This document shows positions 1 through 58,443 of a DNA stretch of 58,443 nucleotides, piece after piece. The notes under the pieces are model-generated. The model saw only the letters and a program-made list of their open reading frames with translations. It was not told the DNA's origin and did not search any database. Positions within the stretch are counted from its first letter, which is position 1, and every line of letters starts with the position of its first letter. This DNA comes from a virus. Taxonomy: Duplodnaviria > Caudoviricetes. A program made the position numbers and the translations under genes. The DNA is taken from IMG/VR virus record IMGVR_UViG_3300020151_000200, positions 1 to 58,443 of that record. One strand, written 5' to 3'.

Positions 1-260
1 ATACGCTACGCTTCGCGTTGCTTCGCTTCGCTTGCTATCGTATCGTGTACACATACACCATGCACGTACACATGCCACTGCTACGTAACCGAATCGTATC
101 ACACCAGCTACATATATATATCCTACACAATATCTCGATCGTACGCACGTATCACGACCGAAAAGGTAAATCCTTTTTTCACGATCCCAAATCGGACCGG
201 GGGCTGGGTCATTTCAAAGTCGTTTCCGTTGGGGGTCTACGGTTTTAAAATTCGTATATA
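1..260. other. Non-coding low-complexity region, candidate genome end or origin-proximal region
   Basis: Short repeats (CGCTT/CGCTA, TATCG, CGTAC), G-runs (GGACCGGGGGCTGGG, GTTGGGGGTC) and visibly more CpG than the coding DNA. No credible ORF. Confidence 0.45.
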
Positions 261-322
261 ACCCGTTACTTCTATATTTGTAATACAATTTTTTTTAAAC
301 CACTCTTATTATATATAAAAAT

Positions 323-372
323 AGTGTGACGTTAGGTTATTAAGTATAATACTAGTAGGCTAATGTCGCACT
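323..372. promoter_or_regulatory. Dyad site GTGTGACGTTAG-N24-CTAATGTCGCAC (copy 1)
   Basis: Imperfect inverted repeat at 324-335/360-371. A near-identical dyad lies at 55384-55432. Confidence 0.7.
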
Positions 373-391
373 GTAAATATGGTGTACTATG

Positions 392-404
392 CGTGATAGT
401 ATAA
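392..404 (+). promoter_or_regulatory. Putative late-type promoter element (CGTGATAGTATAA)
   Basis: Shares the GTRATW-AT-rich core seen in intergenic gaps at 9120, 12723, 24010 and 53961(-). Lies about 35 nt before ATG 428. Confidence 0.5.
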
Positions 405-427
405 ACTATAACTTAAAATATTTTATT

Positions 428-934
428 ATGAGAACATCAGGAACTAAACCAATGAAAAATACAATGAGAAAACAATCACCAATTAAAATGTCTACAACTA
501 AAACTACAAAGCAATCACCGTTAAAATTTATAGCCGTTTCACAAGCAATTAAAGATAGCGAAAGAAGAGTGGAGGATGCAGCTTATGCAATGAGAGAAAA
601 GCAACGAAGTGGTGCATCAAGTGCTAAGACTACAAAAGCAGAGTATTTAAAAGGTAAAAAATCAGCTACTACTGAGACTGCTGCTGACGCTAAAGCAAGG
701 CAAGAAAAAGTTAAAGCAGACAGAGCAGGGTCTAAGATGGATCGCGCTGCCGCTGCTAAAGCTAAAATGGATAAATACAAATCTGGTTCTAAGAGTACAA
801 CTAGTACGGAAACTTCAACTAAAGAGGTCGCTCCTAAATCTAATCCTGCTGGTAAGCCTGCATCAAGCACAGAAACTTCAGCTAAAGTGCCCACGATGCA
901 AATGAAGAAGTCTAATATGAAAAAAAAGTGTTAA
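428..934 (+). CDS. Lys/Ser/Thr-rich low-complexity protein, putative virion internal protein
   Basis: ORF 389..934. ATG 428 preferred for its AT-rich leader downstream of the promoter motif. KQSPIKM/KQSPLKF repeats; ends KKKC. Confidence 0.7.
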   Translation: MRTSGTKPMKNTMRKQSPIKMSTTKTTKQSPLKFIAVSQAIKDSERRVEDAAYAMREKQRSGASSAKTTKAEYLKGKKSATTETAADAKARQEKVKADRAGSKMDRAAAAKAKMDKYKSGSKSTTSTETSTKEVAPKSNPAGKPASSTETSAKVPTMQMKKSNMKKKC

Positions 935-937
935 GCT

Positions 938-1798
938 ATGGCGTTTAAATTAAGAAATCAATCTCCTGTAACACAGTCAAAGCCGGATAGTAACCCATTT
1001 AAGTCTCCTCCCATCCCAAAAAAGGGAGATAAAATAGGAACTAGCGAGGACCTTGACCGCAACGGGAAAGCAAAAACACGCTATTATCTTGGTGATAGGG
1101 AATTAAACGAGAAAGAATCAACGCTATTTAGAAATCAGGATGCTCAAAAAGCTACACATAAACGTCAAGACTATAATAGATCACAGCCTCATGCGACTAC
1201 TAGAGCATTAATGGATGTTACTGGAGTTAGCCAATGGGATGAAGCTGGATTAGCTGCTAGGGATTTAAAACAAATGACAAAATCAGCGTTAGGGTTTAAA
1301 AGTGCTGAAGGATATAAATGGAATACGGACCGTGCAATTGCAGATGCTTTTGATATAATCGGAGCTGTTCCTATTTATGGAAGAGTTAAAGCTGCTCAAT
1401 CCGGGCTTAAACTTGCAAAAAGCGCTGTAAAGCCAGCTGCTACTATTGCAAAAAAAATAGCCGGTCACGCGGCAGTAACTTTAACAGGAGCTGCGGCTAA
1501 TGCTAATATTGAAAAAAATAAAAAGAAATCGCCGGCACAACAAAACTCACCTTTGTTGAAACAAAAGTTATCTGCAAAAGCTGCTAAAGCAAAAGCGGTA
1601 AGAGACTTAAGATATGCAAAAACCGATGACAGAAGAACAAAGAAAGCTCACTCACAAAGGATGCATCGTAAACATCCGGGTAACAATGGTAAAGACTATG
1701 ACCACGAGGATGGCAGATTTGAAAGCGTAAAACAAAACCGCGGTAATGAGGGGGAGGGCACTAAAAAAGAAAGTGGTAAAAAATACAAGTTGAAATAA
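938..1798 (+). CDS. Modular basic protein with MAFKL leader and C-terminal degenerate HNH-like domain
   Basis: 286 aa. SP motifs flank the modules. C-terminal GKDYDH...SVKQNRG resembles small phage HNH-like proteins. Confidence 0.65.
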   Translation: MAFKLRNQSPVTQSKPDSNPFKSPPIPKKGDKIGTSEDLDRNGKAKTRYYLGDRELNEKESTLFRNQDAQKATHKRQDYNRSQPHATTRALMDVTGVSQWDEAGLAARDLKQMTKSALGFKSAEGYKWNTDRAIADAFDIIGAVPIYGRVKAAQSGLKLAKSAVKPAATIAKKIAGHAAVTLTGAAANANIEKNKKKSPAQQNSPLLKQKLSAKAAKAKAVRDLRYAKTDDRRTKKAHSQRMHRKHPGNNGKDYDHEDGRFESVKQNRGNEGEGTKKESGKKYKLK

Positions 1799-2055
1799 TG
1801 GCTACGCAAAGATTTATGGGTAAAGGCCAATTAGTTGATAGATTAATGGCACAAGTTGGTAGTAGATCATTAGCTATGGGTATATTAAAGAAGAGAGGTG
1901 ATATGACTGATTCTGGGGAACTAACAGTTAAAGGTAGGAAAAGAAATAATATGACCGCTGAGGAAAGAGCAAAAGACCGCGCCTCAAAAGCTAGTGGTAA
2001 ACCGGATAGTAGTTTTATATATAATCCAAGAACTAATACAACAAGATTAAAATGA
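1798..2055 (+). CDS. Small basic phage hypothetical protein
   Basis: 85 aa, translationally coupled (TAATG) to the upstream gene. Confidence 0.75.
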   Translation: MATQRFMGKGQLVDRLMAQVGSRSLAMGILKKRGDMTDSGELTVKGRKRNNMTAEERAKDRASKASGKPDSSFIYNPRTNTTRLK

Positions 2056-2417
2056 ACATGAAAGGCATAGGCCCTCAGGGATTGGGCACAAGTAAAACCA
2101 ACGGATACACTATTGGCGAAGGCAAAGATTGCGGGTGTAGTCCTTTACATAAAACTGCTGCGTGGACACGCAAAGAAGGTAAAGATCCTAAAGGCGGATT
2201 AAACGCAAAAGGTGTTGCAAGTTATAGAGCAGCTAATCCTGGAAGTAAATTGCAAACAGCTGTTACTAAAAAACCATCGGAGTTAAAAGCTGGTAGTAAA
2301 GATGCAAAGCGTAGAAAATCTTTCTGTGCTAGAATGTCTGGCATGCCGGGGCCTATGAAAAAACCGAATGGTGAGCCAACAAGAAAAAAATTAGCATTAG
2401 ACAAATGGAACTGTTAA
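2052..2417 (+). CDS. DUF6321-like basic phage protein with N-terminal extension
   Basis: TAAWTRKEGK.PKGGLNAKG...RRKSFCARMSG...KW.C signature. Confidence 0.75.
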   Translation: MNMKGIGPQGLGTSKTNGYTIGEGKDCGCSPLHKTAAWTRKEGKDPKGGLNAKGVASYRAANPGSKLQTAVTKKPSELKAGSKDAKRRKSFCARMSGMPGPMKKPNGEPTRKKLALDKWNC

Positions 2418-2551
2418 AAAGAAAAGATGGATCTAAGTCAAGACGTGGACTTTGGGATAATATTAGAGAGAACAAAGGTAGTGGTAAAAAACCAACCAAA
2501 GCAATGCTATCGGAAGCAAAAAAAATAAAAGCTAAAACTAAAAAGAAATAA
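2405..2551 (+). CDS. 48-aa Lys-rich protein (not in ORF track)
   Basis: Manual translation MELLKRKDGSKSRRGLWDNIRENKGSGKKPTKAMLSEAKKIKAKTKKK. Fills the gap between neighbours. Confidence 0.7.
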   Translation: MELLKRKDGSKSRRGLWDNIRENKGSGKKPTKAMLSEAKKIKAKTKKK

Positions 2552-2553
2552 TT

Positions 2554-2865
2554 ATGAAACCATCAATATTAAAACATTGTTCTGGAAGAAACTATAACTC
2601 CCCTTTTCATCAAGAAAACAAAGAAAGAAGTTTTAGTGCAGATTTAAATATAGATAAAGAACAAAAAATGATTTCCCCCTCGCTAAGCGCCACGTCTGGA
2701 AACTTAAGTGCAAATGCTGGAGCTAATATATCACCTATGGGTAAATCATACAATGCTGGAATTGGCTTTAATAAAGGTGGATTCCATGCTGGAGTAGGAA
2801 TATCAGGTGCCGACAAAAGCAAACCTAATGTTACAGCTAATTTAGGTTATAGTAAAAACTTTTAA
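2554..2865 (+). CDS. Gly-rich amphipathic beta-strand protein
   Basis: 103 aa. Alternating strands (LSANAGANIS, YNAGIGFNK, FHAGVGIS) and C-terminal ANLGYSKNF. Confidence 0.7.
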   Translation: MKPSILKHCSGRNYNSPFHQENKERSFSADLNIDKEQKMISPSLSATSGNLSANAGANISPMGKSYNAGIGFNKGGFHAGVGISGADKSKPNVTANLGYSKNF

Positions 2866-2875
2866 ATAATAAACA

Positions 2876-3184
2876 ATGGCAATAATATATAGTTATCCGC
2901 ACGCAACTCCTACTATAAATGATATGGTATTAGGAGCCAGGTTTAGAGAGAGTGAAGGCATATCTACTAATTCTTTTTATATATCTGACTTAGTAAATTT
3001 AATGAGTACTACAACAGAGGTATATACTGGAGTAAGTCCATTAAGCAAAGCAGACTTAAATGAATTATACCCAAATGCAATGATTGGATTTAAAGTTCAA
3101 GCCATCGATCCTGAAGTATTGGTCATATATGAAAAAACCTCATCTAATGATTGGTTAATATATTCTATAGAAATAGTATCATAA
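2876..3184 (+). CDS. Putative structural or tail-associated protein
   Basis: N-terminus MAIIYSYP...D.VLG parallels that of the next gene (MPISNSYP...DLFVG). Confidence 0.6.
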   Translation: MAIIYSYPHATPTINDMVLGARFRESEGISTNSFYISDLVNLMSTTTEVYTGVSPLSKADLNELYPNAMIGFKVQAIDPEVLVIYEKTSSNDWLIYSIEIVS

Positions 3185-3187
3185 AAA

Positions 3188-4522
3188 ATGCCAATATCTA
3201 ATTCATATCCAAAGGGCGTACCTATTGAGGATCAGGATTTATTTGTAGGAACTAAAGCTACTAATAATAGAACAGTAAATTATACTGCTCAGGGAGTTGC
3301 GGATTACTTGAATATAAATTCAAAGGTTTCTATTGGAGGACAAATGTCATTCCAGTTTGTTACCGTGCCTAACGTAGCTAAGACTATAGCGTTTGATGGT
3401 GGGGGCGGTGACAATACCGCGTTTTCAGCAATAACTAAATTAATTGTTTCGGCTGTTGATGCGTCTACTGCAAATATAACTATATTTTTAAACTATTTAA
3501 ACAATAGTCAAATATTATTATCAGAACAGAATCAACCAAACTTTTTTGGACATTATAAAATAACGGGGTATACGCAAATAGGTACATCGGCATTCTATGA
3601 ATTAGATTTAGAATTTATTGGCGGTAATGGAACTATTTTTGATAAACAGTATTATGATTTAGTCTCATTTGTTTTAAGTACTGAGGTTACTACTCCAACG
3701 CTTCAAGAAGTTACTGATGCAGGAAATATTACTACTAATTCAATAACTGTTGCAGGTATATATTCAGGAAATTTATATTCAGATGGATATAATTTTGGAA
3801 TTAGTGATAATTATGATACTAACTATAATTTATTGTATCAACCTTATAGTGGTTTAGAAATAACTAACACTTCTGATCATGTTTATATTTATCAAGACGC
3901 AAGTATAGGATTCCAAAATTTTGCAGGCGGATATGGTAATTTAAGATCAGATTTTGTAACAGGTTCTTGGTCTTGGCAGTTTCCTGACGCTTCAGGCACT
4001 TTAGCTTTAACTTCTAATGTAGGTACATGGGGAGCATTAAATTATCCTACATGGACTACAGGCACACCATTTGTAAAGATGACTGCTGCAGGAACATTTG
4101 CATTAGACACTACATCATATTATCCTTATCCAACAGGTACAATATCTCAATATATCAGAGGAGATGGTACATTAGCTACATTTCCAAGTGTAGCTACCCC
4201 AACACTTCAACAGGTAACAACAGCAGGTAATACTACTACAGATTCTATATTCCTTCAGAGTGGATTATCGCCTAATTCGGTAATTTTATCAAATGGCTAT
4301 ATTTCTCTTTCCAATAATATTACAAATAGACAAATTACAATATCTACAAGTAATGACATCTCATTTTCAGATGGAGCGGGTAATAGTCTTTACTTAAAAT
4401 CGCCTACTACTATTACAGCTACAAATACTCAAACACTACAAAATGCAAGTGGCACAATAGCTTTACTTTCTGACATACCAACAGTTGGATTTGAACAAAA
4501 TTTTTTATTAATGGGATCGTAA
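3188..4522 (+). CDS. Tail fibre-like protein with duplicated module
   Basis: 444 aa, T/S/G-rich. TPTLQEVTDAGNITT and TPTLQQVTTAGNTTT repeats, xASGTxAL repeats, YIRGDGT fibre motif. Confidence 0.7.
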   Translation: MPISNSYPKGVPIEDQDLFVGTKATNNRTVNYTAQGVADYLNINSKVSIGGQMSFQFVTVPNVAKTIAFDGGGGDNTAFSAITKLIVSAVDASTANITIFLNYLNNSQILLSEQNQPNFFGHYKITGYTQIGTSAFYELDLEFIGGNGTIFDKQYYDLVSFVLSTEVTTPTLQEVTDAGNITTNSITVAGIYSGNLYSDGYNFGISDNYDTNYNLLYQPYSGLEITNTSDHVYIYQDASIGFQNFAGGYGNLRSDFVTGSWSWQFPDASGTLALTSNVGTWGALNYPTWTTGTPFVKMTAAGTFALDTTSYYPYPTGTISQYIRGDGTLATFPSVATPTLQQVTTAGNTTTDSIFLQSGLSPNSVILSNGYISLSNNITNRQITISTSNDISFSDGAGNSLYLKSPTTITATNTQTLQNASGTIALLSDIPTVGFEQNFLLMGS

Positions 4523-4525
4523 ATT

Positions 4526-4855
4526 ATGGCAAACGTATACAAAATACTAGGGCAGGTAAGTCCTTCAGCAACAACACCTACAGATTTATATACTGTACCT
4601 GCAGCAACGTCTGCTGTGTGTAGTTCTATATCAATCTGCAACTTAGCAGCAACACAAACTTCATTTAGAGTTAGTATATCTCAAGGAGGTGCTGCAACAA
4701 CAAATAAAGACTATCTTTATTACGATATACTTCTTGCAGGTAATGATACATTTATTGCAACAATAGGTGTTACATTAGCAGCAACAGACAAGATAAGAGT
4801 TTATTCAGGAAATAGTAGCCTAGCCTTTCAGGTATGGGGTACTGAAATATCATAA
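4526..4855 (+). CDS. Small beta-rich virion or fibre-associated protein
   Basis: 109 aa. LYTVPAAT...SISICN pattern typical of phage fibre-cluster proteins. Confidence 0.6.
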   Translation: MANVYKILGQVSPSATTPTDLYTVPAATSAVCSSISICNLAATQTSFRVSISQGGAATTNKDYLYYDILLAGNDTFIATIGVTLAATDKIRVYSGNSSLAFQVWGTEIS

Positions 4856-4857
4856 CT

Positions 4858-6108
4858 ATGGCACAGAACTATTCAGGTTACAGTATAATAGACCCAGATG
4901 TAGCTATCAGAGATAGTGCAAACCTGGATGCATTCAGTAGATTGAGAGTGTCCAATCCTCTTATTCTACATAATTCTCAGCTTACATATGACCTTGCTCC
5001 TATTATTATGGAGCAAATAACAAATGGAACTGGCGCTACTATTACTCATGACTCTACAAATAGACAAGCGCTAATGACGTTTAGTTCTACTCCTACAGGA
5101 GGTAAAGCATTTATGCAGAGTTATGAATATTTACCATATCAGCCAGGTAGGTCTCAGCTTATATTTGTTACATTTAATATGATTGCTGATGTAGCTAACA
5201 CATTAAAGTTTGCAGGATATTCAGATGGTGTAAATGGAATTGAGTTTCAGTTAAGTGGATCCACCAAACAATTTGTTGTTTATTCTGCTAGTTCTGCTGG
5301 TAATGAAACTGTTACACAATCTTCTTGGAATTTAGATAAGTTAGATGGTACAGGTGCTAGTGGAATAACACTTGACATAACTAAGACACAAATTTTAGTT
5401 ATAGATGTGCAGGCTTTATATGTTGGTAGAGTAAGAATGGGGTTTGATATTGGAGGTCAAATTATATATGCTCATGAATTTTTACACGCTAATATATTTT
5501 CTTCACCATACGTGCAATCAGCCAACCTTCCTGTTAGATGTGGTATGACTTGTACAGGAACAGTGTCTACAACAATGAATTTCATATGTTCTGCTGTAAT
5601 ATCTGAAGGAGGCTCTGAAGACATTAATGTTTATGGATATACATTCCAACAAGACTCAGGTGTTATAAGTGTTACAACTGGAGGAACACACATGATTAGC
5701 CTTAGACCAAGAACAACATTTAATAGTATTGCAAATAGAACAAGGGTGGCATATATAGATGTTGAAATATACAATGCTGGAAACCAACCTATTCAATGGC
5801 AATTATGTATTGGTCAGGCTTTAACAGGAACAACAACATACAATAATGTAAACACTGCATATAGCTCAAGCGAGTATAATATTTTAGGTACTCTAAGTGG
5901 AAGTCCTACAATCGTAATAGATGGAGGTTATGTAGCTTCTTCTGGAGGTGCTAAAGGTGTAACAAACACAGCTATTGTATCTCGTTATCCAATTACACTA
6001 GACGCAGCAGGTTTACAAAGAACTTTAGGAACGCTAACTTTAAAAGCTACATCATTAAGTGGTACACAAACTGTTTATGCTTCAATAAAATTTAGAGAAA
6101 TTAGATAG
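4858..6108 (+). CDS. Beta-sandwich virion or receptor-binding-like protein
   Basis: 416 aa. DAFSRLRVS, YQPGRSQ and WNLDKLDGTG motifs of a widespread viral family; located in the fibre cluster. Confidence 0.6.
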   Translation: MAQNYSGYSIIDPDVAIRDSANLDAFSRLRVSNPLILHNSQLTYDLAPIIMEQITNGTGATITHDSTNRQALMTFSSTPTGGKAFMQSYEYLPYQPGRSQLIFVTFNMIADVANTLKFAGYSDGVNGIEFQLSGSTKQFVVYSASSAGNETVTQSSWNLDKLDGTGASGITLDITKTQILVIDVQALYVGRVRMGFDIGGQIIYAHEFLHANIFSSPYVQSANLPVRCGMTCTGTVSTTMNFICSAVISEGGSEDINVYGYTFQQDSGVISVTTGGTHMISLRPRTTFNSIANRTRVAYIDVEIYNAGNQPIQWQLCIGQALTGTTTYNNVNTAYSSSEYNILGTLSGSPTIVIDGGYVASSGGAKGVTNTAIVSRYPITLDAAGLQRTLGTLTLKATSLSGTQTVYASIKFREIR

Positions 6109-6109
6109 T

Positions 6110-6913
6110 ATGGCACAAGGAACAACAAGGGGAGTACCCATAGATATAGATCCACTATTAGCTGCAGATAGTGATCTTTTAGTACCTTCACAGAAGGCTG
6201 CAAAGTCATATATCGATAATGGTCTTAGTAATAAACAAAATGCTTTAGGTTTTACTCCTGAAAATGTAGCTAATAAAGAGAATACAACTTTAGATACATC
6301 AACGACTAAATATCCAACTAATAGACTAACTAAAGAATATGCTGATGCAAAGGTAGCAGATAGTATTACAAATGGAGTTACAACCATTGCTCCAAGTCAA
6401 AACGCAGTATTTGATGCATTAGCTTTAAAACAAAATGCTTTAGGATACACACCTTATCGATATGTAAACGCAACTAGAGCTACATATTTAGCAAGCGTTA
6501 TAGGTGTTGCAGAATATACTGTTGCTCAGACAACTATTCTTGGTAGCACGTTCAGTACCACTGATGTAATGAAAATGATTACAAGATTTAGTAAGCCCTC
6601 AGGAGCAGGAAGTGTAACTTTAAGAGTTAAAATTAATACAACAAATACATTAGTTGGAGCAACACAAATAGCTTTGTTGACTTTAGCAGCAGCAAACACC
6701 ACGTCCTTGTTAACTAGAACTTTTAATTTAAGTGGAGGTAATTTATATGGATACAATTTTGCATCATCATTAGCTCTTGACCTTATAGCTACAAACACAG
6801 TTGGATCTTCTACTGCTTATACAACTACAAGTGATTTATATGTATTTTTTACCGTACAAATTGCAAATGCCGCAGACTCTATAACATTTGAATTAGCAAA
6901 CATTACAAATTAG
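6110..6913 (+). CDS. Tail fibre protein
   Basis: KQNALG[FY]TP repeats, ENVANK and APSQNAVFDAL fibre-shaft motifs, beta-rich C-terminal tip. Confidence 0.7.
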   Translation: MAQGTTRGVPIDIDPLLAADSDLLVPSQKAAKSYIDNGLSNKQNALGFTPENVANKENTTLDTSTTKYPTNRLTKEYADAKVADSITNGVTTIAPSQNAVFDALALKQNALGYTPYRYVNATRATYLASVIGVAEYTVAQTTILGSTFSTTDVMKMITRFSKPSGAGSVTLRVKINTTNTLVGATQIALLTLAAANTTSLLTRTFNLSGGNLYGYNFASSLALDLIATNTVGSSTAYTTTSDLYVFFTVQIANAADSITFELANITN

Positions 6914-6914
6914 A

Positions 6915-7352
6915 ATGAAGACAATAATTAATAAATTATCAGGAAAAGTATTATTTGCAATTGAAAATTGGACAGATACAGAAACGGTGATTGGTATAGA
7001 CGAAATATTAATAGAGAATTTTGTAATTCCTTATTTCAATCAATCAACCCGAGTATTTTATGAGGGCGCAACGCAACAAGAAATTGATGAAGCTAATAAA
7101 CTTATTGTTTCTGATGAAGTACAACTTTGGAGAATTAGAACTATTTTAAATTTAATGAATTTAGTACCTACTATTGAAAGTGCTTTAGACCAATTAGAAG
7201 AACCAACACAAACTGCTGCTAAAAATGTTTGGAACTATGGCACAACAGTAGAGAGATATAGCCAAGCTGTTTTATTTATTCAATCTGTTTTAGGATTAAC
7301 AGATGCACAAACTGATGATATATTTATACAAGCACAAAATATAACATTATGA
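6915..7352 (+). CDS. Putative tail fibre assembly or chaperone protein
   Basis: Follows the fibre gene. C-terminal W.Y.T.VER....LGLTDAQ.DDIF motif common in such genes. Confidence 0.55.
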   Translation: MKTIINKLSGKVLFAIENWTDTETVIGIDEILIENFVIPYFNQSTRVFYEGATQQEIDEANKLIVSDEVQLWRIRTILNLMNLVPTIESALDQLEEPTQTAAKNVWNYGTTVERYSQAVLFIQSVLGLTDAQTDDIFIQAQNITL

Positions 7353-7693
7353 AATTAAGGGACAGCTTTCACATTTTTATTGGGTTTGCAATTATGTATT
7401 TAATTGGCAGCGTTACAGATTTCGCAGAATTTACACTTGACGGAAAAATTATAGGAGTTCCTATAGCATCCGCATTTATAGGTGCGATGATAGGATTCTT
7501 TTGGGAGTGGGCTCAGGCGGTAATTATAAAGTCTTACTTTGACGTTATGGATATAGTAAGGACAGGTGTTGGCACATTTGCGGGTGGGTTATTTAGTTTA
7601 TGGTTTCCAGATATAAAGTGGTTAATGATTAGCACTTGTGTTATATCAACGCTTTTAGTATTAAACGATTTAAAATATTTTTTAAAAAAATGA
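7349..7693 (+). CDS. Integral membrane protein (about 4 TM segments)
   Basis: 114 aa with four hydrophobic stretches; adjacent to the lysis genes. Confidence 0.7.
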   Translation: MKLRDSFHIFIGFAIMYLIGSVTDFAEFTLDGKIIGVPIASAFIGAMIGFFWEWAQAVIIKSYFDVMDIVRTGVGTFAGGLFSLWFPDIKWLMISTCVISTLLVLNDLKYFLKK

Positions 7694-7896
7694 GTAGAAA
7701 AAATTTAGACGCATTAATAAATAAATGGATAAGTAGAAAATTATTTGTTTTTTTAGTAGCTAGTGGTTTATTAATGTTTGCAGATCTAGAGTCATCCGAC
7801 TGGGCGTTAATCGCGATAACATATTTAAGCAGCCAAACAATATTAGACTCTGTTATGGTATATTCTAAAATGAAAAACAATAATAGTAATGAATAA
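7690..7896 (+). CDS. Putative holin or antiholin (2 TM)
   Basis: ATG 7690 overlaps the upstream stop (ATGA). SRKLFVFLVASGLL motif and two hydrophobic helices. Confidence 0.55.
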   Translation: MSRKNLDALINKWISRKLFVFLVASGLLMFADLESSDWALIAITYLSSQTILDSVMVYSKMKNNNSNE

Positions 7897-8074
7897 CGTG
7901 CACGACATAAGACTTCTAGTTGTAAACGGTTTTTTAATTAGTTTTACTTTTTCAAATGTGGAATTAGGGCTAAAGATATTGTCTTTATTGCTAGCAATCG
8001 GATATACTGCAAGACGATGGTGGTTAATGGAAAAAAATAAAAAAAATGATAACACAGGAACAACTGATAACTAA
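7889..8074 (+). CDS. Putative holin
   Basis: 61 aa, hydrophobic core with basic C-terminus, directly upstream of the endolysin. Confidence 0.55.
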
Positions 8075-8504
8075 ATACGGAATACCAAACGAGAGTGGTA
8101 AAGGATATATTGTACCAATAACTTTACCATATCCAATGTACTATGACGGCAAAAAGGTAACTAAAATACGTTGTCATAAATTGGTCGCTGATAAACTATT
8201 AGCAATCTTTAATGATATATTAGAATTTTATGGGCAAGACGCCATTAGTGATTTAAAGATTGACGATTATGGTGGATGTTTTAATTATCGTTTAATGCGA
8301 GGCGGAACTAAATTAAGTGTGCATAGTTGGGGTTGTGCTATTGACTTAAACCCAAGTAGGAATTTATTAAAAGAAACGTCCAAGACCGCAAGATTTGCTC
8401 GTATGGAGTACAAACCAATGATTGATATATTTTACAAGCATGGTTTTGAAAGTCTAGGCAGAGAGAAGAATTACGATTGGATGCATTTTCAAGTTAAAGA
8501 TTAA
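8046..8504 (+). CDS. Endolysin, peptidase M15 family (L-Ala-D-Glu peptidase-like)
   Basis: FNYR...[12 protein letters not shown]...DWMHFQ zinc-ligand motifs. Confidence 0.9.
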
Positions 8505-8513
8505 ATTTAAAAA

Positions 8514-9005
8514 ATGAAAAAAATATTATTTATTTTAGTTAGCATTGTATTTATATCTTGTTCTTCAAGAAAAGTATTGGTTGATAAAACTGATATAAAG
8601 AAAGATAGCATTGCAGAAACAAAAGTAGTAGTTACAAAAATAGATACTGTAAACAAAACAGACTCTACAAAAGTAATTATAAATACTGATAGTAGTGAAA
8701 TTGTTATCACACCTATAGATTCAAGTAAAACAATTATAGTTGACGGCAAGAGTTATAAAAACGTAGTTTTAAAGATTAAAAAAAATAAATCTAATACATT
8801 ATATACAAATAACAAAAAGGAAGTTAATATTAAGCGTATTGACTCCGCAACAGTGTCCACAGTAAAAACAAAAGAACACCAAGTTGAAAAAACAAAAATA
8901 ATTGATAAAGAACAAAATTATTGGAGTTTATTTTGGTGGATATTATTAATATTAATTATATATTTATTATGGCGAAACAAACCGCGGTTGTTAAACGTAT
9001 TGTAA
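8514..9005 (+). CDS. Putative unimolecular spanin
   Basis: Lipobox VFISC at residue 16, beta-rich periplasmic part, C-terminal TM (FWWILLILIIYLLW); follows the endolysin. Confidence 0.7.
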   Translation: MKKILFILVSIVFISCSSRKVLVDKTDIKKDSIAETKVVVTKIDTVNKTDSTKVIINTDSSEIVITPIDSSKTIIVDGKSYKNVVLKIKKNKSNTLYTNNKKEVNIKRIDSATVSTVKTKEHQVEKTKIIDKEQNYWSLFWWILLILIIYLLWRNKPRLLNVL

Positions 9006-9100
9006 AAAATATTGCAAGACCGGGCATTCATGCTAAATCCAAAACATCTAATTTAAAAACATCTAAAAATTATAAAAAATTATCTAGAGGACAAGGATAG
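8969..9100 (+). CDS. 43-aa basic protein (not in ORF track)
   Basis: Manual translation MAKQTAVVKRIVKNIARPGIHAKSKTSNLKTSKNYKKLSRGQG. RGQG-ending small phage proteins are common. Confidence 0.7.
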   Translation: MAKQTAVVKRIVKNIARPGIHAKSKTSNLKTSKNYKKLSRGQG

Positions 9101-9119
9101 GTAAAAAAAAATAAAAACA

Positions 9120-9132
9120 GGTGATATATAAG
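9120..9132 (+). promoter_or_regulatory. Putative late-type promoter element (GGTGATATATAAG)
   Basis: Same core as at 392; about 38 nt before the groEL ATG. Confidence 0.45.
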
Positions 9133-9158
9133 TTATATCAATTTAATCAAATAAAATT

Positions 9159-10703
9159 ATGTCAGACGCTATAGTCAAAAACTTAAGTTTCGGGAAAGAA
9201 GCCAGCGATAAAGTATTTGCTGGAATAGAGAAACTAGCCAAAGCGGTTAGTTCTACATTAGGGGCAAGTGGTAAATGTGTTCTTTTAGAAGATACAACCG
9301 GCAGACCTATAATTACAAAAGATGGTGTAACAGTTGCGGATTCTATTATATTGTTAGATCCTGTAGAAAATATGGGAGCTACATTATTAAAAGAAGCAGC
9401 AAGAAAAACCGTTAGAGAAGCAGGGGATGGAACAACAACAGCAACAGTATTAGCTCACGCTATTTTAAAGAATGCTTACAAAGTTGAAAATCCAAACGAA
9501 AGAAAAATAAAAGAGGGTATAAACTCAGCGGTAGATAAAGTAATAGATTATCTAGAAAAGATAAGTATAACTGTTGATGATAATATGTTGGATCAAATTG
9601 CGACTATATCAACTAATAATGATCCTGAATTAGGCAAGTTAGTTGGAGACGCATTTAGATCTGTTGGAAATACAGGAGTTGTAATGATGGAAACATCATC
9701 TAATCCTGAATGCAGTTTAGAATTGGTTGAAGGTATTCAATGTGATATGGGATTAAAGAACATGCATTTTGTAACTAATCAAAAAAACAAAACCGCCGAA
9801 CTAGATAATCCATTAGTATTATTAGTTGAATCACCAATAGATAACATAAGACAAATACAATCAATATTAGAATATGTTATAAAGAATAACAAATCATTAC
9901 TTATAATTGGGGATATGGAAGCAATGCCATTATCTACATTAGCAATGAATAAGTTAAAAGGTAACATAAAAATAAATGTTATTGATGCTCCTACATTTGG
10001 AGTGAATAGAAAAGAAATATTTGATGATTTAGCATTGCTTACAGGAGCAACCGTAATCAATGAAGATCTTGGCGATGATCTAGATTTAATACAGCCAGAA
10101 TTACTTGGTACTTGCGTTAAAAGTATCACTAGTCAAGAAGAGACAATATTACATATAAGCGAAACTCCTGAGAGAGTATTGGAAATAATAGACGATATTA
10201 AAAAATCTTTATTAGAAAATCCTACGGCGACAAAAGTAATAAAGTTAGAAAAAAGATTAGCAAGATTGACAGGTAGAATTGCTTTAGTTAAAGTCGGGGC
10301 TAATTCAGAGATAGAGTTAAAAGAAAAAGCAGATAGAATTGAAGATGCTATTTGCGCAACCAAGGCAGCGATTAAAGAAGGTATTGTGCCAGGAGGAGGA
10401 ATTGCTTTATTAAATGCTTCTCATAACATAGATACCTTCTCACTTGGTGAAGAAATATTATTAGATTCTATTAGAGCTCCATTTAATACTATATTAGATA
10501 ATGCGGGTATAGAAAATGCTCCTTTAGAAACAATATCAAAAGTAGGGTACGGTTTAAATGTTGTAACAGGTAAAACTGTTAATATGATTGAAGTCGGAAT
10601 AATTGATCCATTACTTGTTACTAAAAGTGCATTAAGAAATGCGGCATCTGTAGCAACAACTATATTATCAACTGATTGTGTAATTAATAATTTACGCGCA
10701 TAA
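9159..10703 (+). CDS. groEL: Phage-encoded chaperonin GroEL (Cpn60)
   Basis: ITKDGVTVA, AGDGTTTATVLA, RIEDAICATKAA, GIVPGGG and GIIDP motifs. No C-terminal GGM tail. Confidence 0.97.
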   Translation: MSDAIVKNLSFGKEASDKVFAGIEKLAKAVSSTLGASGKCVLLEDTTGRPIITKDGVTVADSIILLDPVENMGATLLKEAARKTVREAGDGTTTATVLAHAILKNAYKVENPNERKIKEGINSAVDKVIDYLEKISITVDDNMLDQIATISTNNDPELGKLVGDAFRSVGNTGVVMMETSSNPECSLELVEGIQCDMGLKNMHFVTNQKNKTAELDNPLVLLVESPIDNIRQIQSILEYVIKNNKSLLIIGDMEAMPLSTLAMNKLKGNIKINVIDAPTFGVNRKEIFDDLALLTGATVINEDLGDDLDLIQPELLGTCVKSITSQEETILHISETPERVLEIIDDIKKSLLENPTATKVIKLEKRLARLTGRIALVKVGANSEIELKEKADRIEDAICATKAAIKEGIVPGGGIALLNASHNIDTFSLGEEILLDSIRAPFNTILDNAGIENAPLETISKVGYGLNVVTGKTVNMIEVGIIDPLLVTKSALRNAASVATTILSTDCVINNLRA

Positions 10704-10963
10704 TGAAAGCAGTTGGTAAAAGATTAATTATAGAAAAAGTAAAAGAAGGTACTACAGAAACAAAGGGAGGCCTTCTATTAGCTGAAAATCACAGAGAAGA
10801 TATTAGATATATAGAAGCCAAAGTTATTAGTGTTGGCGATGAGGTAGTAGGCGTTAAAGAAGGTGATAGTATATTTTATGACAGACATAATGGTCATAAG
10901 ATAGAACCCGGGAAAGAAACTTATTACGTTATACGGTTAGACGATGTTGTAGTTGTATTATGA
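10703..10963 (+). CDS. groES: Co-chaperonin GroES (Cpn10)
   Basis: MKAVGKRLII, TKGGLLL mobile loop, VISVG, VKEGD; coupled to groEL. Confidence 0.93.
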   Translation: MKAVGKRLIIEKVKEGTTETKGGLLLAENHREDIRYIEAKVISVGDEVVGVKEGDSIFYDRHNGHKIEPGKETYYVIRLDDVVVVL

Positions 10964-11421
10964 GTCGTTTAGAACCTTCAGATATTAGAGACATAGGGTT
11001 ATTAAAACACTATAGAATAATACGTAGATGGGCTTGCAGGAATAATGATTTGACAGACGCGGATTTAGAATTACTAATCTATTTTGATTGTATGGAATTT
11101 TTTACCAAACAAGATTATAAAATAGGTACTTATGCTTACAGTTGGGACAATAAACGCTGGAACAATTTATTAAAAGAAGGGTGGATAGTGGTTTGGAGAA
11201 ATAGAAACCATACAACCCAAAAATACAATATATATAAAGTTTCATTTAAGTGTAAACAACTAATAAGTAGAATGTACCGTATAATGCTTGGTAAAGAAGA
11301 TCTGCCAACAAGCCATAGAAATATTATAATGAGTGGTAAAACTCATATGGACAAGCTTAGAATAACCGCTATAGAAAACGTAAATAAAGATAAAACAAGA
11401 ACACACTATGAAGATGATTAA
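10960..11421 (+). CDS. Hypothetical protein, possibly winged-helix
   Basis: 153 aa. LTDADLELL...LLKEGWI pattern; coupled to groES. Confidence 0.65.
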   Translation: MSRLEPSDIRDIGLLKHYRIIRRWACRNNDLTDADLELLIYFDCMEFFTKQDYKIGTYAYSWDNKRWNNLLKEGWIVVWRNRNHTTQKYNIYKVSFKCKQLISRMYRIMLGKEDLPTSHRNIIMSGKTHMDKLRITAIENVNKDKTRTHYEDD

Positions 11422-11632
11422 TCAAACACCTATAAATCCAAAGGGGTTTACAAATATGAATAATATACAGGGGATGTATGGCGCGCAAGTTCCAAACACA
11501 TTTACTAGGGATGTTAATAATCCTTATGATCCAACAAGCGCATTAGCGACTAATCCAGGGGTATCTCCAACACCACCACCAACTGATGTTGAAACACCTA
11601 TTGTTCCACCTTATGATATAAACAACTATTAA
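11408..11632 (+). CDS. Pro/Asn-rich hypothetical protein
   Basis: 74 aa, tiles the operon. Confidence 0.6.
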   Translation: MKMINQTPINPKGFTNMNNIQGMYGAQVPNTFTRDVNNPYDPTSALATNPGVSPTPPPTDVETPIVPPYDINNY

Positions 11633-11634
11633 TT

Positions 11635-11853
11635 ATGAATTTAAACGCAAAAAAACATCCAATGACAGTTCTCGATAGAGAGGCTAAATTATCTGGGGTT
11701 GGAGCCAATGCGGTATGGGCTGGTCCATTTGACACAACCTCATTCCCAAAAGGTAAAGGATCAAGTTCAGGCAAAGATGGTATTGTATTCAATAACGTTA
11801 AACCTGTTTGTGATCCAAGAGCAATTACACAACGAGCTAAAGGAAGATACTAA
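11635..11853 (+). CDS. Hypothetical protein
   Basis: 72 aa, tiles the operon, AATTATG start. Confidence 0.65.
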   Translation: MNLNAKKHPMTVLDREAKLSGVGANAVWAGPFDTTSFPKGKGSSSGKDGIVFNNVKPVCDPRAITQRAKGRY

Positions 11854-11854
11854 T

Positions 11855-12001
11855 ATGAAAAAGAAAGTTATATCTGAGTATGGAGGAAAAGAAAAGTATC
11901 CTTCAAAAGCCGCTAAAGCAAAGCACGAAAAAAAAGAAACCAAATCTTTTGAAAAGAAGGAAGCAAAAAAAATGCCTCCTACAAAAATGAAAAAATGTTA
12001 G
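11855..12001 (+). CDS. 48-aa Lys-rich protein
   Basis: 3' part of track ORF 11699..12001. ATG 11855 directly follows the upstream stop; ends PPTKMKKC. Confidence 0.7.
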   Translation: MKKKVISEYGGKEKYPSKAAKAKHEKKETKSFEKKEAKKMPPTKMKKC

Positions 12002-12052
12002 TTATTAACATTCTTTATATATAAACAATAACCAAAACTAAAACTAAAAACA

Positions 12053-12340
12053 ATGTTCAAATTTATCTCAATCGCTACAACTGTAGCAGGTGCGCAACCA
12101 ATTCTTTTTAATGTAGCAAATATTACTGCAGTATCTTGGCTTAGTACAACTACTTTTGCTATTTATACGGGAGAAGTATTTTATACTTTTGTAACAAGCA
12201 CTGCTGGAGCTTCCAGTACTGTTGCCGCTGTAAACGCTGCTATTTTTGCACAAGGGCCAACATTAGCTCCTGTTGCAATACCTGCAGGCGTTACTATTGG
12301 TGCTTTGCCAACTGTACAACCTGTAGTTGTGCCAGCATAA
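12053..12340 (+). CDS. Ala/Thr/Val-rich protein, possible capsid decoration protein
   Basis: 95 aa, strong A-rich leader, followed by a hairpin. Confidence 0.6.
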   Translation: MFKFISIATTVAGAQPILFNVANITAVSWLSTTTFAIYTGEVFYTFVTSTAGASSTVAAVNAAIFAQGPTLAPVAIPAGVTIGALPTVQPVVVPA

Positions 12341-12347
12341 TATTAAT

Positions 12348-12385
12348 TTAAATTCCCTATAGATATACTTTTATAGGGAATTTAA
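12348..12385. terminator. Hairpin or terminator
   Basis: Perfect 14-bp stem TTAAATTCCCTATA / TATAGGGAATTTAA with a 10-nt loop. Confidence 0.7.
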
Positions 12386-12402
12386 TAATATTTATTATTT
12401 AT

Positions 12403-12717
12403 ATGTCTTTTAAGATGAAAGGTTTTCCGTATAATGTGGATAACACTCCTGTTTATAGTACCGATATGGACGGCAATATTTTAGGTATGGCACAATCTAA
12501 TGGAACTATATTAGTGAATAAAAATATATCTCCTTTAGAATTAAAAAAGAATAAAACTATATCACACGAGAAAGTACATATAGATCAAATGAAACGGGGT
12601 GATCTGGATTATAATGATTCGCACGTTATTTGGAAAGGCAAGAAGTATCCACGTTCTAAAATGAAAGAAGGGGCTAAAAATCTGCCTTGGGAAAAGGAAG
12701 CTTATAAAAAGCAATAA
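12403..12717 (+). CDS. Small zincin-like metallopeptidase
   Basis: TISHEKVHIDQ (HExxH) and downstream PWEKEAY; MSFKMKG leader. Confidence 0.7.
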   Translation: MSFKMKGFPYNVDNTPVYSTDMDGNILGMAQSNGTILVNKNISPLELKKNKTISHEKVHIDQMKRGDLDYNDSHVIWKGKKYPRSKMKEGAKNLPWEKEAYKKQ

Positions 12718-12722
12718 ATACG

Positions 12723-12735
12723 CGTAATAATAATA
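12723..12735 (+). promoter_or_regulatory. Putative late-type promoter element (CGTAATAATAATA)
   Basis: Same core; about 37 nt before ATG 12761. Confidence 0.45.
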
Positions 12736-12760
12736 ATATATAACTTTAATTAAATATATT

Positions 12761-13129
12761 ATGAAAAAATTATTAGTATTATTAGTGTGTTTAGGATTTT
12801 TTAGTGTTAACGCTCAGAAGATGTCTCCTGCTTTTTTAGAAGGTGATTGGACTTCAAGTGGGGAAGCAACTGAATTAACTTTTGAAAAAACAAATGGGGA
12901 TAAATTATTAATATCCGAAATTTCTTCTACATCAGGTATACCACTTAAAGTGTTAAGACACAGGATTAAAAAAAATAATTTATATATTGAATCTTTATTT
13001 GAGCCAAACAATTTTTTGTCAATATCAAGATTTATTATTATTGATCAAGATACCATGGTGGCAGATATAATTAGTGATGTGCCAGGACAGGTTATTTATA
13101 AAAGAATATTAAACTATAAAACAAATTAA
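12761..13129 (+). CDS. Secreted or periplasmic protein, lipocalin-like
   Basis: Sec signal MKKLLVLLVCLGFFSVNA followed by Q (Bacteroidota-type); LEGDW motif and beta-strands. Confidence 0.7.
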   Translation: MKKLLVLLVCLGFFSVNAQKMSPAFLEGDWTSSGEATELTFEKTNGDKLLISEISSTSGIPLKVLRHRIKKNNLYIESLFEPNNFLSISRFIIIDQDTMVADIISDVPGQVIYKRILNYKTN

Positions 13130-13132
13130 AAA

Positions 13133-13582
13133 ATGAATACTCCATTCAAAATGAACCCTGGCAGAGGCAATAACCCTAAAACAGGGTATGGCATTCCAAC
13201 ACCATTCAAACAAAAGACTAACCCAAACACAAAAGAAGGTTACGCTAATATTTCTTCAAAGTCTGCCACAAACATGGATACAGAAATACAAGAAAATAAA
13301 AGAAGACTATTAGTAGAAGCACAAGCAAAAAGCGATAGTGTCTCAGCAGCTGGAACGCGAAAATTATCCGGAGGAAATAAATTTCAACAAGGATTACAAG
13401 GTAATTTAGCCGCCAATAGAACCAGAAGTGCAGGTGGAGCGGGCGATATGACGGTACTAAGAGGTAAATCAACTGGCTCTGGAGGGTTTTTATCAGGAGG
13501 AGATGTTACTTATACAAGACAAAATCCAGTAGAAAAAAACTTTACTAAACTAAGACAAAATAAAAAAACAGGGGAATATTAA
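13133..13582 (+). CDS. Basic Gly-rich protein, putative internal virion protein
   Basis: 149 aa. Leader contains TPFKM and TPFKQ motifs. Confidence 0.65.
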   Translation: MNTPFKMNPGRGNNPKTGYGIPTPFKQKTNPNTKEGYANISSKSATNMDTEIQENKRRLLVEAQAKSDSVSAAGTRKLSGGNKFQQGLQGNLAANRTRSAGGAGDMTVLRGKSTGSGGFLSGGDVTYTRQNPVEKNFTKLRQNKKTGEY

Positions 13583-13584
13583 TA

Positions 13585-13824
13585 ATGAAAAATCTATCTA
13601 CAAAAGGTTATAAAAAAAATAGTCCTGACAAAGATAGACCTTATAATGTAATACCTAGCGGGGAAATCACTATGAAAAATGTGGAGTTTCCCGTTTTAGG
13701 TATAGATAATAAAGGTAATTCAAAAGTAATGAAACCAGGTAAAGATTATAGTTATCCAGGTGATACTGTATTAGAGATACCTATGAAGAAATCAACAATA
13801 TATAATAAAATATTTAAAAAATAA
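13585..13824 (+). CDS. Conserved small phage protein
   Basis: IPSGEITMKNV.FPVLGID...MKPG.DY.YPG..V.EIPM module, recalled from Bacteroidota phage proteins. Confidence 0.65.
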   Translation: MKNLSTKGYKKNSPDKDRPYNVIPSGEITMKNVEFPVLGIDNKGNSKVMKPGKDYSYPGDTVLEIPMKKSTIYNKIFKK

Positions 13825-13827
13825 ATT

Positions 13828-14133
13828 ATGGGACAATTTGGAAATCAACCAGATTTTGGAACAAGAGCAGCAAACGGAAATCCAGCAGGACGTGGAACTT
13901 CGGATTTAGAAGATACAAGACCTTTAAATGGGGCGGCTTTATATATAGGTAAAGGTGGCGACTTAGTGTGTAATGTAGTAGGAGGAAATTTCAACGACGC
14001 AGGCTTTCCTAATACAACAATTTTTACAAACATACCTGATGGTACATTTTTTCCAGTTATTGTAAACAATGTTTGGACAGATAATGGTAATGAGATAACC
14101 ACTACTTGTGATAATATTATAGCTCTTTACTAA
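13828..14133 (+). CDS. Putative structural protein
   Basis: 101 aa. ALYIG.GGDL...F.NIPDGTFFPV.V..V...T....IIAL beta-rich motif. Confidence 0.65.
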   Translation: MGQFGNQPDFGTRAANGNPAGRGTSDLEDTRPLNGAALYIGKGGDLVCNVVGGNFNDAGFPNTTIFTNIPDGTFFPVIVNNVWTDNGNEITTTCDNIIALY

Positions 14134-14405
14134 TGAGAATGGGTATTGGTATTGGTTGGCCTAATGCTAGTGCATCTAATACCTTCCAAGGTGTTTATTT
14201 TGCAATAGAGGCTATTTGCGAAGGAGACGTTCTCCCGGGTTATACTACTCAATTAGTAGATAATTCCTTATATCAGTCTGGTGATTTTGTTGATTTTGAA
14301 ATTGATGATCAAACTGGGAGACTTGCATTAGGGGATATAGTAGAGACTATTGGGGATAAAGTATTTAATATAAGCGGACCGGTATATACAAGTTGTCCCA
14401 CATAA
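14133..14405 (+). CDS. Putative structural protein (MGIGIG N-terminus)
   Basis: 90 aa, coupled to the previous gene (TAATG). Confidence 0.6.
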   Translation: MRMGIGIGWPNASASNTFQGVYFAIEAICEGDVLPGYTTQLVDNSLYQSGDFVDFEIDDQTGRLALGDIVETIGDKVFNISGPVYTSCPT

Positions 14406-14427
14406 AATAAACAAACAATTAAATTAA

Positions 14428-14694
14428 ATGGAAAACACAAACAAAATTACAGACAAACAATTAGAAACTATTGTTAATCAACAAAAAGATATGAGTGCGC
14501 TATTATCTAATATAGGGTTACTAGAATCACAAAAGCATGGGTTCTTACATCAAATTGCAGAAGTGAATAAAAGAGTAGAAGAATTCAAATCAGAATTACA
14601 AGCGCAATACGGAGATATTAATATTAATATTGAAGATGGCTCTTATACTTATATAGATAAACCTGAAGAGGTTAAATTAGAAAAAGTTGAATAA
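14428..14694 (+). CDS. Coiled-coil hypothetical protein
   Basis: 88 aa, heptad pattern ending YGDININIEDG. Confidence 0.7.
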   Translation: MENTNKITDKQLETIVNQQKDMSALLSNIGLLESQKHGFLHQIAEVNKRVEEFKSELQAQYGDININIEDGSYTYIDKPEEVKLEKVE

Positions 14695-14921
14695 TGAGTT
14701 CTGTTATTAGAAAAATAAGTATAGGCACAGACTATAAAAATGACGCAATGCATTACTCTGTAGGCCAAAACGTTTACGGGGGCCATGCAATATGTAATAT
14801 TATATTTGACGATAATGACACATCGTATAATATATATATTAAAAAAGAAGATGAAGTCATGCCATGGAAGAAGTTTAATTCTAATATGGCTATTTCAGTT
14901 GAATACGATTTAGAATATTAA
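14694..14921 (+). CDS. Hypothetical protein
   Basis: 75 aa, IRKISIG.DYK.DAMHY.VGQ; coupled on both sides. Confidence 0.7.
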   Translation: MSSVIRKISIGTDYKNDAMHYSVGQNVYGGHAICNIIFDDNDTSYNIYIKKEDEVMPWKKFNSNMAISVEYDLEY

Positions 14922-15529
14922 TGAGAAGTATATTTAGTTTTATTGTAAAGCCAGTAGGTGAAAGATATAACAATAAAGTTAAAGTTGCGGATAAAGAATT
15001 AATAATCAATACTAAGATTGAAAGTTTTAAATCCGTAAATAATGTAGCAGAAGTCGTTGCAGTGCCTTTAGCTTATTCAACTGATATTAAAGTTGGGGAT
15101 ATAGTTATAATTCACCATAATGTTTTTAGGGTATTTTATGATATAAGAGGAAATAAAAAAAATAGTAGATCATACTTTATGGATGATTTATATTTTTGTG
15201 ATCTGGATCAAATATACTTATATAAGAATACAGGTAAATGGAAAGCGTTTGGCGACAGATGTTTTATTAAACCAATTAAGAATAAAGACTATTTAAACGT
15301 AGCTAAAGAGCAAAGACTTATTGGTATACTAAAATATGGAAATAGTTCCTTAGAAACGCTTAAAATAAACGAGGGAGACCTTGTTGGATATACTCCTTAT
15401 GGAGAATTTGACTTTGTTATTGATGGACAAAGACTTTATTGTATGAAATCTAATGATATTGTAATTAAATATGGACATAAAGGAAACGAAACAGAATATA
15501 ATCCAAGCTGGGCACAAAGCAGTTCTTGA
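14921..15529 (+). CDS. Tandem GroES-like (two Cpn10 domains) protein
   Basis: Domain 1: FIVKP...AEVVAVP...IKVGDIV. Domain 2: KAFGDRCFIKP...INEGDLV.Y..YGEFDFVIDGQRLYCMKSNDIV. Confidence 0.7.
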   Translation: MRSIFSFIVKPVGERYNNKVKVADKELIINTKIESFKSVNNVAEVVAVPLAYSTDIKVGDIVIIHHNVFRVFYDIRGNKKNSRSYFMDDLYFCDLDQIYLYKNTGKWKAFGDRCFIKPIKNKDYLNVAKEQRLIGILKYGNSSLETLKINEGDLVGYTPYGEFDFVIDGQRLYCMKSNDIVIKYGHKGNETEYNPSWAQSSS

Positions 15530-15746
15530 ATTAATTAAAGTTGCAGAGGAAGCTATCTTAGATAATGGGGATGATGATTTATCCGCAGATAAATTAAAGA
15601 ATGCCGCAGCAACAAAGAAGTTAGCCATATTTGATGCTTTTGAAATTCTAAGTAGAATACAGGATGAAACCCGTATGTTAGAAGAAGAAGATAAAGATCC
15701 TACAATAAAAACTTTTAAAGGTTTTGCAGAAGGGAGATCTAAATAA
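15471..15746 (+). CDS. Putative terminase small subunit
   Basis: 91-aa helical protein immediately upstream of and coupled to TerL. Confidence 0.5.
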   Translation: MDIKETKQNIIQAGHKAVLELIKVAEEAILDNGDDDLSADKLKNAAATKKLAIFDAFEILSRIQDETRMLEEEDKDPTIKTFKGFAEGRSK

Positions 15747-17968
15747 TGTACGAGCAAACACTTTATAAAATACTTCCTGACTACGTAAAACAATCGGTGA
15801 TTAAACAACAAAACCGATATAATAAATGGAAATACGGTTATAATAAAGAGCATGACTTAATTATTATAAGCAAAACAGGTAAGATTGGAGAAATATACGA
15901 GATACAGAATTTAAGGATCGCTTTACCTTTAATTGACGAGTCTTATAAAAGAACTCCAAAGAAAGAAGAGCAATACTGGGAGCAATTAAAAATGCCAAAA
16001 GAACTTGAAAAAATAAAAAGCGTATTTGATTGGAATAAATATCCAGATAATTTCAAGGAAAAATGGTATGATTATGTAGATAATGAATTTAAACGTAGAG
16101 AAGAAGGCTTCTCGTTTTATAATAATGGAATTCCTACATATATAACCGGCACACATTATATGTACTTACAGTGGAGTAAAATTGATGTTGGTGCGCCAGA
16201 CTTTAGAGAATCAAATAGATTATTTTTTATATTTTGGGAAGCCTGTAAAGCAGATCCAAGATGTTATGGAATGTGCTATTTAAAGAATAGACGTTCCGGG
16301 TTTTCTTTTATGTCTTCTGCTGAGTTAGTTAATCAAGCAACTATATCAAGTGACTCACGATTTGGAATCTTATCAAAAGCCGGAGCAGACGCTAAAACAA
16401 TGTTTACAGATAAAGTTGTTCCAATCTCTCTTAACTATCCTTTCTTTTTTAAACCCATACAAGACGGTATGGATAGACCTAAAACAGAACTCGCTTATAG
16501 AGTACCTGCTTCAAAGTTTACAAGAAGAAAACTAGATAGTCAAGAAAATCCTGAAGAACTTGAAGGTCTTGATACAACAATAGATTGGAAGAACACTGGA
16601 GATAACTCCTATGACGGTGAAAAACTTAAATTACTAGTTCATGATGAGAGCGGTAAATGGTTAAGACCTGATAATATATTAAATAACTGGAGGGTTACTA
16701 AAACCTGTTTAAGATTAGGTAGTCGGATTATTGGTAAGTGTATGATGGGTTCAACATCAAATGCTTTAGATAAAGGAGGAGACAATTTTAAAAAACTATA
16801 TTATGCTTCAGATGTCACGAAAAGAAACCGCAATGGCCAGACTAATTCAGGATTATATAGTTTGTTCATACCTATGGAATGGTCGTACGAGGGATTCATT
16901 GATACTTATGGCCTACCTGTCTTCGACACTCCAAAAACCCCAATCAAAGGAATTGACGGAAACGAAATAGATTATGGTGTTATTGAACACTGGCAGAACG
17001 AGGTTGATGGTTTAAAAACTGATTCTGATGGATTAAACGAATATTATAGACAATTTCCAAGAACAGAACAACACGCTTTTAGAGACGAAACAAAACAATC
17101 TTTATTTAACCTTACGAAAATATACGAGCAAATTGATTATAATAATGATCTAAGAAATTCAAATATATTAACAAAAGGTAATTTTCAATGGGAAGGTGGT
17201 ATACAAGACACTAAAGTTGTATTTTATCCAAACAAAGACGGTAGGTTTTTAGTATCATGGATTCCTCCTTATCATTTACAAAATAAAATAATATTAAAGA
17301 ATAGTATGAAATATCCTGGTAATGAGCATATTGGCGCATTTGGTTGTGACCCTTATGACATATCAGGAACAACAGATGGTAAAGGATCCAAAGGGGCTTT
17401 ACACGGATTAACTAAATTTTCAATGGAAGATGCTCCATCTAATACATTCTTTTTACAATATATATCGAGGCCTCAAACAGCTGAGATCTTTTTTGAAGAC
17501 GTGCTTATGGCGTGTATATTTTATGGTATGCCGATATTAGCGGAGAATAATAAGCCGAGGCTATTATATCATTTTAAAAGAAGAGGCTATAGAGGCTTCT
17601 CAATGAATAGACCGGATAGAATATTTAATAAACTATCTGCAACAGAAAGAGAGATAGGTGGAATACCAAACTCATCACAAGATATAATACAAGCCCACGC
17701 AGCAGCAATAGAAACTTATATAGAAGATTATGTGGGTTTAAATGAAGTGGGTTACGGAACAATGTATTTTCAAGATACGTTAGAAGATTGGGCAAGGTTT
17801 GATATAAATAAAAGAACTAATCATGATGCTTCTATTAGTTCAGGATTAGCAATAATGGCTTGTAATAAAAACAAATATATGCCCACTGAAAAAAGAGAAA
17901 TAGTGTCTGTCCCTTTAGGTTTTAAGAAATATAATAATCAAGGAACTACATCAAAAATTATTAAGTAA
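15746..17968 (+). CDS. terL: Terminase large subunit
   Basis: Walker A LKNRRSGFS, Walker B LLVHDESGK, motif MGSTSN, nuclease FGCDPYD and HDASIS. Confidence 0.93.
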   Translation: MYEQTLYKILPDYVKQSVIKQQNRYNKWKYGYNKEHDLIIISKTGKIGEIYEIQNLRIALPLIDESYKRTPKKEEQYWEQLKMPKELEKIKSVFDWNKYPDNFKEKWYDYVDNEFKRREEGFSFYNNGIPTYITGTHYMYLQWSKIDVGAPDFRESNRLFFIFWEACKADPRCYGMCYLKNRRSGFSFMSSAELVNQATISSDSRFGILSKAGADAKTMFTDKVVPISLNYPFFFKPIQDGMDRPKTELAYRVPASKFTRRKLDSQENPEELEGLDTTIDWKNTGDNSYDGEKLKLLVHDESGKWLRPDNILNNWRVTKTCLRLGSRIIGKCMMGSTSNALDKGGDNFKKLYYASDVTKRNRNGQTNSGLYSLFIPMEWSYEGFIDTYGLPVFDTPKTPIKGIDGNEIDYGVIEHWQNEVDGLKTDSDGLNEYYRQFPRTEQHAFRDETKQSLFNLTKIYEQIDYNNDLRNSNILTKGNFQWEGGIQDTKVVFYPNKDGRFLVSWIPPYHLQNKIILKNSMKYPGNEHIGAFGCDPYDISGTTDGKGSKGALHGLTKFSMEDAPSNTFFLQYISRPQTAEIFFEDVLMACIFYGMPILAENNKPRLLYHFKRRGYRGFSMNRPDRIFNKLSATEREIGGIPNSSQDIIQAHAAAIETYIEDYVGLNEVGYGTMYFQDTLEDWARFDINKRTNHDASISSGLAIMACNKNKYMPTEKREIVSVPLGFKKYNNQGTTSKIIK

Positions 17969-20377
17969 ATGAATATATACACAAATCCAAATAGCGCTTT
18001 CCCTAGTCAGGTTGTAGATGATGCTACTAAGGCTTCCGAAGAATATGGATTACAGGTATCTCGAGCTATAGAACAGGAATGGTTTAATCAAGGGAGGACT
18101 AGCGGTAATAGGTATTTAACACATTGGAATAATTTTAATAGATTAAGACTATACGCAAGAGGAGAACAATCCGTACAAAAATATAAAGATGAGTTATCAA
18201 TTAATGGTGATTTATCTTATTTGAATTTAGACTGGACACCAGTGCCTATATTATCAAAGTTTGTTGATATAGTTTCTAATGGCATTTCACAAAAAACCTA
18301 TGATGTAAAAGCATTTGCACAAGATCCAGATTCTTTAAAAAAGAGAATGGATTATGCCTCAGCTGTAAAATTTGATATGTTTGCCAAGTCAGATATTCAA
18401 GACACTATGGAGGTTACGGGTATTGATATATCAAAATCAAATATCCCTCCAATGGATTTGCCAGCCACCTTGGACGAATTAGAATTACATATGCAACTTT
18501 CTTATAAGCAATCTATTGAGATTGCAGAAGAGGAGGCAATAAATACAGTATTAAAAACTAATAAATACGATCTTACTAGAAAAAGATTAAATTACGATTT
18601 AACAACTATAGGGATTGCCGCAGTTAAAACATCGTTTAATAAATCAGAAGGAATTGTTGTTGATTATGTAGATCCTGCTTATTTGGTTTATTCATATACA
18701 GAAGACCCTAACTTTGAAGATATTTATTATGTTGGCGAAGTTAAAGCGGTAACAATACCAGAATTAAAAAAAGAATTCCCATATATATCGGAGGATGAAC
18801 TTCTCAAGATACAACAAATGCCTGGTAATAGACAATATATTCAGGGATGGGGTAATTATGATGAGAATACAGTGCAAGTATTATATTTTGAGTATAAAAC
18901 TTATATGAATCAAGTATTCAAAATAAAACAAGGTGATAATGGATTAGAGAAGGTTATTCAAAAAACCGATTCTTTTAACCCCCCACCAAATGATAACTTT
19001 GAAAAAGTATCAAGAACAATAGAGGTATTATATACTGGTGCTAAAATTATAGGTACTAATATGATGTTAGAATGGAAGTTATCAAATGATATGACACGTC
19101 CATATGCAGATACAGCAAGAGTTAAAATGAATTATAACATAGTTGCTCCTAGAATGTACAAAGGTAGAATTGATTCAATTGTTACTAAATGTATTTCTTT
19201 TGCAGATATGATTCAACTGACTCACCTAAAACTTCAACAAGTTATGGCAAGAGTAGTGCCAGATGGTGTATTCTTAGATGTAGATGGTTTGATGGAAGTT
19301 GATTTGGGTAATGGAACAAAATACAATCCGGCGGAAGCATTAAATATGTATTTCCAAACTGGTAGTATCGTAGGTAGATCTTTGACTCAGGACGGCGATA
19401 TAAATAGAGGCAAAGTGCCTATTCAGGAATTAACAACATCTAGTGGTCAGGGTAAAATACAAAGTTTAATACAAACTTATCAGTATTACTTGCAAATGAT
19501 TAGAGATGTGACGGGGCTTAATGAAGCTGTTGATGGCAGTAAACCAGATTCTAATGCTTTAGTAGGATTACAGAAAATAGCTGCAAATGCCTCTAATGTA
19601 GCAACCCGCCATATAAAAGATGCAAGTATATATTTAACTACTAGAATTTGTGAAAATATATCTTTAAGAATAGCAGATTGTTTAAATAATCCATTAACAG
19701 CAAACTCATTAAAACAAAGTATATCAACTTATAATGTTGATGTTTTAAAAGAAATGGAAAAACTAAATCTACACGACTTTGGTATTTTTTTAGAAATTGA
19801 ACCAGATGAAGAAGAAAAACAACAACTAGAACAAAATATACAAGTTTCTTTACAAAACCAAGGAATTGATTTAGAAGACGCGATTGATATAAGACAAGTT
19901 AGAAATCTTAAATTAGCAAATCAGTTATTAAAGTTAAAAAGAAAAAGAAAGCAAGCTCAAGTACAAGAGCAACAGTTAGCAAATATACAAGCACAAGCAG
20001 ATGCTAATTCCCAAAATGCTGAGAAAGCCGCAATGTTTGAAGTACAAAAACAAGAGGCTTTAGCTCAGACACAAATACAAATAGCACAGACTAAATCTCA
20101 ACTTGAAATGCAAAGACTGCAAACTGAGGGGCAAATTAAAAAACAATTAATGGCAGAACAGTTTAATTATGATATGCAATTAGCACAATTAAAGGTTCAA
20201 GCAGAAACAACTAAGTTCAATCAGTTAGAAGATAGAAAAGATGAAAGAACTAAGATACAAGCTACACAGCAATCAGAATTAATAGATCAGCGCAAGAACG
20301 ATTCTTTACCAAAGGATTTTCAAAGTAACGCGCAAAATTTAATGGAAGATTTAGGAGGCATGTTACAAATGGAATAA
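17969..20377 (+). CDS. Portal protein
   Basis: 802 aa directly after TerL. Helical, IRDVTGLNEA motif, Gln-rich C-terminal coiled coil. Confidence 0.85.
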   Translation: MNIYTNPNSAFPSQVVDDATKASEEYGLQVSRAIEQEWFNQGRTSGNRYLTHWNNFNRLRLYARGEQSVQKYKDELSINGDLSYLNLDWTPVPILSKFVDIVSNGISQKTYDVKAFAQDPDSLKKRMDYASAVKFDMFAKSDIQDTMEVTGIDISKSNIPPMDLPATLDELELHMQLSYKQSIEIAEEEAINTVLKTNKYDLTRKRLNYDLTTIGIAAVKTSFNKSEGIVVDYVDPAYLVYSYTEDPNFEDIYYVGEVKAVTIPELKKEFPYISEDELLKIQQMPGNRQYIQGWGNYDENTVQVLYFEYKTYMNQVFKIKQGDNGLEKVIQKTDSFNPPPNDNFEKVSRTIEVLYTGAKIIGTNMMLEWKLSNDMTRPYADTARVKMNYNIVAPRMYKGRIDSIVTKCISFADMIQLTHLKLQQVMARVVPDGVFLDVDGLMEVDLGNGTKYNPAEALNMYFQTGSIVGRSLTQDGDINRGKVPIQELTTSSGQGKIQSLIQTYQYYLQMIRDVTGLNEAVDGSKPDSNALVGLQKIAANASNVATRHIKDASIYLTTRICENISLRIADCLNNPLTANSLKQSISTYNVDVLKEMEKLNLHDFGIFLEIEPDEEEKQQLEQNIQVSLQNQGIDLEDAIDIRQVRNLKLANQLLKLKRKRKQAQVQEQQLANIQAQADANSQNAEKAAMFEVQKQEALAQTQIQIAQTKSQLEMQRLQTEGQIKKQLMAEQFNYDMQLAQLKVQAETTKFNQLEDRKDERTKIQATQQSELIDQRKNDSLPKDFQSNAQNLMEDLGGMLQME

Positions 20378-20407
20378 ACTTATTAACCAATTTTATATTA
20401 TCATATT

Positions 20408-21580
20408 ATGTCACAAGAAGTAAAACAAGAAGGAGAATTTAAAATAAAAGCAAAGAAACCTTCGGTAAAAAAACTAACCAAAACAGATGAACCTATTAAG
20501 GTTGATTTAACACAGAAGCAAGAGGATCCAATAAAAGTAGTAATCCCTAAAGAAGAAACAAATGCCATTCAAGAGCAAGGAACAAATGAAAGCGTGTTAC
20601 GCGATAAACAGCCCGAAATGGGATTGCAAGAAGTGGTCGAAGGAAACCAAGGGGCCACTGAAAATGTTATTGAAGAAATCTTTGAACAAGAAATAAAACA
20701 AGAAGTTGCAGATATTAAAGAAGAACTGCAATTTCATACTCAAGAGCAAACAAAGAATAATACAGAACTACCAGAAAATATAGAGAAGTTAGTTTCTTTT
20801 ATGCAGGAAACTGGTGGAACAATTGAAGACTATGTTAGGTTAAATGCTGATTATTCAAATATAAATAATGTTGCTCTATTAAAAGAATACTATAAGAGTA
20901 CCAAACCGCATTTAGATGCTGAGGAAGTAGAATTTTTATTGGAAGATAAATTCTTTTTTGATGAGGACATTGACGACGAAAGAGAAATCAAGTTAAAGAA
21001 ATTAGCATTTAAAGATGAGATTTCTAAAGCTAGGAATTTTTTAGAAGAAGCAAAGAAAAAATATTATGCAGAAATTAAGGCAAGGCCTGGAGTTAATGCA
21101 GAACAACAAAAAGCTGTTGATTTTTTTAACAGATATAATAACGAGCAAAACAAAGTGGCTCAACAACAAGATGCGTTTAAAAAACAAACATCTAGTCTTT
21201 TCAACAATGAATTCAAAGGTTTTGAATACAACTTAGGAGAAAAAAGATTTAGATACAATGTTCAAAATCCAAATCAAGTTGCCGAAACTCAATCAAATAT
21301 ACAAACCTTCATCGGAAAGTTTCTGGATAAAGAGGGTAATGTAACGGATGTGCCGGGTTATCATAAGGCTTTGTATTCAGCAATGAATGCTGACAAAATT
21401 GCTGCTCATTTTTATGAACAAGGGAAAGCTGATGCTGTTAAACAAGTTGTTAGTAATTCCAAAAATCCAAGTATGGATGCTCCTAGAACTGCTAGTGAGC
21501 CATTCATTAACGGATTTAGAGTCAAATCTATAAGCGGTCAGGATTCCTCAAAACTAAGGATCCAAACAAAAAAATTTTAA
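20408..21580 (+). CDS. Putative capsid scaffolding protein
   Basis: Acidic E/K-rich 390-aa protein between portal and capsid; HFYEQGKADA motif. Confidence 0.65.
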   Translation: MSQEVKQEGEFKIKAKKPSVKKLTKTDEPIKVDLTQKQEDPIKVVIPKEETNAIQEQGTNESVLRDKQPEMGLQEVVEGNQGATENVIEEIFEQEIKQEVADIKEELQFHTQEQTKNNTELPENIEKLVSFMQETGGTIEDYVRLNADYSNINNVALLKEYYKSTKPHLDAEEVEFLLEDKFFFDEDIDDEREIKLKKLAFKDEISKARNFLEEAKKKYYAEIKARPGVNAEQQKAVDFFNRYNNEQNKVAQQQDAFKKQTSSLFNNEFKGFEYNLGEKRFRYNVQNPNQVAETQSNIQTFIGKFLDKEGNVTDVPGYHKALYSAMNADKIAAHFYEQGKADAVKQVVSNSKNPSMDAPRTASEPFINGFRVKSISGQDSSKLRIQTKKF

Positions 21581-21600
21581 CAATTAAAAATTAAACGATT

Positions 21601-23076
21601 ATGTCAAACATGATTAACTCGGTTACTGGAACTAATTTTGGTTCTATTAAACCGTCACAAAAACAGCAAGCGTTAGAAACAAACTACTTAAACTTTACAG
21701 ATGGTAGTGGTAATGACTTTGCGCAACAATATTTACCAGAAATCTACGAGCAAGAAATTGAGCGTTATGGTAATAGAACTTTATCTGGTTTCTTACGTAT
21801 GGTAGGAGCTGAGATGCCAATGTCTTCTGATCAAGTTGTTTGGTCTGAACAAAACAGATTGCATATTGCTTATACTAATGTATCTTGTGCTACTGCAACT
21901 ACTTTAACATTTGCGGTAGGAGGTACTGGTATTAACTTTGTTCAAAACGTTATTTCTGCAGGTCAAACTTTAGTAGTTATGGATCCTGCAACTGGAAAAG
22001 AATTAAAAGTTCTTGTTAATGCTTCTACTACAGCGGGTGGAACAGCAACTGTTACAGTTTATCCTTATACTCAAGCTAGCTTAACTTCTGGAAGTGTTTT
22101 ATTTCCAGTAACGGCAGCTCCTAACGGAACTCTTAAAATATTTGTTTATGGTTCTGAATTTATAAAAGGAAGTACAGATTCTTCTTTAAAATCGGTTACG
22201 CCTTCATTTACTCAATACAGTAATTCACCAATTATTGTTAGAGAAAAATATGAAATCAATGGGTCTGATACCGCGCAAATTGGATGGGTAGAAGTTGCTA
22301 CTGAGGATGGTGCGTCTGGATACTTATGGTATTTAAAAGCAGAATCTGAAACAAGATTACGTTTTGAAGATTACTTAGAGATGAGTGTAATTGAAGGAGA
22401 ATTATCAGCGGCTAGTTCAGGTGTATCGACTTTAACTCCTGCTACAGGTGTTACTTACAAAGGTACGCAAGGTCTTTTCTCTGCCGTTAGAGACAGAGGT
22501 AATATTGTAAATAACTTTACAGCAGCTTCAGGTCTTAATGATTTTGATTCAATCTTAAAAGGGTTGGATACTCAGGGAGCTATTGAAGAGAACATGTTAT
22601 TCTTAAACCGCGCAACCTCTCTTGACTTTGATGATATGCTTGCTTCATTATCTTCCGGTGCAGCTGGAGGTGTAGCTTATGGTTTATTTGAAAACTCTGA
22701 GCAAATGGCATTGAATTTAGGATTCTCTGGTTTCCGTCGTGGATCTTATGATTTCTACAAAACTGACTGGAAATACTTAAATGATGCATCTACTCGTGGG
22801 GGTATGAATACCACGTCTATTGATGGATTACTTGTTCCTGCTGGTACATCAACTGTATACGATCAACAATTAGGTACTAATATCCGTAGACCATTCTTAC
22901 ACGTTCGTTATAGAGCTAACCAAGCTGACGATAGAAGAATGAAAACTTGGATTACTGGATCTGTTGGAGGCGCTTATACTTCTGATCTTGATGCAATGCA
23001 GGTACACTTCTTATCTGAAAGATGTTTAGTTACTCAAGGAGCTAATAACTTTGTGTTATTTACCGCTTCTACATAA
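21601..23076 (+). CDS. Major capsid protein
   Basis: 491 aa in the expected position, strong codon bias, followed by a terminator; WSEQNRLH, TQGLF and FLSERCL motifs. Confidence 0.85.
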   Translation: MSNMINSVTGTNFGSIKPSQKQQALETNYLNFTDGSGNDFAQQYLPEIYEQEIERYGNRTLSGFLRMVGAEMPMSSDQVVWSEQNRLHIAYTNVSCATATTLTFAVGGTGINFVQNVISAGQTLVVMDPATGKELKVLVNASTTAGGTATVTVYPYTQASLTSGSVLFPVTAAPNGTLKIFVYGSEFIKGSTDSSLKSVTPSFTQYSNSPIIVREKYEINGSDTAQIGWVEVATEDGASGYLWYLKAESETRLRFEDYLEMSVIEGELSAASSGVSTLTPATGVTYKGTQGLFSAVRDRGNIVNNFTAASGLNDFDSILKGLDTQGAIEENMLFLNRATSLDFDDMLASLSSGAAGGVAYGLFENSEQMALNLGFSGFRRGSYDFYKTDWKYLNDASTRGGMNTTSIDGLLVPAGTSTVYDQQLGTNIRRPFLHVRYRANQADDRRMKTWITGSVGGAYTSDLDAMQVHFLSERCLVTQGANNFVLFTAST

Positions 23077-23083
23077 CAATCAT

Positions 23084-23129
23084 GGTGATATTACCCCTGT
23101 TGAATTTGCAGGGGTAATTATTACCTTTT
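23084..23129 (+). terminator. Rho-independent terminator after the capsid gene
   Basis: Stem ATTACCCCTG / CAGGGGTAAT with outer pairing, followed by TTTT. Confidence 0.8.
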
Positions 23130-23155
23130 AAAAATTTATTAAATTATATTATATT

Positions 23156-24007
23156 ATGGCAACAAAACAAACGACAAAAAAAGAATTAGAATCAAATGAA
23201 TTTAATATGGATACAATTACTGTAGAAGAAACAATTGTACCTAAAGAAACAAAACCAAAAACATTAAAAGATACTTGGGTAATAAAGGACAGAACTTATA
23301 TTATAGCTGATGGTTATTCTCCTTTAACTTATACTTTACAAAGTAGGCATTCACTGAGGTATCCTTTATTATGGTTTAATAAAGAAACAGGAGAGCAAGA
23401 AGAATTAAGATATGCGACTAATCAAAACTCCCCATTAGTGTCGCAACAAAAAGGGGCTGCGACTTTAGGCCATATTGTATTTGACAATGGAATATTAAAT
23501 GTACCCAAAGAAAAGCAAAACCTACAAAAATTATTATCAATTTATCACCCTGGATTAAATGTTAAATATACGGAATTTGATCCAACATTAGAAGCTGAAG
23601 ATGAATTAGAAGATATTGAATTAGAAGTATTAGCATTAAATGCTGCTTTAGAGATGGATATTGATCAAGCAGAATCTATTGTTAGGGTAGAGGTTGGATC
23701 TAGAGTGAATAAGATGAGCTCTAAAGAAATAAAAAGAGACTTGTTATTACTAGCAAGAAACAATCCTTCTTTGTTTATAGAACTAGCAAATGATGATAAT
23801 GTACAGCTTAGAAATATAGCTATTAGAGCTGTTGAAGCAAGTATAATAAAATTATCACCGGACAATAGAACATTCCATTGGGGTGAAAATAATAGAAAGT
23901 TAATGACAGTGCCTTTTGATGAAAATCCATACTCAGCTATGGCAGCATTCTTCAAAACAGATGAAGGTATAGAAATCTTTAAGTCTATAGAGAAAAAATT
24001 AAAATAA
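23156..24007 (+). CDS. Conserved protein downstream of the capsid gene
   Basis: 283 aa, ELRYATNQ motif; synteny with crAss-like head modules. Confidence 0.7.
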   Translation: MATKQTTKKELESNEFNMDTITVEETIVPKETKPKTLKDTWVIKDRTYIIADGYSPLTYTLQSRHSLRYPLLWFNKETGEQEELRYATNQNSPLVSQQKGAATLGHIVFDNGILNVPKEKQNLQKLLSIYHPGLNVKYTEFDPTLEAEDELEDIELEVLALNAALEMDIDQAESIVRVEVGSRVNKMSSKEIKRDLLLLARNNPSLFIELANDDNVQLRNIAIRAVEASIIKLSPDNRTFHWGENNRKLMTVPFDENPYSAMAAFFKTDEGIEIFKSIEKKLK

Positions 24008-24009
24008 TA

Positions 24010-24049
24010 CGTAATATTAATATATAGGCGGTGGCTTTGGTTACCGCCT
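24010..24049 (+). promoter_or_regulatory. Late-type promoter element followed by a GC hairpin
   Basis: CGTAATATTAATA at 24010-24022; stem AGGCGGTGGC-TTTG-GTTACCGCCT at 24026-24049. Confidence 0.55.
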
Positions 24050-24072
24050 TAATATTATAATAAATATACAGT

Positions 24073-24771
24073 ATGGCGGTAAATGTAAATACGGTTTATA
24101 GAACCGTTTTATTAATTATTAATAAAGAACAAAGAGGATATTTAACTCCAGATGAATTCAATAAAACAGCGACTCAAGTACAGCTTGAAATATTTAATGA
24201 ATATTTCGACGACCTTAACCAGCAACTCAGAGTGCCTGGTAATGATAGCGAATATAGTGATCGTATAAAGAATTTAGAAGAAAAAATTGCAATATTCCAA
24301 ACATCGGGAGCATGTACCCCCACTACAGGAGGATTTAATATACCTTCACCATCTACATTTTATAAATTAGGAACCGTTTTATATAATGATGAAAAAGAAG
24401 TGCAATATGTTCAACCAAATGAACTATTAGAACTTAATCTTTCACCAATAACAAAGCCATCTAAATATTGGCCTGTTTATACATATAAAAATTTTAAAAT
24501 AACAGTATATCCTGATACTATTACAAATGGTATATCTTGCACATATATAAGAAAACCATTAGATCCAATTTGGAACTTTACTACAGCTCCTCCAGGATAT
24601 CAATATACATATACTTCAACAGGTTCGCAGGATTTTGAATTACATCCAACAGAACAAGTAAATATAATAACTAGAATATTACTTTATTCAGGTATAGTTA
24701 TTAAAGACCCATTAATAATACAAGCCGCCGCACAACAAGTGCAGACGGAAAATATTAATTCAAAAAGTTAA
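24073..24771 (+). CDS. Head-tail connector or tail ring protein
   Basis: NKEQRGYLTPDEFN...Q motif and YIRKP; typical position. Confidence 0.7.
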   Translation: MAVNVNTVYRTVLLIINKEQRGYLTPDEFNKTATQVQLEIFNEYFDDLNQQLRVPGNDSEYSDRIKNLEEKIAIFQTSGACTPTTGGFNIPSPSTFYKLGTVLYNDEKEVQYVQPNELLELNLSPITKPSKYWPVYTYKNFKITVYPDTITNGISCTYIRKPLDPIWNFTTAPPGYQYTYTSTGSQDFELHPTEQVNIITRILLYSGIVIKDPLIIQAAAQQVQTENINSKS

Positions 24772-24777
24772 TAAAAA

Positions 24778-25995
24778 ATGCCTACACCTAATAATGGTTT
24801 AATTACCGAAACAAATAGACAGTACTACGAAGGAGCACAAGGCTTTATAACTGTAGACAGCGCTACTGAATATACTACTACTTTTAATACTAGTTTAGTT
24901 TTTGGCAGTTGGGATCCAACGGATATAAATTATGCTTTAAATAATTTTAAATTATATACTAGTCCAACAGGATTGCCTGGGACTTTCGTGGAATACACAT
25001 CGTCTTATAACGTCATTAATAATGTAATTATATTTTCATTCGCTCCGGTTGATGGAACTTATATAGTTGTTCAATTAAAAATATTAGACGGCGGTAATTA
25101 TGGCGATAAAGACGCTTTCGGCACCGCTGTAGAGGAAAACTATGGTAGTTACTCTTATATCTCCTTAAATGATATTATAAACAACTTTATGGTTGCTTAT
25201 GTAGGTACAGGCAAATTAATTGGTGCTGCAAAAAGAACTGATGTTATATTCCATGCAAAACGTGGAATGCAGGAATTTAGTTATGATACATTAAAAAGTA
25301 TTAAATCCCAAGAATTAAATATACCACATAGTTTAAGTGTAGTAATACCTCAAGACTATGTTAACTATGTAAAAATGTCATGGATAGACCATCATGGCAT
25401 TAAGCATCCTATATACCCCGTTAATGCTTTAACTACAAATCCATATGAAAATCCAATACAAGATCAAAGAGGAATACCAATACAGGATAACTTTGACGCA
25501 AATATAGAAGGGGACTCTTTAACAGAGGAAAGATGGAATAGAAACAATATACTTCAAGATATTAACGAGGTTGACAACATAGGTAACGATTGGTACAATG
25601 ATGACAATTGGGTTATGGATAGATTCTATGGTAGATTATTTGGAATGGATCCTCAATATGCTAATATAAACGGGTATTTTTCTATAAATGATAGAGAAAA
25701 TAAAATATCTTTTAGCAGCAACTTAGTAGGCAAATTAATCGTATTAGAGTATATATCAGATGGTTTAGCTTATGATTTAGATTCTAGAATACCGAAAATG
25801 GCGGAAGACGCTATGTATGCTTATATTTTACATGCTATTATGGCACATCGCTCAACCTCAACAGAATATGTTGTTAGAAGGTTGCAGCAAGATAAATCAG
25901 CAAAATTAAGAAATGCTAAAATAAGACTTTCAAATATTAAATTAGAAGAGATAACCCAAGTATTCAGAGGTAAATCTAAATGGATTAAACACTAA
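24778..25995 (+). CDS. Tail ring or adaptor protein
   Basis: PQDYVNYVKMS, LEYISDG and RNAKIRLS motifs resembling crAss-like ring proteins. Confidence 0.7.
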   Translation: MPTPNNGLITETNRQYYEGAQGFITVDSATEYTTTFNTSLVFGSWDPTDINYALNNFKLYTSPTGLPGTFVEYTSSYNVINNVIIFSFAPVDGTYIVVQLKILDGGNYGDKDAFGTAVEENYGSYSYISLNDIINNFMVAYVGTGKLIGAAKRTDVIFHAKRGMQEFSYDTLKSIKSQELNIPHSLSVVIPQDYVNYVKMSWIDHHGIKHPIYPVNALTTNPYENPIQDQRGIPIQDNFDANIEGDSLTEERWNRNNILQDINEVDNIGNDWYNDDNWVMDRFYGRLFGMDPQYANINGYFSINDRENKISFSSNLVGKLIVLEYISDGLAYDLDSRIPKMAEDAMYAYILHAIMAHRSTSTEYVVRRLQQDKSAKLRNAKIRLSNIKLEEITQVFRGKSKWIKH

Positions 25996-25998
25996 AAA

Positions 25999-28900
25999 AT
26001 GGCGGAATCAAAAAATATTTTTTTAAAGGGTAAAATGAATAAGGATCTTGATAATCGTCTTTTAGGTGAAGGCGAATATCGAGATGCTTTAAATATATCT
26101 GTAGGTAAATCTGAAGACAAAAATGTAGGGTCATTACAAAATATATTAGGCAATGAACTTTTACTAAAGCCAACTTCTGGCGGTAGTGTTCCATTTGAAT
26201 CCAATACTAATTTAGTATGCATAGGATATGTAGTTGATAATGAACGCAATAGAATATTTCAATTTTTAACAGATTATGTTGATACAGCCCCGTCATTAAT
26301 AAATCCACCTGGCGGCGGTGCGGAAATGAAGGTGACTGTTTATGATCCAACTAGTAATGGTAATCCATATTTAACTTTAGTTTCAGGTACATTTTTAAAT
26401 TTTTCAACAACTAATTTAATTACAGGCGTTAACCTAGTAGAAAATTTATTATTCTGGACAGATAATAGAAACCAACCAAGGAAAATAAATGTTGATACAG
26501 CCATATCAAATTCAGTGGAATCTGGCAACCCTTATTATACAAACGCGGAACAAATAGCAGTTGCAAAATACGCACCTTTTAAAGCCCCTTCTTTATATTC
26601 AATATCACCACTAGTGAATGTTGAGTTAGATACTACTAATTCTGTAACAGGTCCTGGTGGTTTTACAGTTATTACTGTCAATAATTCCGATATTACTGCT
26701 TATAATATAGCGGTTGGTGATCAAATAATTAGTCAAGCAGCTTTGCCAGGAGGCATAGGCCAATCAGATAATGTAGTAATTACTAAAATTTTTGATAATG
26801 GAACTACATCTTCTGTATATATAACGGGAGTATGGACCACTATTGAGGATGCTCAATTTTACAAATGTACAATGGGAACCGCCGATACCGTATCAAATAT
26901 TAATGGTAACGATAATTTTTTAGAGGATAAATTTGTAAGATTTAGTTATAGATTTAAATTTGACGATAATGAATATTCATTAATAGCTCCATTTACACAG
27001 CCAACTTTTATACCAAATCAAAAAGGGTATTTTATAAGCGGAGATGAGGACGCAGCATATAGATCAACTGTATTAGAATGGATGGAAAACTCTGTTAATG
27101 AGGTTAAATTAATAATAGAGCTGCCGGATACGGGGGGTAATATAGCTACATCGTATAAAATAAAAAGTATTGATATACTATATAAAGAATCAGATTCATT
27201 AGCAATTAAGGTAGTAGACACAATATTAGTATCTAAATTGCAGCAAGTATCCCCTAATACAAACATATATACATATAAGTATCAATCACAAAAACCAAAG
27301 AAAACATTAGCGGAAAACGAAACCCTTAGAGTATACGATAAAATACCGATAAGAGCATTAGGTCAAGAAAGTGTTGGTAATAGAATTATATATGGCAATT
27401 TTATTAATCAGAATACGCCTCCAGCTACTTTAAATTATAATGTAACCCTAGTTGAAAAGGGTAATGATTATACTCCTTTTGTAAGTTGGATAGAATACCC
27501 TAATCATAATTTAAAACAAAATAGAACATATCAAGTAGGTATTGTTTTAAGTGATAAATTTGGAAGACAATCTTCAGTAATATTATCATCTGCAGCACCA
27601 TATATAGAAAATGCAAATACTGTATACGGAGGATCGTCTGTATTTATACCATATAAAAGTTCAGATTGGTCAACAGACGTTAGAGGTTGGTTTGGTGATG
27701 AACTAGTGGTTGTATTTAACGAAACTATAAATTCAATTAGGAACGAGGGAGCAGGGACACCAGGTTTATATGCCACAGTTTCAGGAATAGTTCCCAATAG
27801 CCAAACCGGATTTGAAATAACTGCTGGAGTTGTTAATAATGCTGGTCCTTATACGTATACATACACATTGCAAACAGCCGCTGGGGCTCAAGTAAATAGG
27901 CCTTTTGCTAGTAAATATTTAAAAGGTAAGTATAAAGACTATGTAAAAGTACTAACTGCCTCGTATAGTCCTATTACCAGCATAGGATCATTGACTGCTG
28001 ATGGAGCTATAAGTGAAATATATAACTTTAATCCGCTTAGTGGGCCATTAACATTTCCTGATATAAAATTTTCATATTCAATAAACGAATTAGGGTGGTA
28101 CTCATATAAGGTAGTTGTAAAACAACAAGAGCAGGACTATTATAATGTTTATGTACCTGGAATGCTAGCTGGTTATCCAACTCAGACTCCGAGTACATTT
28201 CCTACAGGGGAGGATGATACTACGTGTCATTTCGTTTCTATAAATGATAATATAAATAAAGTACCACGAGATTTATCCGAAGTTGGTCCTAATCAAAGGC
28301 AATACAGAAGTAGTGCGCAATTATGGCCAAGAGTTGAAAATATGGTTTCTGCATCAAATAGACAATATTTTCCAGGAACAGTATCTAATGTTGTTAATAC
28401 TATTGCTCCGTCAGATGATTTAAATTTTTTATCAACTGCTAGCACTGCTCCTAATAATCTTTACCAATTTGACACAGATCCATTAATAAACAGAGTATCA
28501 ACATCTAATAGAGTTGGTGTGCTGGCAGGAAGTATGACTCCTTATTTAGGAATATTTGAAACTGACCCTGATACTTCTTTAATAGATTTATTTTGGGAAA
28601 CATCAACTACTGGGTATATTTCAGATTTAAATATAGATGTATTAACTGGATCTGATATTATTGTAAGCTTTTCAGATTTAGATTTTATATATAGAGAAGA
28701 TCAAGATTACCAAGGAAGTGATCCTAATGAAGGCACTCCAACATCACCATTTATAACAGAATGGTTTTATTTTAAGGACGCTTTTGGTGTAGAAGTAACT
28801 AGTATAGATAGTGTTATAATGTCCGTTGTGGACATAAACGATAATATTGTTTCTGATAGATTTGCATTAATAAGAGACACAACCCCACTTAGCCCAACTT

Positions 28901-30165
28901 ATCTTAAATATAAAATAAAAATAACACAAAGTGAGTATTATTATGGCACTAATGTAGATGGAGCATCACCAACATTACCAGGTGTCGGTACATTTATATT
29001 TACATTTGATATTACCCATACAGTTGGCGGAACTACGTATAATCCTATATTGAGTACAAGCCCATTAAAAATAACAAATATTACTCCTATAATATCAAAT
29101 CCAGTTACTGACGACGTAATCTATTACTTAACAAATGATCCATTACCTGGGCTATTTATTAATGGCACTGGTAAAAATGGAAATAGTAGTCAAAATCCGA
29201 TTTCTCCTTCTCCAAACGCGGATCTTTACTGGACATTGCCAATTAATAGTGGATCTTCTTATTTTACTATAGATAATTTACAAGGAAATATAATTATTGG
29301 CACAAATGAAATACCTTCTGGCGATTATTATCTTACAATGAAATTACAGGATTCCACATTTTCTACAGGAGTTGAATTTCCCGTTGGTGGTTCTTTATCA
29401 GCAACTAGAGATGTTATTATTTCTTCCCCATTTTTAACTGGATGTTCAAATTGGGTAAGTGAAGCAACTGTAATGGATAGCCCTGCTCCTGAGCCTTTTG
29501 TATATACTGTAAACGCAGCGGGTTATATAAATTTATGGAAATTTCTTAGAGAAGGAGAAGTAATAACTAGTAGCACTGTTAGTCTATACCAATTCACACA
29601 AATGGTTACTGGTGATGTGTTTCCGCTTCCGTCTGAATGGACTCAAGGAACAGCTCTTGACCCATTAGTGGTTGATTTTTTCCCTTCGGGAGTTTATGAT
29701 GGAAACGGGTATTTTGCTGGCGATATATTTTGGGGAATAGAGGAAGCTGACGCATATCCTGCTTTTATATTATTTTTTAAAGGTAGAGTTTGCACAAATT
29801 TAAGACCATTAGGATTTGAAGTTGATCTTGAAATAGAAGGCGAATTTATAACTGACCCAAACGATGATCCTTGTGTATCAGAAAGCGAAAACTGTACTTT
29901 AGAATATATTAAACCACCTGAGGATGCTGTTTGCAAAGAATGGACAATACTTAATACCTCAACTTACCCAATTAGATGGAATGGTTTACATGGTAACGGG
30001 GTTAATATAATCGGAGGTATATTACAACCAGGGCAATATGCCAAAAGTTTTGGAAACGGGGGTACTTATCCAGTTGCTAGAGATTTAAGTTTATCAGCAA
30101 TGGGATCAAGCACGGATGGAGGATTAATTACCTATACAGGTTCTGTAACTTGCCCATTACCGTAG
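25999..30165 (+). CDS. Tail stabilization or nozzle (muzzle-like) protein, N-terminal part
   Basis: F.KGKMNKDLD.RL...EYRDALNI start, LLFWTDNRNQPRKIN, FSYRFKF, GNRIIYGNF; variable C-terminal extension. Confidence 0.8.
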   Translation: MAESKNIFLKGKMNKDLDNRLLGEGEYRDALNISVGKSEDKNVGSLQNILGNELLLKPTSGGSVPFESNTNLVCIGYVVDNERNRIFQFLTDYVDTAPSLINPPGGGAEMKVTVYDPTSNGNPYLTLVSGTFLNFSTTNLITGVNLVENLLFWTDNRNQPRKINVDTAISNSVESGNPYYTNAEQIAVAKYAPFKAPSLYSISPLVNVELDTTNSVTGPGGFTVITVNNSDITAYNIAVGDQIISQAALPGGIGQSDNVVITKIFDNGTTSSVYITGVWTTIEDAQFYKCTMGTADTVSNINGNDNFLEDKFVRFSYRFKFDDNEYSLIAPFTQPTFIPNQKGYFISGDEDAAYRSTVLEWMENSVNEVKLIIELPDTGGNIATSYKIKSIDILYKESDSLAIKVVDTILVSKLQQVSPNTNIYTYKYQSQKPKKTLAENETLRVYDKIPIRALGQESVGNRIIYGNFINQNTPPATLNYNVTLVEKGNDYTPFVSWIEYPNHNLKQNRTYQVGIVLSDKFGRQSSVILSSAAPYIENANTVYGGSSVFIPYKSSDWSTDVRGWFGDELVVVFNETINSIRNEGAGTPGLYATVSGIVPNSQTGFEITAGVVNNAGPYTYTYTLQTAAGAQVNRPFASKYLKGKYKDYVKVLTASYSPITSIGSLTADGAISEIYNFNPLSGPLTFPDIKFSYSINELGWYSYKVVVKQQEQDYYNVYVPGMLAGYPTQTPSTFPTGEDDTTCHFVSINDNINKVPRDLSEVGPNQRQYRSSAQLWPRVENMVSASNRQYFPGTVSNVVNTIAPSDDLNFLSTASTAPNNLYQFDTDPLINRVSTSNRVGVLAGSMTPYLGIFETDPDTSLIDLFWETSTTGYISDLNIDVLTGSDIIVSFSDLDFIYREDQDYQGSDPNEGTPTSPFITEWFYFKDAFGVEVTSIDSVIMSVVDINDNIVSDRFALIRDTTPLSPTYLKYKIKITQSEYYYGTNVDGASPTLPGVGTFIFTFDITHTVGGTTYNPILSTSPLKITNITPIISNPVTDDVIYYLTNDPLPGLFINGTGKNGNSSQNPISPSPNADLYWTLPINSGSSYFTIDNLQGNIIIGTNEIPSGDYYLTMKLQDSTFSTGVEFPVGGSLSATRDVIISSPFLTGCSNWVSEATVMDSPAPEPFVYTVNAAGYINLWKFLREGEVITSSTVSLYQFTQMVTGDVFPLPSEWTQGTALDPLVVDFFPSGVYDGNGYFAGDIFWGIEEADAYPAFILFFKGRVCTNLRPLGFEVDLEIEGEFITDPNDDPCVSESENCTLEYIKPPEDAVCKEWTILNTSTYPIRWNGLHGNGVNIIGGILQPGQYAKSFGNGGTYPVARDLSLSAMGSSTDGGLITYTGSVTCPLP

Positions 30166-30194
30166 TAATTTAAAAAAATAAGTGATTATTAATT

Positions 30195-31844
30195 ATGGCA
30201 GCAACATTAGAGGTTAAATATTTTAATTCGTATTGGTTAAAAAAAATAAAATCAATACAGCCAGTTGGACCAGCACCTACACCGCTAGCTCAATATGATT
30301 TTGTAACCGGAGATAGTTTTTTTAAAACTAATGCAGTACCAAGTTATATAGGAGCCGGCCAAAAATTATCTTATACATTAGCGGGAATTACTTATACATT
30401 TATAATATTAGGATGGGGTCCTGATCCAATAAGCGGGTTCAGAGTATATTTAGACAATCCAATAACTTCTCCACCTTTTAGTCAAGCAACTATTCCGGCG
30501 GTCCCAATATCATTTGGGGTTATAACGGATTTTAACCATGTTCCAGGTGCTACTCAATATATTGTAGATCCAACGGACAGTTATCAAGACTGGTATATTG
30601 AAGAATCAAGAATTAGGGGCGGTTACAATAATGTATCTACAGACTTAGGTGTTAGAGCTTATATTGTAGAAGACACACCAAATAGACAAAGTAGAGTTAG
30701 TTCTTTAATTTATTCTGGAATATTTAATTCTAGAACAGGTATAAATAATACTAACCAATTTTCTGTAGCAGAAGATATAACTAGGTCAATGGATCCTGCT
30801 CAAGGATCAATACAAAAGTTATACGCAGAAGATACAAATTTAATAATATTCCAAGAACTAAAAGTATCAAGAGCTTTAATAGATAAGACTGCGGTGTATT
30901 CTGCTGAGGGAGAACCTATAACAACATCATCTAATACGGTTATAGGGCAAATGCAAGGTTACGCTGGTAATTATGGCATAGGCACTAATCCTGAAAGTTT
31001 TGCTGTTTATGGTTATAGAAAATATTTTGTAGATAGACCTAAAAATGCAGTGCTACGATTATCTCAAGATGGTATTACGGAAATATCGGGTTATGGTATG
31101 CTAGATTATTTTAGAGATGCACTGGGAAGAATTAATTCAAACGGGGTTGTTATAGGCTCTTGGGACATGCATAATAAGCAATACGTGTTATCTTTACAAG
31201 AAACTCTTTTTGCTGGGGCTAGACGGCCAATAGGTATTGATGAAGAAATAATAGAAGAATATTATCAAACATTAGCATTTGATGAAGACTCACTTGGGTG
31301 GACTAGTAATTTTTCATTTAAACCAGATACTGGATTTAGTTTATTAGGTAATTATTATACAGCACAAAATGGTAATTTATGGAAACATTACTCTACAAAC
31401 GTACCCTATTGTAACTTTTATGGATCGCAATATGTATCGAGTGTTACTCTTGTAATGAATCCAAATCCGTCATATTCTAAAACATTCCAAACAATAAATT
31501 ATGAAGGATCACCTGGATGGTCGTTAACTGAGATTAATACAGATTCAAATAATGGAGTGCCAATAACTTCAGCATCGTCAATAGCTAATTTAGCAACATT
31601 AGAAAATCAATTATTTTTAAATAATTTTAAACCAAAAGAAAATAAATATTTTGGTACACTTATAAATATTACACCACCATCGGAAGCAACAGTTGTATAT
31701 GGGCAGTCTATGTCAGGTCTTGCTGGTTTTTATGCAATAGCAACATTTACTTTCCCAGACACAACTCAACCATTTGTGGTATATACAAAGCCAGCTAATT
31801 TATATGCGGTATCATCCACATTTGCAGAATCATTAAGTATTTAA
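30195..31844 (+). CDS. Tail stabilization or nozzle protein, C-terminal part
   Basis: GSIQKL...TNLIIFQE.KV, YGIGTNPESFA, VLRLSQDGITEIS, K.FQTINYEG and KENKYF motifs. Confidence 0.75.
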   Translation: MAATLEVKYFNSYWLKKIKSIQPVGPAPTPLAQYDFVTGDSFFKTNAVPSYIGAGQKLSYTLAGITYTFIILGWGPDPISGFRVYLDNPITSPPFSQATIPAVPISFGVITDFNHVPGATQYIVDPTDSYQDWYIEESRIRGGYNNVSTDLGVRAYIVEDTPNRQSRVSSLIYSGIFNSRTGINNTNQFSVAEDITRSMDPAQGSIQKLYAEDTNLIIFQELKVSRALIDKTAVYSAEGEPITTSSNTVIGQMQGYAGNYGIGTNPESFAVYGYRKYFVDRPKNAVLRLSQDGITEISGYGMLDYFRDALGRINSNGVVIGSWDMHNKQYVLSLQETLFAGARRPIGIDEEIIEEYYQTLAFDEDSLGWTSNFSFKPDTGFSLLGNYYTAQNGNLWKHYSTNVPYCNFYGSQYVSSVTLVMNPNPSYSKTFQTINYEGSPGWSLTEINTDSNNGVPITSASSIANLATLENQLFLNNFKPKENKYFGTLINITPPSEATVVYGQSMSGLAGFYAIATFTFPDTTQPFVVYTKPANLYAVSSTFAESLSI

Positions 31845-31854
31845 ATTAAATAAA

Positions 31855-32262
31855 ATGGAATTAACAGTAAGAGCATTACAAGAATCAGATTGGGATACAC
31901 TACAAGAATGGTGGACTAAATGGGATTGGCCCACAGTAACAAAAGAAATGTTACCATTAAATGGTTGCGGTGGATTAATAGTTTATAAAGGCGATATCCC
32001 TGTTATTGCTGGATTTTTATATTTAACAAATTCCCATATAGCTTGGATGGAATGGATTATTTCAAATAAAGATTATAAAGAAAGTGATAGAAAAAAAGCA
32101 CTAAAAATTTTAATATTAGGATTAGAAGATATTGCTTTAAGTGTAGGAAAAGATATAATATTTAGCGTAAGCAAAAGTAAAAGTTTAATAAATATACATA
32201 AAGAATTAGGGTACACGGTGGATGAGAGTCCATCATATGAAATTTCAAAAAAAATAATGTAA
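31855..32262 (+). CDS. GNAT-fold protein (positional analogue of T7 gp13)
   Basis: 135 aa with GNAT-like pattern, between the nozzle and ejection genes. Confidence 0.55.
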   Translation: MELTVRALQESDWDTLQEWWTKWDWPTVTKEMLPLNGCGGLIVYKGDIPVIAGFLYLTNSHIAWMEWIISNKDYKESDRKKALKILILGLEDIALSVGKDIIFSVSKSKSLINIHKELGYTVDESPSYEISKKIM

Positions 32263-32263
32263 T

Positions 32264-33079
32264 ATGGCAGCAATAACAGCGGCAGCAATAGGCGTCGGCA
32301 CAAGTATAATAGGGGGAGCGGTAGGAGCTCATCAAGCAAGTCAAGCCGCAAAAGGAGCACGTAATGATGCAAGGCGTGCAAAAGCAGAAATGGATGCAAT
32401 TAAAGCAGCTAGACAACCTATAACTAATCCTTACGCAACTACTACAAACCTAAGCGGATTAGCAAAAGATTTATCTGGAATGATAAGTAACCCTTATGCA
32501 AATTTAGGAGTTGCTACTCAAGCAGCGGAAATGCAATTTGAGCAAGCGGATATGGCCTTGGCAAATACGTTGGATACTTTAAGAGCAACAGGGTCAAGTG
32601 CTGGTGGCGCAACTGCATTAGCGCAGGCGGCATTACAAAGTAAAAAAGGTATCGCTGCAAGCATTGAGGAACAAGAGGCTGCAAATGAAAAATTGCGCGC
32701 TCAAGGAGAAATGGAACGCGATAAGCTTAAAATGGCTGAACAAGAAAGATTACAAACATTGCAAATAAGCGAAGGTCAAAGAGTTCAGGCGGCTGATGCA
32801 GCAGGTAAACAATTTATGATGGGAATGATTGAAGATAGAACTAATGCAGATTTAGGCCAGTCGGCAGGGCAATATGCTCAAGCACAGCAAAATCAGGCGG
32901 CAGCACAAGCAGCGCAAGGAGCGGCGTGGGGGCAAGCAATATCAGGAGTTGGATCAGCTTTAGGAGGACTAGCCGGAGGGGTTGGCGGAAGCACAGGGAA
33001 AGCAACGCCTCAGGGTGCTGGGCAAAAAAATAGTACGGTAGTAAAAAAAGGCATAAGAAAAGATGCAATTTTTGGGTAA
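32264..33079 (+). CDS. Internal virion or ejection protein 1
   Basis: Ala/Gly/Gln-rich with hydrophobic Gly-rich termini; T7 gp14-like position. Confidence 0.7.
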   Translation: MAAITAAAIGVGTSIIGGAVGAHQASQAAKGARNDARRAKAEMDAIKAARQPITNPYATTTNLSGLAKDLSGMISNPYANLGVATQAAEMQFEQADMALANTLDTLRATGSSAGGATALAQAALQSKKGIAASIEEQEAANEKLRAQGEMERDKLKMAEQERLQTLQISEGQRVQAADAAGKQFMMGMIEDRTNADLGQSAGQYAQAQQNQAAAQAAQGAAWGQAISGVGSALGGLAGGVGGSTGKATPQGAGQKNSTVVKKGIRKDAIFG

Positions 33080-33094
33080 TAAAAAATTATAAAT

Positions 33095-34651
33095 ATGAGT
33101 GCATACGATAATCCAACAATAATAAAAGACGATTCCGCAATGGCTTGGGCGCAGGCTACTGGCGGGTTTGCTACATCATTTACTGAAAGTTTTAACACCG
33201 CTAAAAAAGAAAGAGAAGCAAAAGAAAAGGAGGCAAGATTAGAAGCAGAAAAAAAAGCAAAAGAAAGTGAACAACTTTTAATAAACATACAGCGAGCTAA
33301 TGCGGAAATACAAAATCAAAACGCAGCAGACGCCAGTAAAACATTTTCTGAAGTACCAAAAACATTAGATACAACTTTAACAACAACATTTAATAATGAT
33401 GTCGTGGCCTTTGGTAAGTTATTTGGAGAGGCAGATGTAAAAAACCAAACTGTTGTTGTTGACTCCGATGTTAAAGACCTATTAGCTAAAAAACCAATTT
33501 ATTTAAAAGCTAGACAAAATATAATTACAGGTTTTGGAGCATGGGTAGATCAAACAAGTAGCTATGACGAAGCTATCCAAAAGGATGGTAGCGATGTTGC
33601 TATAGTTGGTAAAACTCCTGTTGAAAAATTAACAAATTTTTTCACATTAAAGGGATCCGATCCAAAAAATGTAATGTCATCTACTGTTACAAAAGATCTT
33701 AAATGGAATAAAGAAAACCCATCAGAAGCAATAGTAACAGTATCTAAAAAATTTGACAATGAACAGCAATTAATAGATAGCCTTAAAATATTTAAGCCTT
33801 TTGGCACACCTGAGGAATATAAAAAAATAATAGATGAGTCTATTGGCAAAGGTATTACTAAAAACGCAGATAATTCATATACCATTGATTTTAAGCGGGA
33901 TTTGGGAAGCGGAACATGGGACGGCGTATTTTATGTTAAAGTCCCTCCTGTAACAACCGGCAACGAATTAAAAAATTCTGGTATTTCTAATGAAAAAAAT
34001 GAAATTAGTACTAAATACATTCAAGAAACAACTACTTTGCCAGCGGAAAATTATAAACCTCAACAAAAAGGGTATAAAGGTTATTGGACCGGAACAAAAG
34101 TAAATTCAATACAAATAAAAGAAGATTTAAGACCAGTTATAAAGGCTAGAATGACAGGATTATTAGAATCTGATTTTAAAGATCAAAATGTATTACAAGG
34201 ATTTTTAGAAAATAAATTAAAATTAGCAAGTTATTCAGTAGAAGATTTTAATCTTTTAACATATGAAGAAAAACTATCTTTTTTAACTAGTCAAGCTCTT
34301 GATTTAGAATTTAATGATAAATTAGGAAATGTATTAACAAAAGTTGGAAACGAATATTATTTAGGAAACCCTAGAGATGTAAGTGAAGTAAATCCAAATC
34401 CAAAAATATCTGGAGGCGGGGGAATGACAGGAACACAAAAAAATCAAGCCGATCTAAATGACGAAGCTTTATATACTATAACCAATGGAGGCGTATTTAG
34501 AGGGAAAGGCGGATTAATATTAAATGTTGATAGTAATGGCAAAGCAACAGTCACTAAAGTTGGAGGTGATTTAACCGAAGAGGAAGTATTAATGTTTAAG
34601 GATAGAACGCCAAAACAAATGGCTAATATGATGGGAGCAACGTTAAGATAA
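33095..34651 (+). CDS. Internal virion or ejection protein 2
   Basis: 518 aa, N-terminal coiled coil, lies between ejection protein 1 and the giant protein. Confidence 0.6.
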   Translation: MSAYDNPTIIKDDSAMAWAQATGGFATSFTESFNTAKKEREAKEKEARLEAEKKAKESEQLLINIQRANAEIQNQNAADASKTFSEVPKTLDTTLTTTFNNDVVAFGKLFGEADVKNQTVVVDSDVKDLLAKKPIYLKARQNIITGFGAWVDQTSSYDEAIQKDGSDVAIVGKTPVEKLTNFFTLKGSDPKNVMSSTVTKDLKWNKENPSEAIVTVSKKFDNEQQLIDSLKIFKPFGTPEEYKKIIDESIGKGITKNADNSYTIDFKRDLGSGTWDGVFYVKVPPVTTGNELKNSGISNEKNEISTKYIQETTTLPAENYKPQQKGYKGYWTGTKVNSIQIKEDLRPVIKARMTGLLESDFKDQNVLQGFLENKLKLASYSVEDFNLLTYEEKLSFLTSQALDLEFNDKLGNVLTKVGNEYYLGNPRDVSEVNPNPKISGGGGMTGTQKNQADLNDEALYTITNGGVFRGKGGLILNVDSNGKATVTKVGGDLTEEEVLMFKDRTPKQMANMMGATLR

Positions 34652-34667
34652 TAATTAAAAATAGTAT

Positions 34668-37600
34668 ATGTTAGAATACGAATTAAACGGTAAAATATAC
34701 ACAGAAGAAGATTTAATTAAAGCAGCCGGGGGTAAAGATAAACTCCCGGCTTATATTAAAAGTAAAGGTTTCAAACCTGCTTCTAAAAAAACAAAACAAC
34801 CTGCTAAACTTGACGAAAGATTTGGTGAGGATGTTTATAAAAAAACGTTTGGGTTTGAAAATCCTGCAAAAGATCAGTTTTCTGAAATTAATAAAACTAA
34901 GAAGAAAAAACCTGTTGTTAAAAAATGGAATGAGGTAGTTACGTGGGAAGATCTTAAAGCAGAAGAAACTAGTGTAGCCGAAAACCTTCAAAAAAGAGTA
35001 GCTCGGTTTGGATTAACTCCGGAAGAAAAAGTTTTTGGTGTTAATAGAATTACACTTAGAGGGGATAAAAAACAACAATTAGAACATGTTGTGGATCCAA
35101 GTGGTATTTCAACAGGAATGTATGATTTACCAGAGGTTGTTGTAGGAGCAGACGCATCTAAAGAAGAACTTATAGCTAGTGCAAAAATATTAAATGACTA
35201 TATAGGCAAATATGGTAATAAAGACTATATTCAGAAAGTTAAAAAAGAAAATCCAAATTTAGTAAGAGACGCTGAACAAAAAATACAAGCTCCTACTAGG
35301 CCTTGGGAAACAAAAGTAAAAGAATATAACGAAGATTTAATAAGCGAGTTTAAGAACAAAGAGGAGTCTATAAAAAGCCGTTTAAGAGCAAATAGTGGCT
35401 ATATGTCTGCATCACAAAGAAAATATATTGATGCAGTAAAGCCAACTAAAAAAGATTTTGATAGTCCAGAAAAATATAATTTATATGAATATTGGAAAAA
35501 GACAGGTCAAATACAGTTGCCTAGTGAAGTAAAATTAGAAAAGTTTATTAAGGAAAAAAACGATAATTATAGAGTTAGTAAATCAGCGGAATTAATGTCT
35601 GATGCTCCTCAAGAACAACGGACAATGTTGCTCGCCCTAGAATCGGAGCGTGAGGATAAAGCCATAGAAGGAAAAGTAAAACTATCGGTAGAAAGTGATG
35701 AATTAGATAAAGCGGGTAAAGCTCTTAGTGAAAAAATAGCTAAATTCCAAAAAACACCTCCTACTAAACAAGAATATGATGAAATTCAAAAAGAATATTT
35801 TGCATTACAAAATAGATCAAATGCATATAATAAAGAAGCATTAGCGCTTAATAGGGATTTCAATAATATTAAAGCAGTATCAGAAGCTGCTAGTAAAGAT
35901 TACAGTAGATTAAATCAAACAGGTTCACTTTTAAAGCAGACAGCATTAGGAATAGGAGGTGGTATTATGGATATATCTACTACTTTAATGGCAGCTGCAG
36001 ATACAGCAAATCCTTTACCATATAGTATAAAGAAAAACCTGCTTAAAGAAACTTTATTAGATCCTATATATAGTGAACAAAAAGCCGCTAGCAAAGAATT
36101 AGAATCTTACCAACGTGATTTACAGATTAAGGATATAAAGAGCATGAAAGATTTTGGCAGATGGGGAGCTGGGATTTTAACTCAAATGCCTTCGTCTATG
36201 GCTATGGCCGTTACAGGAGAAGCAGCATTGCCCTTATTTTTTCTTAGTGGTTATGGTTCAAAACAATATGAAATTGCTAGTTTGCAGGAATCAGCTCTTA
36301 GTAGATTGCAATATAATGCTGATCAAATTAATAAAGGATTAGTTGCCGCGGAAGATATGGCCGATGTACAAAAACAAATTGCATCGGATAAAAAAACATT
36401 GAATATATCAGAAGGAGCAAAATTAACATCTCAAGTTTTAGCTGGTGCTGCGGAGGTACTATTAGAAAAGTATGGTACATTAGGTATTATAAAACAAACT
36501 GATAATATACTTAGAGCTATACCTCCTCAAGAAATCAAACGCCAGTTAAAAGTTATTGGTAAAGAAATGGGTAAATCTGCCGGTGTTGAATCGTGGACAG
36601 AGGGCCTAACTCAATTAGCTAATAACTTTGGAGATATTCATTTATTAGGACAAGATAAAAACTATTTTGACGGTGTTCCAGATGCAATGGCGGGAGGAGC
36701 ATTTATGGGACCTGGATTTGCGGCAATGGGTGGTGCAGGAACAGTTAGCAATAATATTACAAAAGCAGTTGTTAGTGAGCTTACTTCAAAAGAAGAGTTT
36801 AAAGCAAGAAATAGAAAACTTGATGAAATAAAAAAACTTACTGGATTAGAAGATATTACAGGGTTAACAAAAAAAGACCTTAATAAATTAACATTACAAC
36901 CACCTGTTAAAAAAGCTGTAGAAGAACTTATTGATCAAATAGACGGAGAGGATCTTCGTGTATTAGATAGATTAGGTAAAGATTTCTCTATGGAAGATGC
37001 TAAAAAAGTTGGCGATCTTAATCAAAAATTAAGAAAAATTACAAAAGATTGGAATGAAGCTAGTAAAACAGTTGGAATTGATGATGCGCAACTAAGATCA
37101 TTAAAAGAATATTATCAGAAGCAATACAATGAAGTATTTGCCGCAAGAGAAGCAATGCTTACCGACAAGCAATTAACCGGCAAAAATAAAAAAGAAAATG
37201 CTCAAAAAAGAATTATTTTTGAAGCAACTGCCGGGTATGGCCTATACAATTATAGGTTGACTAGAAAAACTTATCTTGAAAAACTTGCTGGATTTGATAA
37301 ATTATCATCAGAAGAAAAACAGAAATATAATGATTTAGCATTGTCAGAATTAAACCAAGATGCTACTATGGATCAATTATCTAATAAAGAGGTTGATAGC
37401 AAAGCTAGAGAATTATATGCGGGAGAAGAAATTGGTAAACAATTAGATAGGGACATACAGGCTGCTAATGATTTTTCAACAGAATTAGGGTTAAATATAA
37501 AGGTTGAAACAGTAAATAGCGAAAAAGAATTATTAGAAAAATATGATAAAATTATAGATGAAGAGGAATTAAACGATTTGTTAAGTGGAAAAACAAATGG

Positions 37601-40600
37601 GTTTAATATAGATGATAATACATTGGTAATATATAAACCAAATGCTATTAAAAATGGACATACAAGCACTGGATCACATGAGGTATTGCATACTGTATTG
37701 TCTAAAGCATTTAAAAACAATCAAGAGGAGGCAAATAAAAACGGTATAAAATTACTTGAATATTTAAAAACAGCCCAACCATCACTTTATGCAGCGGTAG
37801 AAGAAAGAATGAAAGCTTACACGCCTGATTATGCCGCTTATGGAGAGGAAGTATTTAATGCGCTTTCAGATTCTTTTAGTGATGGGAAAATACCAAATGA
37901 CGATGTATTTACCCAAATATCCAAAGTAATTAATAAAATAACTAAAGGTGCGTTTGGAACATCTTCAACATTTGATATTAAAAATATTAGCACGGATTCC
38001 GGAAAAGCTTTATTTGATACAATAAAAGCATATAGTCAGAAAGCCGGGGCTAAAAAAACTAAGTCCGGTCAAAATATAAGATTTATTTATTCTGATACAG
38101 AAGATAAGGCTGCAGAGGGAGCCCCTGCTACTGGATTTAAAGCTTCAAAAACTAAGGTTGCTGAAGTTCAAAAAAAGATAGATGATTTAGAAGATCAATT
38201 AGATAATGGAGAAATTGATTATGAAGATTATGAAAGTAGACTTAAAATATTTGAGGCGGATTTAGCAAAAGCAAAACTAACTCCTGAAGAAGCTCCAAAA
38301 CCCGAGGTTAAAAAAGTCGAAGTTTCTGAAGAGGAAGCAGATAAAGAAATAATAAAAAACGAAAGATCATCATTATCATCAGACAAAGTACAAAAAATAT
38401 ATGATGAAAAAGGATTAAATGGAGCACAAGACATTATAGATTTATTTAAACCTATTACCAAGAAATTAGTAAACAGAAGAATGGATGCTCCAGGTTTTGA
38501 CAGAGAATTATTAACTGACGAAATAGAAACCGGCACAGGTGGTATTTTAGATTTAATAAGCAAATACAAACCTGAAAGCGGAATACCTTTGGCCGCGTTT
38601 ATTAATAAATATTTACCTGTTAGAGCTATTGCTGCATCTAGGAGAGTATTAGACAAAGACTTTAGCAAGGACGTTACAGAAGAAAAAGGTTTAATAGCTG
38701 AAGAAACTGCATCTGAGACAAAAGAAAAACCAAAATATAAGAATGCATTAGAATCAAATGTTTTTGAGCCAGATGTCTTAAAAACGCTATCTAATAAGAT
38801 TATCTCCGTAACAAGAACATTAAAAAATAGAATTGATGCTCCTATAACCTTAAATAGAACTGTTACTCCATTAATTAGCGAAATTAGAGATGAAGTTGGC
38901 AGGTTATTAGACATTGACGTTAAAACTGCGATGGGGGGTAAAAAAGATGATCAACTTAAAAAATGGTTGTTAAAAAATAAACGTTATGTTTTAGAAAACA
39001 TGACAACCACATGGTTAATGGGTAAAGATGGAGTTGGCGGAATGCCACAAGCAATACAAAAACAAATTGATGGAAAGTGGGTTAGTTATCCAGATTGGGT
39101 TGGCAAAAAAATTGATAGAGAAAAAACAACAACAGATCAAGCAGGTAGAACATCAGGAGCAGAGTTAGTTAGACGTTTACCTAATGTAAATAATAATGTT
39201 TCTAATGAAGTTTATTTAGCACAAGTATTAGAGCCTAGTGGCAATCCGATTAGAGGTAGAAAAGAATCCTTAGCTAAAGCAGTTGCTGAAGAATCAGCAT
39301 TTGATATTATCAATAATGATCTTGAAAATGAGGGGCCTATATTTGAAGCTTTATCAACAAATCAGCAAAGATTAGGGTATGAATTAACTAATGCTTTTGC
39401 TGTTGAAATTGCTAAACAATCTGAAAGAGGTAATATTAAATTCTCTAAAACAAATGTTAATGCTGTAGATAAGATTGGAACTGAATTTTATAATTTTTAT
39501 AAAGATTTAGACACAAATAATAAAGCATTAGTATTTAATTATTTAGATAATAGAGAATTTAAAGGTATTGATGATAATATAAAAAATGAATTAGACGATA
39601 TATTAAATAGGTGGGAAACAGCCTACATTAATAATTCTGATAAAATATTAAATAAAATTAATATTGAAAGAAGAAAAAAATTTAAAGAAGAATATCCAAA
39701 AGTAGAAAGTTTTAATAAATATTTTGAAAAAGAAAAAGAAGATATTAGGGTTTCAAAAACAGCTGCGTTAGGATTATCTAACACGGGATTAAACTTTATA
39801 AAAAATAACCAAGAAGAAATAAGCGAAATACAAAATTATGCTTTTAATAATATAAAAAAAGAGGTAAATAATGCTAAAACAGATAAAGAAAAAACGGAAC
39901 TTGTAGATAATTTCTTAAGAACTTATAGAGCTGTATTTACAGGAGGCGAAAAAGGGTTATGGTTTGTTGGCAGCAATAGCGAATTGTTAAAAAAATTAGA
40001 AAACGAAATTAAAGACTTTAAAGATTTAGGTTATAAAATAAAACAAATTGGCAAGAATGGTATAATTGTTGATAAAAATGGTATTAATCCAACATATGTT
40101 GAGGAACAATCAACAAAAACTACAGATATAAAAGGTATAATAGAAAATGGAATAGATAGTTTAAATAAAAATAGATCTATACAAAGTGAAACTTCATTAA
40201 ATACTATAATGACTTTTTCAGAGGCTATTAAAAATTCTGGTATGTCTCCAAAAGCAAAAGCCCTTGCGATTATACTTATGAGGACTAGCACATATTCTCC
40301 TTTAAGAACATTAGCTAAGGTTGATTCTATAATATTAGATAAAAGTAAAAAGAATACAGATGATTACACTTGGGAGCATGTTATGCCCGTAGATGAACTT
40401 GTTAGAAATATTATGTCTTATGCGTTAGATTTACCTTTCGCAGATAAACCTGTAACAACCAAAGAAAACTTAAAAACTTTATTAGGGGAAAGTAAAATAT
40501 CTCTTTTGCCTAAAAATATTAATAATATATTAAATACTTTGCTTAAAAGTCAAATGCCTTCTAATTGGAAAATGGGAGATAATATATATGAAGCTCGATA

Positions 40601-43600
40601 TTTTAATCAAAAAATATTAGATATATTAAAAACTAATGGTATTGACTTAAGGCCATCTGATTTAACAATACTAAGCGGAGAAAATGGCGGTATTACGGAA
40701 ATTGACTTTGAAGCAAGAAAAAATGCATTAAATATTAGTAATAGTCAAGAAGCAACTATAAAATCTTTAAAACCTTCAAAAACACTAAAAGGTATTTCTG
40801 TTTTTGATTTTGATGATACTGTTGGATTAACGAAAGGTAGTGTGCTATACACAATGCCGGGTGATCAACCAGTTTACCACGGCGCTCCTAAAGGAAAAGA
40901 TGTTACAAAAATCAGTGATAAGGGAGTTAAGTTTTTTGCTACAGATATAAGAGAAGCAAATGAATATGCCAGAATGAATTCTGGTACAACACAGCAATTT
41001 GTTATAAATAATTCTCAAGTTGTTGATGAAGATGTTGCTATAAATAAAATGAAAGAATTGGGTTTAACCCCAAAAAATAATGAATTTGAGATAGATGATG
41101 TTTCTTTTTATGAGTTAATAGACATACGCTTTGAGGAGTCATTAAGCAAAGCGGATATAACAAAATTATTTGACGCTCTAAAAAAAGACAATATAAAAGC
41201 TATAAGTTACAGTGATGGAGCCCAAGTTAGCGGTAGGTTTACAACAAGTATTGCGGTAATTGATACATCTATAATATCTGAGCCTAAAAAATTAAACGCA
41301 GAGGAGTTTGCTAAAAATGGATCTAAACTTTTGGAAGAAGGTGCAGTATTTGATTTTTCTGAATTTAGCAAGGTCGTAGACGGCAAACCTGGGCCTATGG
41401 TTGAAAAAATGAAGAAGATGATTGGTAAATTTGGACCAGATAATTTCTTTATTCTTACGGCTCGTCCTGCTAATGCAGCAGTACCTATACACGAATTTTT
41501 ATCATCAATAGGTATTGATATCCCGTTAGAAAACATAACAGGATTAGGCAATAGTACAGCCCAAGCAAAAGCGGATTGGATGACTGCGAAAGCAGCAGAA
41601 GGATATAATGATTTTTACTTTGCTGACGATGCTCCACAAAATGTAGAAGCCGTTAAAAAAGCTCTAGAGGTTCCTGGTATAACTTCAAAAGTGCAACAAG
41701 CACGTCTTAAGTTTTCTTTAACTTCTAAACAAGATTTAAAATGGAAGCAAGGAGATGAAGATTTATCAACAAAATTTACAGTTGGCAATATAGATTATAG
41801 AATTTCTATGATTGAAACAGCATACATGGAATATGACGACGATGTACAAAAAACATTATTTGATTTAGTAGAAAAAAATGGCCTCGACGAAGAAACAACT
41901 ATAGCCGCTTATGACGGGGAAGCATACAACTTAGAATTTTGGGATAAGAAAAAAGGCAATGGAATAACTGGTTCTGGTAATGCAGCTGAAGTATTTGGAA
42001 TAGTAATAAATGGAGTGGCGGACAAAGTTAAAAAGAAAAATATTGAGGCATTAGTATTTACGGCAAAAGAACCTAGCAGAATTAAGTTATATAATTCAAT
42101 GGCAGAAGTTGTCGCTAATAAATTAGGATGGGGTGCTTATTATAAAGATGGTGTTTATATATTAGCAAAAAAACCTAAAACAATTGGAGCTACAACTGGA
42201 GTAGGAAGCTTAAAACCCGTTCAAGACGTTTTAAAAGTAGTTGACATTAAATCACCTATCCAGCAAAATAAAATTAAGTTTAGTAAAACCATGTCTGATG
42301 ATTTTAATAGAATCATTGAAGAAAATAAAGGAGTAGAAAGTTATAAGGTATTCTCTGATATTACTGCAAGAAGAAGAGGTATAAAGAAAAATAGATTTGA
42401 CTTATACGTTCCACCATCTGCAGCGGACTTTGAATTATTACTTTACAATTTTATGGGTAAAGGAGAGTTAGGTGAAGAACAAAAGAAATTCTTCCAGGAT
42501 GCTTTAATGACTCCATATATAAACGGGGTTGATATGATGGATGCGGTAAGACAATCTATTAAGAGAGAATACAAAGCATTGTTAAAATCGTTTCCTGAAG
42601 TTAAAAAAGAACTTGAAAAGTTAACTCCTAATAAAGACTTTACATATGATCAAGCAATGCGAGTTGCAATATGGAGTCAATATGGTACGGAAATTCCTGG
42701 GTTATCTCAAAGAGACGTAACTTATTTAACTGATCTTATTAATAATGATCCAGAACTTGCTGCATTTAAAGACGGATTAATAGTGATGGGTAGACAAAAA
42801 GATGGGTGGTTACCTCCAGGTACTTTTTGGGACTCTGATACTATTGTTTCTGACCTATATAATATAACAGAAGGATCTGGTAGAAAGAAATTCTTAGCAG
42901 AGTTTATTGAAAACACAGAAAATATTTTTGGCAAATGGGAAGACGGCAGATTAGTTGGTCCTAATATGAATAAAGTAGAAGCTGTTTACGGAACAAACGT
43001 TAGAGAAGCGTTAGAAGATTCTATATACAGAATGATAAACGGTAAGAATAGAAGCTTTGGGCAGGATAAAGAAACAACCGCATGGAGTAGCTGGGTGAAT
43101 GGTTCAACAGGAGCAATCATGTTCTTGAACACTCGTTCTGCTGCATTGCAGATGCTAGGGGCAGTTAACTTTTTAAACTGGAGAGACAACAATCCATTCA
43201 ATGCTGGTAAAGCGTTTTTAAACCAACCACAATACTGGAAAGACTTTGCTCGTATATGGAATTCAGATAAGCTAAAAGAAAGACGTGGGGGATTAAGAGA
43301 AGATGTTGCTTCTGCTGAGATTGCTAATGCCGCAGCTGGAAGTAAAAATAAAGTAGTTGCGGTAACATCGTATTTATTAAAGATTGGATATACGCCAACA
43401 CAATTAGCGGATAGTTTCGCTATTGCTTCTGGAGGTGCTCCTTTCTATAGAAATAGAATTAACTCTTATTTAAAAGAAGGGTTAACAGAGCAAGAGGCAG
43501 AGTCAAAAGCATGGCAAGACTTTTCTAAAGTATCTGATGAAACACAGCAATCAGGCGATCCAAAAGATATATCAAAGCAGCAGTCAAGTAGCGCAGGTAG

Positions 43601-44549
43601 ATTACTATTAGTATTCCAAAACTTTACAATGCAGCAATCCCGTATCGTTAAGAAAGCTGTATTAGATCTTAAAAATGGTAGAGGTGATGCTAAAACTAAT
43701 ATAGCTAAAATAGCTTATTACTTAGCGGTACAGAATATAATGTTCTCTACATTACAACAAGGTTTATTCGCTGTTATGTTTGATGACGATGATGATGAAG
43801 AAAAAAAGAAAAAGAAAAAAACCGATGCAGCTATTGATGTTGCAAATGGAGTACTAGATAGTATACTTAGAGGTACTGGTTTTGTTGGGGGTGTTGCAGC
43901 AACATTAAAGAATACTGTAGTTAAATACCTTGAGGAAAGGGCAAAAAAACAAAAAGCAGAATATGCTAAGGTTGTTCTTGAAGCAGCAAATATGTCTCCC
44001 CCAATTGGATCTAAACTAAGAAAAACATATAGTGCGTTACAACAAACTAAATATGATAAGGACTTAATAGAAGCAAGAGGATGGGGAGTTATGCAAGATG
44101 GTAGAGTTCACTTAGGCCCTATGTACTCTGTAACAGGAAAACTTGTTGAGGTTGGAACTAACTTCCCTATGGACCGATTAGTTAATAAGGTTGAGAATGT
44201 ATCACAAGCCTTTAATTCTGAAAATACTGCTGTGCAAAGACTTGCAACAGGAATGGGTTATTCACCTTGGACAGTTGGTATTGAAGGAACAAAAGGAGAT
44301 ATACTTATAAAAGAAACTGCTAAAGCAAAACGAAAAGAAGAGGGGTTAATTAAAGCTAAACAAACACGAAGAGAAAATGCTGAAAGATTAAAAGATAGTA
44401 TTAGAGGTTTATCAATACCAGAAAGAAAAGCGTACAGACTTAAAGTAGCCTTAGAGAAAAGAGAAAAGAGAAAAGAAAGAGCTTTAGAAAAAAGAGAGGA
44501 AAGACGTAAGAAATTAGAAATGTTCAAAAAGTTAAACGCAAATGAATAG
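34668..44549 (+). CDS. Giant multidomain (polyvalent) virion or ejection protein
   Basis: 3293 aa. HEVLH zincin at 37677, sigma-like segment at about 38430-38650, WEHVMP at about 40370, HAD motifs DFDDT/ILTARP/FADD, nested YHG ART-like domain, helical C-terminus. Confidence 0.85.
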   Translation: MLEYELNGKIYTEEDLIKAAGGKDKLPAYIKSKGFKPASKKTKQPAKLDERFGEDVYKKTFGFENPAKDQFSEINKTKKKKPVVKKWNEVVTWEDLKAEETSVAENLQKRVARFGLTPEEKVFGVNRITLRGDKKQQLEHVVDPSGISTGMYDLPEVVVGADASKEELIASAKILNDYIGKYGNKDYIQKVKKENPNLVRDAEQKIQAPTRPWETKVKEYNEDLISEFKNKEESIKSRLRANSGYMSASQRKYIDAVKPTKKDFDSPEKYNLYEYWKKTGQIQLPSEVKLEKFIKEKNDNYRVSKSAELMSDAPQEQRTMLLALESEREDKAIEGKVKLSVESDELDKAGKALSEKIAKFQKTPPTKQEYDEIQKEYFALQNRSNAYNKEALALNRDFNNIKAVSEAASKDYSRLNQTGSLLKQTALGIGGGIMDISTTLMAAADTANPLPYSIKKNLLKETLLDPIYSEQKAASKELESYQRDLQIKDIKSMKDFGRWGAGILTQMPSSMAMAVTGEAALPLFFLSGYGSKQYEIASLQESALSRLQYNADQINKGLVAAEDMADVQKQIASDKKTLNISEGAKLTSQVLAGAAEVLLEKYGTLGIIKQTDNILRAIPPQEIKRQLKVIGKEMGKSAGVESWTEGLTQLANNFGDIHLLGQDKNYFDGVPDAMAGGAFMGPGFAAMGGAGTVSNNITKAVVSELTSKEEFKARNRKLDEIKKLTGLEDITGLTKKDLNKLTLQPPVKKAVEELIDQIDGEDLRVLDRLGKDFSMEDAKKVGDLNQKLRKITKDWNEASKTVGIDDAQLRSLKEYYQKQYNEVFAAREAMLTDKQLTGKNKKENAQKRIIFEATAGYGLYNYRLTRKTYLEKLAGFDKLSSEEKQKYNDLALSELNQDATMDQLSNKEVDSKARELYAGEEIGKQLDRDIQAANDFSTELGLNIKVETVNSEKELLEKYDKIIDEEELNDLLSGKTNGFNIDDNTLVIYKPNAIKNGHTSTGSHEVLHTVLSKAFKNNQEEANKNGIKLLEYLKTAQPSLYAAVEERMKAYTPDYAAYGEEVFNALSDSFSDGKIPNDDVFTQISKVINKITKGAFGTSSTFDIKNISTDSGKALFDTIKAYSQKAGAKKTKSGQNIRFIYSDTEDKAAEGAPATGFKASKTKVAEVQKKIDDLEDQLDNGEIDYEDYESRLKIFEADLAKAKLTPEEAPKPEVKKVEVSEEEADKEIIKNERSSLSSDKVQKIYDEKGLNGAQDIIDLFKPITKKLVNRRMDAPGFDRELLTDEIETGTGGILDLISKYKPESGIPLAAFINKYLPVRAIAASRRVLDKDFSKDVTEEKGLIAEETASETKEKPKYKNALESNVFEPDVLKTLSNKIISVTRTLKNRIDAPITLNRTVTPLISEIRDEVGRLLDIDVKTAMGGKKDDQLKKWLLKNKRYVLENMTTTWLMGKDGVGGMPQAIQKQIDGKWVSYPDWVGKKIDREKTTTDQAGRTSGAELVRRLPNVNNNVSNEVYLAQVLEPSGNPIRGRKESLAKAVAEESAFDIINNDLENEGPIFEALSTNQQRLGYELTNAFAVEIAKQSERGNIKFSKTNVNAVDKIGTEFYNFYKDLDTNNKALVFNYLDNREFKGIDDNIKNELDDILNRWETAYINNSDKILNKINIERRKKFKEEYPKVESFNKYFEKEKEDIRVSKTAALGLSNTGLNFIKNNQEEISEIQNYAFNNIKKEVNNAKTDKEKTELVDNFLRTYRAVFTGGEKGLWFVGSNSELLKKLENEIKDFKDLGYKIKQIGKNGIIVDKNGINPTYVEEQSTKTTDIKGIIENGIDSLNKNRSIQSETSLNTIMTFSEAIKNSGMSPKAKALAIILMRTSTYSPLRTLAKVDSIILDKSKKNTDDYTWEHVMPVDELVRNIMSYALDLPFADKPVTTKENLKTLLGESKISLLPKNINNILNTLLKSQMPSNWKMGDNIYEARYFNQKILDILKTNGIDLRPSDLTILSGENGGITEIDFEARKNALNISNSQEATIKSLKPSKTLKGISVFDFDDTVGLTKGSVLYTMPGDQPVYHGAPKGKDVTKISDKGVKFFATDIREANEYARMNSGTTQQFVINNSQVVDEDVAINKMKELGLTPKNNEFEIDDVSFYELIDIRFEESLSKADITKLFDALKKDNIKAISYSDGAQVSGRFTTSIAVIDTSIISEPKKLNAEEFAKNGSKLLEEGAVFDFSEFSKVVDGKPGPMVEKMKKMIGKFGPDNFFILTARPANAAVPIHEFLSSIGIDIPLENITGLGNSTAQAKADWMTAKAAEGYNDFYFADDAPQNVEAVKKALEVPGITSKVQQARLKFSLTSKQDLKWKQGDEDLSTKFTVGNIDYRISMIETAYMEYDDDVQKTLFDLVEKNGLDEETTIAAYDGEAYNLEFWDKKKGNGITGSGNAAEVFGIVINGVADKVKKKNIEALVFTAKEPSRIKLYNSMAEVVANKLGWGAYYKDGVYILAKKPKTIGATTGVGSLKPVQDVLKVVDIKSPIQQNKIKFSKTMSDDFNRIIEENKGVESYKVFSDITARRRGIKKNRFDLYVPPSAADFELLLYNFMGKGELGEEQKKFFQDALMTPYINGVDMMDAVRQSIKREYKALLKSFPEVKKELEKLTPNKDFTYDQAMRVAIWSQYGTEIPGLSQRDVTYLTDLINNDPELAAFKDGLIVMGRQKDGWLPPGTFWDSDTIVSDLYNITEGSGRKKFLAEFIENTENIFGKWEDGRLVGPNMNKVEAVYGTNVREALEDSIYRMINGKNRSFGQDKETTAWSSWVNGSTGAIMFLNTRSAALQMLGAVNFLNWRDNNPFNAGKAFLNQPQYWKDFARIWNSDKLKERRGGLREDVASAEIANAAAGSKNKVVAVTSYLLKIGYTPTQLADSFAIASGGAPFYRNRINSYLKEGLTEQEAESKAWQDFSKVSDETQQSGDPKDISKQQSSSAGRLLLVFQNFTMQQSRIVKKAVLDLKNGRGDAKTNIAKIAYYLAVQNIMFSTLQQGLFAVMFDDDDDEEKKKKKKTDAAIDVANGVLDSILRGTGFVGGVAATLKNTVVKYLEERAKKQKAEYAKVVLEAANMSPPIGSKLRKTYSALQQTKYDKDLIEARGWGVMQDGRVHLGPMYSVTGKLVEVGTNFPMDRLVNKVENVSQAFNSENTAVQRLATGMGYSPWTVGIEGTKGDILIKETAKAKRKEEGLIKAKQTRRENAERLKDSIRGLSIPERKAYRLKVALEKREKRKERALEKREERRKKLEMFKKLNANE

Positions 44550-44575
44550 AATAGGCACCATACCTAAAGTTGCGT

Positions 44576-44613
44576 AAAAAAGAAGGGGACCACATAAGTG
44601 AATCCCCTCTTTT
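44576..44613. terminator. Bidirectional terminator between the convergent arms
   Basis: A-tract, GAAGGGGA...TCCCCTC stem, then T-tract. Confidence 0.85.
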
Positions 44614-44614
44614 A

Positions 44615-44827
44615 TTATTCTGTTGTTTCCTCTTTTTCTTTAAGTTCTTCTTTTGCTTTTTCAGATATTAAATTTATAGCGTGTTCATAACCAGGCATTT
44701 CTTTTATTAATTGATAAACGCCAACTGACATAGTCTTGGTATTCTCAAGTTCGGTTAACATAAAATCTACTATTCGAGTTAAAGATTCTATCTTATTCCT
44801 CATCATTACTAATTCGTTTTCTTTCAT
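44615..44827 (-). CDS. Hypothetical protein
   Basis: 70 aa, coupled to the upstream gene. Confidence 0.7.
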   Translation of the reverse strand: MKENELVMMRNKIESLTRIVDFMLTELENTKTMSVGVYQLIKEMPGYEHAINLISEKAKEELKEKEETTE

Positions 44828-45387
44828 TTTTTTATTTTATAAAACATTACAAATACTATTCTACTCTCTACAAATTCATTAGGATATTTACTATGAAAGT
44901 AATTACAAGGATAAGATATCAATCTATTTTTTTTATGACCTATAATAGATTTTAAATCCCATAAATCAAGATCATTAGCATCCTCATTTAATAATCTATT
45001 TTGTTCTGCAAGACTAACATTTTCAAATCTATCCCCATGCTTTTTATGCTCCCAAAAAGCCGTGCCATTTAATCCTTTTTGTTTACAATCAGATATATAC
45101 AATACACAAGCTCTATCAGGTTGTTGTCCTTCTATTATAGAATCATTATGAATACGCCAATCACGATCTTGGCCTTCTTTAGCTTCACGCATAAAGCCTA
45201 ATATAGGTTCTATTCTATGACCCTCTAAATCCTCAAGTTCAAATTTTATAATTTGCATAATTGGGGCAGGGACTTCCTTAACCCAAAAGGATTTTCCAGG
45301 GGTTTTTACTTCCTGGAATTCATCCTTATTGGTTCGTAACAAATCAATTAAATTTATATCTAAAAAATCATCTTTTATATAGATCAT
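44824..45387 (-). CDS. 2OG-Fe(II) oxygenase superfamily protein
   Basis: RIHND (HxD), ACVLYIS, GTAFW, NRLISY, YFHS (distal His) and terminal R. Confidence 0.8.
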   Translation of the reverse strand: MIYIKDDFLDINLIDLLRTNKDEFQEVKTPGKSFWVKEVPAPIMQIIKFELEDLEGHRIEPILGFMREAKEGQDRDWRIHNDSIIEGQQPDRACVLYISDCKQKGLNGTAFWEHKKHGDRFENVSLAEQNRLLNEDANDLDLWDLKSIIGHKKNRLISYPCNYFHSKYPNEFVESRIVFVMFYKIKK

Positions 45388-47255
45388 ACCACTTCACAAT
45401 TACCACCACCGCAGGCAGCAGAGTCACTAAAATTTGTATTGTCTTGTATTTCAATTACTTTTGAAAGATCTACGTTGTGTAATGTAGACATCATCTGTTC
45501 GTATACTTCTTTAGTACAGTCTTCAAACGGCGTTTGCTTATATGTACCTCCGTGATAAGGCAATACAGATAAACCATTATAGTATTCTTTATTTGCCCAC
45601 ATCCATTCGCCAACGATTTTCCATTCATCATCACGCACAGAAACAGTGCAAGAAACGTTATGAGTGTTATTACCTTTGTCATGACCTTGTTTAACCCAAT
45701 CTTTAGAAATTAATTTAACTCTCTCTAACAAATCTAATGTTGATTCGTGTCGTGTTATGGCTCCATCTGGAGCTTTCTGAGGCACAGAAACAACTGCTTG
45801 TAATGTTGGATTAAAATATTCATCTTCGATCAGTTCTGGATGATTTATTGCAAGATAAGAATAGATTGCTTCATTCTTACCTAAACGCATACGGCGAATG
45901 TAATAATCGTTATGCCAAGCGTGAATACCACTAGACGTACCAAGCACAAGAGAAGTAGTGCCAGCTGGTTTAACAGCGGTAGTTCTTGCAGCTCTGTTAA
46001 TGTTGAGGGCAGCAGAAATAACGTTATTGGTTTCTTTAACAACTCTAGCGGCTTCTTCATAATCTAAACATTGTATATTGTGTTTTGATGCAATGCCGGT
46101 CATTGATACCCCAAGCAATGCATCTTTTTCTGTGTTTTTTCTCCATATATCTCTTAAGTAGTGAAAGTCTGAATACGATGCTTGCAATGTGCCAATGAAT
46201 GCTGCGGCAGATGCTCTGGCATTAAAGTCTTCTTGACTTTCAATATCAGCCATATTGATTTCTGTAAGATTACAAAACTGATATGGTCTCAAAGCAATCT
46301 CACAACAAGGATTAGTACCCCAATCTTTATCATTAGTAAGGTAAATACCAGGCTCACCAGATCCAGACGCCTCAATACGTTCCCATACTTTATCAAATGT
46401 TCTCTTATCAATCTTATGCCTTAACAATACTACAGAATTATTTGACCTACCTCTTTGCGGGTTATCTTCCCACCAATTACCAGCTTTACAATTTAACATT
46501 GCGTCTGAATCAAGATCAAACAAACTAATCATTGCTGCTCTACGAATACCACCAGCTAAAACTGCATCGGCGATATGACACTGAATATCATGGCACTCAA
46601 TATCTGTTAGTTTAGATCTATCATCTTTTTCACGTAGTACAGCTTCAATCTTTACCAGCGCAATTCTTAATGGTTCAGGGCCTGGTGCTTTACCTCCCGC
46701 AGTCAATAGTAAAGCTCCCTTAGCTCTTATATCAGAGAAGTCAAACTCTATATGTGAAGTTAACCCTCCGGTATAGGATTTAAACAAAGCCTTAACTGCG
46801 TCTGCCCAGCCAATTATACTATCCTGAACAACATACTTTTTCTTACGATTGTAATTAGGTTTTCTAATTTCAGGAAGTTTCTCAATGTGGTGGTTCTGGA
46901 CCGAATAACCAACGCCAGTCCCTCCAAGCAATAGAAACATAGTCTCAGAAAAACTATAAATACTATCAACAGGTAGGAAAGCACAGTTATAAACGCGAGC
47001 ATTATTAAGCTCAATAGCTTTACCACCAAACTGCAAGCTTCGCATCGAAGGTAAAACTTTTTTAGTAAATACAAAATTCTTATAAACTTGTTCAATTGAT
47101 TCTTTCATTGTGGGAAACTTTGCAGTGTGCATTTCCATATTGCGTGTTACTAACTCTTCCCAGGTTTCTCTTCTTTCTTTTTCCGGTAAATATTTAGCAT
47201 ACTTAGTGTATACCGTAATATCACTTAATATTTGCTTATCTAAGCTTAAACTCAT
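45384..47255 (-). CDS. nrdJ: Class II (B12-dependent, RTPR-type) ribonucleotide reductase
   Basis: YNCAF, TNPCCEI, FCNLTE, VKPAGT and C-terminal ACGGGNC. Start taken at MSLSLD; the track extends to 47282. Confidence 0.92.
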   Translation of the reverse strand: MSLSLDKQILSDITVYTKYAKYLPEKERRETWEELVTRNMEMHTAKFPTMKESIEQVYKNFVFTKKVLPSMRSLQFGGKAIELNNARVYNCAFLPVDSIYSFSETMFLLLGGTGVGYSVQNHHIEKLPEIRKPNYNRKKKYVVQDSIIGWADAVKALFKSYTGGLTSHIEFDFSDIRAKGALLLTAGGKAPGPEPLRIALVKIEAVLREKDDRSKLTDIECHDIQCHIADAVLAGGIRRAAMISLFDLDSDAMLNCKAGNWWEDNPQRGRSNNSVVLLRHKIDKRTFDKVWERIEASGSGEPGIYLTNDKDWGTNPCCEIALRPYQFCNLTEINMADIESQEDFNARASAAAFIGTLQASYSDFHYLRDIWRKNTEKDALLGVSMTGIASKHNIQCLDYEEAARVVKETNNVISAALNINRAARTTAVKPAGTTSLVLGTSSGIHAWHNDYYIRRMRLGKNEAIYSYLAINHPELIEDEYFNPTLQAVVSVPQKAPDGAITRHESTLDLLERVKLISKDWVKQGHDKGNNTHNVSCTVSVRDDEWKIVGEWMWANKEYYNGLSVLPYHGGTYKQTPFEDCTKEVYEQMMSTLHNVDLSKVIEIQDNTNFSDSAACGGGNCEVV

Positions 47256-47271
47256 ATTTATATTATTGTTT

Positions 47272-47457
47272 TTAATTATCAATTTCTAATGCAAAATCTA
47301 TAAATGGCAAGTATAATACATGCGTTTTAAAATCTACTTCCTCATATGTTCTTACACCAAATAATATTCCTGGATATACTCCTATAGAGAATGTCCAGTA
47401 CCTTCCTTGTGGTTCTTCTGGTAATGGTGTTGGTACAACTTCTTTTTTCTTTGTCAT
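47272..47457 (-). CDS. Hypothetical protein
   Basis: 61 aa, YPGILFG.R.Y...HVLYLPF. Confidence 0.7.
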   Translation of the reverse strand: MTKKKEVVPTPLPEEPQGRYWTFSIGVYPGILFGVRTYEEVDFKTHVLYLPFIDFALEIDN

Positions 47458-47459
47458 AA

Positions 47460-47636
47460 TTAATAATTGTTATTGGTTAAATTTAATTCCTCTTGTTTAT
47501 TTAATATGTCTTTATATTTTATTCTGCCTTTAATTTCAAATGACCATCTAATCCATTTATCAAATTGTCTTTCAGCGTATTTTTTTCTTGCTAATCTTTT
47601 CTCTTCTTGAGAATTAACTTCACGGTCTCTAAACAT
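47460..47636 (-). CDS. 58-aa hypothetical protein (not in ORF track)
   Basis: Manual translation MFRDREVNSQEEKRLARKKYAERQIDKWIRWSFEIKGRIKYKDILNKQEELNLTNNNY. Fills the gap. Confidence 0.5.
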   Translation of the reverse strand: MFRDREVNSQEEKRLARKKYAERQFDKWIRWSFEIKGRIKYKDILNKQEELNLTNNNY

Positions 47637-48037
47637 TGATCTTGATTTTGCGGTTTATATAATGTTCTTTTGTCATTCATTAAGTGCATTAGGTATTTAA
47701 ACATCTTCCAGCGTAAAGGAAAAGACTCATTAGCTCTACCTTTTGTTTCAATAATAAAGTCTTCGCCAATAAAATCAGGTGTATATTTTATATTAAGAAC
47801 TTTCTTATTACCTCTATTTATAAAATCACCTTTACCATTTGATTGCCGTTCATAACAATCATTTTTAAATAAAAAGCTAGGTAATAATTCAAATGATTCG
47901 TCTTCATATCTAAATTCTATTTTAGCATCTCTTAAAGACTTATACATAAACTTTTCAAGGCCAGAAGCAAAGGTAATGCCGTTATACATTACCTTTTTTG
48001 CAACTACTGGGCCTTTCTTTTTTGATCGTTTAATCAT
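47591..48037 (-). CDS. T7 endonuclease I-like Holliday junction resolvase
   Basis: FASGLE, YTPDF and IIETKG PD-(D/E)xK motifs. Confidence 0.85.
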   Translation of the reverse strand: MIKRSKKKGPVVAKKVMYNGITFASGLEKFMYKSLRDAKIEFRYEDESFELLPSFLFKNDCYERQSNGKGDFINRGNKKVLNIKYTPDFIGEDFIIETKGRANESFPLRWKMFKYLMHLMNDKRTLYKPQNQDQCLETVKLILKKRKD

Positions 48038-48389
48038 CTATTTCAACTGTATACCAAAGATCACGCCCAAGACCATTGTTCCATTCTAAACGTTTCTTCT
48101 TCTTTTTTTTTACTTTAACTTCAAAAGCATCTATAACATCAATATCGTTTAGCTCTCTTAGCAATGCTTTTTCTTCTCGCAATGTTGTTATTTCTTCTTT
48201 TAATCTTTGTAAATATAATGTAGCATCCATTAACTCTTCCTGCAAATGATTAAGCCAAGCAAATACATCAGAGCTATCATCACGCAATGTTTTGCCATAC
48301 TTTGCAAAGCCAATATCAGATCTATCTACAAACTTATTTACTACAGATTGTACAACTGGATCTCTAAATTCAATTTCTTGTTTTGTCAT
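48030..48389 (-). CDS. All-alpha NTP pyrophosphohydrolase-like protein
   Basis: G.AKYG...WLNHLQEELMDATLY (EExxD). Confidence 0.55.
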   Translation of the reverse strand: MTKQEIEFRDPVVQSVVNKFVDRSDIGFAKYGKTLRDDSSDVFAWLNHLQEELMDATLYLQRLKEEITTLREEKALLRELNDIDVIDAFEVKVKKKKKKRLEWNNGLGRDLWYTVEIDD

Positions 48390-48390
48390 A

Positions 48391-49275
48391 TTATAGTGTT
48401 GTTTTAATGTGATCGGTTAATGATGGTGCTGTTGAAGCTGCGTAATCTTGTTTAACAAATGTACCATTGACCATAGAACCTTGTCGGGACTTAATAACAT
48501 CATAGGCTGATACAACACACTCTTCAACTTTTAATCCTTCTAATGCGGCTAGATTGGTTAATACTACAATCATATCGCCAATAGCATCAATTAATTCAGA
48601 CTTATTATCTTTAAGTATTGCTCTTGCTAGTTCACCAGATTCTTCTTGTAATTTTATATACTGCGTTTTTGTATCGCCATTTGAATATATACCACGATTG
48701 CTTGCCCATTGCCTAATTAAGTCATATACATTATTAGGATCGAAAGTTAAAGGGTTAGTCGCAGTTGGCGCGGGTTCAGTATTATACATTTTATTAACTG
48801 CTTCAAATAATACTTTATTATATACATAACACGCTGTATTGCGGTACATTGACTCTCTGACGTTTGCCATTATTATTTTAACTAACTCTGGAGTTACAGT
48901 ATATGTTCCATAGCTTGTTGTAAATGTATGCCCTAAATTATCCATTAAAAAGCCTTTTAATTTGTTTACAGGAACATTAAATGTTGTTGTTTGATCTGTT
49001 ACGTTAGTGTACATAGTTTTATTTGATTTAAATTGATTAATAGGACTATTTCTTGCTTGATCATAAGAGCAGAGATCTTTTTTATATTTAAAAAATTCTT
49101 GCCATTGGTGTTCTTTATTCTCTATAAATTCTTTGTCATATGAAGATTCTAATATCTGAAATTCACCGTCTTTGTAACCTTGTTGCAATATGACCCTTTT
49201 ATAAATATTACGCGTCATTCCAATTTTTTTCCCTGGAATATGATAAATATAGTATAAATTCTTAGTTTTTTCCAT
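48391..49275 (-). CDS. Fusion of GIY-YIG-like N-terminus, middle domain and MazG-like pyrophosphatase
   Basis: YYIYHIPGKKIGMT...KR at the N-terminus; KLQEESGEL...DAIGD MazG motif at the C-terminus. Confidence 0.75.
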   Translation of the reverse strand: MEKTKNLYYIYHIPGKKIGMTRNIYKRVILQQGYKDGEFQILESSYDKEFIENKEHQWQEFFKYKKDLCSYDQARNSPINQFKSNKTMYTNVTDQTTTFNVPVNKLKGFLMDNLGHTFTTSYGTYTVTPELVKIIMANVRESMYRNTACYVYNKVLFEAVNKMYNTEPAPTATNPLTFDPNNVYDLIRQWASNRGIYSNGDTKTQYIKLQEESGELARAILKDNKSELIDAIGDMIVVLTNLAALEGLKVEECVVSAYDVIKSRQGSMVNGTFVKQDYAASTAPSLTDHIKTTL

Positions 49276-49286
49276 ATTTTTTTTAT

Positions 49287-50078
49287 TTAAACAGCAACCG
49301 GAGCCGAAATTACTGGTCCGTGCTTATAATCGTTAATTATTAATATTCCGTTATTGTACTCATAATCTGGTAAATCAAATGTTTCTTGCAATAAATATTG
49401 CATAACAGCACGAGAACTTGTTTTATAAACGTGAGCATCTACAATTTGAACATCTAGTTTATTAGGCTTATATCCGGTTACTTCCGCTACATATATAAGT
49501 ATCTGCGAGAATAAAGCGACGTCATAAGGTATACCCAAGAATAGATCACCTGATCTTTGAACAACAAACATATTTAGATTATCGCCATCAACAAAGAATT
49601 GGAAATACAAATAGCACGGAGGTAATTTCATATCTGTTAATTGAGCCGGATTCCATAAGCTTATAATGTGTCTGCGGCTGTCTGGATCGTCCATTATGCC
49701 ATTTAATAGATTGTGCATCTGATCTATATTTTGATCATTAAAATTACGCATTTGATGCCCATACACAGGCCCTAGATCTCCATTCTCATCTGCCCAAGCA
49801 TCCCATATCTTTACGCCAGCATCTCTGAATCTTTGTATATTGGTTTCGCCATTCATAAACCATTCAAATTCAGTTTTAAACGTTTTCTCAAACATTTTTC
49901 TACCAGTTAATAAAGGAAAGCCGTCGCCTAAATCAATACTCAAACTTGCATTGAAGATAGAATAACATCCGACGCCTGTTCTGTCGTGACGTTCAGTTCC
50001 AAATGCAATGCATTGTTCAAGTATATTTTTATATTGTTCTTCGTATCTACTTGTTGATAGTTTATTTAGTGATAGCAT
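49287..50078 (-). CDS. thyA: Thymidylate synthase (ThyA) homologue with altered specificity residues
   Basis: DRTG, WDAW, GPVYG, DSRR, PPC, QRSGD and DAHVY retained. Has PYD instead of PFN and PPCY instead of PPCH. Confidence 0.9.
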   Translation of the reverse strand: MLSLNKLSTSRYEEQYKNILEQCIAFGTERHDRTGVGCYSIFNASLSIDLGDGFPLLTGRKMFEKTFKTEFEWFMNGETNIQRFRDAGVKIWDAWADENGDLGPVYGHQMRNFNDQNIDQMHNLLNGIMDDPDSRRHIISLWNPAQLTDMKLPPCYLYFQFFVDGDNLNMFVVQRSGDLFLGIPYDVALFSQILIYVAEVTGYKPNKLDVQIVDAHVYKTSSRAVMQYLLQETFDLPDYEYNNGILIINDYKHGPVISAPVAV

Positions 50079-50337
50079 ATTTGTCGTAATAGTATGTGTA
50101 AAATTTATATAATTGTTTCCAGATTTCTACTTTCTTATATGCGTCAGGACTTATACTTATTTTTTTATTTATTTCAACAAGTAAATGCCAAGACGAGGTT
50201 GTTGATGGCTTAGGCGATATGTATATACCGTTGTTTATGCACCAAGAATAAGCTAATTGCTCTTTTATAGTAGGCACATAAAAACCCATGTCTATCTGAG
50301 TTGTTTTTTTATATCCGCTACCCATTATACTTCCCAA
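50062..50337 (-). CDS. Hypothetical protein
   Basis: 91 aa (start may be 50325); WCINNGI.I.P motif. Confidence 0.65.
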   Translation of the reverse strand: MGSIMGSGYKKTTQIDMGFYVPTIKEQLAYSWCINNGIYISPKPSTTSSWHLLVEINKKISISPDAYKKVEIWKQLYKFYTYYYDKYAITK

Positions 50338-52058
50338 GGTAATTTATCATCGCTAATCAGATTAGGATTATGTGGAACAAAACAACCAGAAGATAGATCC
50401 CATTTAAAGTGGCATTCAGCGCCATTCTCACCTAGGTTTTGAAACTTACACTTAAGTACTTTTACTTTAACAGTCTTCTCTTCATAGTTTCTATGAACTA
50501 ATAATCCGTGATAGGATGCATCATACCATTCGCCACCACCTTTAATATTATACATGGTTGGCTCTTCAATGTTACCTTTAGCATCCTTATACATTTTAGT
50601 TGGATGCGCAACAACAATAACCAGTACATCGTATTTCTTAGCAAAGATTTCTATTTGGCTTAAGTATTCTAATGTATAAACATTAACATCACCAGAAGCA
50701 TCTTGTGCTCTTACTTTGTTAAATGGATCTATAACCAAACATTTAATACCTTTACGCTTAACTAGCTCAGCTCCTTTACGTAGTACAGATTCTAACGTAT
50801 AACGCTCCATGTCAATAAAGAAATAATTATCATTAACATGATCCGCAATCTGATTCCACTTATCAGTTTTAATATCTGCTACAGTAGGCATACCTTGCCA
50901 AGTTTTACGCATTAACTTGTGAGCATGCAAATATGTAGGTGTATTCTCAGGTGATGCATATGCAGTCTTCCAACCATACTTTTCATTATATCCAACAATC
51001 ATTTGATCCACAAAATCAGATTTACCAGAAGACGGAATACCGGTAACAGTAATGAACTGACCAGTGTATGTAGAAAAAATACTATCAAAGTTATCCAAAC
51101 CAATTTGGAAACCAGGTTTGAAACCGTTTCTAACAAAGTCTGTAACCTCATCTTCAATGTCTTTAAACGTAGTAACGTTTTCCAACGGCACAGGCTTTGA
51201 TCTTGATATTCTTTGTGATAATGCTTCTTTTCCATATTTAAGTAAATATTCATTAGCGTCTTTACAATCTTCAAATGATGCTAAATAACAAACTTCAGCA
51301 CCTAATCTTCTAACTAATTCTGTTTGTAATGCTTGACCAGCTACATCTGAATCAACTGCAATAATAATCTTTGACTTGTCATCAAAGTAATCAATACAGT
51401 TATCTAAATATTCTAGATTATTAGATCCTAACGTTGCGCCGTTTGGCACTGATATTGCATTTGTGATTCCCGCTTCATGCAATGCGAGCACATCCATTTC
51501 TCCCTCAACAATAATACAATATTCAAAACCCACAATGCTGTTAATATTATAAAAAATCTTTTCAGCCCCTTTGTACAATTTGAAGTTTTTGCGTCCATCT
51601 CTGTATTTAATGTTTATTAATTGATCGCCAATAAAGTAATTGAAATGTATAGCATTTTCAGTTTTGCCGGTTTGAGGCATAAACTCTTTGCCTTCGGTTA
51701 TTTGTAGCTCATGTAAAGTTTCTTTAGAAATACCTCGTGTTTCAAACCATTTCACAATAGGTTCTGATAAAGGATACTCTAACCCAGAATCTAATACTGC
51801 ATCTCTTTCTGGTTTTACATATACTTTTTCGCTTTTGCCTTTTCTTTTATATGTATGTAATTGAAATGTTTTATTACAATTGTGGCAGGTACCAATACCT
51901 CGTTCCCAATCATAAGAAGCACATTTAGCTTTTTCATTCTTAGGTTTTCTATCTGATGAACATATAGGGCATACCCCTTGCGTCTTACCCTCTTCCAATT
52001 TGTATTGGTTAAAGTTATCAATAAGGAAACCATTAATTTCAGTTGTCTCTATAAGCAT
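50325..52058 (-). CDS. Primase-helicase (T7 gp4/Twinkle-like)
   Basis: Zn finger CPIC...CHNC, TOPRIM EGEMD/DSD/KDANE, Walker A GIPSSGKS, LVIDP, VAHP. Confidence 0.93.
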   Translation of the reverse strand: MLIETTEINGFLIDNFNQYKLEEGKTQGVCPICSSDRKPKNEKAKCASYDWERGIGTCHNCNKTFQLHTYKRKGKSEKVYVKPERDAVLDSGLEYPLSEPIVKWFETRGISKETLHELQITEGKEFMPQTGKTENAIHFNYFIGDQLINIKYRDGRKNFKLYKGAEKIFYNINSIVGFEYCIIVEGEMDVLALHEAGITNAISVPNGATLGSNNLEYLDNCIDYFDDKSKIIIAVDSDVAGQALQTELVRRLGAEVCYLASFEDCKDANEYLLKYGKEALSQRISRSKPVPLENVTTFKDIEDEVTDFVRNGFKPGFQIGLDNFDSIFSTYTGQFITVTGIPSSGKSDFVDQMIVGYNEKYGWKTAYASPENTPTYLHAHKLMRKTWQGMPTVADIKTDKWNQIADHVNDNYFFIDMERYTLESVLRKGAELVKRKGIKCLVIDPFNKVRAQDASGDVNVYTLEYLSQIEIFAKKYDVLVIVVAHPTKMYKDAKGNIEEPTMYNIKGGGEWYDASYHGLLVHRNYEEKTVKVKVLKCKFQNLGENGAECHFKWDLSSGCFVPHNPNLISDDKLPWEV

Positions 52059-52089
52059 AGGAATTTGTTAAGGATTATTTGTTACGTAT

Positions 52090-52124
52090 ATATTATCAAT
52101 AAGTCATCGTGTTTTGATTGTAAG
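52090..52124 (-). promoter_or_regulatory. Early or middle promoter motif, copy 1
   Basis: CTTACAATC-AAA-ACACGA-N8-TGATAATAT on the minus strand, upstream of the primase-helicase. Confidence 0.75.
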
Positions 52125-52181
52125 AACGTTCATTATATTTAAACGTTCATTGGCAATGAACACTATAAAATAATGAACACT
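52125..52181. repeat. Symmetric four-unit repeat
   Basis: AACGTTCATT at 52125 and 52142; AATGAACACT at 52155 and 52172. Period 17 bp, with the pairs inverted. Confidence 0.7.
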
Positions 52182-52193
52182 CATTGCTTTTTA

Positions 52194-52228
52194 TAGTTAG
52201 AAAAACCCCAATTAATGGGGTCTAACTA
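52194..52228 (-). terminator. Terminator downstream of SSB
   Basis: ACCCCA-loop-TGGGGT stem followed by a T-tract on the minus strand; outer TAGTTAG/CTAACTA pairing. Confidence 0.65.
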
Positions 52229-52293
52229 ACTATGAAAGGCATCATATTATGTGCAATATAGCTTATTTTGTCCATAATATAAAACGTTTTGCT

Positions 52294-52614
52294 TTAGAAT
52301 GGCAAATCATCTTCGACTACTGGGGCCGGTGCTCTTTGTGGAGTATGAGCAAATTGCCCATCTTGTCTTGGTGCAGCTTCAACATTTGTACCGTTAGTCC
52401 ATACAACTTTTACGTTACCAAGATATACTTTTGCTGCTTTTGATTCTCTTTCTTCTTTTGATTGTTCAACCATTATAGGTCCTTGATTACCAAACTGATC
52501 TACTTCGTCATTGATTGTTATAGTTATGGGAAGGTACTTTCCTTTCTTTCCATCTATAATCTTGTGTTTAGGGATTTCATTTAAATTGATACTTGCTTTA
52601 ATAATTGAAGCCAT
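52294..52614 (-). CDS. Putative single-stranded DNA-binding protein
   Basis: GKKGKYL.ITI...DQFGN...YLGN; acidic C-terminal tail EDDLPF. Confidence 0.75.
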   Translation of the reverse strand: MASIIKASINLNEIPKHKIIDGKKGKYLPITITINDEVDQFGNQGPIMVEQSKEERESKAAKVYLGNVKVVWTNGTNVEAAPRQDGQFAHTPQRAPAPVVEDDLPF

Positions 52615-53352
52615 TTAATTAAGGGTTTTAGTTAATAAAAATTGTTTGGGATCAAATCCCTCGGTTTCATAAAATAATTGGTAAGCGTCTACCGCTCGTC
52701 TGACTTTGTCTTCACCACTTAATAGGAACTTATCTGAACAATCAAATATACCTATCTGGTTTGTGGTTTTGTCTATTGCTATAAATATTAAGTCATAGCC
52801 AAATAATAATTTGTATATATATGCTTGACTGTCATAATTATATTTCTTTGCTGAATAAGGGAATGCTGATATGTCAGATGTTGTTTTTAAATCTATTACC
52901 AATTTATGGTCGTGATTAATTATATCAGCTTTGCCCTTCCACATAACATCAAATATTTCAGCAATACCTGGTGTTTCATATTCTATATTCAAACCTCTTA
53001 TAAGGTCTCTGCAGATATCATTATCTAATACTACATCCCGCATTTTTTCTATTTTGTCAACCTCATGTTGTAACAAACATATTTCACCGCCTGATAATTC
53101 TTTATACTTAGTAGTATTCCTGGTAGTAGCTTCTATAACTTTATATTTTTCTAACTTTTCAGGTTCTAATATTAAAGTATGAAAGTAACCACCAATTGCA
53201 AAATTAATGTTAGGAGGCTGAGGTTGCCTCAGTAGCAAAGGATTAGTTAATAATGTTTCTATATTAGAGTTGCTTAAATACTGTTTACCAAACTCTCCGT
53301 AATAGTCTTCATCATTTCTTAACCTTGCTAATATCTTCTCTTTATTAGTCAT
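52615..53352 (-). CDS. PD-(D/E)xK exonuclease (RecE/ExoVIII, DUF3799-like)
   Basis: LSNS, G..FH..ILEP, KGKAD, IDLKTT and Y..QA..Y motifs. Confidence 0.85.
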   Translation of the reverse strand: MTNKEKILARLRNDEDYYGEFGKQYLSNSNIETLLTNPLLLRQPQPPNINFAIGGYFHTLILEPEKLEKYKVIEATTRNTTKYKELSGGEICLLQHEVDKIEKMRDVVLDNDICRDLIRGLNIEYETPGIAEIFDVMWKGKADIINHDHKLVIDLKTTSDISAFPYSAKKYNYDSQAYIYKLLFGYDLIFIAIDKTTNQIGIFDCSDKFLLSGEDKVRRAVDAYQLFYETEGFDPKQFLLTKTLN

Positions 53353-53353
53353 A

Positions 53354-53917
53354 CTATAAAGAAGTTAATATTTTTTCTGCTTCAGGAGACAACTTATATT
53401 TCTTTTTAATTGTGTCAATTGAACCGCCGTTTGTCATAAATTCTTTAGCTTTAGCAAATGCTACTTCATCTAAAACAGGGAGATTTTTATTGGTTTCAGG
53501 TTCTGCTTTGCCATGATCTGGATCTTGCGTGTCATCAATTAAGAATAGATTTCCTAATGCATACTTCTTACCATAACTTGATGCTGATCCAAATTTCTGC
53601 GGCATCTGCATACCTTTCTGATCTAAGTCTATACCAACAATTGCTGTTGCGTTAATTGAAGATAGATTGTCTGATATAGTCGCAGTTGATTCCAACATAG
53701 GGAATTGCAAAAAGTTACTTTCCAATAGTCTTTCGTTAATTGTTACTGACACATTTAATTCTAATAAGTACGGTTTAGTAGCTTCTAAGATATCTTCTGC
53801 TGACCTAAAATTGTACTTGCCAAATGAATTAAACCTAGATTTCTTAGATTTAAACTTAGTCTGTATGACTGCAAGTTTCTCGTTTAATGTTAATTCTTTT
53901 TCTTCTGTTTTTGCCAT
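53354..53917 (-). CDS. ERF-family single-strand annealing protein
   Basis: FNSFGKYNFRSAEDILEA and Q.FGSASSYGKKYAL..LF.IDD..D.D motifs. Confidence 0.88.
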   Translation of the reverse strand: MAKTEEKELTLNEKLAVIQTKFKSKKSRFNSFGKYNFRSAEDILEATKPYLLELNVSVTINERLLESNFLQFPMLESTATISDNLSSINATAIVGIDLDQKGMQMPQKFGSASSYGKKYALGNLFLIDDTQDPDHGKAEPETNKNLPVLDEVAFAKAKEFMTNGGSIDTIKKKYKLSPEAEKILTSL

Positions 53918-53948
53918 ATATTTGATTTAATTGGTTTAGTTTATATAT

Positions 53949-53994
53949 TATTATAATTACGTGTTTTGTCCCATATTTAGTATATATTTGGGAC
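53949..53994 (-). promoter_or_regulatory. Promoter-like element with upstream palindrome
   Basis: AAAACACGTAATTATAATA on the minus strand upstream of ERF; GTCCCA...TGGGAC dyad at 53968-53994. Confidence 0.5.
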
Positions 53995-54010
53995 TAATTT
54001 TAACTTTAAC

Positions 54011-54775
54011 TTATAGGTAATCAATGACTTGTGAGGGATCTACCTTGTCAATTAATTTTTGAATTGCTTGCTTTTTTATCTCTGAAATTCTTACATAAGC
54101 ACTTGCCCCTTCGATTCCTAATTTGTCTGCAATATCATTAGCAGAATGTTTATCACAGTCTAATCCGTAGCTTAATCTTAATACTTCAAACTCGCGATTA
54201 TCTAAATGCTTTTTAAGCAAACTAGTTAAGTATAAATTCATTAGATCAACATTGTAAACTTCAGATTGATCTGGAATTTGGTACAACATGTTATCATCGT
54301 CTTCATCGTTAATTTGTTCATCAATGCTTAAGAATATAGAATTAAAAAACATTGCGACTAGTCTATGATCTTTACTGTTATCCTTACGTATTTCATTTAA
54401 CTTATGCTCTGGTATTTTAATACTACCTCTATTAATATCAATTGCACGTCTAATAGAGCCTTTAATTCTTTTTGATAGAAAAGATTTTAGTGTACTTTCT
54501 TTGTGATCGCTTTCTCTAATAGTAGCCCATTCAATTTTATCAACTGCTTGTATAAGACCGATTGATCCGCATTGTATAAGATCTGTAATATCTAATATAC
54601 CGCATGCTTCTGTTGTTGTAGAAAATTTCTTTGCAATGTTTTCTACTAATGGAAGATACCTGCAAATAAGATCATTTCTTAAATAATACTGGAACTCATC
54701 AGACATATTATCTTTATTAACTTGCTTTAGATCTTCTTTATATCGTATATAATTAGGGACGTTGTAACTTTTCAT
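54011..54775 (-). CDS. Phage sigma70-family RNA polymerase sigma factor
   Basis: Region 2: YLPLV.NIAKKF...DLIQ.G.IGLI.AVDK...RIKGSIRRAI. Region 4: L..RE.EVLRLSYGL...IA..LG....RISEIKKQAI.KL. Confidence 0.9.
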   Translation of the reverse strand: MKSYNVPNYIRYKEDLKQVNKDNMSDEFQYYLRNDLICRYLPLVENIAKKFSTTTEACGILDITDLIQCGSIGLIQAVDKIEWATIRESDHKESTLKSFLSKRIKGSIRRAIDINRGSIKIPEHKLNEIRKDNSKDHRLVAMFFNSIFLSIDEQINDEDDDNMLYQIPDQSEVYNVDLMNLYLTSLLKKHLDNREFEVLRLSYGLDCDKHSANDIADKLGIEGASAYVRISEIKKQAIQKLIDKVDPSQVIDYL

Positions 54776-55392
54776 AGACTTTGGTTTAATAGTTCTTTTT
54801 CTTTTTTTAGCTCATTACTCATATTGCGATGTATTGTTCTTGTTGTGCATCCGAAATGATCCGCTAATTTGTTGATTGTTATTTTTTGATTAAGATCGTG
54901 AATGTATAGCATCGCATCGTAAATATCAGATTCGCTAATGCGTTTAGTCTTGCCAATCATCTTACCTACAATAGATAACTTTTCAGTTAAGGTTAATTGG
55001 CAATTGTCTTTAAATATAATCTTACGTTGTTTATTATTAGGAGGTTCTTCAAGATCTTTTAATGAAACTTCATACATCATATTCTGTAGTAGTTGCTCAC
55101 TAACGTTAAATGTTACAAATCCATTTTTAATATTACATACGTGCCTCACGGTTGTTTCAAACTCATTCTGATCCATATTAGGATTAAGATACCATAACAC
55201 ATACAAATGCCATTTTAATGCTTTATATGTTGGTATTTTAGCTTTGCTTCTGAATAGTTCATAACATTCATATGTACCTTGTTCATAATAATAACCCCAT
55301 TCAAATTCCTCAGAAGGTTTATCATTAATGGGTCCTCTTCTATATATCACTTTTCTTTTATTTAGAAATTCTAGATTACGATCGTGTGACAT
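54772..55392 (-). CDS. DNA-binding protein with C-terminal HTH (regulator or replication-initiator candidate)
   Basis: KITINKLADHFGCTTRTIHRNM helix-turn-helix; coupled to the sigma gene. Confidence 0.75.
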   Translation of the reverse strand: MSHDRNLEFLNKRKVIYRRGPINDKPSEEFEWGYYYEQGTYECYELFRSKAKIPTYKALKWHLYVLWYLNPNMDQNEFETTVRHVCNIKNGFVTFNVSEQLLQNMMYEVSLKDLEEPPNNKQRKIIFKDNCQLTLTEKLSIVGKMIGKTKRISESDIYDAMLYIHDLNQKITINKLADHFGCTTRTIHRNMSNELKKEKELLNQSL

Positions 55393-55432
55393 TAGCTTAT
55401 TACTTTTATATATTAATTAACTAACGTCGCAT
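55384..55432. promoter_or_regulatory. Dyad site GTGTGACATTAG-N25-CTAACGTCGCAT (copy 2)
   Basis: Overlaps the HTH gene start codon and matches the dyad at 324-371. Confidence 0.7.
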
Positions 55433-55476
55433 TTTTATTTTATATTTGACTATTAATAGTAAATAGTAAAGTAACG

Positions 55477-55779
55477 CTAGTCCTTATATTTTTTTAATTG
55501 TTCTTTTATTTCATCTATTCTTTTCTGTAATTTAATTAACTCTTCATAATCTTCTTGCTCTACTAATTCTTGTTTCTCAATATTCAATGCCACTAATCGC
55601 TGCGTTAATATATCTTTACCTGATGTAGGTCCTGGTGATTCAAATTTATACCAAGCACCAGAAGTATCATCAGACACCCAGCCTATAGGTAATTCCATAT
55701 TGTCAAGATACTCTTGTTCTTTTTTTACTAACTTTTGAAATATTAATTCCGCTAGTTTTTCAATTTCTTCGTCGCTCAT
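55477..55779 (-). CDS. Hypothetical protein with C-terminal UVR-like coiled coil
   Basis: EKQELVEQEDYEELIKLQKRI pattern. Confidence 0.65.
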   Translation of the reverse strand: MSDEEIEKLAELIFQKLVKKEQEYLDNMELPIGWVSDDTSGAWYKFESPGPTSGKDILTQRLVALNIEKQELVEQEDYEELIKLQKRIDEIKEQLKKYKD

Positions 55780-55798
55780 ATTAATTTGTTTTACATTA

Positions 55799-55833
55799 AT
55801 ATTATCAATTGTTGTTCGTGTTTTGACTGTAAG
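55799..55833 (-). promoter_or_regulatory. Early or middle promoter motif, copy 2
   Basis: CTTACAGTC-AAA-ACACGA-N8-TGATAATAT. Confidence 0.75.
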
Positions 55834-55845
55834 GATAATTCATTG

Positions 55846-55904
55846 TGTATAATATAATATACATTTTATATACTTTTTACTGTTTTTGTATAATATAATA
55901 TACA
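55846..55904. repeat. Perfect 18-bp direct repeat, each unit quasi-palindromic
   Basis: TGTATAATATAATATACA at 55846-55863 and 55887-55904. Confidence 0.75.
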
Positions 55905-55907
55905 ATC

Positions 55908-56117
55908 TTATAAGTTTTCTATTTCTTCTTTAACTTTATTCCAATACATCATTGGCTCTCTAATACCTGCTTGATTACCAAATTTAATTATCTCATCAAA
56001 GGCTATTAACGCGCATTGTTTTAGTTGATTATCAAATACAATAGGATTGCCAAAATCTTTGTTTAATAAATCATCATACTTGCTGTATAATTCATTTGCT
56101 TTTTCTATTGGTGTCAT
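55908..56117 (-). CDS. Small hypothetical protein of a Flavobacteria-phage-type family
   Basis: MTP.EKA.EL...KQCALIA.DEII...YW..VK.EIE.L pattern. Confidence 0.75.
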   Translation of the reverse strand: MTPIEKANELYSKYDDLLNKDFGNPIVFDNQLKQCALIAFDEIIKFGNQAGIREPMMYWNKVKEEIENL

Positions 56118-56605
56118 AAGTTTACTTGTATTTTACGTGTTTCGCATCCCATCTTATGTACTCCGCCAGCTAAATTACAATAAGCACATTTCTCTGTAAC
56201 AATTTTATAACCGGTGTCAATTTTTTGAAAGTCTTTAACCACATGATCTTTAAATCCAAAACTGCCTAATAACATGCCTCTAGTAATATAAGGACCACCA
56301 CTTGGATCAACCATGTCAATCTCATCAAGTAATGATTTAACTAAGTGTGTATACTTTTTCGCAAAAGGAGTATAATCATTAGTTTCATTATCATATTCGT
56401 GTACTGCTATTTTAAATTGTGCAAGTGAATAAGTATGATCATGTGGCGGAATGCACTCATCATTATAATATTTTTGATAAGCTTCTGTATAATCATTGGG
56501 CATACCAAATCTACAATATTCAAAATTGCCTTCCCATAAAATATCTTGGCTGTCGTCTTTAGTGAATGTAAATACATCACCGTATCTATTTTTATATGTC
56601 GTCAT
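56114..56605 (-). CDS. Hypothetical protein
   Basis: 163 aa. YKNRYGD.FTF and MVDPSGGPYI motifs; C-terminal CxxC...H...C. Confidence 0.75.
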   Translation of the reverse strand: MTTYKNRYGDVFTFTKDDSQDILWEGNFEYCRFGMPNDYTEAYQKYYNDECIPPHDHTYSLAQFKIAVHEYDNETNDYTPFAKKYTHLVKSLLDEIDMVDPSGGPYITRGMLLGSFGFKDHVVKDFQKIDTGYKIVTEKCAYCNLAGGVHKMGCETRKIQVNL

Positions 56606-56759
56606 TTTCTGTTTTTATATATTCATTAATATTTTCTAAGCTCCATCCTTGACTTACTAACATACCTTGTAATGCTTCTGCGATTTGTGGTATACTTATA
56701 TCTGAATTATGGAATTCAGTAGTGTAAGTTGCCCATTTTGTTTCTATTCTAATTACCAT
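56592..56759 (-). CDS. 55-aa hypothetical protein (not in ORF track)
   Basis: Manual translation MVIRIETKWATYTTEFHNSDISIPQIAEALQGMLVSQGWSLENINEYIKTENDDI. Fills the gap. Confidence 0.6.
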   Translation of the reverse strand: MVIRIETKWATYTTEFHNSDISIPQIAEALQGMLVSQGWSLENINEYIKTENDDI

Positions 56760-56967
56760 AGTCTTTTAAGTTTTTTAATATATTACCATCTTTATCTATC
56801 CAACCAGCCTCTATAAGAGAGGATGAAAATCTACCATAATGACCTTGTAATGACCATGATGCACCGCTTTTTATTAGATCAGAAAACATTTCTATTATTT
56901 CTGCATCGTTAAGCATACCTGATTCAAATTCCATCATTTGATCTATAAAATCTTTAGTTTGTCTCAT
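56749..56967 (-). CDS. Small phage hypothetical protein
   Basis: LIKSGASWSLQGHYGR...LIEAG motif of a widespread phage family. Confidence 0.75.
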   Translation of the reverse strand: MRQTKDFIDQMMEFESGMLNDAEIIEMFSDLIKSGASWSLQGHYGRFSSSLIEAGWIDKDGNILKNLKDYGN

Positions 56968-57161
56968 AATTTATTATCTTTTTCTATTAAACCTAATATG
57001 TAAGCATATACTGCTACTTCTTTGTCATGCGCTTTTTCTAATTCAATTGCTCTATCTGGATCTACTTTCCAGTACTTATCTAATTGTAAACTTTCACGCA
57101 TTAAGTTAAAGTATATTGCATAAATTTTATCTTGTGCTGCTTCTTTGATTTCTTTATCCAT
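56964..57161 (-). CDS. Hypothetical protein
   Basis: 65 aa, coupled to neighbours. Confidence 0.65.
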   Translation of the reverse strand: MDKEIKEAAQDKIYAIYFNLMRESLQLDKYWKVDPDRAIELEKAHDKEVAVYAYILGLIEKDNKL

Positions 57162-57162
57162 A

Positions 57163-57744
57163 TTAAAAATTATTTTTTACTGAATTCCATATAATTGCTT
57201 GATACTCAAAACCTTTTAAATCTTTTTCTTTAGCTTTGTTAATTGTTAATTCTTTGATCTGCGCATAAATAGTAGGCGTAGGCGTGTTATTTACTGTTTT
57301 GCCAAAGCAAGCACGCAAATGCCACACGTCAATAGTAATACAGTTCTCATCAAGATCAGCAATATTGCGAACAAAGTTAAACGTTTTTAAACTTTGCTCA
57401 GTGATTTGAGCTTTTCTTTGGCCTAATAGAAATGCTTTGTACTTATTTTTGTGGAATGTACAAACTTTGATATCGTCTGGTGAAAGATTGCAGTGTATAG
57501 CATTCAGCACGGTTATGGTATCTTTAATGTTTTGATTCCATTTATTACGTGGTGACAATGCACTTACAATACTTGCAACAACCGCAATAGGTACATTATA
57601 CTGTTTAGCTAGATCTTTACAAATATAATGTGCTTGCTTATACCATGCAATACCGTTATCAATATCGCTATCAGTTGCTAATGCAAAGTAATTATCTAAG
57701 TTACTATTTATTTCCGCTAATTGAATATCAGTTAATTGTTTCAT
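57163..57744 (-). CDS. Helical DNA-glycosylase-like phage protein
   Basis: G.AWY...SALSPRNKW..N...KTFNF..NI...TIDVWH.RA...QAIIW. Start taken at MKQLTD. Confidence 0.65.
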   Translation of the reverse strand: MKQLTDIQLAEINSNLDNYFALATDSDIDNGIAWYKQAHYICKDLAKQYNVPIAVVASIVSALSPRNKWNQNIKDTITVLNAIHCNLSPDDIKVCTFHKNKYKAFLLGQRKAQITEQSLKTFNFVRNIADLDENCITIDVWHLRACFGKTVNNTPTPTIYAQIKELTINKAKEKDLKGFEYQAIIWNSVKNNF

Positions 57745-57745
57745 G

Positions 57746-57907
57746 TTATTTCTTTTTAAATTGTTCAAACCAACTATAAAAGTTAGCTGTTCTTATTTTC
57801 CCTTGTGCTGTAACTAAACTACCTGTATCTCCATCATCTTTATGCGTAAGAGCTTTTTGTAATAATTCTAATACTTCTTCCTCACTATAACTTATTTCTT
57901 GTTTCAT
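57746..57907 (-). CDS. 53-aa protein, YSEEEV...WFEQFKKK type (not in ORF track)
   Basis: Manual translation MKQEISYSEEEVLELLQKALTHKDDGDTGSLVTAQGKIRTANFYSWFEQFKKK. Confidence 0.7.
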   Translation of the reverse strand: MKQEISYSEEEVLELLQKALTHKDDGDTGSLVTAQGKIRTANFYSWFEQFKKK

Positions 57908-57908
57908 G

Positions 57909-58382
57909 TTATTTAGGTCTAGTTATTATACTTTCGTTTGCGTTTTTTACATTTACTTTTTCTGCTTCATAATAATTCCAATATGCTTCTACACTATTGC
58001 CGGGAACTTTGTATTGATCAGGCATACATTGAGGCATGGGGGTTGGCTCAACTTTAGTTACATTAGCCGGAGCTTTGCATAATGCACCGCTACATTTTAA
58101 TATAGTTAAATGTTTTTTGCCGTAACGTCTAGTATACTCATTGCCTAATGCAATCATATGGTCGTATAACCATATATAGTTAGACACAGACTCACGTACC
58201 CATATTGCTGAAGGATGATTTTTATGCGTTGCTTTGTAAGGAACATCAGCAACTTCACCATCAGAAATAATATGCGCGGTACATAATAGTTGTGCAGACT
58301 CAAGGATCATTTTTACTACATGCTTATTATACATATACTTAGCCGCTTGATTAGGGTCTTCAGATAAATAAAATATATTCAT
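57909..58382 (-). CDS. Pyrimidine-dimer DNA glycosylase (DenV-like family)
   Basis: MNIFYL..DP...A....KHVVKMILESAQLL.TAH...YK.TH.NHP...W motifs. Confidence 0.8.
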   Translation of the reverse strand: MNIFYLSEDPNQAAKYMYNKHVVKMILESAQLLCTAHIISDGEVADVPYKATHKNHPSAIWVRESVSNYIWLYDHMIALGNEYTRRYGKKHLTILKCSGALCKAPANVTKVEPTPMPQCMPDQYKVPGNSVEAYWNYYEAEKVNVKNANESIITRPK

Positions 58383-58406
58383 AGTTAAATTGTTTTGGTT
58401 ACATTT

Positions 58407-58441
58407 ATATTATCATTATTTGATCGTGTCCAGACTGTAAG
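58407..58441 (-). promoter_or_regulatory. Early or middle promoter motif, copy 3
   Basis: CTTACAGTC-TGG-ACACGA-N8-TGATAATAT, upstream of the DenV-like gene. Confidence 0.75.
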
Positions 58442-58443
58442 CA

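Follow-up and report, generated by a model that had tools for sequence, protein, structure and literature searches.

A sigma-70 region 2-like module within a candidate virion-borne giant protein of an aquatic Flavobacteriia-type podophage

Phages that lack an RNA polymerase of their own must win the host enzyme within the first minutes of infection. Known head starts are the injection of polymerases, as in N4, crAss-like phages and phiKZ, and the injection of modifying enzymes such as T4 Alt. T4 gp55 and other minimal phage sigmas have a region 2-like core and need other parts for promoter use, and the gp55-type sigmas are small free proteins made during infection. Unlike the module described below, gp55 is not a domain of a structural-module giant protein. 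Polyvalent proteins, which occur in phages and conjugative elements and include the N4 virion RNA polymerase, have been proposed to act within the first minutes of infection, jump-starting transcription on entry, and zincin-like processing peptidases have been proposed for them (main text of Iyer et al. 2017, PMC5512222). The word "sigma" has 0 occurrences in the main text of that article, whose supplements might list more domains.

The window, that is, the whole stretch of 58,443 nucleotides that was analyzed, comes from an aquatic podophage of the Flavobacteriia type. Downstream of genes on the same strand for the large terminase, the portal and PHROG "virion structural protein" families lies a giant ORF, laid out as follows.

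34668 to 44549, plus strand: giant ORF of 3293 aa, final gene of the structural (late) module (ORF list and translation)
35694 to 36722, plus strand: N-terminal module, aa 343-685, common to proteins of cultured relatives annotated as structural
37515 to 38084, plus strand: conserved HExxH-bearing region, with the motif at aa 1004-1008 (37677-37691)
38085 to 38378, plus strand: charged low-complexity linker, aa 1140-1237, preceding the sigma-like module (sequence and AF2)
38379 to 38648, plus strand: sigma-70 region 2-like helical module, aa 1238-1327 (hhalign, PDB profile, AF2/Foldseek, Pfam and ESM)
38658 to 38729, plus strand: acidic, variable, disordered linker, aa 1331-1354 (AF2 and family alignments)
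38730 to 39527, plus strand: domain 2, aa 1355-1620, strongly conserved, with helices and strands mixed
42165 to 44417, plus strand: conserved C-terminal region, aa ~2500-3250 (homologue coverage)

At least five separately conserved blocks can be recognized in the giant protein, and the architecture differs among its homologues and syntenic relatives. It unites many unrelated domains in a single very long chain, the mark by which polyvalent proteins are recognized. Like those treated in the main text of Iyer et al. (PMC5512222), it is multi-domain, encoded among virion genes and HExxH-bearing, and it suits their theme of a transcriptional head start on entry; however, no polymerase, ADP-ribosyltransferase or other domain listed there was detected in it by Pfam. 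We regard it as a candidate virion-borne polyvalent protein. The H, E and H of the HExxH motif are almost invariant in the family alignment (A1), and the region may be a zincin-like peptidase, an assignment that we only infer because a Pfam peptidase match is missing.

The sequence-only reading had taken the giant protein for a virion protein, and this is plausible, as it is the product of the last structural-module gene and its aa 343-685 match phi38:1 gp101. Syntenic giant genes encode a 3859-aa protein in MW202828.1, a 3694-aa "structural protein" in Elemovirus (MT497068.1) and gp101 of Cellulophaga phage phi38:1 (KC821614.1), a 1691-aa "structural protein" half the size of the giant protein. 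The Elemovirus protein and gp101 likewise close the structural module, in phages whose terminase and capsid genes are related to those of this phage, and their N-terminal region is homologous to that of the giant protein. By pairwise BLASTP, aa 343-685 matched gp101 aa 196-549 (E 4.7e-14, 24% identity) and aa 581-724 matched residues 571-720 of the Elemovirus protein (E 8e-9, 32% identity); both matches were missing from whole-database tblastn at E <= 1e-3. These two proteins differ from ours in lacking the sigma-like module and domain 2, and neither hmmsearch nor hhalign found the module in the Elemovirus, MW202828.1 or phi38:1 proteins. The phi18:1 gp101 is recorded in virions, according to a GenBank note. 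The position of its gene after the tail genes, synteny and N-terminal homology suggest that the giant protein is likewise carried in the particle. We note that virion presence rests on the annotation of relatives and on weak N-terminal homology.

The conserved C-terminal region is covered by ~220 of the 258 fetched homologues, at ~64% identity, and had neither a Pfam match nor a GenBank phage match by tblastn. Pfam found no family in the whole giant protein or in eight pieces of it, PHROGs returned nothing for the protein, and the two collections gave nothing useful when the whole protein, the eight pieces and 27 full-length homologues were considered together.

A sigma-70 region 2-like domain had been proposed from the sequence at 38430-38651. 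On the plus strand this segment translates without a stop into the 74 residues quoted in that proposal, aa 1255-1328 of the 3293-aa ORF; read on the minus strand, this frame is stop-rich. The segment falls within the sigma-like module. Methods that use a single sequence see no sigma here, whereas every test at the level of the family points to sigma-70 region 2. Pfam gave no Sigma70_r2 match for the segment itself even at E <= 10, and none for any of the 27 full-length homologues at E <= 1. The curated Sigma70_r2 gathering score of 24 bits (PF04542) was unreached by the segment or its homologues, and a six-frame PF04542 search of the record returned nothing besides the canonical sigma gene considered below.

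At the family level, the region 2 reference was an alignment of six E. coli sigma-70-family region 2 sequences. When 80 sliding windows spanning the whole giant protein were scanned with hhalign, the top three all overlapped the segment (scores 29.7, 26.6 and 26.3; best P 4.7e-5), and the highest-scoring window away from it reached 14.2. The family profile A4 aligned to the E. coli region 2 alignment (A5) over 65 columns with P 7.8e-5 and a probability of 61.5%; the hhalign probabilities for sigma region 2 were 61-68% only. This alignment scored 28.0, against 7.4 for the reversed A4 alignment and a maximum of 11.8 (mean 7.1, sd 1.5) for 195 of 200 column shuffles, while the remaining five scores, near 130, were artefacts confined to 6-18 end columns. 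When 177,635 PDB sequences were searched with A4, a sigma-factor fragment, 8b3z_A, came out at rank 1 (E 0.014) in the expected register; the broad alignment A2 retrieved low-complexity coiled-coil matches only, and A4 had no match on the E. coli K-12 chromosome. Sigma70_r2 was found by Pfam in two of 26 cut homologues (20.7 and 17.4 bits, below the cut-off of 24) and was the sole family matched by more than one of them. Among the ESM-Atlas feature neighbours, 25 of the 30 that were named carried Sigma70_r2, with a top score of 0.96.

Structure prediction pointed to the same family. The AF2 model has helices at fragment residues 24-45, 47-55, 65-74, 79-85 and 94-113 (pLDDT 72-85), and in a Foldseek search of the PDB 34 of the top 50 rows were sigma or RNA polymerase-sigma entries. 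The N-terminal domain of SigE (8b3z_C) was matched with probability 0.85, target TM 0.66 and rmsd 2.8 A over 74 columns; no match had E <= 0.001, and the best sigma row had E 0.36. Phage sigma factors recurred in the BFVD top 50, and the sigma rows were gone from the listed PDB rows when domain 2 alone was searched. Similar shapes may arise by convergence in small helical bundles. By routes that are partly independent, five methods (ESM, hhalign, PDB profile, Pfam and Foldseek) reached the same family and register. Judged from the aligned family, the resemblance to sigma-70 region 2 clearly exceeds chance, and the segment is probably a true sigma2 homologue or fold. The proposal of a region 2-like domain thus holds at the family level, as a diverged module resembling regions 2.1-2.3.

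Like sigma2 (Sigma70_r2, PF04542; SigE N-terminal domain, PDB 8b3z), the module has the helical core of regions 2.1-2.3, and the two have in common a K-(F/Y)-(D/N)-P...G..L..(Y/F) signature, placed in the same register by hhalign, by HMMER against the PDB and by Foldseek. It differs from sigma2 in scoring below the Pfam cut-off, in lacking regions 1.2, 3 and 4 and in having lost the -10-reading positions. Its setting differs as well: sigma factors are free proteins of 20-70 kDa, whereas the module occupies aa 1238-1327 within a late protein of 3293 aa.

Residue conservation was counted in 67 non-redundant homologues, with Y430, W433, W434, Q437 and T440 placed by the E. coli sigma-70 numbering. 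The F419 equivalent is aromatic and the F427 equivalent aliphatic or aromatic in 66 of the 67 each, and all 67 have an aromatic residue or His in place of Y430. In place of W433 the homologues have K, G, A, S or N and never the sigma-type residue, only 18 of the 67 have Tyr in place of W434, and the equivalents of Q437 and T440 are mostly hydrophobic, again never of the sigma type. The melting and reading residues for the -10 element in regions 2.3-2.4 are not conserved among these homologues. In the more distant homologues the loop that joins helix 2.1 to helix 2.2 is deleted, so the surface that binds the polymerase may not have been retained.

Domain 2 gave a confident model when folded alone (AF2 pLDDT 84.5, pTM 0.78). 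Its best Foldseek match in the PDB had E 0.34 and probability 0.12, with no sigma or HTH among the listed rows, and it had no Pfam match and no usable ESM-Atlas neighbour. It is, as modeled, a very conserved predicted fold of ~270 aa without a solved relative, with invariant columns N, P, N, T, K, G, W, G, T, G, R and K across 59 sequences. Domain 2 always lies C-terminal to the sigma-like module, and the sigma-like helices have predicted disordered linkers on either side, which supports their being a module: E, K, D and A are abundant at aa 1140-1240, where the first residues modeled by AF2 (aa 1215-1224) have a pLDDT of ~52, and the linker at aa 1331-1354 varies across the family alignments and has a pLDDT <50 (fragment residues 117-140).

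The combination of the sigma-like module with domain 2 recurs in a large family. At E <= 0.001 the family comprises 1152 proteins among 7997 candidates scored, and at the same threshold the combination is kept in 454 cluster representatives (50% identity), almost all of which are 1500-3300 aa long. Of nine short relatives checked (332-677 aa), seven are on contigs of 1.4-5.2 kb, one is on a 47-kb contig and the ninth is without a recorded contig. Searches by tblastn of 50,697 GenBank phage records with aa 1045-1545, with aa 450-950 and with the C-terminal region gave no match. A family of this size without a match in GenBank phages marks an abundant, uncultured phage group.

We favor, tentatively, a reading in which the giant protein is a virion-borne polyvalent protein whose sigma2-like cargo module docks on host RNA polymerase. 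The giant ORF would produce a multi-domain protein that is carried in the virion and probably ejected. Its N-terminal third would be the structural module common to related podophages and the remainder would be cargo, within which the unit at aa ~1238-1620, bounded by disordered linkers, would combine a truncated sigma with domain 2. The truncated sigma would be a helical bundle like regions 2.1-2.3, stripped of regions 3 and 4 and of the residues for -10 reading and melting. This bundle could dock the unit at the sigma2 site (the beta-prime clamp helices) of the host core RNA polymerase, which would bring domain 2 to the polymerase, displace the host sigma, or both. All of this would take place at the very start of infection, ahead of the expression of the phage's own sigma gene. 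Ejection, processing of the linkers, binding to RNA polymerase and the action of domain 2 are presumed steps of this model, and docking of the module taken by itself is possible, a point on which we are more hesitant still. Co-folding of aa 1240-1345, with their alignment, and residues 150-450 of Flavobacterium johnsoniae RpoC gave a median score of 0.31 against a mark of 0.32, which speaks neither for nor against binding.

The first alternative is that the module has no sigma function, its helices being a structural or spacer element of a large virion protein and the sigma2 likeness due to convergence or left over from an ancient capture. This fits the fact that every statistic is sub-threshold against the curated families, that the Foldseek E-values exceed 0.1 and that the functional sigma residues are unconserved; moreover, the giant proteins of Elemovirus, MW202828.1 and phi38:1 serve without the module. 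The agreement of the five methods on family and register speaks against it. So does conservation: over aa 1150-1650 (501 residues searched) identity is 62-100% in the 120 best of the 1152 matches, unlike a spacer, and such high conservation argues against a spacer role. We consider this alternative rather unlikely.

It is quite unlikely in our view that the module is a sigma decoy for host shut-off, one that occupies the sigma2 site of free core enzyme and blocks sigma A without any promoter role, with domain 2 as an unrelated effector. The retention of only the core-binding part of a sigma, with the DNA-reading residues gone, is what a decoy would look like, and delivery with the DNA would allow immediate shut-off, in keeping with the first-minutes proposal for polyvalent proteins in the main text of PMC5512222. 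However, the few molecules in a virion would face thousands of polymerases, making titration hard unless the effect is catalytic, and the phage itself depends on the host core enzyme.

The encoded sigma and a shared promoter-like motif are found in the right arm of the genome.

54011 to 54775, minus strand: canonical sigma-70-family gene of 254 aa (Pfam Sigma70_r2 and Sigma70_r4)
52050-52130, 55760-55840 and 58368-58443, minus strand: regions bearing the shared motif (intergenic k-mer comparison)

The encoded sigma matches Sigma70_r2 (E 2.4e-5, 24.5 bits, cut-off 24) and Sigma70_r4 (E 0.0018), alone matches PF04542 when the record is searched in six frames, and had no tblastn match in GenBank phages. 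Each of the five related viral records searched also has one canonical sigma gene. No RNA polymerase gene was found among the ORFs scanned and, with a single canonical sigma, the phage must use the host core enzyme. The motif, ~45 bp long, was revealed by the intergenic k-mer comparison and missed by a generic repeat search. It heads three right-arm operons, one of which contains the canonical sigma gene. Since that operon is itself headed by the motif, the reading of at least the first operon must fall to a factor distinct from the encoded sigma. A search for the Bacteroidetes-type TTG-N17-21-TAnnTTTG promoter found 13 sites, none in a sensible intergenic position.

These observations bear on the idea, put forward in the sequence-only reading, that a true sigma is injected. 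In the version considered here, the ejected module would steer the host core enzyme to early promoters, domain 2 would read DNA in place of regions 3-4, and the encoded sigma would serve later. In its favor, the motif must at first be read by something else than the encoded sigma, sensibly placed Bacteroidetes-type sites are missing, domain 2 is rich in invariant residues, always follows the module and could bind DNA, and T4 gp55 exemplifies minimal sigmas reduced to region 2. The motif could, however, be read by the host sigma A. Regions 3 and 4 of E. coli gave a best hhalign P of only 0.32-0.40 over aa 901-2100, which agrees with the earlier failure to find a region 4 in the giant protein and makes a self-sufficient promoter-specificity factor the less likely reading; domain 2 has no HTH or sigma neighbour in Foldseek, and the -10 melting and reading residues are lost. 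Of the original idea, the sigma2-like module survives (hhalign, PDB profile and Foldseek); the special likeness to the phage's own sigma that had been read by eye is not supported. That likeness was not significant in pairwise comparisons: BLASTP of aa 1200-1650 against the encoded sigma left the two regions unaligned, with a top HSP elsewhere (E 0.13) and just one 8-residue piece matching there (E 1.2), and when the giant-family profile was compared with the family of the encoded sigma by hhalign, the register of the by-eye alignment was recovered at P 0.056. An injected sigma of this kind is decidedly unlikely, and action of the module as a promoter-specific sigma is more improbable still.

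That the segment is part of a virion RNA polymerase of N4 type (T7-like) or crAss type (two-barrel), as a size and gene position resembling those of the N4 and crAss-like virion polymerase genes and two D..GR strings at aa 1408 and 1490 might suggest, is hardly credible: the pattern scan found no DxDGD, in line with the sequence-only reading, and no NADFDGD or T7-like motif B or C, the only D.D.D string sits in an acidic run, Pfam found no RNA polymerase family in the whole protein or its pieces, and no polymerase appeared among the Foldseek rows for aa 1215-1620, the portion folded. This candidate was rejected on the absence of catalytic motifs in the pattern scan.

In its most far-reaching form, the docking reading would have aquatic Bacteroidota podophages deliver, as part of a giant ejected protein, a sigma2-derived adaptor fused to a new domain acting on DNA or on the polymerase. 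The adaptor would capture the host core where the genome enters and start or drive early transcription from the ~45-bp motif, as a phage-specific promoter, ahead of all phage gene expression; we hold this to be a long shot. If a sigma-derived docking domain is indeed borne by the particle, it would be a different and simpler route to host transcription, and the sigma2 fold would be extended to a new setting. Domain 2 is a target in its own right. If the adaptor reading is true, it would add a third strategy to the injection of RNA polymerases and that of ADP-ribosyltransferases. A stripped-down part of a sigma factor in a probable particle protein hints at a new hold of phages on host transcription at the moment of arrival.

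The segment that the sequence-only reading had singled out as resembling sigma-70 region 2 (window 38430-38651) corresponds to aa 1255-1328 of a giant ORF, with a translation identical to the one first quoted. A 228-aa ORF on the minus strand (38228-38914) lies entirely within the giant gene and overlaps this segment; it is most likely spurious, since the plus-strand frame is conserved at the protein level in hundreds of relatives. The genes are laid out as follows in the IMG/VR virus record (58,443 bp, 33% G+C, completeness estimate 91%).

Gene layout of the record
Up to 44.5 kb, plus strand: genes for a chaperonin, an M15 peptidase, the large terminase, the portal and a capsid-like protein
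Up to 44.5 kb, plus strand: genes of several PHROG "virion structural protein" families
34668-44549, plus strand: giant ORF, 3293 aa, the largest and final gene of the structural block
Right arm, minus strand: genes for ribonucleotide reductase, MazG, thymidylate synthase, primase-helicase, PDDEXK nuclease, ERF recombinase and an HTH protein
54011-54775, right arm, minus strand: sigma-70-family gene, 254 aa (the canonical sigma)

The closest terminase and capsid genes were found in MW202828.1 (an uncultured podovirus), Flavobacterium Elemovirus, Maribacter phage Panino and Cellulophaga phi38:1 and phi40:1. The chaperonin is GroEL-like (9159-10703; Cpn60_TCP1, E 1.3e-56), and MW202828.1 and the Elemovirus phages also carry a chaperonin gene. 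None of the ORFs scanned was recognised as an RNA polymerase gene, and pattern scans of the giant protein were negative for polymerase motifs, as had been noted by eye. The phage relies on the host RNA polymerase and carries its own complete sigma; one sigma gene of this kind was present in each of five related records (5/5).

Judged from the single sequence, the likeness of the segment to sigma is no more than chance. It had no Pfam match, even at E <= 10, and no match in PHROGs; BLASTP did not align it with the phage's own sigma, and PF04542, searched in all six frames of the record, matched the canonical sigma only. Using the record's sequence alone, hhalign gave 19.3-19.6 for windows on the segment versus 18.5 for an unrelated one.

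The giant-protein family comprised 1152 proteins at E <= 0.001 (of the 7997 candidates scored), and 454 cluster representatives (50% identity) were counted at the same threshold; the best 120 of the 1152 matches were 62-100% identical to the query in their best local alignment within aa 1150-1650. The family profile was scanned with hhalign over the entire giant protein in 80 windows of 120 aa against an alignment of region 2 from six E. coli K-12 sigma-70-family proteins. The three windows overlapping the segment ranked first (29.7, 26.6 and 26.3; best P 4.7e-5, probability 68%), the remaining 77 scoring 14.2 at most. In hhalign, an alignment of 26 segments cut from homologues matched the same E. 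coli sequences, with the phage's own sigma added, over 65 columns (P 7.8e-5, probability 61.5%). Its reversed version scored 7.4 and 195 of 200 column shuffles at most 11.8, the other five being a software artefact (scores near 130 over 6-18 columns at the profile end). When all PDB sequences were searched with this alignment by HMMER, four rows appeared at E <= 10, headed by an entry titled "RNA polymerase sigma factor" (8b3z_A, E 0.014), whose alignment falls on the FNP...L..Y signature. Sigma70_r2 was the only Pfam family matched twice among the 26 cut members (20.7 and 17.4 bits; the cut-off is 24), and it is carried by 25 of the 30 ESM-Atlas feature neighbours of aa 1229-1339 (named clusters only; top score 0.96). 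With respect to the phage's own sigma, the register read by eye was recovered, but the likeness was weak (P 0.056, family-level hhalign).

AlphaFold2 was run on aa 1215-1620 with 59 sequences (mean pLDDT 78.6).

Predicted parts of aa 1215-1620
aa ~1221-1327: helical N-subdomain, pLDDT 72-85
aa 1331-1354: disordered stretch, pLDDT < 50
Second domain of the model: pLDDT ~90

In the structural comparison proposed in the sequence-only reading, 34 of the top 50 Foldseek rows in the PDB were sigma factors or holoenzyme entries of RNA polymerase with sigma, the listed chains being taken as sigma chains from their letters and lengths, but no row reached E <= 0.001. The best sigma row was sigma-32 (E 0.36, probability 0.54), and the isolated SigE N-terminal domain (8b3z_C) aligned over 74 columns with probability 0.85, TM 0.66 on target and rmsd 2.8 A. 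The BFVD search also listed named phage sigma factors, at ranks 9, 11, 18, 23, 24, 27, 33 and 35 and all at E > 0.01. The strongly conserved block after the module (domain 2; window 38730-39527, aa 1355-1620), gave a confident model when folded alone as aa 1350-1620 (pLDDT 84.5, pTM 0.78) and had a best PDB row at E 0.34 and probability 0.12 and no sigma among the rows listed, so the sigma rows of the longer model came from the N-subdomain. We consider it likely that aa ~1238-1327 form a sigma2-like module.

After an 80% identity filter, 67 homologues served for counting residue conservation, with E. coli sigma residue numbers mapped through the hhalign alignment. The hydrophobic/aromatic sigma2 core is preserved, with an aromatic residue at the F419 equivalent in 66 homologues, an aliphatic or aromatic one at that of F427 in 66, an aromatic one or His at that of Y430 in all 67, and Gly or Asn at that of G424 in 54. 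None of the 67 has sigma-like residues at the W433, Q437 and T440 equivalents, the W434 equivalent is Tyr in just 18, and the loop joining helices 2.1 and 2.2 is shorter in distant homologues. With the core residues kept and the -10-reading positions not, the module appears to preserve the fold of regions 2.1-2.3 but to lack the machinery for melting and reading the -10 element. Region 4, which could not be found by eye, was not found by hhalign either: aa 901-2100 showed no region 3/4 likeness (P at least 0.32).

A ~45-bp motif (consensus roughly CTTACArTC...ACACGA...TTGATAATATwwAyGTAAC), probably the "35-bp motif" noted earlier, lies upstream of three right-arm operons (52050-52130, 55760-55840 and 58368-58443, minus strand), and its 18-mer core has three copies in the record, at these sites only. 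It looks like a phage-specific promoter. One motif-headed operon includes the canonical sigma gene along with that for the HTH protein, so something other than the encoded sigma would have to read the motif at first. This favours the original proposal that the module is injected and directs the host polymerase to early promoters, the encoded sigma serving later; however, with both region 4 and the -10-reading residues missing, we hold that role to be unlikely. The sigma2-like structure is supported, but an injected sigma is not the best reading of it.

Elsewhere in the giant protein, aa 343-685 match phi38:1 gp101 (1691 aa; 24% identity, pairwise E 4.7e-14), whose "structural protein" annotation derives from its likeness to phi18:1 gp101, and aa 581-724 match an Elemovirus "structural protein" (3694 aa; 32% identity, E 8e-9), both encoded at a genome position equivalent to that of the giant ORF. 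The sigma-like module and domain 2 were found in none of the giant proteins of phi38:1, Elemovirus and MW202828.1.

Other parts of the giant protein
aa 1004-1008 (window 37677-37691): HExxH motif of a conserved block; H, E and H nearly invariant in 56 sequences
aa 1140-1237: charged linker
C-terminal part: conserved block of 750 aa

The HExxH block may be a zincin-like self-processing peptidase. Haloacid-dehalogenase-like strings, FDFDDTVG (40803-40826), FFILTARP (41445-41468) and FADDAPQN (41619-41642), lie at aa 2046, 2260 and 2318; by eye they resemble motifs I, II and IV of that pattern, with ~200 aa inserted after motif I. No Pfam family matched the HExxH region, the charged linker, these strings or the C-terminal block. 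For domain 2, searches of Pfam, ESM-Atlas and the PDB gave no meaningful neighbour. Its invariant positions include K, W, R and a G-R-T-S-G stretch, and the many polar ones among them hint at an active site or one that binds nucleic acid.

With a shared structural N-terminus, exchangeable cargo, an HExxH region and disordered linkers, the giant protein has the polyvalent-protein layout set out by Iyer et al. 2017 (PMC5512222), a paper whose main text does not use the word "sigma". A literature search at listing and abstract level turned up no virion or ejection protein described as carrying a sigma-like domain. In the favoured reading, the module (aa ~1238-1620) would enter together with the phage DNA and might be released by cuts within the linkers on either side of it. 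The sigma2-like bundle of the module would then dock on the sigma2 site of the host core RNA polymerase, which would place domain 2 on the polymerase and could also displace the host sigma. The giant-protein family is unmatched among GenBank phage records (tblastn of three pieces against 50,697 records) and abundant in metagenomes. The sigma2-like fold would serve here as cargo of a putative polyvalent virion protein.

Follow-up and report, generated by a model that had tools for sequence, protein, structure and literature searches.

The window analysed here, that is, the whole stretch of 58,443 bp, is a complete genome record with 33% G+C (67% A+T), in which 72 ORFs were scanned. Its terminase, portal and muzzle-protein domain are kin to those of Flavobacterium/Cellulophaga podophages and of crAss-like phages. 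The stretch or part of it was found in 22 sequencing runs, the three best holders being freshwater metagenomes. Three genes, all on the minus strand, are considered in the following:

49287..50078, minus strand: ThyA-family enzyme of 263 aa, predicted dCMP 5-methyltransferase (5mdCMP synthase), assigned by PF00303 and a residue map
48391..49275, minus strand: partner of 294 aa with a GIY-YIG-like N-terminal domain, a middle domain and a MazG/PRA-PH pyrophosphohydrolase domain, candidate dCTPase, assigned by Pfam and PHROG
45384..47282, minus strand: class II (B12-dependent) ribonucleotide reductase, nearest to ribonucleoside-triphosphate reductase (PHROG 367, 6.7e-132)

The partner gene lies 11 nt downstream of the thymidylate synthase (TS) gene on the same strand, and the reductase gene is found 1.1 kb downstream of the end of the partner gene.

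The ORF at 49287-50078 matches PF00303 (Thymidylat_synt) from end to end (residues 14-262 against profile positions 1-265 of 266, E 1.4e-73), and its score of 247.7 bits, against a cut-off of 24.3, places it in the thymidylate synthase superfamily. Among solved structures, bacterial thymidylate synthases match it best (E 7e-60 to 1e-50). The protein (the query) was aligned with E. coli ThyA, Xp12 TS, T4 gp42 and RB69 gp48, to which it is 39%, 26%, 23% and 18% identical, respectively. The register of this alignment is sound, since it reproduces the published T4 gp42 numbering (C148, D179, D145, D171, Y96). The positions that matter for the reading of the enzyme are as follows:

49521..49523, minus strand: codon GAC of Asp186, equivalent to E. 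coli N177, which governs the choice between dCMP and dUMP; within QRSGDLFLGIPYDVALF (alignment)
49611..49613, minus strand: codon TAT of Tyr156, equivalent to E. coli H147; within LPPCYLYFQF (alignment)
49614..49616, minus strand: catalytic Cys155, equivalent to E. coli C146 (residue map)
49623..49625, minus strand: Leu152, equivalent to E. coli L143, hydrophobic, three residues before the catalytic Cys (residue map)
49545..49547, minus strand: Asp178, equivalent to E. coli D169 (residue map)
49290..49319, minus strand: C-terminal tail HGPVISAPVAV, matching E. coli I258, A260, V262 and A263 (alignment and residue map)

In E. coli numbering, the signature of the query is L143, C146, Y147, D169 and D177 with an intact tail. 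The original prediction, made from the DNA letters, had read two substitutions into this gene and had proposed an alignment with ThyA, T4 gp42 and the Xp12 enzyme as a check. That alignment bears out both: the Asn that marks a canonical ThyA at position 177 is replaced by Asp186, and Tyr156 of the PPCY motif stands in place of the His that follows the catalytic Cys. The statement that T4 dCMP hydroxymethylase carries an Asp at the first of these positions also holds, as D179 of T4 gp42 aligns with position 177. The remaining catalytic and folate-binding motifs had been described as intact, and a residue-by-residue comparison with E. coli ThyA agrees. More specifically, the query keeps R21, E58, W80, W83, Y94, R126, R127, L143, C146, Q165, R166, S167, D169, G173, H207 and Y209 of the E. 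coli enzyme, the tail residues I258, A260, V262 and A263, and all of the phosphate-binding arginines. The catalytic and folate-site residues expected of a dCMP 5-methyltransferase are present in the query as C155, D186, D178, W92, W95, E70, H216 and Y218. Around C5 of dUMP (12 residues within 6 Å, according to the list in PMC13326640), the query differs from E. coli at four residues, namely A142K, H147Y, C168G and N177D.

Positions 177 and 147 are, in that order, the two top TS discriminators between fully cytosine-modified and unmodified phage contigs in the MetaGPA study (PMC8670742, published in 2021), which selected phage DNA with every cytosine modified, 5mC being protected by TET2. According to this study, Asp177 is the residue found on cytosine-modified contigs; the paper also cites work in which N177D alone flips the pyrimidine preference of E. 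coli and L. casei TS. Additionally, Xp12 TS and 5 of 7 metagenomic D177 homologues have been reported to yield 5mdC in E. coli DNA with co-expressed T4 gp1 kinase (bioRxiv 10.1101/2024.12.05.627091).

Conservation of the signature was assessed at two depths. The close relatives were the best 120 listed from a collection of 5.8 billion proteins, 68-92% identical to the query. Asp, Tyr and Cys occupy columns 177, 147 and 146 in all 120 of these listed relatives (121 of 121 with the query), so that D186 and Y156 are neither chance nor a sequencing variant. For the wider family, we took the best 150 representatives of 50%-identity clusters. Position 177 is Asn in 110 of these, Asp in 35, and other or truncated in 5. 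The canonical L/H/D/N signature was found in 108 of the 110 Asn177 representatives. The 35 Asp177 representatives all have Asp at 169 and either Leu or Ile at 143; position 147 is Tyr in 15 of them, His in 11, Pro in 8 and Val in 1. Among the best 150 representatives Tyr147 never occurs with Asn177, and all 15 complete rows with Tyr147 have D177.

A FastTree phylogeny of 154 rows, from which six representatives with fewer than 220 aa in the aligned span were left out, placed the query in a well-supported clade of eight rows, all of them L/Y/D/D. This clade is nested in a looser group of 22 rows, 20 of which have Asp177. The best tree implies 11 changes of the Asn/Asp state at position 177, and its well-supported branches alone require at least 4. 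Xp12, T4 gp42 and RB69 gp48 form long branches of uncertain position outside the query clade. A simple tally of 152 rows gave 31 with D177 and non-His at 147, 10 with D177 and His, 109 with N177 and His, and 2 with N177 and non-His; a phylogenetically independent-pairs test of the 147/177 coupling had 4 usable pairs, was underpowered and returned a median p of 0.5. When the query and a D177/H147 representative were searched by tblastn against 50,697 phage records, all matches were below 60% identity, with the best at about 40%, and no isolate phage carrying the Tyr147 clade was found among these records. No match came from a megablast search with 18 kb of the window.

From these residues we infer that the query enzyme is most likely a folate-dependent dCMP 5-methyltransferase derived from ThyA, a reading that we hold with reasonable confidence. 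The original prediction as a whole is partly supported; its enzyme-level part, a natural dCMP-specific ThyA homologue, agrees with every sequence test that was run and with what has been published on the residues and activities of other D177 homologues (PMC8670742; bioRxiv 10.1101/2024.12.05.627091; PMC13326640). In the reaction that we propose, Cys155 would attack C6 of dCMP, and Asp186, taking the place of Asn177, would accept the N3/4-NH2 face of the cytosine and protonate N3, with Tyr156, in place of His147, retuning the adjacent hydrogen-bond network. The one-carbon unit of methylene-tetrahydrofolate would be transferred to C5, and the exocyclic methylene would be reduced by hydride transfer. 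The last step is suggested by the retention of Leu152, Trp95, Asp178 and the C-terminal tail; in E. coli ThyA, the tail is described as sealing the active site for hydride transfer (PMC6400193). The products would be 5-methyl-dCMP and dihydrofolate.

The partner gene was analysed by profile and by fold. Two of its three domains could be assigned, the first of them weakly:

49069..49257, minus strand: GIY-YIG-like domain of the partner, aa 7-69, weak assignment (VIA-align)
48484..48741, minus strand: MazG/PRA-PH fold domain of the partner, aa 179-264 (VIA-align)

The protein scores above the Pfam cut-offs for PRA-PH (26.3 vs 21.3 bits) and MazG (26.1 vs 22 bits), with E around 1e-5, and matches the PHROG for MazG-like pyrophosphatase at 1.6e-33. 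The predicted fold of the MazG domain (aa 176-264) aligns by VIA-align with 1yvw (Z 9.7, rmsd 2.8, 84 aligned) and with 1vmg (also Z 9.7, rmsd 3.9, 82 aligned). The mammalian dCTPases DCTPP1/RS21-C6 are among the Foldseek rows of the partner, all of them weak (E > 0.02). The N-terminal domain is best aligned with I-TevI (1ln0, Z 5.6, rmsd 3.2, 61 aligned), a weak score, followed by five further GIY-YIG entries at Z 3.2-4.8, among them PD-T4-3 (9u75, Z 4.8), UvrC (1ycz, Z 4.5) and T4 EndoII (2wsh, Z 4.0). Pfam MUG113 matches the partner N-terminus below its cut-off (E 0.092). Residues Y11, K17, G19, T21, R27 and E55 are invariant, and a Lys replaces the second GIY-YIG Tyr. We regard a GIY-YIG nuclease identity of this predicted fold as a lead and not as a finding. 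For the middle domain (aa 90-164), the fold search gave no credible match.

Pairing of the two genes is a consistent feature of the related loci. Of 80 related IMG/VR loci, 79 carry a homologue of the partner on the same strand; the remaining one is a contig that stops 466 nt past the TS gene. In 76 of these 79 loci, the partner directly adjoins the TS gene, with its start between -19 and +16 nt from the TS stop. In 4 loci, the roughly 100-aa MazG part stands alone. PRA-PH is reported among the top co-localised domains in the MetaGPA studies, and PRA-PH pyrophosphohydrolases, deaminases and DNA polymerase A are given as the commonest neighbours in bioRxiv 10.1101/2024.12.05.627091.

The reductase gene offers a possible source of substrate for the pair. 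It matches the RTPR model of NCBIfam (TIGR02505) at 7.1e-77 with 259 bits, below the cut-off of 340 bits. A reductase of the triphosphate type would supply dCTP directly, so that a step from dCTP to dCMP would be needed. The MazG-type partner most likely hydrolyses the dCTP from this reductase to dCMP, an activity that would both feed the methylase and drain unmodified dCTP. Searches of the 72 ORFs with Pfam and PHROG found no dNMP kinase, dCMP/dCTP deaminase, DHFR, DNA polymerase, DNA methyltransferase or glycosyltransferase, and no canonical TS or ThyX is present among the scanned ORFs. Walker-A scans (GxxxxGK[ST], two looser pattern sets and GxxxxGK) returned a helicase and chance-looking matches, and no kinase P-loop. 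Likewise, no deaminase, DHFR or kinase was found in the +/-6 kb flanks of the 80 related loci, which add only helicase variants, HNH and other endonucleases, sigma-factor variants and class I reductases. Given that no such phage genes were found, the host would have to recycle the folate, and its kinases and replicase would have to carry 5mdCMP through 5mdCTP to 5mC in phage DNA. Host kinases may be limiting, since the published E. coli assays co-expressed a phage kinase. By this route, the query enzyme probably feeds 5mC into the phage DNA.

The two genomes of the phage collection that are nearest by terminase, MW202828 (63%) and Flavobacterium phage elemoB (45%), contain no TS homologue, and the cassette is therefore considered accessory. 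The ORF at 44824-45387 was tried as a further part of the cassette and rejected. It occurs in 10 of 80 loci; its DUF6445-like match is below the Pfam cut-off, and its Atlas clusters are solely DUF6445 or hypothetical.

The same gene content can be read as pointing to another fate for 5mdCMP. It could be made chiefly for thymidylate, with host deamination leading to dTMP/dTTP, a route from dCTP to dT that would leave little 5mC in the DNA. Such a route would suit a genome of 67% A+T with neither canonical TS nor ThyX among its scanned ORFs, and deamination of 5-methyl-dC nucleotides to dT nucleotides has been described for Xp12-type phages (bioRxiv 10.1101/2024.12.05.627091); nor did we find a phage kinase that would push 5mdCMP to the triphosphate. 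We nevertheless consider it unlikely, because neither the genome nor the flanks of the 80 related loci yielded a deaminase, because the published deaminases are phage-encoded and coexist with full 5mC replacement, and because D177 TS genes are reported as enriched on fully cytosine-modified contigs (PMC8670742).

A second possibility is that the enzyme acts mainly or dually on dUMP, as a thymidylate synthase serving as an ordinary auxiliary gene of nucleotide metabolism. Public sources label it 'thymidylate synthase', it passes the cut-off of the NCBIfam thymidylate synthase model TIGR03284 (205.6 vs 108.35 bits), and with E. coli ThyA it shares 39% of its residues overall and 8 of the 12 residues near C5. 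The closest equivalog model, NF002497, tells otherwise, as the query fails its cut-off (251.8 vs 327 bits); the other PRK01827 models are failed as well. The Asp and Tyr fixed in all 120 listed relatives, together with the reversal of preference by N177D alone (cited in PMC8670742), argue further against dUMP, and we regard this possibility as quite unlikely.

With dCMP as the probable substrate, the nature of the product has to be considered. The original prediction had allowed either 5-methyl- or 5-hydroxymethyl-dCMP; the first is favoured here and the second disfavoured. T4 gp42, a member of the TS superfamily with the catalytic Cys and the Asp177 equivalent D179, acts on dCMP and is partnered with the dCTPase gp56, and the common Asp177 is what would suggest a hydroxymethylase of this kind, with 5hm-dCMP as its product. 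The hydroxymethylase signature derived from the ternary complex of T4 gp42 (PMC6400193) comprises an acidic residue (Asp or Glu) at the third position before the Cys, a Ser or Thr near the catalytic Tyr, a Val for Trp83 and no C-terminal tail. T4 gp42 has Asp145, Ser94 at the second position before Tyr96, Val85 and no tail, whereas the query has Leu152 at position 143, Pro104-Val105-Tyr106 with no Ser or Thr beside Tyr94, the Trp83 equivalent, and the tail ISAPVAV. A hydrophobic residue at 143 is described as the mark of a methyl and not a hydroxymethyl product (PMC6400193, PMC13326640). This rule is a tendency and not a law, as Xp12 itself has Asn at 143 (Asn162; neither enzyme carries an acidic residue there). 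Given Leu143, Asp169 and the intact tail, the published residue rules favour the 5-methyl product. The identity to T4 gp42 is only 23%, and the genome and the related loci yielded neither a glycosyltransferase nor any other enzyme that uses the hydroxyl, which makes a hydroxymethylase very unlikely. A flavin-dependent 5-hydroxy-dCMP synthase of the type of RB69 gp48 is hardly credible: RB69 gp48 and DLP3 gp80 share the TS superfamily and Asp177 with the query, but they are flavin-binding and carry L143E and D169N, the latter being the mark of these synthases (PMC13326640), whereas the query has Leu at 143 and Asp178 at 169 and is 18% identical to RB69 gp48.

The dCMP methylase reading invites comparison with the enzymes of the 5mC phages Xp12 (MT664984, CDS 45326-46195) and PaMx74. 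Like the query, these have a ThyA fold, the catalytic Cys, Asp169, Asp177 and a non-His residue at 147, and a PRA-PH-family gene lies directly beside the D177 TS. They differ from the query in Asn143, Pro147, a long insert and a divergent C-terminus. In their cassette, the PRA-PH gene is followed by a deaminase and DHFR, whereas the 5mdCTP deaminase, DHFR and 5mdCMP kinase of Xp12-type cassettes were all searched for here and not found; Xp12 also has its own replication genes, and none of these were found in the query genome. Common descent with the Xp12/PaMx74 enzyme is not indicated by an identity of 26% and by the position of Xp12 outside the query clade, on a long branch of unsure placement. 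This distance from the validated Xp12 enzyme, in identity and in the tree, counts against the dCMP methylase reading.

Engineered enzymes provide a second comparison. In E. coli ThyA N177D and L. casei TS N229D, a canonical ThyA scaffold carries the same change of Asn177 to Asp as the query. L. casei N229D was reportedly paired with H199A in an engineered dCMP methylase. The second change is thus also at the His after the catalytic Cys, but it is Ala in the laboratory mutants and a natural Tyr in the query. The D177 homologues of MetaGPA resemble the query in being environmental phage TS with an altered position 147, and they are enriched on fully cytosine-modified contigs; the members that were tested are described as picked for an adjacent deaminase, whereas the query has no deaminase neighbour.

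The kind of enzyme, the 177/147 signature, the existence of natural dCMP methylases and the pairing with a pyrophosphatase are already published, and the query enzyme opens no new kind of system. What is new, judged from sequence, is the lineage, a ThyA-like Tyr147 clade that is not orthologous to the Xp12 enzyme, and the unusual setting, a crAss-related phage of 58 kb whose scanned ORFs yielded no kinase, deaminase, DHFR or DNA polymerase.

A more ambitious reading can be built on these elements, which we put forward tentatively and regard as rather doubtful as a whole. A crAss-related freshwater lineage without a DNA polymerase or kinase of its own would replace all C with 5mC by means of a two-gene cassette. 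The dCMP methylase of the Tyr147/Asp177 clade would have arisen from an ordinary ThyA independently of Xp12, the MazG domain of the partner would remove dCTP, its GIY-YIG-like domain would, like T4 EndoII, cleave DNA that lacks the modification, and all other steps would fall to host Cmk, Ndk and Pol III. If true, wholesale 5mC replacement would be acquirable as a small portable module. The main reading, a dCMP methylase, would if correct already imply that a methylase and pyrophosphatase pair can work without the deaminase, DHFR and replication genes of Xp12-type phages. The query and at least 120 listed relatives (68-92% identity) would then be mis-annotated as 'thymidylate synthase' in public sources, and the phages that carry them would have 5mC-substituted DNA, with effects on restriction and defence interactions, on host prediction and on the behaviour of viromes in methylation-sensitive or nanopore workflows. 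The enzyme would also offer a naturally optimised ThyA-like dCMP methylase, with Tyr147, for comparison with the engineered N177D/H147 variants.

Cytosine-modified, restriction-resistant virion DNA, the end point of the original prediction, is a plausible consequence of the predicted activity of the enzyme. The genome contains 22 TCGA sites against 96.7 +/- 8.5 expected, an approximately four-fold under-representation. This strong avoidance shows that at least one restriction specificity still exerts selection on the DNA, and it is neutral with respect to 5mC.

Fused to the MazG domain of the MazG-like partner protein in 75 of the 79 related loci is a conserved N-terminal two-domain extension (aa 1-170). 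Its first domain weakly resembles GIY-YIG proteins, with the second signature Tyr replaced by Lys, and a fold search with the second (aa 90-164) returned no match.

The gene order PRA-PH, TS(D177), deaminase, DHFR is common to Xp12 and PaMx74, both 5mC phages. The Xp12 PRA-PH gene is annotated in its record as 'hydrolase (HAD superfamily)', yet it matches PRA-PH at 6.6e-15.

PRA-PH/TS(D177)/deaminase/DHFR stretches
26-3047, PaMx74 (L089)
44377-46980, Xp12 (L001)

Across the whole window TCGA is strongly avoided: it occurs at 22 sites, whereas 100 dinucleotide-preserving shuffles gave 96.7 +/- 8.5. CATG is also scarce (76 versus 175, the latter expected from base composition alone). Together, these two deficits suggest restriction-site avoidance in the genome.

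Of the genes listed below, four serve replication and recombination: those for the primase-helicase, the Erf-like annealing protein, the PDDEXK exonuclease and the DUF1064 resolvase-like protein; no DNA polymerase was found among ORFs of at least 45 aa in the window (1-58443). The pyrimidine-dimer glycosylase domain matches Pyr_excise (E 9.3e-7) and PHROG 624 (7e-52). The DUF6445-like protein (187 aa), whose gene adjoins the reductase and occurs in only 10 of the 80 related loci, matches DUF6445 under the Pfam cut-off and a PHROG 'minor coat protein' family at 5.2e-12.

Features of the window (strand where noted)
34668-44549 (+), giant ORF, adjoins virion genes
44824-45387 (-), DUF6445-like protein
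47591-48037, DUF1064 resolvase-like protein
48766-49275 (-), two-domain extension of the MazG-like protein
50325-52058, primase-helicase
52615-53352, PDDEXK exonuclease
53354-53917, Erf-like annealing protein
54011-54775, sigma-factor-like protein
57909-58382 (-), T4 endonuclease V-like pyrimidine-dimer glycosylase domain

The giant ORF (3,293 aa) had no match in Pfam or PHROG, and one of the virion genes beside it (30195-31844) contains a crAss muzzle-protein C-terminal domain. We consider this ORF a candidate for one of the crAss-type giant proteins or RNA polymerases that are packaged in virions.

The phage additionally encodes GroEL (514 aa; Cpn60 E 1.3e-56) and GroES (86 aa). A further protein, of 202 aa, is also GroES-like. 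These genes lie at 9159-10963 (+) and 14921-15529 (+).
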